A stretch of 46,379 bases of DNA, taken from positions 1 through 46,379 of the IMG/VR virus record IMGVR_UViG_3300017963_000371; one strand, written 5' to 3'. The number at the start of each line of letters is the position of its first letter. Within the stretch, counting starts at the first letter, position 1. The position numbers were made by a program, and so were the translations under genes. Positions 1 to 46,379 of this stretch are shown here, piece after piece. Below the pieces are notes generated by a model. It saw only the letters and a program-made list of their open reading frames with translations. It was not told where the DNA came from and did not search any database. Origin of the DNA: a virus (lineage: Duplodnaviria; Caudoviricetes).

Positions 1-103
1 ATGTTGGCATTTTTGAATTCTCTTTCATTCATTCTCCAGAACATTCGGACAAATGGCTGGGAGGTGGAGAGAGTTTTTTGATTTAACTTCATGTCTTTTC
101 TCC
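1..103. repeat. Left copy of 103-bp terminal direct repeat (circular overlap)
   Basis: 1-103 is identical to 46156-46258; the sequences diverge from 104/46259 onward. Confidence 0.95.
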
Positions 104-233
104 TTTTTGACGGCTGTAAATAGTTAGTAATCCTGTTTTCCTTTCCATCTTTTTCTCCCTAGTTTTTGTTCAATCCGTCAAAGAAGAGGCATTTTTCGTC
201 CTCTTCTTTAAGAGTTTGGACAAGATTGGTGCT

Positions 234-536
234 TTAGTGAAGAACTCTGATAGTAGTGTAGGAAATCCTGGAACGTTTCTTGAGATAGCCTTTTAGCTCA
301 AGATAGTTCTTTGCCCACTGAACTATCTCAGAGCTGGTCTTTTCTCTCAGAACAAAAAATCTTCCTCCCCGCAACTTTCTTGGTGTCTTGGGTTGGTTAT
401 AGACCTTCTGTTCTACGAGGTTGAAATGCTCTTTCTTCATGAATCTGTTAGCTGGACTAACTTTCGGAAAGCTAGAGTTGAGAATATTAGCAAGAGCGCG
501 TTTTTCTTCTGGTGTACGTTTCATTTTTCTCTCCAT
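234..536 (-). CDS. Hypothetical early protein (basic)
   Basis: ORF in a tightly packed minus-strand early cluster; no motif recognised. Confidence 0.6.
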   Translation of the reverse strand: MERKMKRTPEEKRALANILNSSFPKVSPANRFMKKEHFNLVEQKVYNQPKTPRKLRGGRFFVLREKTSSEIVQWAKNYLELKGYLKKRSRISYTTIRVLH

Positions 537-556
537 TAAAATAATTCGTTAAAACT

Positions 557-799
557 TCAAACAGGACAGCTCTTTGAAAAAGCCGCCAGACTAAAAACTG
601 AGCTAAGGATGGAAGTAAAGAATCTAACCAAAGCCCATGAAGGTGTGTTCCAAGGTGTTATGAGTGAGATTAGAATAAGTACTAATGCTATTAAGAGAAA
701 TAGATTACTTGAAATTCTCATCTTCTCACTTTCCATCCAGCCGGGCAACCGTAGTAGGTTGTTTTGTTTTTCTTCTCTTCTGCTGGTACAGTGTACCAT
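557..799 (-). CDS. Small membrane protein (true start probably near 721, MRISSNLF)
   Basis: Two hydrophobic segments (LFLLIALVLILISLI; FFTSILSSVFSLAAF); ATG near 721 overlaps the stop of the upstream ORF. Confidence 0.5.
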   Translation of the reverse strand: MVHCTSRREEKQNNLLRLPGWMESEKMRISSNLFLLIALVLILISLITPWNTPSWALVRFFTSILSSVFSLAAFSKSCPV

Positions 800-1119
800 T
801 TGAGAGGTGCTAGAGGAGTTTCCTCTTTGTCCGAAGAAACAAGAAACCAGACTGTTCCCACAGGCTTAATTTTAGCGCCAAATTGGCTCAGCAAAGGACG
901 TAAACGACCGAGAAGAAAGATAGTTTGCATCTCTTTGTAGGGAATCCTGATTTGAATATGCCCACTGTTGTTATGAAGTTGGGCGATTTTATGTTCTCTT
1001 AGATAGTAGGTAGTGAAGATTCTACCCACTACAACTCTAGTGAAGTTCTTTGCACTTGTCAAAGGTTTTCGACTGAAGAAGCTCTGTGCTGCTTCGGTCG
1101 CGATTCTTGAATATTTCAT
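718..1119 (-). CDS. Hypothetical early protein
   Basis: ATGA-coupled to upstream ORF, GGAG RBS. Confidence 0.65.
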   Translation of the reverse strand: MKYSRIATEAAQSFFSRKPLTSAKNFTRVVVGRIFTTYYLREHKIAQLHNNSGHIQIRIPYKEMQTIFLLGRLRPLLSQFGAKIKPVGTVWFLVSSDKEETPLAPLKWYTVPAEEKKNKTTYYGCPAGWKVRR

Positions 1120-1439
1120 AATTCTTTCTCCAAACAGCGTTTGATTTTTTGCTCATGGTGAAAGGAAGCAAATCTTTTCAACTCTTCTCTATCCCCGTGA
1201 TTGTTTAATTTGAACTTCAGGGGCCTTCTCATTGCCTCTGAAGGCCAAGCAGGGTAGAACCAGAGAGTTAAAAGTTGCTGATCACCGGAACCATTTACAA
1301 TGAGATGATAGGCCGATCCGAGGGGTGTTAGTGCAAGGGCGTCTTGGTACCACTTCAACTTTGTTATCTTAACGTTCATCTTTCTTCCTCCTGTGTTGAC
1401 TTGCTCTTCAGTGCAAAAGTCGTCATCTCTTGCAGACAA
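1116..1439 (-). CDS. Hypothetical early protein (start probably near 1379, MNVKITK)
   Basis: GGAGGA RBS before MNVKIT. Confidence 0.6.
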   Translation of the reverse strand: MSARDDDFCTEEQVNTGGRKMNVKITKLKWYQDALALTPLGSAYHLIVNGSGDQQLLTLWFYPAWPSEAMRRPLKFKLNNHGDREELKRFASFHHEQKIKRCLEKEL

Positions 1440-1630
1440 GGAGAGTTTTATTTCTCTCCTTGTTTCGCTTTGGTTAGGTTAAGACAAATTCAACTGTGGC
1501 TGAGTTTGTCATTCCTATCTCTTCTGCGTCCCGATCTACAATGAAAGGCAGAACAAGACTAAGAATGATTACAATAATCAGGATTATCTCAAGTAGTGCG
1601 TTTGGTATCACCTCCTTTCTGCTTTTTAAG

Positions 1631-1936
1631 TTAAATGAGAGTAGTCCGTATTCCCAACTCTTCGGTAACTAAGACCGCCTCTTGCTCAAAGCGGTCTTTA
1701 TAAACTTCTGCCACCATCCTTATTGTGGGCACTAATGATGACGTCTCTATTATGACAGTAACTATTTTGCTTCTTTCCTTTTCCCCATTCCAGTATCCGA
1801 TACTTTCTGTAACGGTGAAGCCTGGGATGGACTTTGCAAGAACGCCTGACTCAAAGCCAAGCCATTCATCAAGAGTAAGTTCGGTTCCATTGGGCCGAGA
1901 GAGACCGAAATAAATCTGGATCTTATGGGCTTTCAT
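1631..1936 (-). CDS. DUF3574-like / PII-SAM-lyase-fold protein
   Basis: Motifs YFGLSRP, GFTV..SIGYWNG.KERS, FEQEAVL; AAGGAG RBS. Confidence 0.7.
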   Translation of the reverse strand: MKAHKIQIYFGLSRPNGTELTLDEWLGFESGVLAKSIPGFTVTESIGYWNGEKERSKIVTVIIETSSLVPTIRMVAEVYKDRFEQEAVLVTEELGIRTTLI

Positions 1937-1949
1937 TCTGATCTCCTTC

Positions 1950-2177
1950 TTAGCAAGGTTTATTGTTTAATTCTCTGAACCCTGCTAGGCTCGTGCTAAG
2001 AGCTACTCTGCGAAAGTTAATTGACTTCCGATTATGGGTTATGGAATAAATGCTGTTCTCCCTTTTTTTGAACTTAAGTGGAGAGGTGGAGTTTCTTGGT
2101 GTTGTTCTCTTGGCAGAAAGAGAACGATTGGTTTTTTGGCTCTGAATACTTTTTGGGCTGATTCTAATAGGTTTCAT
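1950..2177 (-). CDS. Hypothetical basic protein
   Basis: ATGA overlap with upstream ORF, GGAGGA RBS. Confidence 0.5.
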   Translation of the reverse strand: MKPIRISPKSIQSQKTNRSLSAKRTTPRNSTSPLKFKKRENSIYSITHNRKSINFRRVALSTSLAGFRELNNKPC

Positions 2178-2446
2178 TTTTCTTCCTCCCTTAGCTGTCC
2201 ACTTGGAGCCAGAGTTTTCCGGTAATAAGAGAATAATCGCTCTCTTTCACTAAGTGTTAACGATTGGTTAAAGATTGCTTTGCGTAGGAAACTATAGCCA
2301 TCTTTAAGATAGAATGTGATAATTAGGTACAATCTTGGAGCTGTATTTTTGGCGATTGTGGCATTAGTAAAATTAAAGCTTTCTTTCATCTTCTTTCCTC
2401 CTGCTGAAGTTAAGAGAGAAGTTTTCTTTTTTTCTTCCCTCCTCAC
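2174..2446 (-). CDS. Hypothetical protein (start probably MKESFNF near 2389)
   Basis: GGAGGA RBS before MKESF. Confidence 0.55.
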   Translation of the reverse strand: MRREEKKKTSLLTSAGGKKMKESFNFTNATIAKNTAPRLYLIITFYLKDGYSFLRKAIFNQSLTLSERERLFSYYRKTLAPSGQLREEEK

Positions 2447-2454
2447 CTCAGAAG

Positions 2455-2569
2455 GTTTGCAAATGGTGAGGTTGAGAACACTCTGGGCGGACTTATCCCT
2501 TGAGTTTAATCAAAAACTACTGGATTTTTGCCAACTTCCAAAAGATTCTTTCCCTCACCATTTGCAAAC
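2455..2569. repeat. Perfect 17-bp inverted repeat
   Basis: GTTTGCAAATGGTGAGG (2455-2471) / CCTCACCATTTGCAAAC (2553-2569). Confidence 0.9.
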
Positions 2570-2990
2570 TTTTCTTCTTTGCAATCGATTGACTTGTTTG
2601 AGCAGTTTTCTCTTCCAAGGAGAATCAAGAATCCGAAGGAGTGTTAACCGGTATTAACTCTAATCCTCAGCACAATCTTTTCTTGTTCTAGGTTGAAAGA
2701 AAAGTTTAGCTGCTCACTAGAGAGAGAAAACTAATCTTTCTCTCTCCGGTTAGAAGCTAAGGTTCTAACTAGCAGGTTTTCCCTGCTACTTTCAGCATTG
2801 ATGTTACCTCTTTTTGGTTGAATTTCTTGCGGCTTTTTTGAAGTACATCTTTTTCCCTTCATTGGAGCAAGAGGCACCAAGTTCTTTTTTTCTAGGGAGA
2901 AGCGCGTGAATTCTTCACTTTAACCTCCTTGGCAGAGCTTTCTCTGTCCAGTTAATGGTTTGGTAGTTAGGATTTCCTTTTTTCTAACCA

Positions 2991-3104
2991 GCCAGCAGAG
3001 AAGGAAAGGTGCTATGAACGAACATGCTTTCCTGCTCTAATTGCTGTTTAGCATTTTTATTCAGTTGTCAAAGAGCTGTTTTTCTTGGAGTCGCTTTATT
3101 AAGC
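2991..3104 (-). promoter_or_regulatory. rrn-like leader copy A: small hairpin + boxA + conserved stem-loop
   Basis: Minus strand: GCTTAATAAAGC (3104-3093), GCTCTTTGACAACTGAATA (3076-3058), stem-loop with apex AGCATGTTCGTTCATAGCACCT (3028-3007). Confidence 0.75.
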
Positions 3105-3139
3105 CCGCTTATCTCCTTTCTTTTCTTTTCTCTTACCTT

Positions 3140-3168
3140 ACTGTAAGAGATTTTCCAGAAAAGGTCAA
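3140..3168 (-). promoter_or_regulatory. sigma70-type early promoter A
   Basis: TTGACC-17 nt-TACAGT on minus strand, A-rich upstream element. Confidence 0.8.
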
Positions 3169-3409
3169 GGAAAAGTTGATTTTTTCTTTGTTTATTTTCA
3201 ACTTTTTTTTTCTGATTGTTATCTCCAACAACGAGTGCTTGAAAGGCATTCATTTAGATGAATTAATCTTTTATTTATGAAGACCTGTGAATGCCTGATG
3301 ATGTGGTAATAGGTATTAGGGCAGTGTTGACTTCTTCTTAGATCAATTCTGTAGTGTCGATAGGTTTGGTCAAAGCGTTCTTTTGGTGTCATGAGAATCT
3401 CCTTTGTAG

Positions 3410-3773
3410 TGTCTCAGGTGCGACAAGTGAGACGATTGAGACAGTTGAGCACCCCCCCCCTCCTATAGTTGGAGATTAATTGAGGATGCTTAATGATTTT
3501 AGTAAGTTAGTTTTAAGTGACTGATTTTGCGTGTGTTTTATTCATCAGTTTAGTTAATTATATATTAAATATATATAAAAAATATTGATATAAACATATT
3601 TAGGAGCTTCTAAAGCACTGAAATGACTAAGTTTTTTCCGTTAGATTTTTATATATTTTGTAATTTGAAAGAAAAGACTTGACAAGGAAATCAAGCCTTC
3701 TCTTTTCTTCTTTTCTTGAGGGCACCCCCCTGTCTCAAGTGTCTCATTTGCCTCAACTGTCTGCCTTGAGACA
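3410..3773. other. Putative replication origin (inverted TGTCTCA/TGAGAC iterons flanking an AT-rich core)
   Basis: Iteron-like motifs at 3410, 3428, 3437 and 3731, 3740, 3767; GCACCCCCC at 3449 and 3722; very AT-rich 3540-3680; no convincing ORF. Confidence 0.55.
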
Positions 3774-4212
3774 TTTCAAATATGCCCGCCCGCTTCCAGT
3801 TCCTCAAGCGTTATTCTTGTTTGCCCTGCCTTTCGTGCTCCCTGTTCCATCTCCGGCGGCCCGTCACACCCTGCCAAGAGAACCAAAACCAACAAAATTC
3901 CTAACCATTTCATCTAACCACCTCCACTCGGTAATTTTTGTTACCACCATTCCTAAGAAGCCAGCAGAAGTTTCTAACTCTAATTCCATTAAGTACGCTT
4001 CTCCTGACTTCCTTTTCCAAACTTCCAGGTTATTCTAAGTTTCATCCTAGTTCTCTCTGTTGAGCCACTCGTTGAAATTCTCACCTGTTCTCTCTTCTCT
4101 TTCGTTGATAGGATTGAGAAGAGAGAAGAAAAATTGAACTGTCCAGATAACAAGCATAGCTGGCAATGTCAGTAGTTTAACTAACGTTTTCATGACAGCC
4201 TCCTTTGAGTGC

Positions 4213-4596
4213 TTACCTACACATAAAAATCAACCTGTTTCCGTGTTCGTCTTCAGTTGGGTAGTCTGCGAACACAAACTCCACCAGCCGTTCCCATCCC
4301 TTTGGGACTGGATGACTCCTGTTTATGTGGTTACCGCCCCTGCGTCGGTACTCATTACCGCCGTTGACATAAAAGTACATTGGCTCACCACCTTCAGGGC
4401 TACCAAAATTAAACCTAACGCATGATGGAAGCCCATCTTCTTTCACTATTTTTCTGATGTTCGTTGCATATTCTCGACATGATATCATAATGTTCTCCAT
4501 GTTTAGGGTTTGTTGTGCTGCTTTCTGTCTACTCTTGCCCACCTGAGTGTGGAAGAAGAGTAGAAAGGAGAGCTTATAAGATCTCCATCCCCTCAC
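4213..4596 (-). CDS. Hypothetical early protein (start probably MENIMIS near 4500)
   Basis: ORF downstream of promoter B. Confidence 0.5.
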   Translation of the reverse strand: MRGWRSYKLSFLLFFHTQVGKSRQKAAQQTLNMENIMISCREYATNIRKIVKEDGLPSCVRFNFGSPEGGEPMYFYVNGGNEYRRRGGNHINRSHPVPKGWERLVEFVFADYPTEDEHGNRLIFMCR

Positions 4597-4768
4597 CTTC
4601 CACTGCTTCCTCGGCCAAAAAGATCAATCCTTCCAGCTCTTCGTCTGTTGGAACTCTCTTCTTCCACCCTGTGAAGTTACAAATCAATCTAACAACCTGA
4701 TCCTCAGAGAGCCACTCACTCCAGTAACAAATACAACTAGTTTTGCTTGTGTTCATAACAACCTCCAC
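4574..4768 (-). CDS. First early gene after promoter B, small acidic protein (start probably MNTSKT)
   Basis: GGAGG RBS before ATG near 4756. Confidence 0.55.
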   Translation of the reverse strand: MEVVMNTSKTSCICYWSEWLSEDQVVRLICNFTGWKKRVPTDEELEGLIFLAEEAVEGEGMEIL

Positions 4769-4794
4769 TCTTTCTTTTCTTTTCTATTAGCCTA

Positions 4795-4900
4795 ACCACT
4801 AGTCAGAGCCTAGCAGGTGCTATTAACGAACATGCTCCTAGACTCTAACTACTAGTTATTCAGTTTTCAAAGATCCTGAAGGAGGCAGGCTTTATTAAGC
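4795..4900 (-). promoter_or_regulatory. rrn-like leader copy B: small hairpin + boxA + conserved stem-loop
   Basis: Minus strand: GCTTAATAAAGC (4900-4889), GATCTTTGAAAACTGAATA (4875-4857), 14-bp stem with apex AGCATGTTCGTTAATAGCACCT (4836-4815). Confidence 0.75.
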
Positions 4901-4943
4901 TCTTTTCTTTCTCTTCCCCTCTTCTTTCTTTTGCTTTCACTTT

Positions 4944-4972
4944 ACTGTAGACGATGGTTAGAACAGAGTCAA
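4944..4972 (-). promoter_or_regulatory. sigma70-type early promoter B
   Basis: TTGACT-17 nt-TACAGT on minus strand; same -10 as promoter A. Confidence 0.8.
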
Positions 4973-5270
4973 GAGAAAAGTGAAGAGAAGAGAGAGTTTT
5001 CTAAGAACACCAAGAAAACCAACTACCTAAACCAACCCCTGGTAGTGCTTCAACCCCTAGCATCTACACCACACTAGCCTCACCTAGTCAGAGCCTAGCT
5101 AGTAAGAGAGCGAAACCTAGAGAGGAGAGAAATTTTGCTAACCCTGCCCTCCCCTAATGGGGAAGATGGGGAGATAGATATGAATATGTGCCAACAATAC
5201 AAAATATCTAAAAAATCCCACTAACCCAGGTTTACCCAGGTTCTTTGTCGTTATAACACTAACTTTCCTC

Positions 5271-5299
5271 TTGACAAACAGCGAAAAATATTGTATACT
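5271..5299 (+). promoter_or_regulatory. sigma70-type promoter of the morphogenesis operon
   Basis: TTGACA-17 nt-TATACT, about 40 nt upstream of the terS ATG. Confidence 0.85.
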
Positions 5300-5338
5300 C
5301 TCCTTAGAACTCAAGAGAAACTCAACCCGGAGGAAAGC

Positions 5339-5836
5339 ATGTCAGGTCAAATAGCGCCAGAAGAGAAAAGCCCGAAAACCTGGCAACCAACAGAACTCTC
5401 ACCAAGGCATCACGAAATGAAGCGCCTGATGTTGATGGGCTTAAGTAACAAAGATATTGGAAAGAGATTAGGTTGTACTCCACAGCTTGTTTGTAATGTT
5501 AGGAATTCTAAAGTGATGAAAGAGGCTCTTGCTAAACTGCAAGACAAGGCTGATGAAGATATTATTAATACAAAGAACAGATTAGAGGCTCTTGAGGAGT
5601 TGGCTACTGATGTTTATGAGAGTATTCTAACCGCCTCTCCTGAGGAGGGAGTTCCTTGGCACACAAAAGCACATGTAGCAGATAAAGTTCTTGATAGAAC
5701 TGGGCACTCAGCACCGCAGCAAAATCTACATCTTCACGGACATTTTACTGCCGATGACCTTCAGGATATCAAAAGAAGAGCTAAAAATTTAAAAGTTGCT
5801 GGGGAAGTTCTAATGGTGGAGGATGAGGAAGACTGA
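5339..5836 (+). CDS. terS: Terminase small subunit (HTH)
   Basis: N-terminal HTH (LSNKDIGKRLGCTPQLV), C-terminal VLDRTGH motif, upstream of TerL; GGAGG RBS supports ATG 5339 over TTG 5291, which lies inside the promoter. Confidence 0.7.
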   Translation: MSGQIAPEEKSPKTWQPTELSPRHHEMKRLMLMGLSNKDIGKRLGCTPQLVCNVRNSKVMKEALAKLQDKADEDIINTKNRLEALEELATDVYESILTASPEEGVPWHTKAHVADKVLDRTGHSAPQQNLHLHGHFTADDLQDIKRRAKNLKVAGEVLMVEDEED

Positions 5837-5967
5837 TATGTTTAGATTAGCCAGAAGACTTAGTTTGTTTGGCGTGTTTCGTTGTGATAGAAAATCATTA
5901 GCTAATGCTTGGATTCAGCGAAGAGAAAGAGAGATTTTATTTTTAATCCGTCAGGCACAATTGCGTA

Positions 5968-6231
5968 ATGATTGACTTATTAACCTCAGTCCTCTCCACA
6001 CATGGACCAACTGGATTAGCACTTGCTATTGTAACTGTTCTTCTTAATCGTCTCTATAAAAGACAAAGTAATAGAGATGAGAAATATGAGAAACTTCAGA
6101 GTGATATTCTGAAATGGAAGGATCATGTTATTGAACAAGGTGAAGAGAGACAAAGTAGATTAGAAGAAGTTATTATCAAAAACACAGAAGCCTGGACACA
6201 GGTTATTACTATTCTTAGAGAAAGGAGATAA
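5968..6231 (+). CDS. Putative holin (BhlA/UviB-like: one TM plus coiled coil)
   Basis: N-terminal TM (GPTGLALAIVTVLL) followed by amphipathic helix ending ..VIIKNTEAWTQV. Confidence 0.5.
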   Translation: MIDLLTSVLSTHGPTGLALAIVTVLLNRLYKRQSNRDEKYEKLQSDILKWKDHVIEQGEERQSRLEEVIIKNTEAWTQVITILRERR

Positions 6232-6232
6232 G

Positions 6233-6643
6233 ATGGATCCAATTACAGCAGGAATTGTGGCATCAATTGTAGGTATTCCAGCACTTCTGGCAAAGAATTA
6301 TTTGTTAGAAATGAATGAGGATGAGAAGATTTTTCAGACTCGAATGTTTGATGATGATAATAATCCCAAAACAGGGCAGGCTTTTAGGGCTCTAAATCCC
6401 AATGTTGGGTACTGGGGAGATGGGATTGTTAAAGAGTATTGTTGGAATCGTTTCAATCCAGCTAAGCGAATTGTGAAGGTCGTTTGGGATCTTGGAAATG
6501 GCAAAGGCCAACCAGAGGACATTCCATACTCAGTCTGGAAAACAATTCGTAAGGGGCCTCTGGTGGTGGAGCTTACTGAAGAAGAGCGTGGAATGTTAGG
6601 CCATCAAAAACTTATCGATGCTTGTGGAAACTATAGATACTAA
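6233..6643 (+). CDS. Hypothetical protein with N-terminal hydrophobic segment
   Basis: AAGGAG RBS; MDPITAGIVASIVGIPALLA. Confidence 0.6.
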   Translation: MDPITAGIVASIVGIPALLAKNYLLEMNEDEKIFQTRMFDDDNNPKTGQAFRALNPNVGYWGDGIVKEYCWNRFNPAKRIVKVVWDLGNGKGQPEDIPYSVWKTIRKGPLVVELTEEERGMLGHQKLIDACGNYRY

Positions 6644-6659
6644 AACGAGGAACTAAACC

Positions 6660-8186
6660 ATGCTAGATCTGAACATGGCGTCAAAAGAAGAACTACAAGA
6701 CCTAATGGCTCTGTGTTCAGTTTCTACAGAAGCGATGGCGAAGTTATTCTTTCCAAGACGCTTCACAGCAGAATTTTCACCTCTTCATCATGAGATCTTT
6801 GACGCTATAGATTCAAATGCACAAAAAATAGCTATCGCTGCTCCTCGTGGAATTGGCAAAACATCAATAGTGGGTCTAGCTCTTGCTGCTAGAAAAATCC
6901 TCTTCCAGCAATGTCATTATGTTCTCTATGTCTCAAAGAGTGCAGAGAATTCAATGATCCAAACAGAGAACCTAAAACGTGAGTTAATGGCTCATCATTT
7001 GGTAAGAGATCTTTTTGGAGGGATTAAATCCAAAACAAATGCAGTTATAGAAGAGACATTTTCTAAGAAAAGTTGGGTCGCCAGTATTGGAGCTAATCCT
7101 GATCCAGAGTCTTCGATTCTTATTCTTCCTCGTGGTTCTGGACAGCAGGTTCGTGGCTTACTTCATGCCAACTATCGACCAGATCTGATCATCGTCGATG
7201 ATCTTGAAGATCCAGATACAATCGAAAGTGATGAGCAGAGAGCAAAAAGAAAAAGTTGGTTTTGGGCTGATTTAGTCAAATGCGTTAGTCGTGTTAATCC
7301 TGATTATCAGATAGTCTATATTGACACACTAAAGCACGAAGATGCTCTTCTTCAGCATCTACTAGACAATTCAGGTTGGTTATCTATTCATCAAGAGTTA
7401 TGTGATGACTCCCTAAAATCCAATGCACCAACTCTGGTATCGGATGAAGAAATCAGGGCTGATTACGAATCCTACAAAGAAGATGGAGAGCTTGATGTTT
7501 GGTATAGAGAGAACAGAAACCTAGCTATCTCCAAAGAAGATGCTGTTTTTAAGTCAGAGTATTTTGACTACTACGAGCCATCTGAGTTAATAGCCTCTAA
7601 AGAGTACCGTCATCTTAGAACAGTAGTAATAGTTGACCCAGCTAAGACAGTTAAATTACATTCAGCAGATAGTGCTATTGTTGGAATTAGCGTTGATCTT
7701 CAAAATCACAAAATTTACCTTAGAGATGTGATTGCTGGAAAATTCTACCCAGAAGACATCTACAAGCAGAGTCTTCAGATGGTTAAAAATTTACGGGCGT
7801 GTACATTAGCGGTGGAGGTGACTAGTTTAAGTGAGTTCATCGTTCAGCCATTTAAGAACCAGATGCGTGTTGAGGGAGTATTTCCTCGCTTCATGGAGCT
7901 TAATGCTAGAGGAAAGAAAGAAGATCGTGTAGCAGCTCTTGCGCCTTACTATAGGCAGGGTTGGATTAAGCACAATAAGAATTGTTGTGATAAACTAGAG
8001 CAGCAGCTTTTGACTTTTCCTAGACCAAAGCTTTGGGATGTGATGGATGCATTTGCGTATATAGTTGAGCTTATGGAGAAGGACAAGGATTACTTTGATC
8101 CAGAAGACTTTGGTCTTGAGCCTGATGAAGAAGAGTACGATGATATCTATAATGAAGATAAGATGGATGATTGGAGGGTTTATTGA
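6660..8186 (+). CDS. terL: Terminase large subunit
   Basis: Walker A APRGIGKT, Walker B LIIVDDLE, RNase H-like nuclease VIVDPA and DVMDAFAY. Confidence 0.95.
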   Translation: MLDLNMASKEELQDLMALCSVSTEAMAKLFFPRRFTAEFSPLHHEIFDAIDSNAQKIAIAAPRGIGKTSIVGLALAARKILFQQCHYVLYVSKSAENSMIQTENLKRELMAHHLVRDLFGGIKSKTNAVIEETFSKKSWVASIGANPDPESSILILPRGSGQQVRGLLHANYRPDLIIVDDLEDPDTIESDEQRAKRKSWFWADLVKCVSRVNPDYQIVYIDTLKHEDALLQHLLDNSGWLSIHQELCDDSLKSNAPTLVSDEEIRADYESYKEDGELDVWYRENRNLAISKEDAVFKSEYFDYYEPSELIASKEYRHLRTVVIVDPAKTVKLHSADSAIVGISVDLQNHKIYLRDVIAGKFYPEDIYKQSLQMVKNLRACTLAVEVTSLSEFIVQPFKNQMRVEGVFPRFMELNARGKKEDRVAALAPYYRQGWIKHNKNCCDKLEQQLLTFPRPKLWDVMDAFAYIVELMEKDKDYFDPEDFGLEPDEEEYDDIYNEDKMDDWRVY

Positions 8187-8428
8187 TGCGACATGAGCTG
8201 AAACTGGAGTCCTGTTACTATATAGCTGCTTTAGACAGAGAGAAGACTTTTGAAGTGCGTTATAATGGTGATAGAGGTTTCCAGAAAGGTGATGTGGTGA
8301 AATTTAGAGAGTATAAAAAAGGACGTTATACTCTTAATAAATTCTACGCTACTATAACCTACGTAACTAATTATCACCAAAAAGAAGATTGGGTAGTTTT
8401 TGGTTTTCGTATTCATTCAGAGGAATAA
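8186..8428 (+). CDS. ASCH/DUF3850-domain protein
   Basis: HELK...KTFEVRYN.DRGFQKGD motif; TGATG-coupled to terL. Confidence 0.85.
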   Translation: MRHELKLESCYYIAALDREKTFEVRYNGDRGFQKGDVVKFREYKKGRYTLNKFYATITYVTNYHQKEDWVVFGFRIHSEE

Positions 8429-8431
8429 CTG

Positions 8432-8836
8432 ATGCCTACATTTAGACAGAAGCCGCTAGAGGTTGAAGCATTTCAGCTTACTCCAGATAATTACATTGCA
8501 GTAGAGCAGTGGCCGGAATGGTTAAGAGAGGCAGAGCAAAAGCATATGTCAGAAGTTGGCGCTATGTGGAGAAGGACTTCCAGCCATTGTAACCATCCTT
8601 GGATGATCAATACTCTTGAAGGTCAGCATGTTGCTTCTATGTATGATTACATAGTTCAAGGTGTTGAAGGTGAGATTTATCCCTGCAAGCCGCATATTTT
8701 TGAGCTGACGTATGAGATGGTGGAAGCGACTAAGGATCAAGAAGTTGTTACGGAAAACTTTAGGAAGCACATTAAAGAGATCTTTCCACTAGAAGGGCCT
8801 GAGAGTTTTAATGCTCCATGCTTTAGTGGTGGTTGA
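8432..8836 (+). CDS. Conserved phage protein (PGDYG-like)
   Basis: FRQKPLEVEAFQ...INTLEG...DYIVQGVEGEIYPCKPHIFELTYE. Confidence 0.8.
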   Translation: MPTFRQKPLEVEAFQLTPDNYIAVEQWPEWLREAEQKHMSEVGAMWRRTSSHCNHPWMINTLEGQHVASMYDYIVQGVEGEIYPCKPHIFELTYEMVEATKDQEVVTENFRKHIKEIFPLEGPESFNAPCFSGG

Positions 8837-8865
8837 GGTGATTGAATTTAGTCCGGGAGACTAAA

Positions 8866-9168
8866 ATGAAAAAGATAAAACTTCGTCCATATCCTGGTGT
8901 CCTTTGGGTTGCTAAGACGCAGAAAGCTTTTAAGAGGAAGCATAAGATCTTATTTTATCAAGAAGCTGAAGATGTGGGCTATGGGAAGATGGTTACAAAT
9001 GGCGAGCAGTATCTGATCTACGCTTCAAGCATCCCTATTCTTGTTCACGAGTTAAGTCATGCGGTAATTTATCTATTTGAACATGTTGGCATTCCAATTG
9101 ATCCAAAAAATGATGAAGCATTTTGCTATATGCTAGGACATCTGGTAGATAAAATAACTAAGGAGTAA
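8866..9168 (+). CDS. Small HEXXH zincin-like phage protein
   Basis: LVHELSHAV...NDEAFCY; GGGAG RBS before ATG 8866. Confidence 0.7.
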   Translation: MKKIKLRPYPGVLWVAKTQKAFKRKHKILFYQEAEDVGYGKMVTNGEQYLIYASSIPILVHELSHAVIYLFEHVGIPIDPKNDEAFCYMLGHLVDKITKE

Positions 9169-9173
9169 TTAAA

Positions 9174-9410
9174 ATGGACATTGCTAGTCAGCTATTTGAG
9201 TATGAAGGATGGGATGATATAGGTGATTCAGATTCGCAGTTTTATGATTGTGTACTAAAAGTTCCATTGTGCGGATTTCCTGCTGGCTCAAAGGTCGAAA
9301 TTGTTGTTCTGATCTTATCTGAGTCAAAATTGCAGATAATGGATCAGTATGCAGAAGAAGGAGAGTACAAAATTAATGAATCATGTAAATTAAAACTAAC
9401 TGCGGAGTAG
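9174..9410 (+). CDS. Hypothetical acidic protein
   Basis: AAGGAG RBS, in operon. Confidence 0.6.
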   Translation: MDIASQLFEYEGWDDIGDSDSQFYDCVLKVPLCGFPAGSKVEIVVLILSESKLQIMDQYAEEGEYKINESCKLKLTAE

Positions 9411-9417
9411 CTAACCT

Positions 9418-11406
9418 ATGCCCCCAAGATTAAATGGTTCCCTAACGCTCCAAGATCGCTTGGGGACAGCTAAGAGAAAAGATTATCCTCAGTATCGAGA
9501 GAGATATCCTGAAGGAGTTGAATTAAAACCAGGAACGAAAATACATGATAAGTTAGCAGCTATGATTTTAACTAGAGCTACTGACTCTCATACAGCCATT
9601 AGTCAGAGGTTCTCAACTTGGAATGACATAGACAAGACTCTAACTACCTATATTGATCTCTCAGCTAGTGACACCAAAACTCAAACAATCAACACCAAGA
9701 GAGCAGAGAAAAGACCTATCTCAATTGTCTTTCCTAACTCCTATGCCATTCTTGAGACAATGCTTTCTTACATGGTTATGGCATTTTTTCAAGATCCGAT
9801 CTTCCGCTATGTAGGAAATAATCCAGAAAGCGTCATAGGAGCTATGCTTATGGAGAGAGTTATTCAACAGCAATGTGAATACTCAAAAGTTCCATTAGCT
9901 CTTCATACAATGTTTCGTGATAACTTTGCTTATGGGATTGGTATTGCGGCACCTACATGGAAAGTTACTACTGGGAAGAAACCTATTGTTAGACCTGTAA
10001 CTGTACCAGGAGCACTTGGTGGGATGACTCAAGCTGGAAGAGAGATTGAATGGATTGATGCTACTCTTCACGAAGGTAATGCGTTAATCAACATCGACCC
10101 TTATCTATATCTTCCTGATCCTTCAGTAGCAGTTAATAATGTTCAAGACGGAGAGTTCGTAGGTTGGTTGAATTCAACTAACTTAATGAATCTGCTGTCT
10201 GAAGAACAGAACGATGATGACTTGTTTAATGTTAATTATCTTCGTCATGTAGAGACTGGTCAATCAAGCCTTTTGCAGGCAGATAATTCCAGACGAACAC
10301 AGAAAACTGGAGTTAACAAGAGAGATAGTGTCTCTAATACCTATAAAACCACTATTGACACTATCACACTCTATGTTAAGCTAATCCCCAGAGATTGGAA
10401 TCTTGGCGATTCTGACTACCCAGAGGTTTGGTTGTTTGAATTAGCTGCTGATAGTATTATTGTTCGGGCAAGAGAACTTGGTGATGCACAAGGTAAGTTT
10501 CCTATAGTAGTAAGTGCTAGCGAGAGCGATGGTTACAGCGCAACTCCTATAAGTCGGTTAGAAGTTCTTAATGGACTTCAAGATATTCTGAATTGGTTGT
10601 TCAACAGCCATATCGCCAATGTCAGAAAAGCACTAAATGACATGTTTATTGTCGATCCAGGGATAGTCAACATCAACGACCTCAAAGATCCAGAGCCAGG
10701 AAAGCTAATTAGAACTCGTAGACCTCACTGGGGTCAAGGTGTTCAACACGCGATTCAACAATTCCAGGTGCATGATGTGACTCGTGGCAACATGGCTGAT
10801 AGTCAGATCATCAGTCAACTAATGCAGAGTCTCAGCGGAACAGATAATCCAATGATGGGTAATCTAAGACAGGGCGGTCCTGAGAGATTAACTGGCGCTG
10901 AGTTTCAGGGAACAATGGCTGGTGCAGTTAGTCGCCTCGAGCGAGTAGCTAGACTTACTAGCTATCAAGCTCTTCAAGACATGGCTATGATGTTTGCATC
11001 TAATGTTCAGCAGTTTATGGATGAAGATGCTTACATTCAAACTGTCGGAAGTTGGCCTGAGAAGCTGTCTGAGAATTTTGGTGTTGGTCCAACTGATCCT
11101 ATTTCAGTCAGTCCATTTGATCTGATTATAGATTACAATGTTCGACCAAGAGATGGAAGCATTCCTGGTGGAAATTTCTCGCAGGCTTGGATTCAGCTTT
11201 ACCAGATCTTAGGAAATAGCCCTGAACTAGCTCAGCGTTTTGATATGGTGAGGATCTTTAAGCACATTGCTGTTAATCTTGGCGCAAAGAATGTTGATCG
11301 TTTTGAACGGCAAGAAGTGCCACAAGTAGCCGCTCAGCCAGATCAACAGGTGGCCGCTCAGGTTCAGCAAGGAAATCTAGCTCCGACTCAGGAGGTGCTT
11401 GGATGA
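9418..11406 (+). CDS. Portal protein
   Basis: 662 aa after TerL; YGIGIA, IDPYLYLPDP, MMG...RLTGAE motifs and a Gln-rich C-terminus typical of podoviral portals. Confidence 0.88.
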   Translation: MPPRLNGSLTLQDRLGTAKRKDYPQYRERYPEGVELKPGTKIHDKLAAMILTRATDSHTAISQRFSTWNDIDKTLTTYIDLSASDTKTQTINTKRAEKRPISIVFPNSYAILETMLSYMVMAFFQDPIFRYVGNNPESVIGAMLMERVIQQQCEYSKVPLALHTMFRDNFAYGIGIAAPTWKVTTGKKPIVRPVTVPGALGGMTQAGREIEWIDATLHEGNALINIDPYLYLPDPSVAVNNVQDGEFVGWLNSTNLMNLLSEEQNDDDLFNVNYLRHVETGQSSLLQADNSRRTQKTGVNKRDSVSNTYKTTIDTITLYVKLIPRDWNLGDSDYPEVWLFELAADSIIVRARELGDAQGKFPIVVSASESDGYSATPISRLEVLNGLQDILNWLFNSHIANVRKALNDMFIVDPGIVNINDLKDPEPGKLIRTRRPHWGQGVQHAIQQFQVHDVTRGNMADSQIISQLMQSLSGTDNPMMGNLRQGGPERLTGAEFQGTMAGAVSRLERVARLTSYQALQDMAMMFASNVQQFMDEDAYIQTVGSWPEKLSENFGVGPTDPISVSPFDLIIDYNVRPRDGSIPGGNFSQAWIQLYQILGNSPELAQRFDMVRIFKHIAVNLGAKNVDRFERQEVPQVAAQPDQQVAAQVQQGNLAPTQEVLG

Positions 11407-11612
11407 AGAAAGAGAATGACCTACGCATCATGTTTAATTCTGAAGGTTGGGATATTTATAGAACCTACTGGCAAGCGGAGATTAAGTCTATTCGTAATGA
11501 CCTAGAGAAACTTGATGATATTAAAGAGATTAAAAAGGCTCAGGGTCGCATTGACGCTATTCGCACTATGCTTTGTCCTGATACCAACTTCCACCTTATC
11601 TGCCAAGATTGA
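11403..11612 (+). CDS. Small conserved head-module protein
   Basis: ATGA overlap with portal, GGAGG RBS; F.SEGW...KAQGRIDAI pattern common between portal and scaffold. Confidence 0.7.
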   Translation: MKKENDLRIMFNSEGWDIYRTYWQAEIKSIRNDLEKLDDIKEIKKAQGRIDAIRTMLCPDTNFHLICQD

Positions 11613-11628
11613 CTGGAGTGAGCGTTGT

Positions 11629-13068
11629 ATGGTTATAGATTATGATTTTATTCATCAACTAGAAGGAGGTGTGTTAGCTGAAGGTTATGTACCTCAGCAG
11701 AATGGTGAAGCAATAGCGCAAAGTGGTGTGACTATTGGAGGAGGTATTGATTTAGGTCAGCAGAAGATTGAGGAGTTAGAGAATCTTGAGGTTGCTCCTG
11801 GTACATTAGCTAAGCTAAAACCATTCATTGGACTTCAGAAAGCTGATGCTATCGAAGCCCTAAAAGCATCTCCTTTAGTCTTAACTAACGAGGAAGCTGA
11901 AGAGCTAACTAAAAGGGTCATTGATCGCGATCTGGGAAAACTAAAATCACAGTACACGGAGCAAACTGGAGAGTCTTTTGACGATCTTCCAGCAGCAGCA
12001 CAGACTGTAGCTGCTTCACTAAATCACCAATACGGTAATCTTCCTTCAAAAACACCGAGATTTTGGAGCTTCTTAACTCAAGGCAAGCTGGATGAAGCAG
12101 TCGCAGAGCTTAAAGATTTTGGTGATAGATATCAATCACGACGACAGTCGGAAGCAGCTTTTTTAGAAAAAGGATTAAAAGAAATGGCAAAAGAAAAAAC
12201 TCCTGATGTAATAGATCAAACTGAGGATATGGTAGCTATGCTAGGCATAGAATCACCAGAAGAATTAGAAGAATTAGCGGTGGAAGAGCATGAAGATATT
12301 GGAGAAGAGCCACCTGAAAACGCTGAAGCAGATACGGAAGTTGACGAAGATGCAGATGATTCAGGTGTGGAAGAGGCTGGAGTGGCTGATGAGTCTGTGG
12401 ATGATTCTAATGAAGGAGATTCTGAAGATTCAGATAAAGAACCTGAACCAAAGGATCCAAAAGATGCTCAGATCGAAGCTCTTTTAACTCAGATACAAAG
12501 ACAAACAAACACGGTAGTAACTCCAGAAGTAGCTAAAGAAGAACCAGAAGCAGCACCTACTTCCAGTGAGGAAGAAGCTCCTTCACTTACTGAGTTCTTA
12601 GATAAACTTGACTTTGATGCGGCTCTCGAAGATCCAGACGCTTTTAAGCGCACGCTCGCTGAAGCCTTTTCTTTATCTCAGAAAGAAACCGTAGGTGCTC
12701 TTCAGAAAGTTGTCCCACAGACTGCTGCAACGACAGCCACTGAAGCTGTTAGAACGCAGCAGATGGTCAATCAGTTTTACGCTGAGAATAGTGACCTAGC
12801 AGAAAAGAAACAACTGGTTCAAATTGTAGCTCAGCAGATTGAATCTGATAATCCGAATACCCCCGTTGCAAAACTTTTGGAAGAAGCTGCCAAAGAAACT
12901 CGAAAACTTCTTGGCCTCCCGCCATTGAAGAAAACCCTTAAAGAGAAGCCTATACGAAAGAACAAAAAACCTGCTTTGCCTAAGCAGCAAGGCAAACGTA
13001 AAGCAACTCCAAAGAAGTTAACTAAACAACAAGAAATGATGATGGAGGTTTTGAACAGTTATGACTGA
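11629..13068 (+). CDS. Pesticin-like muramidase fused to capsid scaffolding protein
   Basis: IDYDFIHQLEG..GYVP..SGVTIGGGIDLGQ..SLNHQYG..Y.SRR.SEA, then an acidic linker, helical domain and Lys-rich tail; in-frame internal ATG 12184 with AGGA RBS. Confidence 0.8.
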   Translation: MVIDYDFIHQLEGGVLAEGYVPQQNGEAIAQSGVTIGGGIDLGQQKIEELENLEVAPGTLAKLKPFIGLQKADAIEALKASPLVLTNEEAEELTKRVIDRDLGKLKSQYTEQTGESFDDLPAAAQTVAASLNHQYGNLPSKTPRFWSFLTQGKLDEAVAELKDFGDRYQSRRQSEAAFLEKGLKEMAKEKTPDVIDQTEDMVAMLGIESPEELEELAVEEHEDIGEEPPENAEADTEVDEDADDSGVEEAGVADESVDDSNEGDSEDSDKEPEPKDPKDAQIEALLTQIQRQTNTVVTPEVAKEEPEAAPTSSEEEAPSLTEFLDKLDFDAALEDPDAFKRTLAEAFSLSQKETVGALQKVVPQTAATTATEAVRTQQMVNQFYAENSDLAEKKQLVQIVAQQIESDNPNTPVAKLLEEAAKETRKLLGLPPLKKTLKEKPIRKNKKPALPKQQGKRKATPKKLTKQQEMMMEVLNSYD

Positions 13069-14044
13069 AACAAGAATTAAACGAGAGCATAGGGAGCAGG
13101 TTCTCGATCAGGTTGCACACGTTAGTGATGCCAACAAAACGATGTATCCCTATGAGCATCGTGTAGAGATTACATTAACATCAACGACAAGCTCTACTGT
13201 TACTCCACCGAACGTAGATGAGGCTAGTGGAGAATATGTAGTTAAGCTAGTTAGTGTGGGTACTGGAAAAGTAACTGTTACTGGCATTGGGAATCTTGGT
13301 GCTGCTGGTAGTGAATTGCGGTTCTGGCCTGAAGCAGGTGAGTGGAAATCAAAAGTAACAACTGCTGGTTTGTTTGAAGTCTTTGACGACTTTACTGAGC
13401 AGACCTTGACAGAAGCAAATGGGCCTTGGATTGAGAATTCAGGAAGTGATGCTCAGGCTCTTGATCCTGCTATTAATGCTGCTGCTTGTGGTACAGTTAG
13501 ACTAGTAACAGGTAATGCTGACGGCACAACTGCTGCCGATGCTTCACAGATAGTTTGTCATCTTCCAATGACCGCTGCTGCAGGCGGTTTGTTTGGTGAA
13601 GTTCGACTTAAATGTGTTACTAATGTTGCCACTATGAGTCTGTTTGCTGGTTTTACTGATGTAACAACTCTTGAGGAACCATTTACTAACTCTGCTGATG
13701 TTATCACAAGTACAGCAAGTGACGCATTTGGTTTTCTTTATGACACTGATGCAACGACTGACACTTGGTGGACAGTGGCGGTAGATACTGATGTTGATGA
13801 TACAGGAAATGCAGCTATCACGGCTCTTCCGGTAGCAGATACGTATCAAGTATTGCGAGTAGAAAGTGACATTGCTGGAGACGTTCTTAAGTTTTATGTC
13901 GATGGCGTTCATGTAAAAACCCTCAGTGGTACAGGTGGTATTACTCCTGGAACTAGCCTGTATTTCACAGTGGTTGCTTGTGCTACTACTACGACTAGTA
14001 AGACTGTTGATATTGATTATATTAACATAGGACATTGCCGCTAA
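13061..14044 (+). CDS. Putative head decoration/fibre protein (beta-rich, lectin-like C-terminal domain)
   Basis: Thr/Ala/Asp-rich; FDDF...KFYVDG...DIDYI pattern; between scaffold and MCP. Confidence 0.55.
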   Translation: MTETRIKREHREQVLDQVAHVSDANKTMYPYEHRVEITLTSTTSSTVTPPNVDEASGEYVVKLVSVGTGKVTVTGIGNLGAAGSELRFWPEAGEWKSKVTTAGLFEVFDDFTEQTLTEANGPWIENSGSDAQALDPAINAAACGTVRLVTGNADGTTAADASQIVCHLPMTAAAGGLFGEVRLKCVTNVATMSLFAGFTDVTTLEEPFTNSADVITSTASDAFGFLYDTDATTDTWWTVAVDTDVDDTGNAAITALPVADTYQVLRVESDIAGDVLKFYVDGVHVKTLSGTGGITPGTSLYFTVVACATTTTSKTVDIDYINIGHCR

Positions 14045-14053
14045 GGAGGTTAA

Positions 14054-14689
14054 ATGAGTTTAATTGGACGCTTATTTAAGATGGGAATACAGGTTGAATA
14101 TGATCAACCTGTGACCTTCTTAAATGGAATAACAGCAGATATTACAGGTGATATTACAGGTGATATCACCGGAGATGTAACTGGAGATTTAACCGGAGAT
14201 CAGTCTGGAGGAACTGTAACTCCAACAAGTTTAATAAGAACCAGTGAATATGTGCAAGGTATTGCAGGAGCTAAGGCTGGTACTACTGCTGGTTGGACAG
14301 TACGAGCTGGAGATAACATCTCTCTTGCTACTTGTCCTGCTAGTCAAACTTCAGCTACTCTGGTTCTTCCAGTTACTGTTGATTTGAGAGTAGGTTGGAC
14401 AATTACAGGATTTAAGGTAATCGGTCAAATTGAGAGCGCTGGTAACACAGCAACTCTTGATGCCGATCTAAGAAAACACACTTCTGCTGCTGGTGATGTC
14501 GCTGATGCTAGTGTAGGGGCGATAACTCAAATTAGTGCAACAGAAGATACAGCAGTTGCAACTGCTAAAACGGGACTGAGCGAGGTCGTAGCGGCTGGTG
14601 AAACGTTCTATGTTCTCCTGACAGCAACTACAGCGGCTTCTACTGATGTCGCTCTTCAAGGTATAACTTTAACAGTAAGTGAGGTGTAA
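14054..14689 (+). CDS. Putative head fibre/decoration protein with GD[IVL]T repeats
   Basis: ADITGDITGDITGDVTGDLTGD; AAGGAGG RBS. Confidence 0.55.
   Translation: MSLIGRLFKMGIQVEYDQPVTFLNGITADITGDITGDITGDVTGDLTGDQSGGTVTPTSLIRTSEYVQGIAGAKAGTTAGWTVRAGDNISLATCPASQTSATLVLPVTVDLRVGWTITGFKVIGQIESAGNTATLDADLRKHTSAAGDVADASVGAITQISATEDTAVATAKTGLSEVVAAGETFYVLLTATTAASTDVALQGITLTVSEV
14138..14200 (+). repeat. 12-bp coding tandem repeat, about 5 copies (gatattacaggt)
   Basis: gatattacaggt gatattacaggt gatatcaccgga gatgtaactgga gatttaaccgga gat. Confidence 0.9.
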
Positions 14690-14692
14690 CTA

Positions 14693-15961
14693 ATGACTGT
14701 AATGTTAGGAATGCGTGGTAATGGTGATTGGGTAGATGACCAGAGGCCAAAGAGTTGGAGAGAAATGATTCTTCGTTTGTATCCAAATGGTTCAATGCCT
14801 TTGACTGGAATCACCAGTCAGATTGGTAGTGAAGCTTTGACAGATCCTGAGTTTAACTGGTGGACAAAAGCACTGGCTTCTCAGGGTGGTGCAGTAACAA
14901 ATGTCTACACCGACTCTGGAATGACTGCTGCTTATGTTAGTGGTGGAGTTGCTGGACAGGCTCTTTATGTTAAGTGTGCAGAAGCTGTCGCAGAGGAGAT
15001 TCGAGCTGGACATCAGGTTCTTTTGCGGGATGCCAGTGATTTGGATGTTGACGTGAACGCTAAGGTTACTAGTGTTCTGCTGAATGGAGCTAACTCACGA
15101 GTTAGCGTGAAGCTTTTAGAGGCTGATGACAATTCTTCTAATGGAGATCTGAGTGATTGTGATGCTATCCTTGTAGTTGGCAACATCAATGCTGAAGGGG
15201 CAGTAATGCCTGATCCTATTGCTTATAATCCTACAAAGATTTATAACTATAGCCAGATCTTTAGGACGCCCCTGAGCATGACGCGGACTGCCAAGAAGAC
15301 CAAACTGCGCACCGATGATCAGTGGGCAGAAGCCAAACGTGAGGCTCTTGAGCTGCATGGTATTGAAATGGAGAAGGCTTTTCTTTTTAGTATTGCTACA
15401 GAAGGGACCGGCTCTAATGGAAAGCCAGAGCGAACAACAGGAGGATTAGTTCAGGCTGTTAAGAGTTACGGCGTGAATGCTAACTATGTAACAGATGCTA
15501 ACTACGCTGGCAAGGCTTGGTTAACAGGTGGCGAGGAGTGGCTTGATTCTACTTTAGAGCAGATCTTCCGTTATGGTGAAGCTGAGAAAATGGCTATCTG
15601 TGGTTCTGGTACAATTCTTGGAATCAACCGTCTTGCAAAAGCCTCTGGTCAGCTTCAGCTAATGCCAACTACTTTGGCTTATGGCATTAGGGTGATGGAG
15701 TGGATTACTCCATTTGGTAGCATCTACATGAAAACACATCCGCTGTTCTCTTATGATGCAGCTACCCGAAACTCCATGCTTATCTTTGAGCCTAAGAATC
15801 TTAAGTATCGTTATATTGATGACACTAGGTACATTGATCAGAGTAATACTTCCACTGCTGATGGTGAGGAAGGTGAATATCTGACTGAGTGTGGTCTTGA
15901 GTATCACTTCCCTAATGGCTGGGGATGGTTGAACGGCTTTAATCAGGCTAATACTGTATGA
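14693..15961 (+). CDS. Major capsid protein (HK97 fold, DUF5309/SU10-like)
   Basis: NYSQIFRTPLSMTRTA, EMEKAFLF, RTTGGL, TPFG, LTECGLE motifs. Confidence 0.9.
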   Translation: MTVMLGMRGNGDWVDDQRPKSWREMILRLYPNGSMPLTGITSQIGSEALTDPEFNWWTKALASQGGAVTNVYTDSGMTAAYVSGGVAGQALYVKCAEAVAEEIRAGHQVLLRDASDLDVDVNAKVTSVLLNGANSRVSVKLLEADDNSSNGDLSDCDAILVVGNINAEGAVMPDPIAYNPTKIYNYSQIFRTPLSMTRTAKKTKLRTDDQWAEAKREALELHGIEMEKAFLFSIATEGTGSNGKPERTTGGLVQAVKSYGVNANYVTDANYAGKAWLTGGEEWLDSTLEQIFRYGEAEKMAICGSGTILGINRLAKASGQLQLMPTTLAYGIRVMEWITPFGSIYMKTHPLFSYDAATRNSMLIFEPKNLKYRYIDDTRYIDQSNTSTADGEEGEYLTECGLEYHFPNGWGWLNGFNQANTV

Positions 15962-15969
15962 TTCTATTA

Positions 15970-15987
15970 GGGAGGGGAAACCCTCCC
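15970..15987 (+). promoter_or_regulatory. GNRA-tetraloop hairpin after MCP (no U-tract)
   Basis: GGGAGGG-GAAA-CCCTCCC immediately before the AAGGAG RBS of the next gene. Confidence 0.7.
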
Positions 15988-15997
15988 AAGGAGTACT

Positions 15998-16720
15998 ATG
16001 AATCTTCTTGAGATCAGAACTCAGTTTGCTAAGCTTAGTGGTCGCTATGATTTAGTAAACAACGACTTCACAAACAACGGTGCAGATTATTTTCTAAAGG
16101 CTGGTCTCAAGTTTCTTGATAGGCGAGTCGAATTTGATAAAGACTTTGGTTTGCATTTTACACAAAAATCTAGTGCCTCGTATTTTACTGAGGTAGCCTC
16201 ATATAGAACAATAGAGAGCGTTTGGTATGCAGACTCTGCTGATGGTAGGTATGAGTTGGAATATATGGCTCCCCTAGAGTTTCAAGAAACTTATGGAACC
16301 GAGCCCTACTATGATGGAGATTCTGGAGATCCAAAATACTGGACTATGAGAATCACAAGAGAAATTCCTGATGGGACTTCTCCAGATGTAATAGGGAATT
16401 ATGCTACGGAAATTCTGGCTGATGGAACTCAAGTTCTTAAGCAAGGGATTCTAGTGGCTCCGGCCTTAACTAATGCAGGACAGCTTGAGCTTTGGGGTAA
16501 GTTTGATACAGCTTTCCCTTCTTTGGACACAGATACTAATTATTGGTTCTCTAAATTTGAGCATATAGCTATTAATGCTGGATTGTTTCAGTTAGAGAAT
16601 TCTTATCGCAACACTCAAGGAGCTAAGGATTATTTAGCTGCAATTGATATTGAGCTTGCTGGGATTGATAAAGATACTGTCGAGGATGATCTTCGACGAG
16701 CGGAGGTTATGAATGGATAG
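15998..16720 (+). CDS. Head-tail adaptor (tail tubular protein A-like)
   Basis: Position after MCP; MNLLEIRTQF start, GDPKYW, D.DTNYW motifs. Confidence 0.65.
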   Translation: MNLLEIRTQFAKLSGRYDLVNNDFTNNGADYFLKAGLKFLDRRVEFDKDFGLHFTQKSSASYFTEVASYRTIESVWYADSADGRYELEYMAPLEFQETYGTEPYYDGDSGDPKYWTMRITREIPDGTSPDVIGNYATEILADGTQVLKQGILVAPALTNAGQLELWGKFDTAFPSLDTDTNYWFSKFEHIAINAGLFQLENSYRNTQGAKDYLAAIDIELAGIDKDTVEDDLRRAEVMNG

Positions 16721-17084
16721 AGAAAGAGAGCTTGTTAGCCAGTTAGCTAAGGGTGACTATGAGGCTTGGGCTGACCTGAAACAGTTAGTTATTCAGGAAG
16801 CTATTAAGATGCTACCTATGATTAATTCAGTGGTTGCAAAGAAAGCAGTTGGACTTGCTCAAGCGAGTAAGGAGTTTTATGAGAGGCATCCTGATCTTCA
16901 AGATAAGAAAGAATTAGTTACTAAAACTATGCAGCAACTAGAGGCTGATAAACCTGGACTTTCATTTGATGAACTATTAAATGAAACAGCTTCCTTAGCT
17001 TCTAAAGGATCTGCCGGAATTCCAGTTAATGCTAATCCACCTCGGAAATTGGATGAGCTTGATCTTGCTGTTGGTAAGTTATGA
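16713..17084 (+). CDS. Stand-alone paralog of the scaffold C-terminal domain
   Basis: EFYERHPDLQDKKELV..TMQQLEADKP..SFDELLNETA aligns with scaffold QFYAENSDLAEKKQLV..VAQQIESDNP..PVAKLLEEAA. Confidence 0.7.
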   Translation: MDRERELVSQLAKGDYEAWADLKQLVIQEAIKMLPMINSVVAKKAVGLAQASKEFYERHPDLQDKKELVTKTMQQLEADKPGLSFDELLNETASLASKGSAGIPVNANPPRKLDELDLAVGKL

Positions 17085-17569
17085 GAGAATTTAATTATGT
17101 CTACAAAAAGGGCCTCTCCATAGGATTGAGAAGCAGCAGCAAGAATAAGAGAGGTTCACAGGCTCTTGTGTTATCTACTGGTATGGTTCCAAGTGAGGAG
17201 ACTTTAGTTGCTCTTGATACGCAAAATAGATTAGACATAAGTACTATCTCACCTGCACCTAGATTTCCTTACCCTCAAATTTTTGAATTCGCTCAGGTTA
17301 CTATTTTAGCTACTGCTACTCAGATTTTTGAGGTGGCGAGTAATGGGACTTTAACTCAAAAGCTTGTTGGCTTAACTGAAGGGCATGTTTGGAGTGCTGC
17401 GGATTTTCATAATTTTATTGTTATGGTTAATGGAAAGCAGGCAATTTACAGGGATGGGCAGAGTTTAGTTTGGTCAGCAGATGATCCATATGGAATGGCA
17501 TCTGCTAGTGGTGTATGTAATTTTAACGGGCAGGCTATTTTAACTGCCCCTAATGTGGTGATCCCATGA
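17081..17569 (+). CDS. Tail nozzle / tubular protein B, N-terminal part
   Basis: Nozzle-like N-terminus and beta-propeller blades (WSAADFHNFIVMVNG, CNFNGQAIL) but only 162 aa. Confidence 0.6.
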   Translation: MREFNYVYKKGLSIGLRSSSKNKRGSQALVLSTGMVPSEETLVALDTQNRLDISTISPAPRFPYPQIFEFAQVTILATATQIFEVASNGTLTQKLVGLTEGHVWSAADFHNFIVMVNGKQAIYRDGQSLVWSADDPYGMASASGVCNFNGQAILTAPNVVIP

Positions 17570-18075
17570 AAAAGATTTTGACTATAGGATTAGCATTTCT
17601 TATGCTAACAGGGTGTGCTAATAAGGAAGTCTATAAGAAGTACGTAGTGGCAGAGAGTGTTAATAGAGCTAATTATTATGAAGCTGCTAAGAACACACCC
17701 TTGGTTGACATTAAACTTCCTGCTCCTGATGGAGAAGAGTATCATATAATAGTCAACCAAAATATTCAATATAGAGCAGTTCAACAAATCAAGGATAGCG
17801 AATGGGTTCCAGTTGCTACTGCTGGTGTGGTTGGCGGTCTTCAATTCTTAACTGGATGGACTTCCAGTCATTATAATTATAAGACCCAGAAGAACTATGT
17901 TGAGGCATTATCTGGAGACGATAATCCCACCATTGCTATTGGTGATAACGCATCGATTGATGACTCATTTGAATTTAGTGAAGTAAGGAATGGTTCAGGT
18001 AACGTCGGAACGAGCTCCGATAGCACAAGAACTAAAAAAGTAATGGAAGTAGTTGGAATAGGAGGCGCACAATGA
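17566..18075 (+). CDS. Lipoprotein
   Basis: MKKILTIGLAFLMLTG|C lipobox; second hydrophobic segment WVPVATAGVVGGLQFL. Confidence 0.8.
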   Translation: MKKILTIGLAFLMLTGCANKEVYKKYVVAESVNRANYYEAAKNTPLVDIKLPAPDGEEYHIIVNQNIQYRAVQQIKDSEWVPVATAGVVGGLQFLTGWTSSHYNYKTQKNYVEALSGDDNPTIAIGDNASIDDSFEFSEVRNGSGNVGTSSDSTRTKKVMEVVGIGGAQ

Positions 18076-18521
18076 GCGGCACATGGCATATTTATGATAG
18101 CTTTTCAGAGAGAATGGCAGATGGAACTTGTGATCTTGATAACGATACTTTTAAGTGTGCATTGTTCACAAGTTCCCACACGCCAGCGCAGACAGATGAT
18201 GCTTACTCAGCACTAGCAAATGAGGTAGCAAATGGCAATGGGTACACTACCGGCGGTGTTACTCTAACTAGTGTGACTTGGGTAGAAAGCGGAGGTACTG
18301 TTACTTTTGATTGCGCTGACATTAGTTGGACAGCAAGTGGCGGTAGTATAGTTGCTAGATATGCTATTATTTATGATGACACTGATGCTGGTAAACAATT
18401 GGTAGCTTTGTGTTTACCTGATGACACACCAGCGGACATTACCATTACTGATGGTAATACTGGCACTCTAACAATCGCTGGTACTGGCGTGTTCCAATCA
18501 TCTGGTAGCTGGACTCTGTGA
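18072..18521 (+). CDS. Small beta-rich virion/fibre protein, paralog 1
   Basis: DTFKCALFTS, NGYTTGGVTL, SWTASGGSIVA, AIIYDDT. Confidence 0.75.
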   Translation: MSGTWHIYDSFSERMADGTCDLDNDTFKCALFTSSHTPAQTDDAYSALANEVANGNGYTTGGVTLTSVTWVESGGTVTFDCADISWTASGGSIVARYAIIYDDTDAGKQLVALCLPDDTPADITITDGNTGTLTIAGTGVFQSSGSWTL

Positions 18522-19357
18522 TGAATTTTTTATCTAACAACGGCCAGAGACAGCCAGGAGAGTTATCAGCGGATGGTAACCTGAAAATTACTGATGCTGA
18601 AAACGCTCTTGCTATCGCTATGGGCAATGTTACTGGAAGTAGCGTTGTCCATAAATTCGGCAAAACTAGAGACTTTGATTCTGGCGATGGTTATGTGACT
18701 ATCTGGGACGGAGCAGATGATGCTCTTTACGATGGCTCCTCTCCAATGAACTATACTTATTCCACCAGTGCAGATATCGATAGTATTAGTAGTTCAGATA
18801 ACTCTGACACAGAGGATATTTATATCGAAGGCTGTGATGCAAACTACAATCTAGTTACTCAGACGGTCACACTAACTGGACAAACAAGAGCAGCTCTTTC
18901 AACTCCGCTTATGCGAGTGTGGAGGATGAGAAATGATGGAACAAGTGATCTTGCTGGTAAGGTTTATTGCTACGTGAATGGTGATATTACACTTGGCGTT
19001 CCTGATACTGCTACTGATGTGAGAGCTATTATTCATGGTGATAATAACCAAACATTGATGGCCGTCTATACTATCCCACTTGGCTACACTGGTTATATTT
19101 GTTGCTGGTATGCAAGTTTAGCTGGAGCGGTTAAGGATTCTATTCATGACGTGCAACTCAGAATTCGTGCGCAAGGCGGTATATTTCAACTGAAACGAGA
19201 CTTTAGTCTTAATGCCACTGGAACAAGTCACATTCCTTTTACTTATGATGTTCCGAAAGAAGTGTCAGCTAAATCAGATATCGAACTTCGCGTAAATACT
19301 GATACTAACTCAGCAGCGATCAGTGGCGGGTTTGACATTGTGTTAGTGGCTGATTAG
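18518..19357 (+). CDS. Conserved phage structural protein (tail-associated)
   Basis: VHKFG..TIWDG, ISSSDNSDT, NQTLMAVYTIP.GYTGY motifs; in tail cassette. Confidence 0.6.
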   Translation: MMNFLSNNGQRQPGELSADGNLKITDAENALAIAMGNVTGSSVVHKFGKTRDFDSGDGYVTIWDGADDALYDGSSPMNYTYSTSADIDSISSSDNSDTEDIYIEGCDANYNLVTQTVTLTGQTRAALSTPLMRVWRMRNDGTSDLAGKVYCYVNGDITLGVPDTATDVRAIIHGDNNQTLMAVYTIPLGYTGYICCWYASLAGAVKDSIHDVQLRIRAQGGIFQLKRDFSLNATGTSHIPFTYDVPKEVSAKSDIELRVNTDTNSAAISGGFDIVLVAD

Positions 19358-19367
19358 AGGAGATGCT

Positions 19368-20282
19368 ATGGCAGTTAAATGTTGGGGTGCCACTTCACAT
19401 ACAGGAGGTGGCACTGGAGCACTTGATAAATATGATGGCGACGATCTTACTGATGGCGATGTTGCTATGGTTGTCGTTGAAGGCAAAGTTACAGATACTT
19501 ATGTATTAGATGCATCTAGCAGCGCTTCAGAATCCTATCCTTCAGTCATAGCTCCTGATACGAATCCAGGAACCAAACGTTGGATTCGACAGGAGGATAA
19601 CAGAGATCACTTTCTTTATAGTCGCAAAGCGTCTGCTGACACTCTGGATGACGAGTTTGAAAGTACTACACTAGATGTGAAATGGACAGCAGTAGGGCCT
19701 AGCTCTGGCACAGTCGATTTACTAGAGACTGGCACGTCCACTAACCGGTACGATCTTACCACTCGCCCTGGCTGGTTGCTGCTCCAGGCCGGACTAAGTC
19801 AAGTTTGCTCTTTACGGCAAGATGTGACACTAGGTGATGGAGACTGCGTCACAATTGCAATGTCTGCGGGAATGGGACATGATGCTAGTATAGCTAACAA
19901 TCAAGCTAAGGCTGGAATTGTTCTCAATGATAATGATACTTCTTATAGCTCTGGTAATTATACAGAGTTTTATTTAGATACAGATTCAGGTGAATCTGCA
20001 ATAAAAACTTGGAATGGATCATCTGCTGTAGGAGTATCATCTCCTGGTGTTATCTATGGCCAACTTATATTTTTACGAGTAGTGCGAGACTCACTCACTT
20101 ACAGGTGTTTTTACAGCTATGACGGACTGACATGGTGCGGGATGGCGGCCAACACGGAGAGCAGTGCCTACACTAATATCTGGATCTATTCGCATACCGC
20201 TGGAGCAGAAACCCCGTTTGGAATAGTTGCTTTTAAGTGGATACGTCAAGGCTCTGGTGGTTTTGATCCTTGGCCTTTATGA
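19368..20282 (+). CDS. Receptor-binding protein with ConA-like (GH43 C-terminal-like) lectin domain
   Basis: N-terminal attachment motif GGGTGALD..VIAPD.NPG.KRW; DDEF..LD.KW, RPGWL, LRVVRD..Y..FYSYDG.TW. Confidence 0.65.
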   Translation: MAVKCWGATSHTGGGTGALDKYDGDDLTDGDVAMVVVEGKVTDTYVLDASSSASESYPSVIAPDTNPGTKRWIRQEDNRDHFLYSRKASADTLDDEFESTTLDVKWTAVGPSSGTVDLLETGTSTNRYDLTTRPGWLLLQAGLSQVCSLRQDVTLGDGDCVTIAMSAGMGHDASIANNQAKAGIVLNDNDTSYSSGNYTEFYLDTDSGESAIKTWNGSSAVGVSSPGVIYGQLIFLRVVRDSLTYRCFYSYDGLTWCGMAANTESSAYTNIWIYSHTAGAETPFGIVAFKWIRQGSGGFDPWPL

Positions 20283-20290
20283 GGTAATTT

Positions 20291-22537
20291 ATGTCGGATT
20301 TTGTGTTTCATGATTCTGCGGACTTTGTTTGGCAGAATTCTACTGATTTTGAGTGGACAAAGGCAGGTGGATCGGAGACAACTTATCCGATAGCTAGTGG
20401 ATCAATAGCACTAACTGGTCAAAGCGTAGGCGTAACTGGAAACACTATTAGTTACGCTATAGCCAGTGGCACAGTCACTCTTACCGGACAGAGCGTAAGT
20501 CTTCTAGTTTCTTATCCTATCGACTCTGGAGCAATAACATTAACTGGTCAGAGTGTTGGCTTTGGTTATACTAGTTATTATTCAATAGCCTCTGGTTCTA
20601 TAACAACAACAGGACAGAGTGTCAGTCTGCTGACTTCTTACCCTGTAGCAAGTGCTAGTGTCGCATTAACCGGCCAAAGCGTTGGCTTTAATACTGGCGG
20701 TATTTATCCAATAGCCTCTGGTTCGATTACTATTACTGGACAAACAGTAAGTCTAAACACTAGCTACCCAGTAAGTAGTGCGACTATTACTCTAGTAGGA
20801 CAAACAGCCAGTCTTCTGATTTCATATCCTATCTCCAGTGGATCTATTACTACCACTGGACAGAGCGTAGGTTACTGTGTTTGTAATAACTATGCAATAG
20901 CTAGCGCAACTATAACATTAACTGGTCAGAGTGTCGGGTTATCTATTGCTTATCCGATTGATTCTGGAGTAATAACCACAACTGGTCAGAGTGTAGGTTT
21001 CTCAGAAGAGGCTGGCTACTATGAAATAGCCAGTGGGACAATCACCATCACTGGGCAAGTAGTTGGTTTTAGGAACACCGGAACCCCGCCAGGAGTTCCA
21101 AGACCTCCAATTACTGTTCCGATTGAGGAGTTGTTTCCATCTCCAGTAGCAATACCAGGACACTCTTGTCCACACTGGCATGTTGATAAAGATCATGATC
21201 CTGTCTGGGATTTTCAAGAACAAGGCGAGCTTCCTTATTCGTATCATAAGCATCCAACCGAGCCACATGTTTGTGGTCATTGGCATAAAAATCCATACTC
21301 GGAAGAGCCTATTAGCTATTATCCTTGGTATCAGCCAAGTGTTGATATTCATAATAGTGTTATTGGGATAGTATCAATGGAAGCCTCTGGAGCCAGACCA
21401 AGTATTTTTCCTATGCGTTATGATCTCGATACTAGTGCTTGGAGTTATGGAGATCCAATAGATTGGCAGGTTATATTTGCAGCCCCAAACACTGCTAGAC
21501 TAGATGAGAATTATCTAGCTTTTTATTGTACTGGAGAGGTACCAGATAACGAAACTGCTGAGTATGCTGGTCGCCTATACGTCTGGGATCTTAATTGGAA
21601 CGTTACAGAAACGGATGTGTGGGATTGTGATGGTGATACTGGAGTTCCTTATTTAATCGATCAATCTAGGTATCATAATGTGATGGATTGTCATGACCAA
21701 ACTGTAGTCTGTGTGGCTCAAGTTTATAAGGAGAATGGCATATACATAAATAAGTGGCAGATTAAAATATCAGAGAATTCTGGAGTCACTTTTGATAGAG
21801 AATGGGAGTTTCCATTTAGTGCTGCTCTTGGGACAGGTAAAGACGAGAACGTAGAAGTCAGGATTACAGCAGACGGTTATATTTGGGCTGGTGTTGTCAG
21901 ATATGATTCACCAACAATCTCTCAAGTCGAACTCTGGAAATCTGATGCTGGCAGAACTACATTGACCAAGGTGTGGAGTAAGGACTACTCACTAGACACT
22001 GGTACGATTTATGCTACTGCTTTTGGTTGGGCTCTTGATACGGCGGATGGTGAGCATATAGTCTTCAATCTTCCTACATCCTCTACGGATAGAGTACTTT
22101 ATGTGTCTGATAATTTCGGCTCTTCTTTTTCTACCATAACGGTGAGTGAAGCAACGTTTGATTTATATCGTACTACTGTGATAGAAGGAGAGAAAATAAC
22201 AGTGGTAGCAGAGCATAATGACGGCACCGAGGGGTTTGGAATAAGTGAGGATTTTGGCACAACCTTTAGTTTCTCTTCTCCGGGATATAACCTTGGTCAT
22301 GCTTTTGTTGACATGCAGTATTGGCATAATCAGGTGGTTTATACTGAATGTGGTGAAAGTTATACACTCAATGACTACCAAGATATTATCTATTCACTTA
22401 ATCTTGGCACTAATTGGACACTGCTGACTACGCCTATTTCAATAACGGATGGTGTAGCTACTATAGTAAGACGAGTTAATGCAGAGGCAGCACATAGCCC
22501 TGTTTGGGAATTCACAAAACAAGTTGAGGTATATTAA
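20291..22537 (+). CDS. Fibre/spike protein: 11 N-terminal repeats, His/Cys linker, Asp-box (BNR) beta-propeller
   Basis: 11x Y-x-I-A-S-G-x-I-T-x-T-G-Q-S-V; HSCPHWH/HVCGHWH; Asp boxes SENSGVTF, SDNFGSSF, SEDFGTTF, SLNLGTNW. Confidence 0.75.
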   Translation: MSDFVFHDSADFVWQNSTDFEWTKAGGSETTYPIASGSIALTGQSVGVTGNTISYAIASGTVTLTGQSVSLLVSYPIDSGAITLTGQSVGFGYTSYYSIASGSITTTGQSVSLLTSYPVASASVALTGQSVGFNTGGIYPIASGSITITGQTVSLNTSYPVSSATITLVGQTASLLISYPISSGSITTTGQSVGYCVCNNYAIASATITLTGQSVGLSIAYPIDSGVITTTGQSVGFSEEAGYYEIASGTITITGQVVGFRNTGTPPGVPRPPITVPIEELFPSPVAIPGHSCPHWHVDKDHDPVWDFQEQGELPYSYHKHPTEPHVCGHWHKNPYSEEPISYYPWYQPSVDIHNSVIGIVSMEASGARPSIFPMRYDLDTSAWSYGDPIDWQVIFAAPNTARLDENYLAFYCTGEVPDNETAEYAGRLYVWDLNWNVTETDVWDCDGDTGVPYLIDQSRYHNVMDCHDQTVVCVAQVYKENGIYINKWQIKISENSGVTFDREWEFPFSAALGTGKDENVEVRITADGYIWAGVVRYDSPTISQVELWKSDAGRTTLTKVWSKDYSLDTGTIYATAFGWALDTADGEHIVFNLPTSSTDRVLYVSDNFGSSFSTITVSEATFDLYRTTVIEGEKITVVAEHNDGTEGFGISEDFGTTFSFSSPGYNLGHAFVDMQYWHNQVVYTECGESYTLNDYQDIIYSLNLGTNWTLLTTPISITDGVATIVRRVNAEAAHSPVWEFTKQVEVY
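20384..21064 (+). repeat. 11 tandem 20-23-aa coding repeats
   Basis: e.g. YPIASGSIALTGQSV, YAIASGTVTLTGQSV, YPIDSGAITLTGQSV ... YEIASGTITITGQVV. Confidence 0.95.
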
Positions 22538-22969
22538 ATGGCGACACAGACTAGCAATAGATTCAGATATGAGATGCTAAAAGGTGGAGTTGATTGCACT
22601 AGTGATGTTTTTAAGATTATTCTGATGCAAAGTGGCTTTTCTTATGATAGAGTTAATGATGGTACTTACTCTGATGTGAGTGCAGATGAGTTGACTACAG
22701 CTAACGGTTACACTGCTGGTGGTGCAACACTTAGTGGTGTTAGTGTTTCACAAGATGACGTGCAGAATCGAGGTGAGGTAACTTGGAGTGATGTAAGTTG
22801 GACTGCTTCTGGTGGTAGTATAGTAGCAAGCGGGGCAATTATTTATGATGACACCCATGCTAATGATATTGTTGTGGCTTATATAGATTTTTCTAGTGAT
22901 CAAACTGCGCTTGATGGTGGCGCGTTTGTGATAGCTGATATTGAAGTCTATAATGGCGATCCAGAATAA
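22538..22969 (+). CDS. Small beta-rich virion/fibre protein, paralog 2
   Basis: Shares NGYT.GG.TL, SWTASGGSIVA (11 aa identical) and AIIYDDT with 18072..18521. Confidence 0.75.
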   Translation: MATQTSNRFRYEMLKGGVDCTSDVFKIILMQSGFSYDRVNDGTYSDVSADELTTANGYTAGGATLSGVSVSQDDVQNRGEVTWSDVSWTASGGSIVASGAIIYDDTHANDIVVAYIDFSSDQTALDGGAFVIADIEVYNGDPE

Positions 22970-24216
22970 TGGCTGAGACTACTTATGCTATCTCCTCTGC
23001 TACTATAGCATTAACCGGACAGAGTGTGGTTCCCACTGGTATTGTTTCTTATTTTGCAATAGCTAGTGGAACTATTACTCTGACTGGACAAACCAATGGA
23101 TACTGGGAACCTCCAGTAGATCCTAATCCACCTAATGCTCTTAATGGAGTGATTTTTAAGTGCAATCAGGATCATAATCCCGGTAACCTTGGGACTGGTT
23201 CTGGGGTCAGTGCCAGCGTTGGACATGTTACAATTCAGAATACCAGTGTTGGAACTGGTGCTGGAGTTAGTGCAGTTCCTAGGATGCCTATTGTAATTTC
23301 CGCTACGGTGGGCGTAGGATCTGGAGTTGATGCTGGAAGTGATAGCTCTCTTGGTACCGGTGTTATTATATCTCCACCTAAGAGTAATTGGGTTGAGTGG
23401 AGTAAAATTGGTGACTTTAACTTCATAAGGGATAGAAGTAACGAAGCTGGTGACCGCCCAATGCGTTGGAGTGGTTGGGCATGGAGGGTTTTAAAGCTAA
23501 AAGATTTTGCAGTAGTTTACGGAGATAATGGAATCTGTGTGATGTTTCCTGTAGAGAAACCTGCTGCTACTTGGGGGTTTAAAGACATAGGAGATATCGG
23601 AATCAAGAGTCCTTGGAGTGTTTGCGGAACTGAGACTATTCATTATTTTATCAGCTCCAATAATGAGCTGTGGAGGTTCACTGCTGAAGGGCCAGAAAAT
23701 CTAGGCTTTAAAGAGTTCTTAACCACCATGACTAATCCTTTCCTTGTCTTGGATAAGCAGGAAGAAAGATTGTTTATAAGCGATGGAACCACTGGTTATG
23801 TTTTTGATTCTGGTCTTGGTGGTGGCTATGCTACGCTCACTGGCATAACAAAGAACTGGGCCATCAGTCCTGACGCTCTGACCAGTGTGCCAATGAGCAT
23901 AATGACTGATGTGCTTGATTTAGGACATAGAGGTCTGAAGACAATCACTTGGCTAGAAGTCGGAACTTATTCTACTGAGAACATCTATGCTGCTCTTGAC
24001 TTTCGTTATGTACATGATGAGGCTTGGAGAACTAGTGATTGGACTCTGCTTAATCCGCAAGGAGCTGCTAGAATAACAGTTAGTGGTGTTGAGTTCAGAG
24101 TTAGATTAAAGCAAACAGTCTACGATGACCTTCAGATAGATTACATAAACATTCGTGTTCAGAGAAGCGACAGGCGATTTATGCGTGGTCCAATATTTGA
24201 GCAAGGGGAATCTTAA
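22969..24216 (+). CDS. Tail nozzle / tubular protein B, C-terminal part with N-terminal repeat extension
   Basis: From ~23380: NWVEWSKIGDF, propeller blades, TDVLDLG...KTI, GVEFRVRL...IDYINIR; N-terminus has 2 IASG-type repeats and 3 G[TV]G[SA]GV[SD]A repeats. Confidence 0.65.
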   Translation: MAETTYAISSATIALTGQSVVPTGIVSYFAIASGTITLTGQTNGYWEPPVDPNPPNALNGVIFKCNQDHNPGNLGTGSGVSASVGHVTIQNTSVGTGAGVSAVPRMPIVISATVGVGSGVDAGSDSSLGTGVIISPPKSNWVEWSKIGDFNFIRDRSNEAGDRPMRWSGWAWRVLKLKDFAVVYGDNGICVMFPVEKPAATWGFKDIGDIGIKSPWSVCGTETIHYFISSNNELWRFTAEGPENLGFKEFLTTMTNPFLVLDKQEERLFISDGTTGYVFDSGLGGGYATLTGITKNWAISPDALTSVPMSIMTDVLDLGHRGLKTITWLEVGTYSTENIYAALDFRYVHDEAWRTSDWTLLNPQGAARITVSGVEFRVRLKQTVYDDLQIDYINIRVQRSDRRFMRGPIFEQGES

Positions 24217-24647
24217 TGTTATTACAATTACAAGATGATCAAATCTCATTGTTTTGGGATGAGATCAAAAGGACTGTTAGCTTAACTTGTGGTGTTAGGT
24301 CTAGCTACAGAGAAGAATATTTCACAGCTCTTCTGCAAGGATTACTCTTGGGGAAGTATCAGGCTTGGGTTATTAAAACTCCAGCCGATGAGATAGTTGG
24401 AATCGGTATTTCCAAGATGCAAAAGAATGAACTGAGCGGAAGGAAATCTCTTCATGTTGTTCATATCTATGGGTATAGAAGGATTACTCAAGATATAATT
24501 GAATCTGATTGGATTAAGTTTGTTGAATTCGCAAAACGACAAGAATGCGAAGAGATTACTTTTTCAACTAACGTGGAAAGAATTAAAGAGCTTTGTGGAC
24601 TAGTTGGATTTAAGTTAGTCCATTCTAATTACTGCTTGGAGGTATGA
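24216..24647 (+). CDS. GNAT-like internal virion protein (T7 gp13-position)
   Basis: Position after nozzle; YQAWV..IVGI..LHVVHIYG..EFAK.QEC..I.F...GF. Confidence 0.55.
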   Translation: MLLQLQDDQISLFWDEIKRTVSLTCGVRSSYREEYFTALLQGLLLGKYQAWVIKTPADEIVGIGISKMQKNELSGRKSLHVVHIYGYRRITQDIIESDWIKFVEFAKRQECEEITFSTNVERIKELCGLVGFKLVHSNYCLEV

Positions 24648-24648
24648 G

Positions 24649-25479
24649 ATGGGAGGAGATGGTGGAGGCGAACAGACTATCCGTTATGCTGCCTACATAG
24701 AGTCCTCTCATGGGAGGGCTCTTCCACAAGTAGAAGCTGCTGTTGCTGCTGCTATTGGAAACAATCCTTTTGATCAAGTGACTAGCGTAGATCTTGACGC
24801 TGGTTTCTTTTCTGATGGCTATGATTTATCTAGCTTTCCTAGTCTTTGGGGTATGTTTGGTAAGTTCATGGCTGGAATTAATGTTCATTTGCTTTGGCAG
24901 CAGACTTATAATGGAATCTTAGCTAGTCCAGAAATCAATCAGGCAATCAGTGGACAGGCGGCTTATTTAGATGATGACATTGATACTAATATCTATCCTA
25001 GGTTTCATAGTGGGATGAGGAATATCAATGCTGTTCAAAGTAGTGCTTTTGCTGCTGGCAGAGCTTTGATTGAGGATACTAGAATAAAAGCTATTAATAA
25101 GTTTTCTAGTGAGCTGCATATTAAGGCTCTTGATATGAGTGCTAATATGTGGGCTCAGCATCTTAAGTGGAATGAAAGTGTTATTATGACACTTGCTCAG
25201 ATGCAGAAACTTTACATAGCCGCAAGAATAGACTGGGATGCGCACAAGATGAATTATGGAATGAAGTATTCCTTATGGCATCTTAATCTGTTTGAATACT
25301 GGAGAGCTATTCTTGGTGCGTTAAATGGCGCCGCTGCTACTACTGAGCAAGGAGAGGCTAGTCAGACTAGCAAAGCACTTAGTGGTGCTATGGGTGGCGC
25401 TGCGTTGGGAGCAAGCGTTGGTGGTGGCTATGGCGCAGTTGTGGGTGGAGTCATTGGGCTTGCTGCAAGTTTTTTATAA
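24649..25479 (+). CDS. Internal virion / DNA ejection protein
   Basis: MGG start, helical, C-terminal glycine zipper GAMGGAALGASVGGGYGAVVGGVIGL. Confidence 0.65.
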   Translation: MGGDGGGEQTIRYAAYIESSHGRALPQVEAAVAAAIGNNPFDQVTSVDLDAGFFSDGYDLSSFPSLWGMFGKFMAGINVHLLWQQTYNGILASPEINQAISGQAAYLDDDIDTNIYPRFHSGMRNINAVQSSAFAAGRALIEDTRIKAINKFSSELHIKALDMSANMWAQHLKWNESVIMTLAQMQKLYIAARIDWDAHKMNYGMKYSLWHLNLFEYWRAILGALNGAAATTEQGEASQTSKALSGAMGGAALGASVGGGYGAVVGGVIGLAASFL

Positions 25480-25489
25480 GGAGAGATAA

Positions 25490-25897
25490 ATGGCTAATGG
25501 TACTATAGATCCGATGCTTATTAAACTTTTAGGAGCCGGAGCACAGATGGTAGCTCCTGATAGCATAGGGGCAAAAATGGGCAGCATGGCTGTACAGCAG
25601 AATGAATCAAATGTTTTGGCTGATAAGCAATCTGAAGACGCGGCTAGAAGGCAAGCAGTGTTGGAGCAGTTGGGAGGCTTAACTGGAGAAGGTGTTCAGA
25701 CTACTGGTGTTAAGATAGGGCCAAAAGGAGAACTCACTGTAACAGGCACACTGGCTCCTACTGAAGCAGATCCAGGAGCAGAAAATGCTGTGCAGACTGC
25801 TCCACAAGAATTGCAAAACACAACTCAGGGAGGCGGGCAAAACTCCACTAGCCCTTTCTATCAGATGCTTTGGGGTCAGGATCGCAAGCGTCTTTAA
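25490..25897 (+). CDS. Internal virion / ejection protein (0-frame product)
   Basis: AAGGAG RBS; Gln/Ala/Gly-rich. Confidence 0.7.
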   Translation: MANGTIDPMLIKLLGAGAQMVAPDSIGAKMGSMAVQQNESNVLADKQSEDAARRQAVLEQLGGLTGEGVQTTGVKIGPKGELTVTGTLAPTEADPGAENAVQTAPQELQNTTQGGGQNSTSPFYQMLWGQDRKRL

Positions 25898-25915
25898 GAG
25901 CCTTGACCCCAGAGC
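25852..25915 (+). promoter_or_regulatory. Predicted -1 programmed ribosomal frameshift signal
   Basis: C CCT TTC heptamer (25852-25858) in the frame of 25490..25897, 8-nt spacer, 14-bp stem GCTTTGGGGTCAGG/CTTGACCCCAGAGC. Confidence 0.75.
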
Positions 25916-26580
25916 AATTAACACAGATCAGTGCTAAAGATGCACAAGAGTTTCAAATGGTTCTAAATGCCTTACAAAAGAAGCAGCAGTTTGGTTTACA
26001 GAGTAGGCAGCTTGGTTTAGCCGAAAGGAGGCAAACTTTTGCGGAGAATCAATGGGCAGAGAAAATGATTGATACCAAGAGAAGTCGCGCTGCTATTGAT
26101 CGAATGCAGAATTTTACTCTGGCTAATATTGATCAAGCTAAAGCTGGGGACTTAGCTCTTATTGATAAGACTAATATTGGCAGATTGCTTACTCTGAATG
26201 CTAGAATTCAAGAAGGTAAGAAGCCTAAGAGTAAAGGTAAAGACTTGGAACTCATTGCAGCTATGCGAGAGCAGGTCGGCCCTGAAGGTGATATTACCGA
26301 AAGCCAGTTGTTCCAAGACATTAGTATTGTAAAAGGCATAGGAAAAGCTAAGCCGAGAGGCAAGAAAGGTACTGATGTCATTCAGATGCGAGCTAAGATA
26401 GCTAACACTTTAGCAGGGAATGTAGCTGTTCGCTGGGATACGCTGTCTGTGGAGCAGCGAAACAAGCTTGTAGATGAACAGATGGATATTATAACTGGCG
26501 CAGAGAAGACCAAAGAAGTTAAGCTTGGTAATGTTGATACACTGTGGGAAGAGTATCAAAAGGAGAAGAATAAGAAATGA
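25870..26580 (+). CDS. Ejection protein C-terminal extension (-1 frame)
   Basis: Frame is open from 25852; only a TTG start inside the hairpin with no RBS; probably translated via frameshift. Confidence 0.7.
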   Translation: MGSGSQASLRALTPEQLTQISAKDAQEFQMVLNALQKKQQFGLQSRQLGLAERRQTFAENQWAEKMIDTKRSRAAIDRMQNFTLANIDQAKAGDLALIDKTNIGRLLTLNARIQEGKKPKSKGKDLELIAAMREQVGPEGDITESQLFQDISIVKGIGKAKPRGKKGTDVIQMRAKIANTLAGNVAVRWDTLSVEQRNKLVDEQMDIITGAEKTKEVKLGNVDTLWEEYQKEKNKK

Positions 26581-29500
26581 CCTATTGGGAAGAATTCTCT
26601 GAGGTTGAGGGCTTTGTGTCCTCAACTCCAGAAGAGCAAGAAGAGTTTGGTAAGTTCTATGCCAAAAAGCTTGCTGCTTCTAAGCCTGAATATCAGGCAG
26701 ATCCAGAGTTCGCAGGGTTTGTGGAGACTAAGATTCTTGAAGAAATCAGAGCTAATCAAGCGTCTCCTGAAGTTGGAACAGGAGCAGAAAATGAAACTAA
26801 TGAGCCTGGAATAATTGAAAAAGTTCTTGGACCTAGAATAACTGAAGAACTCAAGGCAGCAGATCCAAGGAAAGCTTATCAAAAGTTCAAGTCTCAAACT
26901 ATGAGTGAGAATCTTGGACAGCTTGGGCAAAGTACTCTTGATGTGTTGAAACACACTGCTGGCATTCCAGCAAGGGCATTGACTGGATTGGCTCAAGTTC
27001 CACACTTTATGGCAGCTAGGGCTATGGAAGCTGCCGGAATGGAAGACACCAGTGCCTATAAGTGGGTTCAGGCTAGCTATGATAGCTTAGCTAAGCAAAA
27101 GGAATCCATGAAGGTTTACAGAGGCATTATGTCAGAGATGGAGCCAGATGTGTTGTTTGCCGGTGCTGCTGGTGGTGGTATTGGTTTTGGTATGCGAACT
27201 TTAAGCCTGAAGAGTTTGAACACTGCTGCGGCAGTAGCTAAGACTCCTGGCTATTCTGCTCTTGATGCAGCTATAACGAATGCTGCAACTACAGTTGCAG
27301 GTGAAATAGCTGTTGTCCAGCCAGCCATTCAGATTAGTGAGCATCATATTACTAACAGCGGATACACGGAAACTACGAAGAATACACTTAGAACAGTGCT
27401 TCCGATTATGTTCGGCTTAGCTAGTGGTATGACTTATGAGAGATACTTGGATAGGGCATTAAGGAATCCTTTGGTAGTGGATGATATAATGAAAAGTGTA
27501 GCCAAAGGAGCTACACCAGAGGAGACAGCAGGTAGTGCACATAAGCTGATTCAACCGCCAAAGCCTATTGAGATTTTAGCTAAGAAAACAAACGACAGAC
27601 TTCCTGTTGAAAGTGGAAAGAACTTTGGGTCAGGCAAAGAAATTCAGAGCGGTTTCCAGCCAAAAGTGAAGAAGGCTATAGTTGAAAAGCCTGCCACTAC
27701 CAATGATATTTATATTGCCACTAAGGGTGCAACTCCTGAAGGGTTGACTGAGGTTGGAAGAACCACAGCTATTAATGATGCTTTTGTGAATCCTAAGTTC
27801 GCTAAGGAGAAAGCTGAGCAGTTTATTAAGAAGCATGATCTTAGTGCTACCCATAAGCCAAGAACATGGAAAAAGCATCTTGCTATTATTGAAGAAGCTG
27901 ATGCAACTATTAGTAGGAGACTCGCTAAGTTAAATGCACTTAATGATCCAGACGTTGATGAGATGGCTAGGCAAGCTCTTACAGGCCGGACAGTGATTGA
28001 TCCTGCTGCGGTAAGAAAAAGTCTAGAGCCTGTCACTAAGCAAGAGATGCTCCCTGGAGATACTAGGCAAGCTATTGAGGCGCAGAATAGGATTGCTGAT
28101 ATTGTAGAACAAGCTGCATTAGAGGAAACTCCACAAGCAGGAATGCAAACCTTCATCAAAAATCTTCAACAGGCAGTCAGTGATGGAAAGCTCCTGGCTA
28201 AGGATGTACAGCAGGCCACTACGCTAGGAAAAGATACCTTTCAGAGCTGGCTGTTTAAACCGAATAGAGATGAGATCTTAGCTACACTTGACAAGATAGG
28301 CGTAACAGGAAGAAACACTGATGAGCTTGGAAGAATAGTAACCGCACATCTTGGAAATCAGGCTGGCTATATTGATTCTGCTTTTCTTCGTGGAACTATG
28401 TTTCATGGTGTCCCACTTATGACTGGCTGGGATGAAGAGGATGGAGAGATATTTTGGAACCCAGAGAAATATCTAAAGTGGGGTGCATCATTTAATGCTG
28501 TTCTTGGTGGTGGTGCCATTTATCGAAGAATGAAAGGTGGCAAAAGAGTTAGAATAGTAGGCAGTCAGGTAGCCAAAAAACTTTGGAAAGCTGTCGATGC
28601 CCCTATTTGGCGAGGGTTAGGACAGCCACTACACAAATTTCGCCTCACAGAAGGAATGGCTCCAGAGGTGGCTGAGATTCCTAGAGTTTTTAAAAAAGCC
28701 ACTGCTGCTAAGATGCGAGAGTGGGGAGAGTTTACTGATAGGTTGACTAAAGAATTCTCTGCTGATGAGCGTAATATGATGAGTGATTTCATAGAGCGCG
28801 AAGGCGACTGGCAGAATATACCGAAAGTTCTTCAAGAGCAAGCGGCTTTAGTACAAAATGCTATGCGAGAGATCCGAGTCCAATTGGAGGATGCTGGTTT
28901 TGATCCTGCACTTTTTGCTAAGCACGGTGACCAGTGGATGCACAGAGTTTATGTTCCAAGAATTAGTCAACGACTAAGAAACTTAAAAAGAAGTGCTACC
29001 TTTAAAAGCATTCAAGCTAATTGGGCTAAAAGAAGAGGTAAGAGTGTTAGTCTTGACAGGGAGCTGAAAAAGATAGGACTAGAAGCTGATAGGTTTCAGG
29101 AGGGAGACAAGGTTTATCAGGGATTGGATGCTAACGGTAGAAAGCTTTGGGCTCACGAAAGGCAAGCGGATAGAATAAGAGAACTTAGAGCTACTGGTCC
29201 TGTGAAGGAATGGGAGGTTATTAGAAGCCCTAAAGGAAAACAGGTTACTGTTAATAGGGATTATACTAAAGCCGAAAGACAAGCTATGGGTGAGAGTAGA
29301 GATCTAGCTTTACGTCTTGGGATGTTTTTTAGGGAAGCTAGTCAGGATATATCCCTTGGAAAGATGTATAGCGATCTTAGTGAAGATAGTAGGTTTGTTT
29401 TCAAGAAGCCTGATGATGTTAGTGCTAAGATCTTCAACAAAGAGATGAGAGAAGCTGGAAAGGTTAAGCTTCCAGACTCTTACACTACTAGTGGTATTGC

Positions 29501-31043
29501 TCGATATGGAAAACTAAATGGGCAATGGGTTGATCCTGATATAGCTAAGCAGCTCAAGAGAATGACTAGTAAGAGGTTTGAGAAACAGTGGGCAGAAACG
29601 GCGACTAAGATCTATCAAAGAGGATTTATGCTTCCTTGGAAGATTGCTAAAACTGCATACAATCCTGCCACACATACTCTTAATACGACTACTAATATTC
29701 TTATTTGCGGTTTGGATGGTAGAAATCCTGTGGATGTTATTGCAAGAGGAATCACTGCTCTAGCTAGTAAGAATGAAACCTTTCAATTAGCTATCAAGGC
29801 TGGACTGAAGGATTCCGGTATTCAAAGTGGTGAGTGGAATATCAAGGGTTTTGTTGATGCCACTAGTGGGCTTTCATCTGGAGGAGCTGACACTCCAAAG
29901 ATTTTGCAGGTACTTTACTCCACTATGAGTAAAGCTGGAAAAGGAGTGAAAGGGTTAGCTAAAGCACCTATGACTCTGTATGAGTGGGAAGATGAAGTCT
30001 TTAAACTTGGTGTTATCAGTCAGGAGTTAGCTAAAGGAAGGACTGCTGAGGAGGCTCTTGATATTGCTAACGGAAGATTCTTTGATTACTCTGATGTGCC
30101 TAGTGGAGTTGAATTTGTTAGGGATTGGGGCTTCATGCCTTTTATTAGTTACACTTATAAAATCATCCCGTTCTTAGCTAATGTAGCTGCTGATCATCCA
30201 GAGAGATTGATTGCGGCTACCTTAGCAATCAATGCTGCGAATAATGCTATGTACGAGTTGCAATACAAGGACAAAGCAGAAGGGCAGAAGGCATTAGAGA
30301 AAGATCTGAGACCAGAATGGCAGAAAGAAAAGCTGTTTGGTATAGGTCCAGATGCTCAAGTTAGGTTAGCTAATGATCCGAAGACAGGTCAAGCTAGATC
30401 AATTAGCGCAGGAAGGTTTATTCCGGGTGCTACCGTTTTCAGTGATAATGCACAGAGTTTTCCGTTTGGAATGAATCCAATAGTTAGTCTAGCTGTTGGT
30501 GGCTTTCTTAACAAGAACGCGGCTTTTGATCAGACAGTCATGAAGCATCAGCAACCACGGAATGACTTTCAAAAAGCTCAGAACTTTGATGGCATGGCTA
30601 AGTTTATCACGAATACTTTGTTGCCTAATATCCCTGGCATTCCTTACACTTATTCTACAGAGAGAATAGGGAATGCTTTAGTTGCTACCGGAGACATCAA
30701 TGAAAACAGTGGCCCTCTTTGGACCTATGCTCAGAAACGTGGCTGGACTGGGAAGGATTACGGTGGGCATGATCTTGACTTTAGTGACGAGGTTCTCAGT
30801 AGTTTAGGATTGAAAATCTCAAGAATGGATGTAGAACAAGAGGCAACTAAGAAGCTTGTGCATTTGTCTAAGTATGGAAGCAGAGCTAAGAGAGACTATA
30901 CTACTGCTTTGAGAAAGGACATTAAGACGCATAAGTCAACTAGAGAAAGAATGGATGCTCTGACTGATTCTTATGTTAAGCAAGTTACAGAAGGAGATAC
31001 TGAGTTGAAGAGATTTTTAGATCTGCTTGGAGGAGCTGATTGA
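26577..31043 (+). CDS. Large internal virion / DNA ejection protein
   Basis: 1488 aa, last gene of the structural operon; WKIAKTAYNPATH..N, FFDYSDVP, MPFISYTYK motifs typical of large podoviral core proteins. Confidence 0.75.
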   Translation: MTYWEEFSEVEGFVSSTPEEQEEFGKFYAKKLAASKPEYQADPEFAGFVETKILEEIRANQASPEVGTGAENETNEPGIIEKVLGPRITEELKAADPRKAYQKFKSQTMSENLGQLGQSTLDVLKHTAGIPARALTGLAQVPHFMAARAMEAAGMEDTSAYKWVQASYDSLAKQKESMKVYRGIMSEMEPDVLFAGAAGGGIGFGMRTLSLKSLNTAAAVAKTPGYSALDAAITNAATTVAGEIAVVQPAIQISEHHITNSGYTETTKNTLRTVLPIMFGLASGMTYERYLDRALRNPLVVDDIMKSVAKGATPEETAGSAHKLIQPPKPIEILAKKTNDRLPVESGKNFGSGKEIQSGFQPKVKKAIVEKPATTNDIYIATKGATPEGLTEVGRTTAINDAFVNPKFAKEKAEQFIKKHDLSATHKPRTWKKHLAIIEEADATISRRLAKLNALNDPDVDEMARQALTGRTVIDPAAVRKSLEPVTKQEMLPGDTRQAIEAQNRIADIVEQAALEETPQAGMQTFIKNLQQAVSDGKLLAKDVQQATTLGKDTFQSWLFKPNRDEILATLDKIGVTGRNTDELGRIVTAHLGNQAGYIDSAFLRGTMFHGVPLMTGWDEEDGEIFWNPEKYLKWGASFNAVLGGGAIYRRMKGGKRVRIVGSQVAKKLWKAVDAPIWRGLGQPLHKFRLTEGMAPEVAEIPRVFKKATAAKMREWGEFTDRLTKEFSADERNMMSDFIEREGDWQNIPKVLQEQAALVQNAMREIRVQLEDAGFDPALFAKHGDQWMHRVYVPRISQRLRNLKRSATFKSIQANWAKRRGKSVSLDRELKKIGLEADRFQEGDKVYQGLDANGRKLWAHERQADRIRELRATGPVKEWEVIRSPKGKQVTVNRDYTKAERQAMGESRDLALRLGMFFREASQDISLGKMYSDLSEDSRFVFKKPDDVSAKIFNKEMREAGKVKLPDSYTTSGIARYGKLNGQWVDPDIAKQLKRMTSKRFEKQWAETATKIYQRGFMLPWKIAKTAYNPATHTLNTTTNILICGLDGRNPVDVIARGITALASKNETFQLAIKAGLKDSGIQSGEWNIKGFVDATSGLSSGGADTPKILQVLYSTMSKAGKGVKGLAKAPMTLYEWEDEVFKLGVISQELAKGRTAEEALDIANGRFFDYSDVPSGVEFVRDWGFMPFISYTYKIIPFLANVAADHPERLIAATLAINAANNAMYELQYKDKAEGQKALEKDLRPEWQKEKLFGIGPDAQVRLANDPKTGQARSISAGRFIPGATVFSDNAQSFPFGMNPIVSLAVGGFLNKNAAFDQTVMKHQQPRNDFQKAQNFDGMAKFITNTLLPNIPGIPYTYSTERIGNALVATGDINENSGPLWTYAQKRGWTGKDYGGHDLDFSDEVLSSLGLKISRMDVEQEATKKLVHLSKYGSRAKRDYTTALRKDIKTHKSTRERMDALTDSYVKQVTEGDTELKRFLDLLGGAD

Positions 31044-31046
31044 TAG

Positions 31047-31080
31047 AAAGGGAGGGGGCATTGGCTCTCTCCCTTTTTTT
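31047..31080 (+). terminator. Rho-independent (probably bidirectional) terminator at the convergence point
   Basis: AAAGGGAGGGGGC-ATTG-GCTCTCTCCCTTTTTTT. Confidence 0.9.
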
Positions 31081-31096
31081 GTTTAGAGGCTCTGCG

Positions 31097-31279
31097 CTAG
31101 CCGGAAAACTCTTTGCATGTACCTACCTCTACAAACCAATCGCCATTTATCTCATAGCATACTCCTTTTTTCCTTGCTATACAATCGGAACGGCACTTGC
31201 TATCACTGTGAGGACAATAAGCACTATTTAATTCTTCTTCTTTGCAATAGATTGCATATTCTACCTGCTCTTTGTTCAT
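31097..31279 (-). CDS. Small Cys-rich hypothetical protein
   Basis: GAGG RBS, ATGA overlap. Confidence 0.55.
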   Translation of the reverse strand: MNKEQVEYAIYCKEEELNSAYCPHSDSKCRSDCIARKKGVCYEINGDWFVEVGTCKEFSG

Positions 31280-31653
31280 GTCATCCTCTCCAATAATCGC
31301 TTAGTTGTTTTTACTACTCCTGGATTCCCTTCAAGAAAAACCATCAAGGGCCGCATGGCTTTTAGTAAGTCTTGCAGAAGTAAATAACAGTCTTCTGGCT
31401 CTACTATTCTATTAGCTACCATCAGATCTTTTGCTATCTTCTCCCAGAAGATATGCTCTGGAGCCTTAAGTGGAAACTCTCGGCTGTCCTCAACATAGAA
31501 AGAGCAGTTAGTTGGACCTGCTCTTGTTTGTAGTAGAGTTTCCACTGAGTTTTCGTGTGATTTCTGACATAGTAGAAGATGAAGAAGATTAGTTAGTTTT
31601 TTCATACAAGAAATCGTAGTAATAGGGCAAATGCAATAGCAGTCAGCCAGCAA
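31276..31653 (-). CDS. Hypothetical protein (start uncertain)
   Basis: ORF in minus-strand operon. Confidence 0.45.
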   Translation of the reverse strand: MLADCYCICPITTISCMKKLTNLLHLLLCQKSHENSVETLLQTRAGPTNCSFYVEDSREFPLKAPEHIFWEKIAKDLMVANRIVEPEDCYLLLQDLLKAMRPLMVFLEGNPGVVKTTKRLLERMT

Positions 31654-31711
31654 ACAGATATTGTGATGATGGCAAACTCCAAGAAATCAAGGATAATACG
31701 TAGCACTTTTC

Positions 31712-31954
31712 TCATGTGAACCTCTTGCAGCTTGGTTTGTACACATTATAGACCGACACATGAACTGCTTTAAGGCCGCCATCTATTGGATCTTGAATCA
31801 CAGTTCTCTTAGTACGTTTTCTGACTTTAGGCAAGATATGTGCCATGCAGGCATCATTGCATGAATTATTGGGAAGAAAACAGCAATACCTAAACTTGTG
31901 CTTCATGCCCTCTAATGCTATTTCCGCCGCTTCTCTAGTCTCATACTCTTCCAT
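31712..31954 (-). CDS. Cys-containing hypothetical protein
   Basis: GGGAGG RBS before MEEYETRE at 31954. Confidence 0.55.
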   Translation of the reverse strand: MEEYETREAAEIALEGMKHKFRYCCFLPNNSCNDACMAHILPKVRKRTKRTVIQDPIDGGLKAVHVSVYNVYKPSCKRFT

Positions 31955-31955
31955 T

Positions 31956-33134
31956 CTACCCTCCCATATAACTAATCTTCGTGCTCTTTTCAAGAACATT
32001 TGAACTGAGCTTAAACATCTCATGCATTCCAACAGCAGTAACTACGCTCCTAATTTCTAGTTCAGTAGCGTCACGAAGAAAGGCTTCAACAAGCTCTCCG
32101 TATGTTACTGTCTTATGCTTTATAACATAATCCCTAAGCTCCTGAATCACTGGCATGAGATGATTTTTTCCTGATCCGCCTAAAGCCATAGGCATCTTTC
32201 GTTCAGTCACCTCCAAAATTTTTCTGGCTTTTTCAAAATCCACAGGCTTCAAAACAAGTTCATTACTCCTAGCTACACTGCATATCATAGCAAGCTTCAT
32301 GATATGTAACTGCCGCCTAGAGCAATATCCAGCAAAGCGTGGATCTGAAATAGGCAAATGATAATATTGATGATTATACCACTCAGCATAAAGATCAAAG
32401 AACTTACTAGTGTACTTAAACTGCCCTTCCAATTTATGAATGGTAGCTAGGTCTTCTTGTAGGTCTAATCCTATCTGTTGCTGTGCTTCTGTTGGTGCTG
32501 GAAAAGCGCAAGGTTTTCCCTTTTCTTCGTAGACAAAAATAATTCTACTGAGAAGTCCACCACCCTCTGCTTCTGGTGGAAGTGTATCGCGTAATAAGCT
32601 GGGTGTTATACCTCCAAGAATATTTAAATAAACTCCTTCAAGAACAGTCTCCTTTCGCATGATGCTTTTGTACGACCAGTATTCATAGCACTTATAGAGA
32701 TCGCAAAGTGCTCTTAGCATCTCTCTGTCATCTCTTAAGAAGACTACGAACTCATCACAAAAAGCAGATACAGCAGCTTGCTTTTTATAGCCTTTCTCTC
32801 CTGCTTCTATCTCTTGTGCTTCTCTTAACACTTCTATAAGAGCTTGTGGTGACGCAAGTGCCTGTGGAGCTAATGTGATTCCAAGAGCATGTAAGAGATC
32901 ATAACCGAGATCAATAGCTGTGCCTTTTCTAGCTTGGCCTGCTGGACCTACTAGAGCAATATAAAAATTTGGGTACCAAGTTAGATGTGCTCCCCAGGAA
33001 AGCCAAACCTTACGTTGAAGAGCTCCAGCTATAGTTGCTACTGCTGTCCATAACTTGAAGTTGTAAGGAGGCTCTGTATTTTCCGTGTACTCAAGAAAAC
33101 CATCTAACCAGTTTTCTAATCTACGCTCCATCAC
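31956..33134 (-). CDS. DUF3987/YfjI-like P-loop ATPase, putative replicative helicase
   Basis: YPNFYIALVGPAGQARKGTA (Walker A), FCDEF (Walker B), LNILGGITP, GGLLSRIIFV; adjacent to polA. Confidence 0.8.
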   Translation of the reverse strand: MMERRLENWLDGFLEYTENTEPPYNFKLWTAVATIAGALQRKVWLSWGAHLTWYPNFYIALVGPAGQARKGTAIDLGYDLLHALGITLAPQALASPQALIEVLREAQEIEAGEKGYKKQAAVSAFCDEFVVFLRDDREMLRALCDLYKCYEYWSYKSIMRKETVLEGVYLNILGGITPSLLRDTLPPEAEGGGLLSRIIFVYEEKGKPCAFPAPTEAQQQIGLDLQEDLATIHKLEGQFKYTSKFFDLYAEWYNHQYYHLPISDPRFAGYCSRRQLHIMKLAMICSVARSNELVLKPVDFEKARKILEVTERKMPMALGGSGKNHLMPVIQELRDYVIKHKTVTYGELVEAFLRDATELEIRSVVTAVGMHEMFKLSSNVLEKSTKISYMGG

Positions 33135-35620
33135 ATCTCCTTAGCTTTCTTAGTTGTCTTCTCTTTCACTCCTTCCCAGGTTTTTTCGAGCAGCTTTGCA
33201 ACTTTGCTACCCTCTTGATCCACCTGCTTGGATGTAAGATCTTTTCCATTCTTAAATCGCTTAAAAAGAGTTGTGTCCACTGGGATAACGAACTCTCTTC
33301 CGTGGGCAACAAGTGGAATTTCCAAGTTGGTTTTAATAAGCTTGACCATTTTGGCATGATCCTCCCAGCTAACTGGTCTAGTGGGGTGGGAAGGACTTGG
33401 GATTTGAAATTGTATCTCGTCATGGACTTGTCCTAGTAATTCAATTGGGCTGAATAATTCTGGGTTGTCATAGACATAGCTCATCCCTCTTTCATTGATA
33501 ACATCCCCAACGGTTCCCTGTGGAATACAAGAGTAAGCTTCTTTTAAAAGCATATGATTTATCTCTCCAAGGAACACAGTCTTTCTACCCATTAGGTTAG
33601 TTATGGTTCTGTTCTTGTAGAGTTGCGCCTTTATGCTATCATGATATATTTCTCGAACCTCTGGATAACCTTTGTGGTAGCTCCCCAAAAGAAACTGACC
33701 TTCCTTTTCTGGAATCTCTAGTTTTAGAGCTAGTGCTTTGTAACCAATGCCATAGTTAGAGCCATGATTTACTGGTTTAGCCCACTGGCGCTTGGTTTTA
33801 GTCCCATCTCCAAGATCGCACATAATCTTAGCAGTATCTTCTGCTTTAATTTCCTGCCAAGTACCACCAAAAATCATGCTGCCAGTTAAAGAATGTGTGT
33901 CTACCTCCTCTTCAAAGGCTTGAATCATCTTTCTTACTTTTCCTTGATAAGCAACGATTCTGTTTTCAGCATTAGAAAGATCCATAGCGTAACCAACATA
34001 GTGGGGATCCGTCATTAGACACCACAATAACACATGTGGCCAATTCTGCATGTTGGTGCCGGTGCCGAATATATTGCCTGAACTTGAAAGCCTACTGTAT
34101 CTAGTACCTACTGGATTATAAGAGCAACGAAGACGACCATCAGAATCAAACAACTCAGTTTTGACATAAGTGCCAAGTTGTTTCCTAAGTCTACGGATGT
34201 CTAGTATTTTTTCTGCTTCCTTTACCCCTTTTCTCTTCAGTCTTTTCATGGCTATGTTATTGTAGGAGATCTTACCTTTGTTCTTGTAAGGCGTGTAACC
34301 TAGCTTTCCATGAAAGTATTCTTTTAGCTGCTTAGGTGAGTTAGGATTTAGCTCTTGTCCTGCAAGCTCATCAAGCTCTTCTCGCTTTCTATGGATCTCG
34401 ACTTCTAGTTCTAGGCTCTTTTTCCTGATCCAATCAACATCAGCCTTGACTCCATGCTCTTGGAGGAATACCAAGGGTTCTATAATCCCTCGTTGACGAT
34501 CATATGTCACTAAATTCCCCTGCTCTTCAAGATCCTTGAGTTGAGACTTGAGGGCTATTCGACATACTAAGGAGTCCTTTGCATTGTAAGCCCATCTATT
34601 CTGCCATACACCATCCCAGTCTTTTCCTTCGTCTTTGTGAAATGGTAGTTCTGTATGTATGCTTGTTATGAATCCGAGATTTTTCTTGAAATCAGGACAA
34701 GCAACCTGCTGAGCTACCATAGTGTCATGACAATTAACAGGACAAATACCATAACGGTTTAAAAGAAAGCTGTTATCAAAAGAAAGGTTCTGACCTACCT
34801 TTTCTATCTTGGGATCTTCAAGGACTTTTGCTATTCCTTTCCAGATCTCTAGCTCCTGCTCAGAACTCCAGAGATTTCCTGATTCAGAGGAATAGAATGG
34901 AATACTAATAGCATGACGTGGCGTAGTAGAGAAGGAAATGCAATCTACTTGCTTTTTATACGCCTCGATGTCAAAAGCTATTAAAGTAGCTTTTGGTAGA
35001 ACAGAGTAGATGTAATGGAGAATTCTTGAATAAGGTGGATCTGTTTCAATGATGCATTTATAAGGGGTATAGGTTTTTTTCCTTGCTGCTCCCGCTGCGC
35101 GCTTTATGTCAAAACCTATGAGCCATTGATTTAGGTAGATGCATTGTGGTGGCAACACTGTTGACGGATGAAGACATGGTATAACCCATTTTCCTGGAAT
35201 TAGAGTTGATTCTATTACGCTTCCACGCCAATTATAGATTCCAGTTTTACCTGTTAATGCCTTGAGAGCGATCTCTCCACAGGCTACAATGAAATTTGAC
35301 TTGAGTTCTGATAGCTCCTGCTGAAGAGCAGAAACATATTGCTGCCCTTGCGGACGAAACTCATGTGCCTTGGAATCCCATCTGGATTGCCAAGCATTAT
35401 CAAGATCTTTGATTACATAGGTTAGATAGCAATCACTTTTTGTTAATCCTACTTGAGAAAGAGCTTTAGTTAGAATTCGTCCAGTTCCTCCAGCAAAGAG
35501 CTCCTTAACTTGAATTTCCCGATAGGTTGGATACTCTCCTACAATAGCTAGTTTTGCGCTGGCTAAGATTCCTGTTGGTGGAAGGAAAGAACCGGCGGAG
35601 AAGATATTAAGATTTGTCAT
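33131..35620 (-). CDS. Family A DNA polymerase with N-terminal UDG-like and 3'-5' exonuclease domains
   Basis: UDG4-like IVGEYP..E..F.G.TG, LHPS; exo FDIE, QNLSFD, YNAKD; pol motifs RLSSS, DLSNAENR, RQWAKPVNHGSNYG, QVHDEI. Confidence 0.92.
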   Translation of the reverse strand: MTNLNIFSAGSFLPPTGILASAKLAIVGEYPTYREIQVKELFAGGTGRILTKALSQVGLTKSDCYLTYVIKDLDNAWQSRWDSKAHEFRPQGQQYVSALQQELSELKSNFIVACGEIALKALTGKTGIYNWRGSVIESTLIPGKWVIPCLHPSTVLPPQCIYLNQWLIGFDIKRAAGAARKKTYTPYKCIIETDPPYSRILHYIYSVLPKATLIAFDIEAYKKQVDCISFSTTPRHAISIPFYSSESGNLWSSEQELEIWKGIAKVLEDPKIEKVGQNLSFDNSFLLNRYGICPVNCHDTMVAQQVACPDFKKNLGFITSIHTELPFHKDEGKDWDGVWQNRWAYNAKDSLVCRIALKSQLKDLEEQGNLVTYDRQRGIIEPLVFLQEHGVKADVDWIRKKSLELEVEIHRKREELDELAGQELNPNSPKQLKEYFHGKLGYTPYKNKGKISYNNIAMKRLKRKGVKEAEKILDIRRLRKQLGTYVKTELFDSDGRLRCSYNPVGTRYSRLSSSGNIFGTGTNMQNWPHVLLWCLMTDPHYVGYAMDLSNAENRIVAYQGKVRKMIQAFEEEVDTHSLTGSMIFGGTWQEIKAEDTAKIMCDLGDGTKTKRQWAKPVNHGSNYGIGYKALALKLEIPEKEGQFLLGSYHKGYPEVREIYHDSIKAQLYKNRTITNLMGRKTVFLGEINHMLLKEAYSCIPQGTVGDVINERGMSYVYDNPELFSPIELLGQVHDEIQFQIPSPSHPTRPVSWEDHAKMVKLIKTNLEIPLVAHGREFVIPVDTTLFKRFKNGKDLTSKQVDQEGSKVAKLLEKTWEGVKEKTTKKAKEM

Positions 35621-35752
35621 TCTTCAGTCTCTTCTCAAGATCTTTTTCTAGTTTCTTCATCACTCTTGCAAAGTTCTCCTCTGAGAAGGTAACAAAGAGA
35701 ACTTTTTCTAAAAGAGTACTTCGCACTTTCCAGTAGGTTTTATCTTTCTCAT

Positions 35753-35944
35753 TCATAACAACTCCTTTAATTCCCTCAACTCCTCTTGACTAAAAGAAAG
35801 AAGCATACTGATGTCAGTTTTCTCTTTGGCTTTTTTCTTCTTCTCGAAAGGGGCGACTCTTTGATTCTGAGAATGGATTATTAGGTCTAGCTGCTTCTGT
35901 TTTGATAAAGAAAGAAAGCTTGGCTTTAGTTCATCAGCTCTCAT
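35753..35944 (-). CDS. Hypothetical protein
   Basis: ORF in operon. Confidence 0.55.
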   Translation of the reverse strand: MRADELKPSFLSLSKQKQLDLIIHSQNQRVAPFEKKKKAKEKTDISMLLSFSQEELRELKELL

Positions 35945-36140
35945 TATGTTCCACCAATGCTATTGTTTTCTTTTCCAATAGATGAACTAGTTTCCATACT
36001 CCGATTTCCCTTATCTTTTCCACTACTAAGACTAACATTGGCGGGATTATTTTGACTAACGTCCCTCTTGGACAAAGTTCATGTAAAGCTTCCTTTGTAC
36101 TTACTGGAATGTCAGTTGTTAGTTTGGTTTTTCTAATCAC
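35934..36140 (-). CDS. Hypothetical protein, possible ribbon-helix-helix
   Basis: TKLTTDIPVSTKEALHELC strand-helix pattern. Confidence 0.45.
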   Translation of the reverse strand: MIRKTKLTTDIPVSTKEALHELCPRGTLVKIIPPMLVLVVEKIREIGVWKLVHLLEKKTIALVEHNES

Positions 36141-36142
36141 AA

Positions 36143-36175
36143 TAAAAAGAGCCAGAACTTTTCACTCTGGCTCTT
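36143..36175 (-). terminator. Rho-independent terminator after ssb
   Basis: Minus: AAGAGCCAGA-GTGAAAAGT-TCTGGCTCTT-TTTATT. Confidence 0.8.
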
Positions 36176-36187
36176 GGTTTGGTTAAC

Positions 36188-36610
36188 TCAATCAGCCGGA
36201 ATCCAGCGAGCTACTTTGTTCTGCTCCCCATACTGGTCTGAGATCTCAATTTTAAGTTTAGCTACTCCACCCAAACCAATAAGCTCATTCCAGTCTTCAA
36301 CGTCTTCAATTCCTAAACAGTGAAGAAAGCGTTTTACCTTCAAAGCAGACCACTGTCTTTTCTCAGGATCTGATTGATTTGGATCAACAGTTGGAACGAA
36401 CTCCTTGAATGGCAGATACAAACCTTCGTCATCACCATAAATTTTGCAGGTCATCATAACCCACGGACGCTCTTTGTCACTGGGATTCTGCTTCTTGCAT
36501 GTTCCCTTTTTTATCTCAACGATCTCAAACTCGACCGGCTCATCTCCACGATATACATCTGGTTCTGGTACATTCTCCAACTCTTCTTGACTAATTCCAA
36601 ACAATCCCAT
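36188..36610 (-). CDS. Single-stranded DNA-binding protein (DUF669-like OB fold)
   Basis: LKVKRFLHCLGI..LIG..G.AKL....YGEQNKV; downstream of Sak4-like ATPase. Confidence 0.7.
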   Translation of the reverse strand: MGLFGISQEELENVPEPDVYRGDEPVEFEIVEIKKGTCKKQNPSDKERPWVMMTCKIYGDDEGLYLPFKEFVPTVDPNQSDPEKRQWSALKVKRFLHCLGIEDVEDWNELIGLGGVAKLKIEISDQYGEQNKVARWIPAD

Positions 36611-36622
36611 GCTAATCTCCCG

Positions 36623-37411
36623 TTAAATAATTTTAGCTTTTTTCATTATTACCTCTAAGTCTGGCGTCTCGTAGGGTTCTAACAGCCCATTTGCACTTAG
36701 CCTTGATCGCGCTAAGTTTACGCCAGTCGACTGCGTTAAAATTCGATAGTCTGCCCCTCCTTTTAATTTCTTTTTTGGATCCATTACCCAGACTTCATCG
36801 AAGAGTCCTGGAAGGATGGTTGAATGATCTCCAGTAGCCATAAGACGTTTTTCTACTTGCTTGGTCACCTCGTCTTGTAATATTTTTAGATGACCAGTTA
36901 CGATTACACTGCAAGGAAGACTAAGCATCTTTGACATACAACGCATTACGTGCTGTTTTTGTGGTGTGTAATCATGTTTCCAACGCGGGGCTTCTCCTGG
37001 AATGCCAGCTTTTTTCAACACATCATACATTGCAGCCCTAGAAAAACTGGTAAATGAGTCTAACATATACCAGCCAATGTGATCAAAGTATCCTCCTTTG
37101 GCTCTACGATCAAATTCTTTTTCCCACTCGGTAAAAGCGGTAGGATTCATTACGTCGTCATTTTCCCAAGAGTCATCGATAAGAATGTCCCCTGACTCTG
37201 CCCATGAGCGAAGGCCGACAGATCCTCCTGGATCGAAACTATCCACATGACATGGTTTTTCTTTTGGTGCTGTAGATAGAAGAAATGTTTTTCCTGACCC
37301 TGTTTCTCCAGTAAGAAGGACATTTACTTTCTTTCTTTTGGCCTTGAATTTCTCTCTGAGCTTTGCTTGCTCAGCAGTGAAATCTAGTTTTTTGCTTACA
37401 CGTCTATCCAT
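36623..37411 (-). CDS. AAA_24 / Sak4-like ATPase (recombinase)
   Basis: LLTGETGSGKT, MLDSFT, VIVTGH, LPGLFDEV. Confidence 0.85.
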   Translation of the reverse strand: MDRRVSKKLDFTAEQAKLREKFKAKRKKVNVLLTGETGSGKTFLLSTAPKEKPCHVDSFDPGGSVGLRSWAESGDILIDDSWENDDVMNPTAFTEWEKEFDRRAKGGYFDHIGWYMLDSFTSFSRAAMYDVLKKAGIPGEAPRWKHDYTPQKQHVMRCMSKMLSLPCSVIVTGHLKILQDEVTKQVEKRLMATGDHSTILPGLFDEVWVMDPKKKLKGGADYRILTQSTGVNLARSRLSANGLLEPYETPDLEVIMKKAKII

Positions 37412-38172
37412 TTTGTTCCTTTTTCTTGGGTTGCTATTTTGACTTTCATCTTGCTGGATCTCTTCTTATACTTGTGCTGAAGCTTTCCAATCTCTATGAT
37501 TGAATTGGCTTTGTTAGAGATGTGTCCAAGAACTACTGTATGAGTTCTTTCTGAAGTTAGTTCATATAATAATTCTTTGATATCTTGATTAGACAAATGC
37601 CCCAAGTGACTCCTAATTCTATCTTGAAGCCACTCAGGATATTCGGACTCTAGTAGAAGCTGTTCGTCATAGTTAGCCTCAGTTATCACCACGTCGCTAG
37701 TGGCGAAACGGCTAAATATCAACTCATCCAATTTACCACAATCTGTGCAGTAAGTCAAGCGTTTTCCAGTAGGCTGATGGAAAATCATAAAGCCTGTTGG
37801 ATTCACTGCATCATGATGGATTTTGAATGGGAGAATCTGGCAGTCTCCAATAGCAAAAACATCCTCATGAGAGAAGAAGTTTAATTTTGGAATCTTCTTT
37901 ACCTTTATTTCGCTTGCTGCATGGGTTAACTCATTAAACCAGACAGGAATATCATAACGACGCGCGATTATTCCTGCTCCTTTTATGTGGTCTCCATGTT
38001 CGTGGGTTATTAGGATTCCTTTTAGGTTAATTATTGGGAAGCCTCTTAGCAGGAGACGACGCTCTAATTCCTTACCAGAAAAGCCAGCATCTATTAGAAA
38101 TGCTGTTTCTGAGGTTTGAACTAGAACGCTGTTGCCAACTGAACCGGAGCCTAAGACTGTGAATCTGAACAT
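37396..38172 (-). CDS. MBL-fold metallohydrolase (YycJ/WalJ-like nuclease)
   Basis: LGSGSVGNS, LIDAG, ITHEHGDHIKG, HDA, TDCG, EANYD, GHLSN, LGHIS. Confidence 0.92.
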   Translation of the reverse strand: MFRFTVLGSGSVGNSVLVQTSETAFLIDAGFSGKELERRLLLRGFPIINLKGILITHEHGDHIKGAGIIARRYDIPVWFNELTHAASEIKVKKIPKLNFFSHEDVFAIGDCQILPFKIHHDAVNPTGFMIFHQPTGKRLTYCTDCGKLDELIFSRFATSDVVITEANYDEQLLLESEYPEWLQDRIRSHLGHLSNQDIKELLYELTSERTHTVVLGHISNKANSIIEIGKLQHKYKKRSSKMKVKIATQEKGTKWIDV

Positions 38173-38339
38173 AGGTTAACGTCCTTTTCCCAGATGTACC
38201 AATGCACTAAGAAGGCTTGGGTTTTAGTTGCTTCATTATCAAGTACGTAATTAAAGCAGCTCAATTTTCCATATGCTCTTTTAGCTAGTAGCAAGTACTC
38301 GAACACTTTCTTCCCACTCCAATCAATTCCTCTTTTCAT
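38151..38339 (-). CDS. Hypothetical protein
   Basis: GAGG RBS, overlapping operon gene. Confidence 0.5.
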   Translation of the reverse strand: MKRGIDWSGKKVFEYLLLAKRAYGKLSCFNYVLDNEATKTQAFLVHWYIWEKDVNLCSDSQS

Positions 38340-38541
38340 GCCTCACCCATTCTATTATTCGTGCATACCAAGGCTTAACTTCTGCTATAATTTCATCTTT
38401 CCAAACCGACCAACGTGGATCATCCGCAGTAGCAAAGTAAGCAAAATTTGTAGCCACAAAAAGGCATTGTGCTTTTTCGATCTCACCATTGATGTTTGTT
38501 ACCCAATAGTACTTACCTTCTTTTGGTTCGATTTCTTTCAT
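38323..38541 (-). CDS. Hypothetical protein
   Basis: GAGG RBS; PKEGKYYWV. Confidence 0.55.
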   Translation of the reverse strand: MKEIEPKEGKYYWVTNINGEIEKAQCLFVATNFAYFATADDPRWSVWKDEIIAEVKPWYARIIEWVRHEKRN

Positions 38542-38667
38542 CTAGGCACCTCAAAATACATAGTCGCCTTAACTCTTCCAGCTCTCCAGAAGATTCTCAC
38601 TGTTTCATAGCAGAAACCAAGAGAATAGATAGGAAACAATGCTGACAGCCAATTCTTTTTAGCTTTC

Positions 38668-38934
38668 TTAGTCATGATTTAATGCCTCGTAGTTGAGTTC
38701 GTCTAGTTTTTCGTTTAGGGCATCAAGAATTTTCTGCGCATATAGAGCTTTTGGGAGCCAATTTTTTGCCCTATCCCATCTAGCATACCAAAGCTTACAG
38801 ACATCAGTATCTCTGATAGGACAGGTAGCACAAGAGGCCCGATATTCCCGGCACAATGGGCATAGATCTCTGTGTTCAATTCCAAGTGCTCTATCTTCCC
38901 AGATTTCAATTGATCTTATTAGCGCTGAGCTCAT
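38668..38934 (-). CDS. Cys-rich (Zn-binding) phage protein
   Basis: LCPLC...SCATCPI; ATGA overlap with ligase stop, GGAG RBS. Confidence 0.65.
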   Translation of the reverse strand: MSSALIRSIEIWEDRALGIEHRDLCPLCREYRASCATCPIRDTDVCKLWYARWDRAKNWLPKALYAQKILDALNEKLDELNYEALNHD

Positions 38935-39815
38935 GTCAAACTCCAAATAGATTTTATCTCTGTATCCTTCACTCGGCCAAACTTTGGAACTCCATTCTTG
39001 TTTTTGTGCTGGTAATGTACAGTTAGAGTCTTCCCTATGACAGCATCTTTTCCATGAGTGCGAACCAATTCCCATAATTGCTTCCTAGTAAAATCACTAA
39101 GACCGCTATACACGTCAAAAATGTCACCAGTATCCGAGCCAACAACAAAATTACCCAGTTGGTTTTTTGGTTCGCCATTTATTGTATGCTCCTCCTTGAC
39201 GTCAATAATTTTATAATCATCTTTCTGCTTCGGTTTGAATTTCATGACGTTTGTGGAACGCCGTCTGATATATGGAGCATGTGGATGGCGAATTATTATT
39301 CCTTCGTAGCCACTAGAACAAAATGAATCATATTGTTTAATTAACTCTTCAAGATCATTCACTACGGTTGTGAATACTCTCCCAATGATTTCAGATTCTA
39401 TTGTCCCAAACCAATTACAAAGCTTAGTGATTCTTTCTACTTGGGTATCCTTTTCATCAGTGGCTATGTCAAAGACATGGAACTCAATGTCCTCATGCTT
39501 TTGATGAAGGTTAACCGTTCGACTGACGATTGAATGAATATCCTCAAATTCCATTCCGTGACAGTAGAGTTCTCCATCTAATTCATAAGGACAGTTTAGC
39601 CGTTTTAGTTCCTCTTGGATATGGGGCACTGAATAGATGATATCTTCGGTTGAGGAGAGCAATAAGCCATTCTTGTATCTGCACCTCTCACCGTCTAGTT
39701 TAGGTTGCACTATTACCGGCCACTGGTTCCATGCATTTCTCCAGCCTCCTTGGAGTCGCTTTTCTTCAAAGGGATAGCAGAGCATGGAACCAATACGCTT
39801 TCTAGTGTGATACAT
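38931..39815 (-). CDS. lig: ATP-dependent DNA ligase
   Basis: QPKLDGER (KxDG), LDGELY, FHVFDI, YEGIIIR, MKFK; start uncertain (39857/39815/39785). Confidence 0.93.
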   Translation of the reverse strand: MYHTRKRIGSMLCYPFEEKRLQGGWRNAWNQWPVIVQPKLDGERCRYKNGLLLSSTEDIIYSVPHIQEELKRLNCPYELDGELYCHGMEFEDIHSIVSRTVNLHQKHEDIEFHVFDIATDEKDTQVERITKLCNWFGTIESEIIGRVFTTVVNDLEELIKQYDSFCSSGYEGIIIRHPHAPYIRRRSTNVMKFKPKQKDDYKIIDVKEEHTINGEPKNQLGNFVVGSDTGDIFDVYSGLSDFTRKQLWELVRTHGKDAVIGKTLTVHYQHKNKNGVPKFGRVKDTEIKSIWSLT

Positions 39816-39946
39816 TTTTTCTCTCTGCGACTTTTCTTGCTTTTTCGAGAGCAGCACTAAGAGCCGTAAGTTCTTGCATTCTACGGTAGGGCCAGTTGTT
39901 CCTAGGAAAAATAAATGCCATACGTACGCTAATACTGCTTAGCTTA

Positions 39947-40288
39947 TTATCCATTTGCTAATACCTTCTTTATTGCCTCAGTAGTTCCGATTCCTCCAGC
40001 AAACCACCGGCCATTAGAAAAGAATAGCTTTCTTCCTATTCTTCCCAAAAGAACTTGGTCCCCAGCAAAAGACGGCTTAAAATAGATGCTTCCAGATCGT
40101 GGAGTGAAAGAGTCAAATTTGTACGCGGAACCAGTTTTTGTTACAAGAAACTCACCTTCTCTTATTAGCTCAGGGATTGTGTCTAAATCTAATGATTCTA
40201 AGTAAACTCTAGTAATAGCCTCCACTCCTGTTAAGCTATTTCGCGGACGTATATAGGATAATATTTCTTCTTCAGTTAGCTTATTCAT
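39947..40288 (-). CDS. Hypothetical protein
   Basis: GGAG RBS, in operon. Confidence 0.6.
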   Translation of the reverse strand: MNKLTEEEILSYIRPRNSLTGVEAITRVYLESLDLDTIPELIREGEFLVTKTGSAYKFDSFTPRSGSIYFKPSFAGDQVLLGRIGRKLFFSNGRWFAGGIGTTEAIKKVLANG

Positions 40289-40562
40289 TAGTCACTCCCT
40301 TTACAACTCGTACAGCTTTGTCTATACAAGCTTGTTGGACTTCTAGGTATTCATCTTCTCTTCGTGTAGTCCAGTTATGCCTAGTAGACCGAAAATACGG
40401 ATTTTCGGTTGAGTAAAACCTATGTTGGTTAATATGTACATTTGAATGATCTATAAGAAAATCAACTCTTCTTAAATCTATCCCATGATATGGTTCTTCG
40501 AAGACATAGGTTTTATCTAAAGGCTTGTATATAAACTCTAGTGCTTCTTTCTCAGTTTTCAC
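40281..40562 (-). CDS. Hypothetical protein
   Basis: ORF in operon. Confidence 0.55.
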   Translation of the reverse strand: MKTEKEALEFIYKPLDKTYVFEEPYHGIDLRRVDFLIDHSNVHINQHRFYSTENPYFRSTRHNWTTRREDEYLEVQQACIDKAVRVVKGVTNE

Positions 40563-40905
40563 TCTTACATCTCGGGCATTTTGGAAGAAGAACTATTTTA
40601 GATTCCATTACTTTTCTCGGAACCCACTTCACAGTTCCGCACTGAGTGCAGACACAGAGATTCCACAAGCCTTGTTCTCTATTAAGTTCATTCTGACACT
40701 CTTCACAGACACTAAGAGAAATATAACTTCCTTGAAAAGGAATGCACACTACATTAATCGTTCTGTGATTCTCTCCTGTTGGATCATTCTTGTGATCAAC
40801 GTCACAGCAGCTACCATGATGATCAAGAGCTATTGAAAATTGATCTTCTTCACTTAGGTTCTTTCTATGCTTCTGGAATTCTTTTTCCTTCTTCATAATG
40901 TTCAC
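40552..40905 (-). CDS. Zn-ribbon-type Cys-rich protein
   Basis: CEEC, CTQC, CPRC. Confidence 0.6.
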   Translation of the reverse strand: MNIMKKEKEFQKHRKNLSEEDQFSIALDHHGSCCDVDHKNDPTGENHRTINVVCIPFQGSYISLSVCEECQNELNREQGLWNLCVCTQCGTVKWVPRKVMESKIVLLPKCPRCKSEN

Positions 40906-41200
40906 AATTGAAATTTTGGTTTAAGGTGTCCCAATCCTGAACTCTCGTAGTCTCTGTAAGGTTTCCCAGAAATGGGTGCTTGGTTGTTTTAGTCTCAAAA
41001 CAACTTTCATGATGACATGTAGGCTCTGGAGGAGTTAAGTCACTGAACCTCTTTATATTAATGTTTGCTGCCCTATTACGGCGTTCTATCGCACACCTTA
41101 GCTTCTGATTACTATGAACACAGTCTTTACAGAATTTCTTTTTCTCTTTCAATTTCTCTATAATCCCATCATTAAGCATAGCTTCTTTCAAATAATCCAT
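40865..41200 (-). CDS. Cys-containing hypothetical protein
   Basis: FCKDCVH...NQNFNCEHY; AAGGA RBS. Confidence 0.6.
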   Translation of the reverse strand: MDYLKEAMLNDGIIEKLKEKKKFCKDCVHSNQKLRCAIERRNRAANINIKRFSDLTPPEPTCHHESCFETKTTKHPFLGNLTETTRVQDWDTLNQNFNCEHYEEGKRIPEA

Positions 41201-41201
41201 C

Positions 41202-42170
41202 TTAAAATCCTTCCATTAGTTGAATTGCTGGAATTTCCAGTGACTGCTGCGGTCCGAACTCCTTATGAAAAAGCTGAGCTTTTGTTGCTCTTATACTAGC
41301 CCACGCAGCATCTTTACTCCAAGCATCTGGTGCGGCTATTGTTGGCATGATTTCAATAGTCACCCCATTGTGATCGGTGAGTCCGGGAGGATAAAGTTTT
41401 CCTTCTTTATGAAGATGCCCTTTTCTCAATAGCTTCCTTCTAACTCCTATTATATCGTGATCAATGATATGTGTTAAAAGTTGATCCACTAACCTAGTTG
41501 CCGGAGCTGTATCGCCATGATGATAACCAAAGAATGAGATCCCCCACTGGTTGAACTTCATCTTGTGCTGAGAGTCATTTATAACTACCCTTTTCTCATT
41601 TCGATACCCAAATTTTAACAGTGCTTGAAGCCAGATGGCACTATGGTAATCATGATTACCAAATACAACTATTACTTTGACTTTCTGTGCGTGCTGAAGA
41701 GCTAGGTCAATAGCAGCACAAAAGGTTTCGATGGTATAGTCGACTGCTTTTGGATACCGACCATCCACGTCAACTTTATTATGCCCTCTTTCAGTTTCGT
41801 TACTTCTGTTATCAGAGTGCTGGTTGTCTCCAAGAAGGACTAAAACTATTTCCTCAAGATCATTGAAGACACTGAAGATGCGCTCTGAGGCTCTTTGCAC
41901 TAGTTCTTTAGCAATCTTCAGATTATAGTTTGCTCCTGTCTGCTTTGCCCAAGAATGCATTCCCATGTGGGTGTCAGCTATGCACCATTCGAGCATTAAG
42001 TTTTTGTTACTAGTTTTTGGTGGAGCAAATTTCCGTTTGAAGGTTGGTTTGTTTTTTCTGAGTGCTGCTATTAAATCATCTGTGTTGAAACCATCAGCCT
42101 TAGATCTGACCCACTCGCGGACTACATTGCCTTCTTTGTCAAATTGTTGCGTTCTCGCTACTTCTACCAT
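41202..42170 (-). CDS. Calcineurin-like metallophosphoesterase
   Basis: IADTHMG, LGD, GNHD, HHGD, GHLH; GGAGG RBS. Confidence 0.9.
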   Translation of the reverse strand: MVEVARTQQFDKEGNVVREWVRSKADGFNTDDLIAALRKNKPTFKRKFAPPKTSNKNLMLEWCIADTHMGMHSWAKQTGANYNLKIAKELVQRASERIFSVFNDLEEIVLVLLGDNQHSDNRSNETERGHNKVDVDGRYPKAVDYTIETFCAAIDLALQHAQKVKVIVVFGNHDYHSAIWLQALLKFGYRNEKRVVINDSQHKMKFNQWGISFFGYHHGDTAPATRLVDQLLTHIIDHDIIGVRRKLLRKGHLHKEGKLYPPGLTDHNGVTIEIMPTIAAPDAWSKDAAWASIRATKAQLFHKEFGPQQSLEIPAIQLMEGF

Positions 42171-42204
42171 TTAAACCCTCCTTTACCTGGGTTAATTTCT
42201 CGAT

Positions 42205-42243
42205 AAAAAAGCCAGTCCAGAGACTTTCACATCCTGGACTGGC
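42205..42243 (-). terminator. Rho-independent terminator
   Basis: Minus: GCCAGTCCAG-GATGTGAAAGTCT-CTGGACTGGC-TTTTTT. Confidence 0.85.
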
Positions 42244-42306
42244 AACAAGAAGGTCTAGCTGTGATCTGACTCATGATCAGAACAGGGAACTAGACACGGC
42301 TGTTTC

Positions 42307-42651
42307 TTAGACTTCCAGAGCAGCAAGCATTTTACGAAGCGCCTGTTTCTCCTCTTCTGTTCCTTCGGTGGCTACCTTGTGGCATTTATTCAGGAACTCT
42401 GCTTTCGGATCCCTTTTTGCCTTCGGGTAAACCTTTCCAGGATACCATTCGTTCACGATGCCCTGAATCTCAGCTACTTCCTTCCCTTCTTTTATGGCTT
42501 TGCGAATAACGGCTTGTACTTTGGATTTGGCCGTTGCCAAGAACATTTCATGAACAACCTGTTCTCCAACATTTTCCATCTCCATCAATTCAACTACACC
42601 ATAATCAAGAATTCCTACTTCTACTTCTACTCCTTTAGCTCCTACTTTCAT
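42307..42651 (-). CDS. Hypothetical protein in its own transcription unit
   Basis: Own promoter, AGGAG RBS and terminator. Confidence 0.8.
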   Translation of the reverse strand: MKVGAKGVEVEVGILDYGVVELMEMENVGEQVVHEMFLATAKSKVQAVIRKAIKEGKEVAEIQGIVNEWYPGKVYPKAKRDPKAEFLNKCHKVATEGTEEEKQALRKMLAALEV

Positions 42652-42688
42652 TGTGTTCTCCTGTTGGTTTTGGGTTTTAGTGTAAGGT

Positions 42689-42717
42689 ATTGTAATCTAT
42701 TTTTTCTCTTTTGTCAA
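42689..42717 (-). promoter_or_regulatory. sigma70-type promoter
   Basis: TTGACA-17 nt-TACAAT on minus strand. Confidence 0.85.
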
Positions 42718-42917
42718 GGAAAAAATAAGCTCTGGGTTGATTTTTTAATAGAGGGCCTTGACCATCCGGGCATGAAGCGTCCAGAATTCCCTTGTTCTGG
42801 CCTGCTGCCAGCCCTTGGGCCACCACCTTTTAGCTCGTTGGGCACATGGCTTTACCATGAAAGTTATGTCACTGTAAGCTACCACTTGCCTCCTGCTGAA
42901 TCCTGCATAAAGTTCTT

Positions 42918-43148
42918 TCATACCATAACATCCCTTGGAAAATATTTATCCCTATAAGCAGCGTAAACTTCAGCTCTTTCACGTAAACGCATGTTGATCC
43001 AGCTGATAGATGTACGTGTGTATCCATCTGCGAATAGTTTTTGTCGTAACCTATTAGCGATTGGTGGATCTATTGAAAAATAGTCATAAGCAATAGTCCG
43101 ATGTTCTCTAGTAGGTTCCTTCGCCTCTTTCAACTTTTCTTCCTCCAA
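42918..43148 (-). CDS. Hypothetical protein
   Basis: ORF starting within the 32-bp repeat. Confidence 0.5.
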   Translation of the reverse strand: MEEEKLKEAKEPTREHRTIAYDYFSIDPPIANRLRQKLFADGYTRTSISWINMRLRERAEVYAAYRDKYFPRDVMV

Positions 43149-43411
43149 GCAGTTTGTTGCCAGCCTCTAAGTAACGAGCTTGTATGCTATTGGGGTTGCG
43201 AACCGTCCACAGCAATCGCAACGCCAGCCGCGCACGTTATGCTGAGGTTCCCCTGGTTCTCCATACCTATGTCTTCCTGAGCAGATAGCCTTACCTGGAA
43301 ACTTTAGCAGGTATTGCACTCCTGGTTTCCGTGGTGGCTCTCCCCTGATCCAACTACTCATAAAACACCTCTATCTCTGCTCTTTCAACTTTTCTTCCTC
43401 CAAGCAGTTTG
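43125..43411. repeat. Exact 32-bp direct repeat flanking one small gene
   Basis: ctctttcaacttttcttcctccaagcagtttg at 43125-43156 and 43380-43411. Confidence 0.95.
43167..43361 (-). CDS. Small protein (DUF551-like start, CxCC)
   Basis: MSSWI..EPP..PG.QYL; GAGG RBS. Confidence 0.6.
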   Translation of the reverse strand: MSSWIRGEPPRKPGVQYLLKFPGKAICSGRHRYGEPGEPQHNVRGWRCDCCGRFATPIAYKLVT

Positions 43412-43547
43412 CTGTTTGAGCCATTCAAAATATCGGCAATACCACCAACCTTTATAGCGGCCTAGACTCCACGTGAACCTATCAGCAACTAAGCAAGAGT
43501 CTTTTGCATCACCGCAAGTGAATATTCTTTTAGTCTTTTTCATCTCC

Positions 43548-43919
43548 TTAGTCCTCTACCAGGTCTTCTGGATTTGGCATCTGAATGACTGTTTCTTCCC
43601 TGTCAATGAGATCAAGTATTTCCTCTCCTAGTCGGTCGTGAGCTAATCGTTGCTCTACAACGGGCGTTGGAATTAGCTTTGGTTTGACTGTCGGTATTGT
43701 AGCGACTCCGAAGCAATTTGTCAAGTAATTTTGAGCTTCAGTGATATTTTTAAACTGAAGCTCTGGATAATCTTGAACAATTGCCTCAAAAATCTGCCTG
43801 AGGGCATAAGACACTATGTCGGATTTTGCCTTTGGTGGCAAGCCGTTGGTGACCAAAAAGCGGGCTATGGTAGCAGCTACCTCCGGGTCACAACGGGCTG
43901 TTATTGAATAGCGGGGCAT
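43548..43919 (-). CDS. Possible ribbon-helix-helix DNA-binding protein
   Basis: YSITARCDPEVAATIARFL...KSDIVSYAL; GAGG RBS. Confidence 0.55.
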   Translation of the reverse strand: MPRYSITARCDPEVAATIARFLVTNGLPPKAKSDIVSYALRQIFEAIVQDYPELQFKNITEAQNYLTNCFGVATIPTVKPKLIPTPVVEQRLAHDRLGEEILDLIDREETVIQMPNPEDLVED

Positions 43920-43924
43920 TTTTC

Positions 43925-44107
43925 TTACCTCACATTATTGAATGCCGTTATAGCCACATGTGTAGCTTCTTTTCTCTTAATTACTATTTTAGCCATTCTT
44001 CGTATTGCAGTTTTAGGCGTAATGTGACTACCGAAGGCCATGACTAGTGCTACTTGCTCTTGCTTCCTGTTCTCGAAGACATTAGCTGACATGAAATAAC
44101 TTTTCAT
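43925..44107 (-). CDS. Hypothetical protein
   Basis: ATGA overlap. Confidence 0.5.
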   Translation of the reverse strand: MKSYFMSANVFENRKQEQVALVMAFGSHITPKTAIRRMAKIVIKRKEATHVAITAFNNVR

Positions 44108-44331
44108 TTCCCAGGTTCTCCTTTTCCTTTTCTTTCAACAATCTTCCTTCTCATCCGTTTTCTCTGTTCTTTCTGTTGGTCTGTCAGAACTGGTTCCTTT
44201 TTCTCAGTAGCAGAGAGATAAGAGGGAGAAGTTGGAACAGAACTTGCCACGGAATCATGAACTAAGGCAAAAAGAACGCAGGAAAGGAAAAAAGCTAAGG
44301 CGGTTAAGAGTGCTTTGGTTTCTGGTTTCAT
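44104..44331 (-). CDS. Small protein with N-terminal TM/signal sequence
   Basis: ALLTALAFFLSCVLFALV; GGAG RBS. Confidence 0.55.
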   Translation of the reverse strand: MKPETKALLTALAFFLSCVLFALVHDSVASSVPTSPSYLSATEKKEPVLTDQQKEQRKRMRRKIVERKGKGEPGK

Positions 44332-44332
44332 T

Positions 44333-44587
44333 TTATCGCTCCTTGGTTAAGATGTTCCAGAGATAGCTAATTATCGCGCCATTAAAGCCACCAATTAATG
44401 GCAAACAGAACACTAGACCTATAGGCCATAAGATGACAAGCATTAGACCTAAACCAAGCCACTTATCGGGCACCCAATTTGCTGGTTTGACTCCTACCAT
44501 ACGACCTTGTTGGATTAATAAAAAGGCTACTATAAAGTGTGGCGATAGTAAAGGTGCAATGGAGATAAACCAATCTAACAAAATCAT
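44333..44587 (-). CDS. Small multi-TM membrane protein
   Basis: Highly hydrophobic 84 aa. Confidence 0.55.
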   Translation of the reverse strand: MILLDWFISIAPLLSPHFIVAFLLIQQGRMVGVKPANWVPDKWLGLGLMLVILWPIGLVFCLPLIGGFNGAIISYLWNILTKER

Positions 44588-45177
44588 GACAATTTCCTCA
44601 GGATAGGAATTATAGGCATCTTCTTGCCTTCTTCTTGCTCTTCTCTTAGTTTAGCTTCAGTCGCGAGATTTCTAGCTCTCAGAGCTACCAATTCCCAAGC
44701 GTGCTGCTGCTCTGGTGGGAGCTCCTGGTAGTGTGGCGGCGTTGGTTCCCAGTCACGACAGCCACGACAGTAGGCTAGGTAAGCTGCCACTGGTGCGACG
44801 CTGGCTGATTTAGTCAACCAACAGGCTTCTGCCACTGAGTGCCAAACGTTATCCCAAGAATCCGAATTACTAGGCGGTCGATTCATTCGGACTCCAAAAG
44901 CCGGATCTCGCATTATTACCTCTTCCCCTGGACCAAAGTTAACTGCTTCGTATTCATGCTTGGAAACTAAGATTACTGATCCAAGAACAGCTTTCTGATA
45001 GACCGCTTTGCAGACTAATCCCGCCTGAAATTCCCACTCTTGGACTTCTTTCCGCACATTCCATTTCGCGTCTCTCTGAATGAGAGCTAACCATTCATTT
45101 CTGGTCATAATAAGCCTCCATTTTCGCCATAATCTCCACATGCTCCTTCTGAATTGCTGAGACTTTTTCCCAATCAC
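44584..45177 (-). CDS. Hypothetical protein (start probably MTRNEW near 45108)
   Basis: GGAGG RBS before MTRNEW. Confidence 0.55.
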   Translation of the reverse strand: MIGKKSQQFRRSMWRLWRKWRLIMTRNEWLALIQRDAKWNVRKEVQEWEFQAGLVCKAVYQKAVLGSVILVSKHEYEAVNFGPGEEVIMRDPAFGVRMNRPPSNSDSWDNVWHSVAEACWLTKSASVAPVAAYLAYCRGCRDWEPTPPHYQELPPEQQHAWELVALRARNLATEAKLREEQEEGKKMPIIPILRKLS

Positions 45178-45260
45178 TTAACGCTTTTGATCGCGTTATT
45201 TCCAGTATTCTAATATAGGAATCTTGTAGCAACTCCGCTAGCTTAAGCGCGCGCTCTGCT

Positions 45261-45617
45261 TTATGCATTTTCGATTTCCTCTCTAGCGTATAAGACGGTT
45301 GCCTCGAATTCTTCTTTAGACAATGAAGCAAGATATCTCTTCAGTGGAAGAGGAAGAGGAGCAGAGGAGATTGTTTTTTCTCTTTCTGCTTTCTTTCCTT
45401 CTTCAACTTTAGTAATCTTGTTTTCAAGAAGAAACCTAGCCTTGTTGATTCTAGCGAATTCTTCTCTTCGAGTTTGGATTTCTCTAATTGCTCGATGAAG
45501 TTCAGCAGATGCGGCTCTTTCTCTGAATTTCCACCCTTTGATTTCTTCCTTCAGAGATTCTTCTCTTGAAAGAATCTCTGCACAGATTTCTTTATCTGTC
45601 TGGTGTTGGTTAGTCAT
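45261..45617 (-). CDS. Coiled-coil hypothetical protein
   Basis: GGAG RBS; Glu/Arg/Lys-rich. Confidence 0.6.
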   Translation of the reverse strand: MTNQHQTDKEICAEILSREESLKEEIKGWKFRERAASAELHRAIREIQTRREEFARINKARFLLENKITKVEEGKKAEREKTISSAPLPLPLKRYLASLSKEEFEATVLYAREEIENA

Positions 45618-45621
45618 AGTG

Positions 45622-45876
45622 TTACTCCCAAGAGATGCCGGTACCTAGACGGGCCCAATTGTCGTTGCTTGCTGATTTTCCTACTCGTGTAAAAACCCTA
45701 TACCCTTCAGCTAAAAGAGTATAGGCTGTCTCTTTTTTCAGCCGACGGGCGAAGAATACGCTGTAACACTCCTGTTTACAAGAGCATTCAATGTGTTTAT
45801 GTGCATATATTAACTCTTCCTTAATCTTTTGCTTCTTCGCCTTTGCAGTCGTTGCTCTTGCTTTTCTCGCATTCAT
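45622..45876 (-). CDS. Hypothetical basic protein
   Basis: GGAGG RBS, TAATG coupling. Confidence 0.6.
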   Translation of the reverse strand: MNARKARATTAKAKKQKIKEELIYAHKHIECSCKQECYSVFFARRLKKETAYTLLAEGYRVFTRVGKSASNDNWARLGTGISWE

Positions 45877-46247
45877 TATTCAAACCTCCCTACTTCAAGC
45901 CAATCATTTCTCGGAACTTCTCTTGCTTTCCCTTGATCTTTTTTCACTAACCAAGGTTCTTCTTCATATTTGCCACCACTAAGAACGATCTTAGCAGGTT
46001 TGAGAAGATTTGTCAAGATGATTTTTGTCGCTTTCTGCTGCTCAGGTGGTCTGGTGATAGAGAGAACTTTCTTTCCTCTTCGGTTCTCAAGAATGGCAAG
46101 AGGGATGCCGGAAACAAAAATGGTGATTTCCTGCCCGGGAATACCACGAAAAGAGATGTTGGCATTTTTGAATTCTCTTTCATTCATTCTCCAGAACATT
46201 CGGACAAATGGCTGGGAGGTGGAGAGAGTTTTTTGATTTAACTTCAT
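45876..46247 (-). CDS. Hypothetical protein spanning the circular junction (5' end duplicated at 1-92)
   Basis: GGAG RBS in both copies. Confidence 0.65.
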   Translation of the reverse strand: MKLNQKTLSTSQPFVRMFWRMNEREFKNANISFRGIPGQEITIFVSGIPLAILENRRGKKVLSITRPPEQQKATKIILTNLLKPAKIVLSGGKYEEEPWLVKKDQGKAREVPRNDWLEVGRFE

Positions 46248-46258
46248 GTCTTTTCTCC
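46156..46258. repeat. Right copy of 103-bp terminal direct repeat
   Basis: Identical to 1-103. Confidence 0.95.
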
Positions 46259-46379
46259 CTTTTAACTAGAAACCCATTGACGAAACTTGGACATTGTTGT
46301 AGGCAGTACTTTGTTTCTTTTTTCCATCTCACTCCAAGATGTTTCTTTTCTCTTTACCATCCTTCTAGCTTCTTGATAA

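Follow-up and report, generated by a model that had tools for sequence, protein, structure and literature searches.

Two boxA-bearing modules at the head of the early genes of an uncultured sediment podovirus: a probable T7-style early leader in duplicate

Why would a virus carry, at the head of its early strand, two copies of a promoter followed by the boxA word that bacteria place ahead of their rRNA genes? We addressed this question in a viral record of 46,379 nt (IMG/VR record IMGVR_UViG_3300017963_000371; hereafter the window, i.e., the whole stretch of DNA that was analyzed), which IMG/VR lists as linear and 97% complete. It encodes a SU10-type portal and capsid, a terminase, a UDG-fused family A polymerase, a primase, a ligase, and Sak4, with late genes on the plus strand from ~5290 and early genes on the minus strand from ~4760. 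An earlier note, made from the letters alone, had described two minus-strand modules (2991-3168 and 4795-4972, here modules A and B) sharing ordered blocks, and had proposed that the phage hijacks the host antitermination complex by mimicking rrn leaders. Both modules are indeed present, with their blocks in the same order.

Module B, all of whose features are on the minus strand, opens with a sigma70-type promoter, TTGACT-17-TACAGT (4944-4972), at the divergence point of late and early genes; this is the first early promoter, in the position that the boxA promoter occupies in relatives. It is followed by a 12-nt hairpin (4889-4900), which caps a longer purine-rich/CCTCC helix located 5' of boxA (i.e., in the boxB position), by the boxA word GATCTTTGAAAACTGAATA (4857-4875), and by a long stem-loop (4793-4858; 26 pairs, -32.2 kcal/mol) with a 22-nt apex (4815-4836). 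Module A repeats this layout on the same strand, with a sigma70-type promoter TTGACC-17-TACAGT (3140-3168), the hairpin GCTTAATAAAGC (3093-3104), the boxA word GCTCTTTGACAACTGAATA (3058-3076), and a long stem-loop (2987-3052; 23 pairs, -22.4 kcal/mol) with its 22-nt apex at 3007-3028. Compared block by block, the modules are identical at 5/6 positions of the -35, 6/6 of the -10, 12/12 of the hairpin, 17/19 of the boxA word, and 21/22 of the apex, versus only 6/17 of the promoter spacer. Their local alignment scored 177, while 486 random window segments gave a mean of 81 and a maximum of 112. Each promoter matches the consensus at 9/12 positions, and the promoter scan of the window showed a mild excess only (28 found vs 19.7 +/- 4.9 by chance). 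The exact 19-mer form of boxA is expected 8e-6 times in the window. The distance from the -10 to boxA is 65 nt in one module and 70 nt in the other, and that from the predicted start to boxA about 57 and 62 nt.

Folding analysis revealed that stem B was matched by none of 1000 shuffles (z -4.9), whereas the advantage of stem A was modest (z -1.9; 51/1000 as good). The arm sequences of the two stems differ, yet both pair. Stem B is strand-specific (-29.5 on the minus strand vs -13.0 on the plus strand for 4795-4858) and contains G-U pairs. In addition, the hairpin 5' of boxA beat base shuffles in both modules (p 0.026 and 0.014), and equilibrium folds paired the TTTG core with the purine-rich start. 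RNase III sites are roughly two-turn helices, and stems of 26 and 23 pairs are predicted to fit that size. An Rfam scan of the window found no family at threshold and no structural RNA. No leader-trailer helix was found (the best duplex was equaled by 8/30 and 2/30 shuffles), and no GU-rich run that might serve as a boxC was visible by eye 3' of boxA, host-type boxC being undefined. Several further roles were considered and set aside: a leader peptide in the apex, which holds an in-frame ATG (no synonymous change, and the ribosome site is misplaced in module B); mimicry of a tRNA T-loop or anticodon (the loop registers do not fit, as judged by eye); and a 12-bp complement of boxA A at 554-580 (no better than shuffles).

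The modules flank an AT-rich non-coding element (3415-3759; 74% in its core) that has inverted arms of 30 nt and a pair of G-run repeats, and which may be an origin or a packaging/terminus site; the module A promoter lies downstream of it. Similar AT-rich elements occur in Desulfofustis phage MD01 (L007, about 43000-43300) and in the relative L001 (about 4380-4620). Module A is followed by ~600 nt (2390-2986, minus strand) that lack a minus-strand ORF of 50 aa and an Rfam family, the listed ORF at 2174-2446 likely starting at an ATG at 2389; several long hairpins fall within this untranslated stretch (2706-2760; arms 2452-2478/2546-2572). The first ORF after module B (4574-4756, minus strand) encodes ~60 aa from the ATG at 4756, with a GGAGG ribosome site and no family assignment. 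Upstream of the module B promoter lie a 16-nt exact extra copy of the 3' arm of stem B (5084-5099, minus strand) and a divergent promoter matching at 11/12 positions (5271-5299, plus strand), which precedes the likely small terminase and the late genes. A possible third leftward promoter with an extended -10 (5249-5276, minus strand) has its -35 region in common with this rightward terminase promoter, and its transcript would carry the arm copy. A switch acting through that copy was rejected, with a pairing probability of 0.0 and no competing pairing predicted.

Since the boxA word had been defined from the window itself, GTDB provided an independent test of it. The 19-nt pattern occurs there in ~2,400 stretches (extrapolated from 4/64 parts), compared with ~17 by chance. 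Among 120 sampled loci, 51 flank rRNA genes (29 in 16S leaders and 22 in 16S-23S spacers), another 18 break off within 250 nt, and the other 51 lack rRNA evidence. This excess, together with the rRNA flanks, bears out the earlier match of the word to rrn boxA. The suggestion that the word might predict the host did not hold, because the identical word spans many phyla (by title, Desulfobacterota, Myxococcota, Bdellovibrionota, Acidobacteriota, Bacillota, and others). Within the class of a Desulfuromonadaceae bin, the word was present in 22 of 151 genomes (controls, 0), and Rfam placed a 16S gene beside 8 of the 20 Desulfuromonadia-class loci scanned. Ten folded leaders from this class have the order promoter-hairpin-boxA, with a C/T-rich discriminator and 38-52 nt between the -10 and boxA; the block order of the phage modules thus agrees with that of bacterial rrn leaders, whereas spacing and discriminator differ. 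The B. subtilis boxA consensus is AUGAUCUUUGAAA, and binding of NusB to it has been demonstrated, as stated in a passage of PMC13753749. Two bacterial arrangements were seen along the way. In one GTDB hit (L018), a CRISPR-like repeat follows boxA, as judged by eye. In a bacterial genome (G162:C1:2888445-2897261; L434, L450, L454-L457), six boxA words at ~1.26-kb or 2.5-kb spacing sit between tandem gene pairs (175 aa and ~308 aa), so that boxA punctuates a repeated protein-coding array.

We then asked how widely such leaders occur among relatives. A primase alignment yielded 473 IMG/VR relatives, of which 80 were kept at 35-44% identity; 49 of these plus L001 were taken up, 45 whole records were searched, and regions from 42 were analyzed. 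In 546,656 nt from the 42 records, mostly upstream of TerL, boxA cores at an identity of at least 13/17 numbered 17 on the early strand, with none on the late strand, the thresholds having been set after a first look at context, with a query word from the window and records that were not dereplicated. A strict scan placed a promoter 12-95 nt upstream of boxA in 13/42 records, whereas 20 Markov controls gave 0-2 boxA hits each and one promoter-boxA pair in total. The raw boxA count at up to 2 mismatches was barely above control (31 vs 24 in 45 records). A looser scan adds G008, G026, and G028, and hand calls add G010 and G014, for 18/42; the pair is absent from 29/42 by the strict scan and from 24 after these additions, some of the records being fragments. 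Across this large uncultured clade, boxA marks the early start site in 13-18 of 42 records. The boxA promoters of relatives occupy the point where late-strand coding yields to early-strand coding, and therefore we regard module B as the copy belonging to the clade and module A as the extra one. Only G028 among the relatives showed two sites of this kind. An A- or G-run follows boxA at 0.8-1.2 kb in 8/13 relatives, as does the AT-rich element in the window, and a hairpin before boxA was significant (p<0.05) in 4/13. A variant boxA core, TCATTGACAA, occupies the same position in G021, G030, and G008. MD01 has the gene order of the window and two early promoters around its AT-rich element, with no boxA there; since most relatives also lack a promoter-boxA pair, boxA is dispensable in the clade. 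Across IMG/VR, the exact 19-mer was found in ~140 stretches (119 loci in 97 clusters, of which 9 received a strict promoter call), and exact boxA leaders are thus common in viral contigs, even for one 19-nt spelling.

The earlier note had proposed a search of related contigs for the complete module. Run as exact patterns in IMG/VR, as blastn, and among TerL relatives, this search returned no homologue: three IMG/VR patterns gave 0 hits, cultured phages and plasmids gave short blastn matches only, and the module was absent from the TerL relatives L001-L007. Two other IMG/VR patterns were discarded. One had 2 hits in a single family, where a boxA-like word opens a small gene and the layout is unrelated, and the other had 28 hits, none with a promoter or apex. 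The exact apex was found 0 times in GTDB, and at 3 mismatches in 0/45 related records. The best match was 14/22 among the matches listed for the 97 viral boxA clusters and 16/22 when both strands of the retrieved regions were scanned, and 401 genomes from a phylum sample of Desulfobacterota type gave 4 apex hits vs 5 for the control. The sole echo of the 12-nt hairpin that we found is a GGGC/GCCC hairpin with an AATAAA loop in the first early leader of MD01 (L007 ~41738). Collectively, what is new at this locus is the presence of a second module together with the conserved hairpin and apex, none of which turned up elsewhere in the sequences searched. That the hairpin and the apex are both conserved in sequence suggests a binding partner.

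The earlier note also had the early unit run ~20 kb through two intrinsic terminators, which presupposes that the contig ends are joined. Bases 1-103 are identical to 46156-46258 (the start of one gene), with divergence beyond and a different upstream sequence; these shared ends are a strain variant or a duplication and do not make a clean circle. Because they share 103 nt before diverging, the early strand probably runs on across the join. Both terminators are real in that a minus-strand hairpin and U-tract are present at 42205-42243 and at 36143-36175 (the latter upstream of DNA polymerase/primase), ~7 and ~13 kb, respectively, from boxA A across the join, and our scan (hairpin at or below -11 kcal/mol plus T-tract) found only these two on the early strand. 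Each hairpin starts with GCCAG and has GTGAAA in its loop. The proposed read-through was not supported. A promoter matching at 11/12 positions and without boxA (42689-42717, minus strand) lies 0.5 kb before the first terminator, and terminators do not track boxA: one is present between Sak4 and polymerase in 7/16 boxA-positive vs 5/24 other relatives (p 0.17, by a crude scan). This promoter forms a cassette with a gene of no known family (42307-42651, 114 aa) and the terminator at 42205-42243, and in several relatives (G032, G035, G038) a small gene is likewise preceded by a strong promoter. As the earlier note had it, no phage RNA polymerase, N, or Q is recognizable; our family scan of 72 ORFs gave 0 hits for RNA polymerase, sigma, N, or Q families. 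Sequence comparison readily misses N proteins; the two basic early ORFs tested had no usable Atlas match, and arginine-rich windows, modest in degree, occur in 8/32 early ORFs.

The closest named phage is MD01 (TerL 44% identity), an uncultured phage whose host was predicted from CRISPR spacers, according to the part of bioRxiv 10.1101/2023.02.06.527410 that describes it. Given that prediction, the host of the record may tentatively be placed in Desulfobacterota. No perfect CRISPR-spacer-like match to 6660-25000, the segment searched, was found in the 401 genomes, where the portal gene had two ~70%, 130-nt matches. Among sequencing runs, no RNA run was listed as containing this DNA, and four DNA runs compared with 2300-4890 yielded short unrelated pieces only. 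L001 (G050), the closest relative in structural genes (TerL 61%, capsid 72%), lacks boxA, and its replication module looks different by eye, as in a mosaic genome. Elsewhere in the window, 11512-13068 encodes a fusion of a pesticin-type lysozyme domain with an acidic scaffold-like region, and 37396-38172 a metallo-beta-lactamase-fold hydrolase with a weak, below-cutoff match to the anti-Pycsar protein Apyc1.

What, then, do the modules do? Sequence, layout, identity with bacterial boxA, and conservation in relatives are observed; from these, and by analogy with T7, we infer transcription, Nus binding, and any effect on termination, and we consider it probable that the locus is a T7-style boxA early leader in duplicate, which would likely recruit host Nus factors as a protection from Rho. 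Each module would provide an early promoter for host RNA polymerase and then an exact rRNA-type boxA, at which, with no need for a phage N, the elongating polymerase would take up host NusB-NusE(S10), NusA, and NusG, as in the T7 early leader. The loaded complex would keep Rho off an early transcript that is untranslated in part. Module B would be the clade-wide copy heading the early strand, with a transcript that crosses the AT-rich element, and module A would restart transcription and reload the complex just past that element, ahead of the 600-nt untranslated stretch. The long stem 3' of boxA is probably a processing or stabilizing stem, of RNase III size, and the apex and 12-nt hairpin are probably binding sites for some partner. 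Two findings count against this explanation: C and G are about equally frequent on the early strand from 200 to 5000, and a strand that is not C-rich is a poor Rho substrate by E. coli rules (PMC5725501); and most relatives lack boxA. The explanation also leaves the sequence-level conservation of the hairpin and apex unexplained. A new antitermination element, in which these two blocks upgrade the host boxA/Nus complex to pass intrinsic terminators 7-13 kb away, strikes us as an outside chance; in a phage without its own polymerase, the blocks might act through a small phage protein or by touching RNA polymerase directly.

A related and comparably unlikely reading is that boxA, hairpin, and apex form nut-like or put-like sites that bind a phage protein or polymerase, read-through allowing DNA polymerase/primase to be expressed. 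The hairpin and apex are kept while the arms vary, as binding sites would be; only 7-35 nt separate each terminator from the next gene, so that a new promoter would hardly fit; and N-like systems exist outside lambdoids, as a section of PMC11893012 reports. Yet no N-like protein was recognized, the apex is missing from the related records, the presence of a terminator does not follow that of boxA, and leaky termination would equally feed the downstream genes. In lambda, antitermination at Rho-dependent and intrinsic terminators requires N, while Nus factors alone block Rho, as described in one part of PMC5725501. Since the rrn complex shifts NusA in a way that interferes with intrinsic termination, as a portion of PMC13753749 puts it, boxA may nonetheless have some effect on intrinsic terminators.

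Somewhat less probable still is that boxA tunes translation or termination down, as in E. coli suhB, with Nus loading repressing the first gene or coupling early expression to free NusB, or that it makes the leaders a Nus-factor sponge that slows host rRNA synthesis. The relevant text of PMC5725501 has suhB boxA repressing translation over up to 100 nt, and the first ATG lies 45-68 nt past boxA in 9/13 relatives and ~100 nt past it in module B; module A, however, has no ORF for ~600 nt, and antitermination is the better fit both to the T7 genetics and to a location where the early strand begins. It is improbable that the shared blocks survive from an ancient duplication or serve as operators in the DNA, boxA having no function in the RNA. 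In favor of this view, the GCTT-N4-AAGC close to the start site is palindromic as DNA, and the stray 16-nt arm copy attests to local duplication; against it, the blocks are 89-100% identical beside a diverged promoter spacer, boxA is strand- and position-specific in relatives, and stem B, with its G-U pairs, folds on the transcribed strand only.

The favored explanation, a duplicated T7-style leader, can be set beside the known systems. The put RNA of HK022 has two adjacent stem-loops that act on RNA polymerase without Nus factors, whereas the boxA in the modules argues for Nus use; the Rfam scan of the window gave no match. Leaders of suhB and of CRISPR arrays likewise carry boxA without being rRNA leaders, but these are host loci, and the suhB boxA represses rather than antiterminates. 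As in lambdoid nut/N and mEp021 Gp17, boxA adjoins a sequence-conserved hairpin in early leaders at more than one site per genome. Unlike nut, both sites are on one strand, no N-like protein is recognized, and the short hairpin is 5' of boxA, the 3' side being a stem of 23-26 pairs. Loops of nut boxB are of the GNRA type, and the small hairpin has no such loop.

The rrn leaders (boxB-boxA-boxC), whose antitermination complex comprises NusA, NusB, NusE, NusG, SuhB, and S4, have in common with the modules the exact boxA word and a hairpin between start and boxA, an order also given for rrn leaders in an excerpt of PMC8632103. No rRNA follows in the window, the -10-to-boxA distance is 65-70 nt rather than 38-52, the discriminator is purine-rich rather than C/T-rich, and there is no leader-trailer helix. 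The proposed mimicry of rrn leaders is therefore upheld for the boxA word and the promoter-hairpin-boxA order, and not for the discriminator or the leader-trailer helix, and 51/120 bacterial hits were themselves without rRNA evidence.

The closest parallel is T7, likewise a podovirus without an N protein, in which a host sigma70-type promoter is followed, at ~60 nt from the start, by an exact rrn-type boxA and, beyond it, by a long stem and the early genes. In the T7 record, the exact boxA GCTCTTTAACAA is at 813-824, 63 nt after promoter A3, and is followed by a long stem, which we take to be the RNase III site R0.3 although the record carries no such annotation, and by gene 0.3. Mutations in this anti-termination element make Gp2 dispensable, as mentioned in a passage of PMC3709561 citing Savalia et al. 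2010. Given this precedent, the strategy that the earlier note had inferred was already known: T7 has the same layout, its boxA has been shown genetically to matter, and N-independent use of host boxA is established for it. Our literature search on phage boxA found no report of such use for SU10-like podoviruses without their own polymerase. T7 has one boxA behind three promoters (A1-A3) and its own RNA polymerase, whereas the window has two full modules flanking the AT-rich element, no phage RNA polymerase found, a word of the TCTTTGAMAACTGAATA type, and a hairpin and apex conserved in sequence. Between the two natural copies, a pair of short RNA blocks persisted as the surroundings drifted, and these blocks offer a small handle on whether a boxA leader can be upgraded to beat intrinsic terminators.

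Follow-up and report, generated by a model that had tools for sequence, protein, structure and literature searches.

Two 22-nt sequences that differ at a single position lie on the minus strand of an uncultured virus, each predicted to form the apex (hereafter, the tip) of a long RNA hairpin, and they raise the question of what kind of signal is being preserved at these two sites. The window analyzed here is the whole of a single-contig virus record of 46 kb (46,379 nt) with a podovirus-like genome. The original prediction placed the two copies at 3028-3007 and 4836-4815, and both its letters and its coordinates are correct. No third copy was present in the window when up to 6 mismatches were allowed. 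Repeats of at least 21/22 arose once in 20 dinucleotide-type shuffles of the genome, the real genome containing three other repeated regions of at least 21/22, and the tip repeat is confirmed as real and not a product of chance. Contigs of the two sequencing runs that contain the sequence gave no coverage when aligned to part of the region, so they do not independently support the assembly, and no RNA data set is listed as containing it.

The two copies are located where the early (minus) and late (plus) arms of the genome diverge. A family scan of 70 ORFs identified a terminase, an SU10-type portal and a major capsid protein on the plus strand from 5.3 kb onward, and DNA polymerase A, a primase, a ligase and many small ORFs on the minus strand; it revealed no integrase or repressor family, and a Pfam/PHROG scan of the 70 ORFs detected no RNA polymerase gene. 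The phage belongs to a podovirus family of uncultured phages with 314 terminase relatives; the closest terminases are 61-66% identical, several of them encoded on 20-43 kb contigs, and the best named relative is Desulfofustis phage LS06-2018-MD01 (44% terminase identity), the host of which was predicted via CRISPR spacers according to the available part of its description (bioRxiv 10.1101/2023.02.06.527410). A distant relative resides inside a 277-kb contig of genome G413 (38% identity for terL and 44% for the portal), where no boxA was present within the 19.9 kb examined. In the search for a host, no CRISPR-array context was found around 8 short matches and 2 refetched stretches.

Each tip is part of a ~180-nt minus-strand cassette, present in two copies, which consists of a sigma70-type promoter, a small hairpin, a boxA and a long hairpin bearing the tip (Table 1). 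The copy B hairpin is followed 36 nt later by a ribosome site and short ORFs, the first of which has no Pfam/PHROG family (scanned as 4574-4768). Past the copy A hairpin, about 600 nt more of folded leader lies 3' of it, and the promoter A leader (756 nt) folds with a z-score of -5.67 against 20 shuffles. The first early gene after copy A encodes a protein that matched only itself among 5.8 billion proteins of 37-121 aa. The second early protein (1950-2177) is 75 aa long, with 24% K+R, a pI of 11.9 and at most 3 Arg within 12 residues; its Atlas model is poorly folded (pLDDT 0.31), and an Atlas search gave no usable match. We also observed an exact 16-nt second copy of the hairpin B 3' arm (4799-4814) at 5084..5099, upstream of promoter B.

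Table 1. Features of the two cassettes and their surroundings, in window positions.
Feature	Positions	Strand	Remarks
First early gene after copy A, 71 aa	2174..2389	-	
Remaining ~745-nt leader after promoter A	2390..2983	-	many hairpins, no credible long gene
Long hairpin, copy A	2984..3051	-	z -2.35
Conserved 22-nt tip, copy A	3007..3028	-	
Distal block, 5' arm TTAGAG	3035..3040 (copy B 4843-4848)	-	pairs with CTCTG 2996-3000 (copy B 4804-4808)
boxA, copy A	3058..3076	-	
Small hairpin, copy A, boxB position	3093..3104	-	paired in centroid and leader folds
sigma70 promoter, copy A (predicted), TTGACC-17-TACAGT	3140..3168	-	
First ORF after copy B, ~60 aa, GGAGG ribosome site	4574..4756	-	36 nt past hairpin
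Long hairpin, copy B, 14-bp core stem and extensions	4793..4858	-	z -5.38
Conserved 22-nt tip, copy B	4815..4836	-	2 bp, 2x1 internal loop, 4 bp, 7-nt loop
boxA, copy B	4857..4875	-	17/19 identical to copy A
Small hairpin, copy B, 4-bp stem and 4-nt loop, rrn boxB position	4889..4900	-	12/12 identical to copy A
sigma70 promoter, copy B (predicted), TTGACT-17-TACAGT	4944..4972	-	9/12 consensus
Divergent late promoter	5271..5299	+	11/12 consensus; ahead of likely small terminase

Along the cassette, the two copies agree in islands. The likeness extends for ~140 nt 5' of the hairpin and takes in the boxA (17/19), the small hairpin (12/12) and the promoter, the latter with identities of 5/6 in the -35 element, 6/17 in the spacer and 10/12 in the -10 region. 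Within the long hairpin, 59 columns divide into gap-free blocks with 6/6, 0/6, 21/22 (the tip), 0/6, 5/5, 0/5 and 7/7 identical positions, and the flanks of the cassettes share just 7/20 and 9/20. Because identity is confined to islands, and those of known meaning (-35, -10, boxA) are functional, the pattern argues for selection on the tip. The boxA lies at about +58 and +63 from the predicted transcription starts, and the linker between boxA and stem differs by 9 nt between the copies (17 vs 8 nt to the conserved block). The cassette is thus duplicated and conserved block by block, its transcription and folding being predicted.

The fold originally proposed for the two copies, with stems below a UGUU/AGCA pairing around a 7-nt loop, coincides with both the minimum-energy and the centroid structures (z of -2.35 for copy A and -5.38 for copy B). 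The description of the stems as different in sequence holds for the variable blocks (0/6) but not for an AGAG/CUCU block, which is conserved exactly 6 bp below the tip. Likewise, the natural covariation invoked for them was found in the form of 4 double-change pairs, but was overstated, given that two paralogues are compared and 31/500 shuffles, the floor for a two-sequence covariation test, equal it. Three of the 18 stem pairs are broken in one copy. We consider the 4 double changes suggestive of maintained pairing in the replaced 6-bp block, short of statistical proof. Compared with slid controls, the structure has 91.7% of cells paired vs 42-53% and exceeds all controls. The transcribed strand folds more stably than its complement in copy B (-24.1 vs -12.4 kcal/mol), the difference being slight in copy A (-18.1 vs -16.7 kcal/mol). 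In the tip loop, 6/7 bases are conserved and the sole change in the tip falls at the loop apex. The small hairpin is paired in the predicted fold of copy B, but its 69-nt fold does not outperform shuffles (z +0.72), and that of copy A is not significant alone (local z -0.62). As anticipated, the tip does not correspond to a known RNA family: nothing in the whole window reached the Rfam gathering score, and among the 28 weak matches (E<=10) in 2380-5300 none covers the tip as a hairpin family. The tip is a conserved hairpin apex located just past a genuine rrn-type boxA, and it most likely acts as RNA.

The assignment of the boxA draws on its occurrence in bacteria. Among the 122 bacterial loci listed for the exact 17-mer (about 5800 are estimated in total), 49 adjoin the 5' side of an rRNA gene (16S in 29 and 23S in 20), the 16S and 23S starts downstream in sense being called via primer motifs that we take to mark these genes. 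The other 73 listed loci had neither a 16S nor a 23S start, 20 of them offering less than 250 nt to inspect; Rfam, applied to 20 of the 122 listed loci, confirmed rRNA in 8, the same 8 as the motif calls. The 17-mer is identical to boxA elements in rRNA leaders and spacers across many phyla, a Desulfobacterales genome among them, and its identity with the rRNA-leader boxA is, at the level of sequence, well supported. Relative to the gamma-proteobacterial consensus GYTCTTTAANA, as given in the available part of PMC5725501, copy A is 1 base off and copy B 2. According to four sources (PMC10250234, PMC6614801, PMC8632103 and PMC5725501), boxA serves as the NusB/E site, is both required and sufficient for the rrn complex, and has the boxB hairpin on its 5' side in rrn and on its 3' side in lambda. 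Taken alone, Nus loading at the phage boxA is quite probable.

In viral stretches, the 17-mer is estimated to occur about 380 times, with at least 120 sites listed; by eye and uncounted, the listed sites often stand just after promoter-like sequence. With a looser boxA pattern, the 80 terminase-family loci, many of which are short of upstream DNA, yielded 24 sites upstream of terL on the opposite strand vs 11 in the remaining three sectors. Of the 24, 16, among them close kin (L187/L188 and L145-L147), follow a promoter scoring at least 9/12, and none of the 11 does; every promoter-linked site found in relatives, 16 of 16, thus belongs to the early strand. The two closest relatives (L003 and L131) do not display the promoter-boxA pair. 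The pairing of promoter and boxA is family-wide.

Searches for the tip covered viral, metagenomic and bacterial collections. In viral contigs, the exact 18-mer of the tip was matched once, inside a coding region and without boxA or hairpin, and a relaxed 17-base form once, in a capsid-like gene. Queries that combined boxA with half the tip, the stem with the tip ends, or the small hairpin with boxA gave 0 matches each. The metagenome contigs searched returned only this contig itself, and the GTDB genomes searched returned 0. Among 401 genomes of one candidate host phylum, the tip with up to 3 mismatches had 4 matches vs 5 for the reversed control, and the small hairpin with boxA did not occur beyond chance. 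A fuzzy scan of 81 related loci produced 3 tip matches at 4-5 mismatches, none near boxA, and BLAST of both cassettes against 50,697 phages recovered short weak pieces only (best E 0.004, 35 nt, in coding regions). A covariance model built from the two copies, the check suggested at the outset, found no third copy in any set searched. Within the window, the next best matches were antisense strands; the best E was 7.6 across the 81 related loci and 1.1 across 100 of the 120 listed viral boxA loci, and the 32 whole records searched out of 35 gave no copy either. In the literature, we found no paper on the motif; subscription papers and supplements, such as phage structured-RNA catalogues outside Rfam, could have it. 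On present data, the long hairpin is private to one genome and the promoter with boxA is family-wide; the tip sequence is unmatched in any collection searched, and the leader design itself is already known.

Several known systems share parts of this design. Like rrn leaders, the cassettes display promoter, hairpin and boxA in that order, as far as the available text of PMC6614801 and PMC10250234 goes, and their 17-mer is identical to the rRNA-leader/spacer boxA. Unlike rrn leaders, they have no boxC-like run at a fixed 18-19 nt, their linkers differ by 9 nt, they carry a local hairpin in place of the long-range leader-trailer helix that holds the rrn RNase III site, and they drive phage mRNA. 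The resemblance to lambda nutL/nutR lies in the two paralogous sites of boxA and hairpin at two early promoters, with loops differing by one base; however, the hairpin spans 65-70 nt vs the small boxB, linker length is not kept, no arginine-rich N-like protein was identified, and no integrase/repressor family was seen. N proteins are poorly conserved. With HK022 put, the cassettes have in common a promoter-proximal structured RNA in two copies, and they had no sequence match in the phage collection. The put-like reading of the original prediction is weak: put is a ~65-nt double hairpin that acts directly on RNA polymerase, according to the available part of PMC8632103, whereas a single hairpin stands behind boxA here. 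We therefore do not class the cassette with nut sites, put sites or complete rrn leaders, since it lacks defining features that were looked for in each case.

A closer parallel is provided by the T7 group. In the genome records of T7, T3 and phiYeO3-12, boxA occurs at positions 813, 781 and 915, respectively, each time after promoters A1-A3, and the T3 and phiYeO3-12 records annotate the R0.3 stem-loop 41 nt after boxA, followed by gene 0.3. The succession of promoter, boxA, long hairpin with internal loop, short gap and first gene is the same as here; the gap between hairpin and first gene measures 36 nt for copy B vs 25 nt in T3, and the hairpins score 11-12 against the RNase III consensus discussed below vs 11-14 for the annotated T3/phiYeO3-12 sites. 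Furthermore, the paralogous T3/phiYeO3-12 sites R0.3, R0.45 and R0.5 share a core and differ in other stem parts, as do the two hairpins of this phage. Unlike in the T7 group, each promoter has its own boxA and hairpin, the boxA is of the TTTGA form seen outside gamma-proteobacteria, and no RNA polymerase gene was detected in the phage; the upper part consists of a conserved tip with 4 bp above the internal loop, in contrast to the 9-11-bp upper stem and variable loop of the T3 type. The function of the T7 boxA is taken here as an assumption, and no literature stating it was found. By analogy, the cassette most likely works like the T7 boxA with R0.3. In our view it is a real and conserved leader of the rrn/T7 style, placed ahead of early genes in a family of uncultured podoviruses.

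Our best explanation of the whole combines Nus read-through from boxA with a hairpin cut by RNase III. A predicted host-type promoter would drive the cassette, and boxA would load host NusB/NusE, upon which RNA polymerase could read through the early arm. The long hairpin would be cut by host RNase III at the tip borders, like R0.3 in T7-like phages: on the 5' arm between bases 2 and 3 of the tip, and on the 3' arm directly past its last base, leaving the usual 2-nt 3' overhang. Such cleavage may trim the leader from the early message; alternatively, only one arm may be nicked, in which case a protective stem would remain.

The case for cleavage comes from a weak E. coli RNase III cleavage consensus of 16 informative positions, as presented in the available part of PMC4357697. 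When 17 registers were scored, both copies had their best single-strand score in one shared register (11/16 for A and 12/16 for B). In this register, the TTAGAG/CTCTG block coincides with the distal end of the consensus and the start of the tip with the proximal motif, the distal block fitting the WNAGWG/CWCUNW ends described in the same part of PMC4357697. Of the 13 informative consensus positions in columns conserved between the copies, 11 match, and the lower helix measures 12-14 bp, with 10-11 of 12 positions paired in register. The six annotated RNase III sites of T3/phiYeO3-12 score 14, 14, 11, 14, 13 and 12; in this genome, 32 of 759 predicted hairpins reach 11 and 11 reach 12. According to PMC1540722, E. 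coli RNase III can act on a single pb+db set, the minimum helix being 11 bp; it prefers certain pairs in the proximal and distal boxes, is inhibited by a G-C type pair at pb2 and makes no demand on the loop, and distal-box sequences may vary across phyla. Degenerate proximal boxes are noted in the available part of PMC3867540.

Other results speak against cleavage. Only 4 bp lie above the predicted cut. The score of copy A is by itself not significant (43/300 shuffles reach 11; 4/300 reach the 12 of copy B), the R0.3 controls score 14, and the copies do not count as independent cases. The consensus, a weak one derived from E. coli, was one among several motifs tried. On our reading of the numbering in PMC1540722, the variable 6-bp block occupies the place of the lower proximal box, the inhibitory pb2 position holds a G-C-type pair in copy A, and the distal wobble is reversed; the loop is conserved at 6/7 bases although the enzyme, by that source, needs no loop sequence. 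The paired half-site score of copy A is only 9, tied with two other registers. A six-element box count was highest in registers other than that of the consensus (5/6 at best for A, and 4/6 for B with an antideterminant), but true sites reach 3-4 of 6, so the count does not discriminate. Post-boxA sequences of relatives show no consensus excess (2/17 reach 11 vs 21% of shuffles), and neither do other viral boxA loci (19/119 vs 14%). Given these mixed results, we consider RNase III cleavage of the long hairpin, granted the rest of the scheme, about evenly balanced, and the explanation as a whole falls a little short of that; the reading of the tip itself as an RNase III site is tentative to the same slight degree below even. 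Between the two functions originally offered, processing has the more specific support, from the T7-like layout and the RNase III register, whereas protein binding stands without an identified N-like protein.

Protein binding is nonetheless the first rival to be weighed. The tip might be bound and not cut, serving as a boxB- or put-like loop for a small phage protein, a host Nus-complex protein or RNA polymerase and acting together with boxA, a reading we regard as possible, if on balance unlikely. It explains best the conserved loop, with its only change at the apex, and a sheared G.A pair closing G-U-U-M-A may form; both early promoters are headed by a copy placed after boxA, which is the lambda order in the available part of PMC6614801, and small basic early proteins are present, for example at 1950-2177 (75 aa) and 234-524 (96 aa). 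However, no N, Nun or NusG-like family is represented in the 70 ORFs, and the 75-aa protein has neither a clear arginine-rich motif (<=3 Arg/12) nor a usable Atlas match. The boxA-to-stem linker is not fixed, being 9 nt apart between copies, and relatives have promoter and boxA without the tip, so read-through across the family would not need it. A binding site would also leave the RNase III consensus register unexplained. Less probable again is that the tip constitutes a new recognition module on a host-type boxA leader, either as the loop for an unknown phage antiterminator in a non-lambdoid podovirus, for which the 75-aa protein would be a candidate, or as a 20-nt mini-hairpin excised by RNase III precisely at its borders and conserved for its action, once released, as a tiny RNA.

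Two further readings are ranked low, since neither accounts as well for the block pattern and the compensated pairs. In one, which appears very improbable, only boxA, the promoter and some stable stem matter, and the likeness of the tips reflects recent duplication or short gene conversion, with the stem arising via template switching between arms. That there are only two paralogues in one genome, with no copy elsewhere, is in line with this, and the 16-nt third copy of the B 3' arm nearby indicates local sequence copying. Nevertheless, unconstrained stretches are identical at 6/17, 7/20 and 9/20 positions, the 0/6, 0/6 and 0/5 blocks directly flank those of 21/22, 6/6, 5/5 and 7/7 without gaps, and islands of this kind also coincide with the signals of known function (-35, -10 and boxA). 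The least likely reading is a DNA operator ~100 bp into both early units, at which a phage regulator would shut off early transcription, the inverted repeat being a dimeric site: the near-palindromic tip centered on CATG, the 4-nt direct repeat at its ends, the symmetric AGAG/CTCT blocks and the small strand bias of folding in copy A would suit an operator, but four double changes keep pairing in an otherwise fully replaced block, the conserved G.U pairs work only on the transcribed strand, the element is located behind an RNA signal, and no repressor family was found on the early arm.

Additional ideas were dropped. A helix between boxA and the trailer at 554-580 beats 60/60 shuffles, but it does not stand out from the rest of the leader, where 7/23 other 30-mers equal or beat the best long-range duplex that boxA A forms (-23.0). 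An uncontrolled search of the phage early arm for sites antisense to the tip gave duplexes of -13 to -19 kcal/mol at best, none of them clear. Mimicry of a CRISPR repeat, as in an RNA anti-CRISPR, was discarded: just 9 nt match the leader-repeat junction of an array in locus L207, the GC-rich stem of the repeat is absent, and there is no Rfam CRISPR match. Likeness of the tip to a T-loop, an SOS box or short 16S rRNA segments, which we take to consist of short or incomplete matches, was set aside.

Finally, the duplicated cassette itself marks which bases matter. If the cleavage proposed here is true, the long hairpin would be an RNase III substrate of unusual geometry, with a tiny upper stem and a conserved loop; otherwise, the tip suggests a so far unrecognized RNA-binding partner. 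The reach of either outcome is limited because the tip is so far private to one genome. More broadly, the promoters and boxA elements described here provide a clear case in which phages, here from a large podovirus family without cultured members, have borrowed the antitermination signal of host rRNA genes for use at their early promoters.

Between the two cassettes of the phage (copies A and B, each consisting of a minus-strand promoter, a small hairpin, a boxA and a long hairpin with the 22-nt tip) lies a region of the window, positions 3415-3760, with an AT-rich core (about 3540-3700), on either side of which lie 30-nt inverted repeats as well as runs of C/G. The best named relative, Desulfofustis phage LS06-2018-MD01, carries a comparable AT-rich stretch, likewise located between two early promoters (L002 43140-43330). 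We consider this region a candidate origin or genome end. Upstream of promoter B, CTAG words are clustered at 5057-5120. Within this cluster, 16 nt exactly duplicate the 3' arm found in the long hairpin of copy B (4799-4814), the two stretches forming a direct repeat that brackets promoter B, boxA and the tip. At the contig ends, positions 1-108 are repeated at 46156-46263 with one mismatch, after which the final ~116 bases differ; this recurrence represents a circular or redundant assembly plus an unmatched tail.

The leader downstream of copy A (2390-2983, minus strand) is predicted to be heavily folded, with long hairpins, e.g., at 2706-2760; it also contains a pair of very short ORFs that have ribosome sites. 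Additional processing sites or a non-coding RNA could be present in this leader, for which a search of Rfam yielded zero matches. In several relatives (L146, L147, L184 and L191), the first early gene has its ribosome site buried in the hairpin following boxA.

The boxA 17-mer of the cassettes was also encountered in several bacterial settings. In a Syntrophales genome (L207 about 570-620, minus strand), a CRISPR array is found ~20 nt past the identical 17-mer, and in three Bacillota loci (L208, L228 and L264), the Rfam pemK RNA lies 135-145 nt downstream of it; the flanks of the 17-mer in the latter three reappear in several further 17-mer loci. In G036, the 17-mer occurs 26 times, distributed over many contigs and almost always no more than about 100 nt from a contig end; these copies probably belong to a repeated element.

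Further features of the phage are compiled in the table. In another phage locus, L335, in-frame TGA codons interrupt the capsid-like reading frame, which suggests that this sequence derives from a recoded phage.

Additional genes and repeats of the phage
Feature	Position	Strand	Remarks
Long hairpin in leader	arms 2452-2478/2546-2572	minus	example from 2390-2983
45-aa ORF	3776-3913	minus	has a signal peptide, with a lipobox-like LLAGC; in the small operon that follows copy B
Virion-region protein	11512-13068		lysozyme-like (pesticin C-terminal) domain; directly after portal
DNA polymerase A	33131-35620		uracil-DNA-glycosylase-family domain at N-terminus
Metallo-beta-lactamase-fold protein	37396-38172		anti-Pycsar Apyc1 match sub-threshold (22 bits vs cut-off 50)
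37-nt direct repeat	43124-43160 and 43379-43415		copies 255 nt apart; among early genes

The product of the 45-aa ORF could be a superinfection-exclusion lipoprotein.
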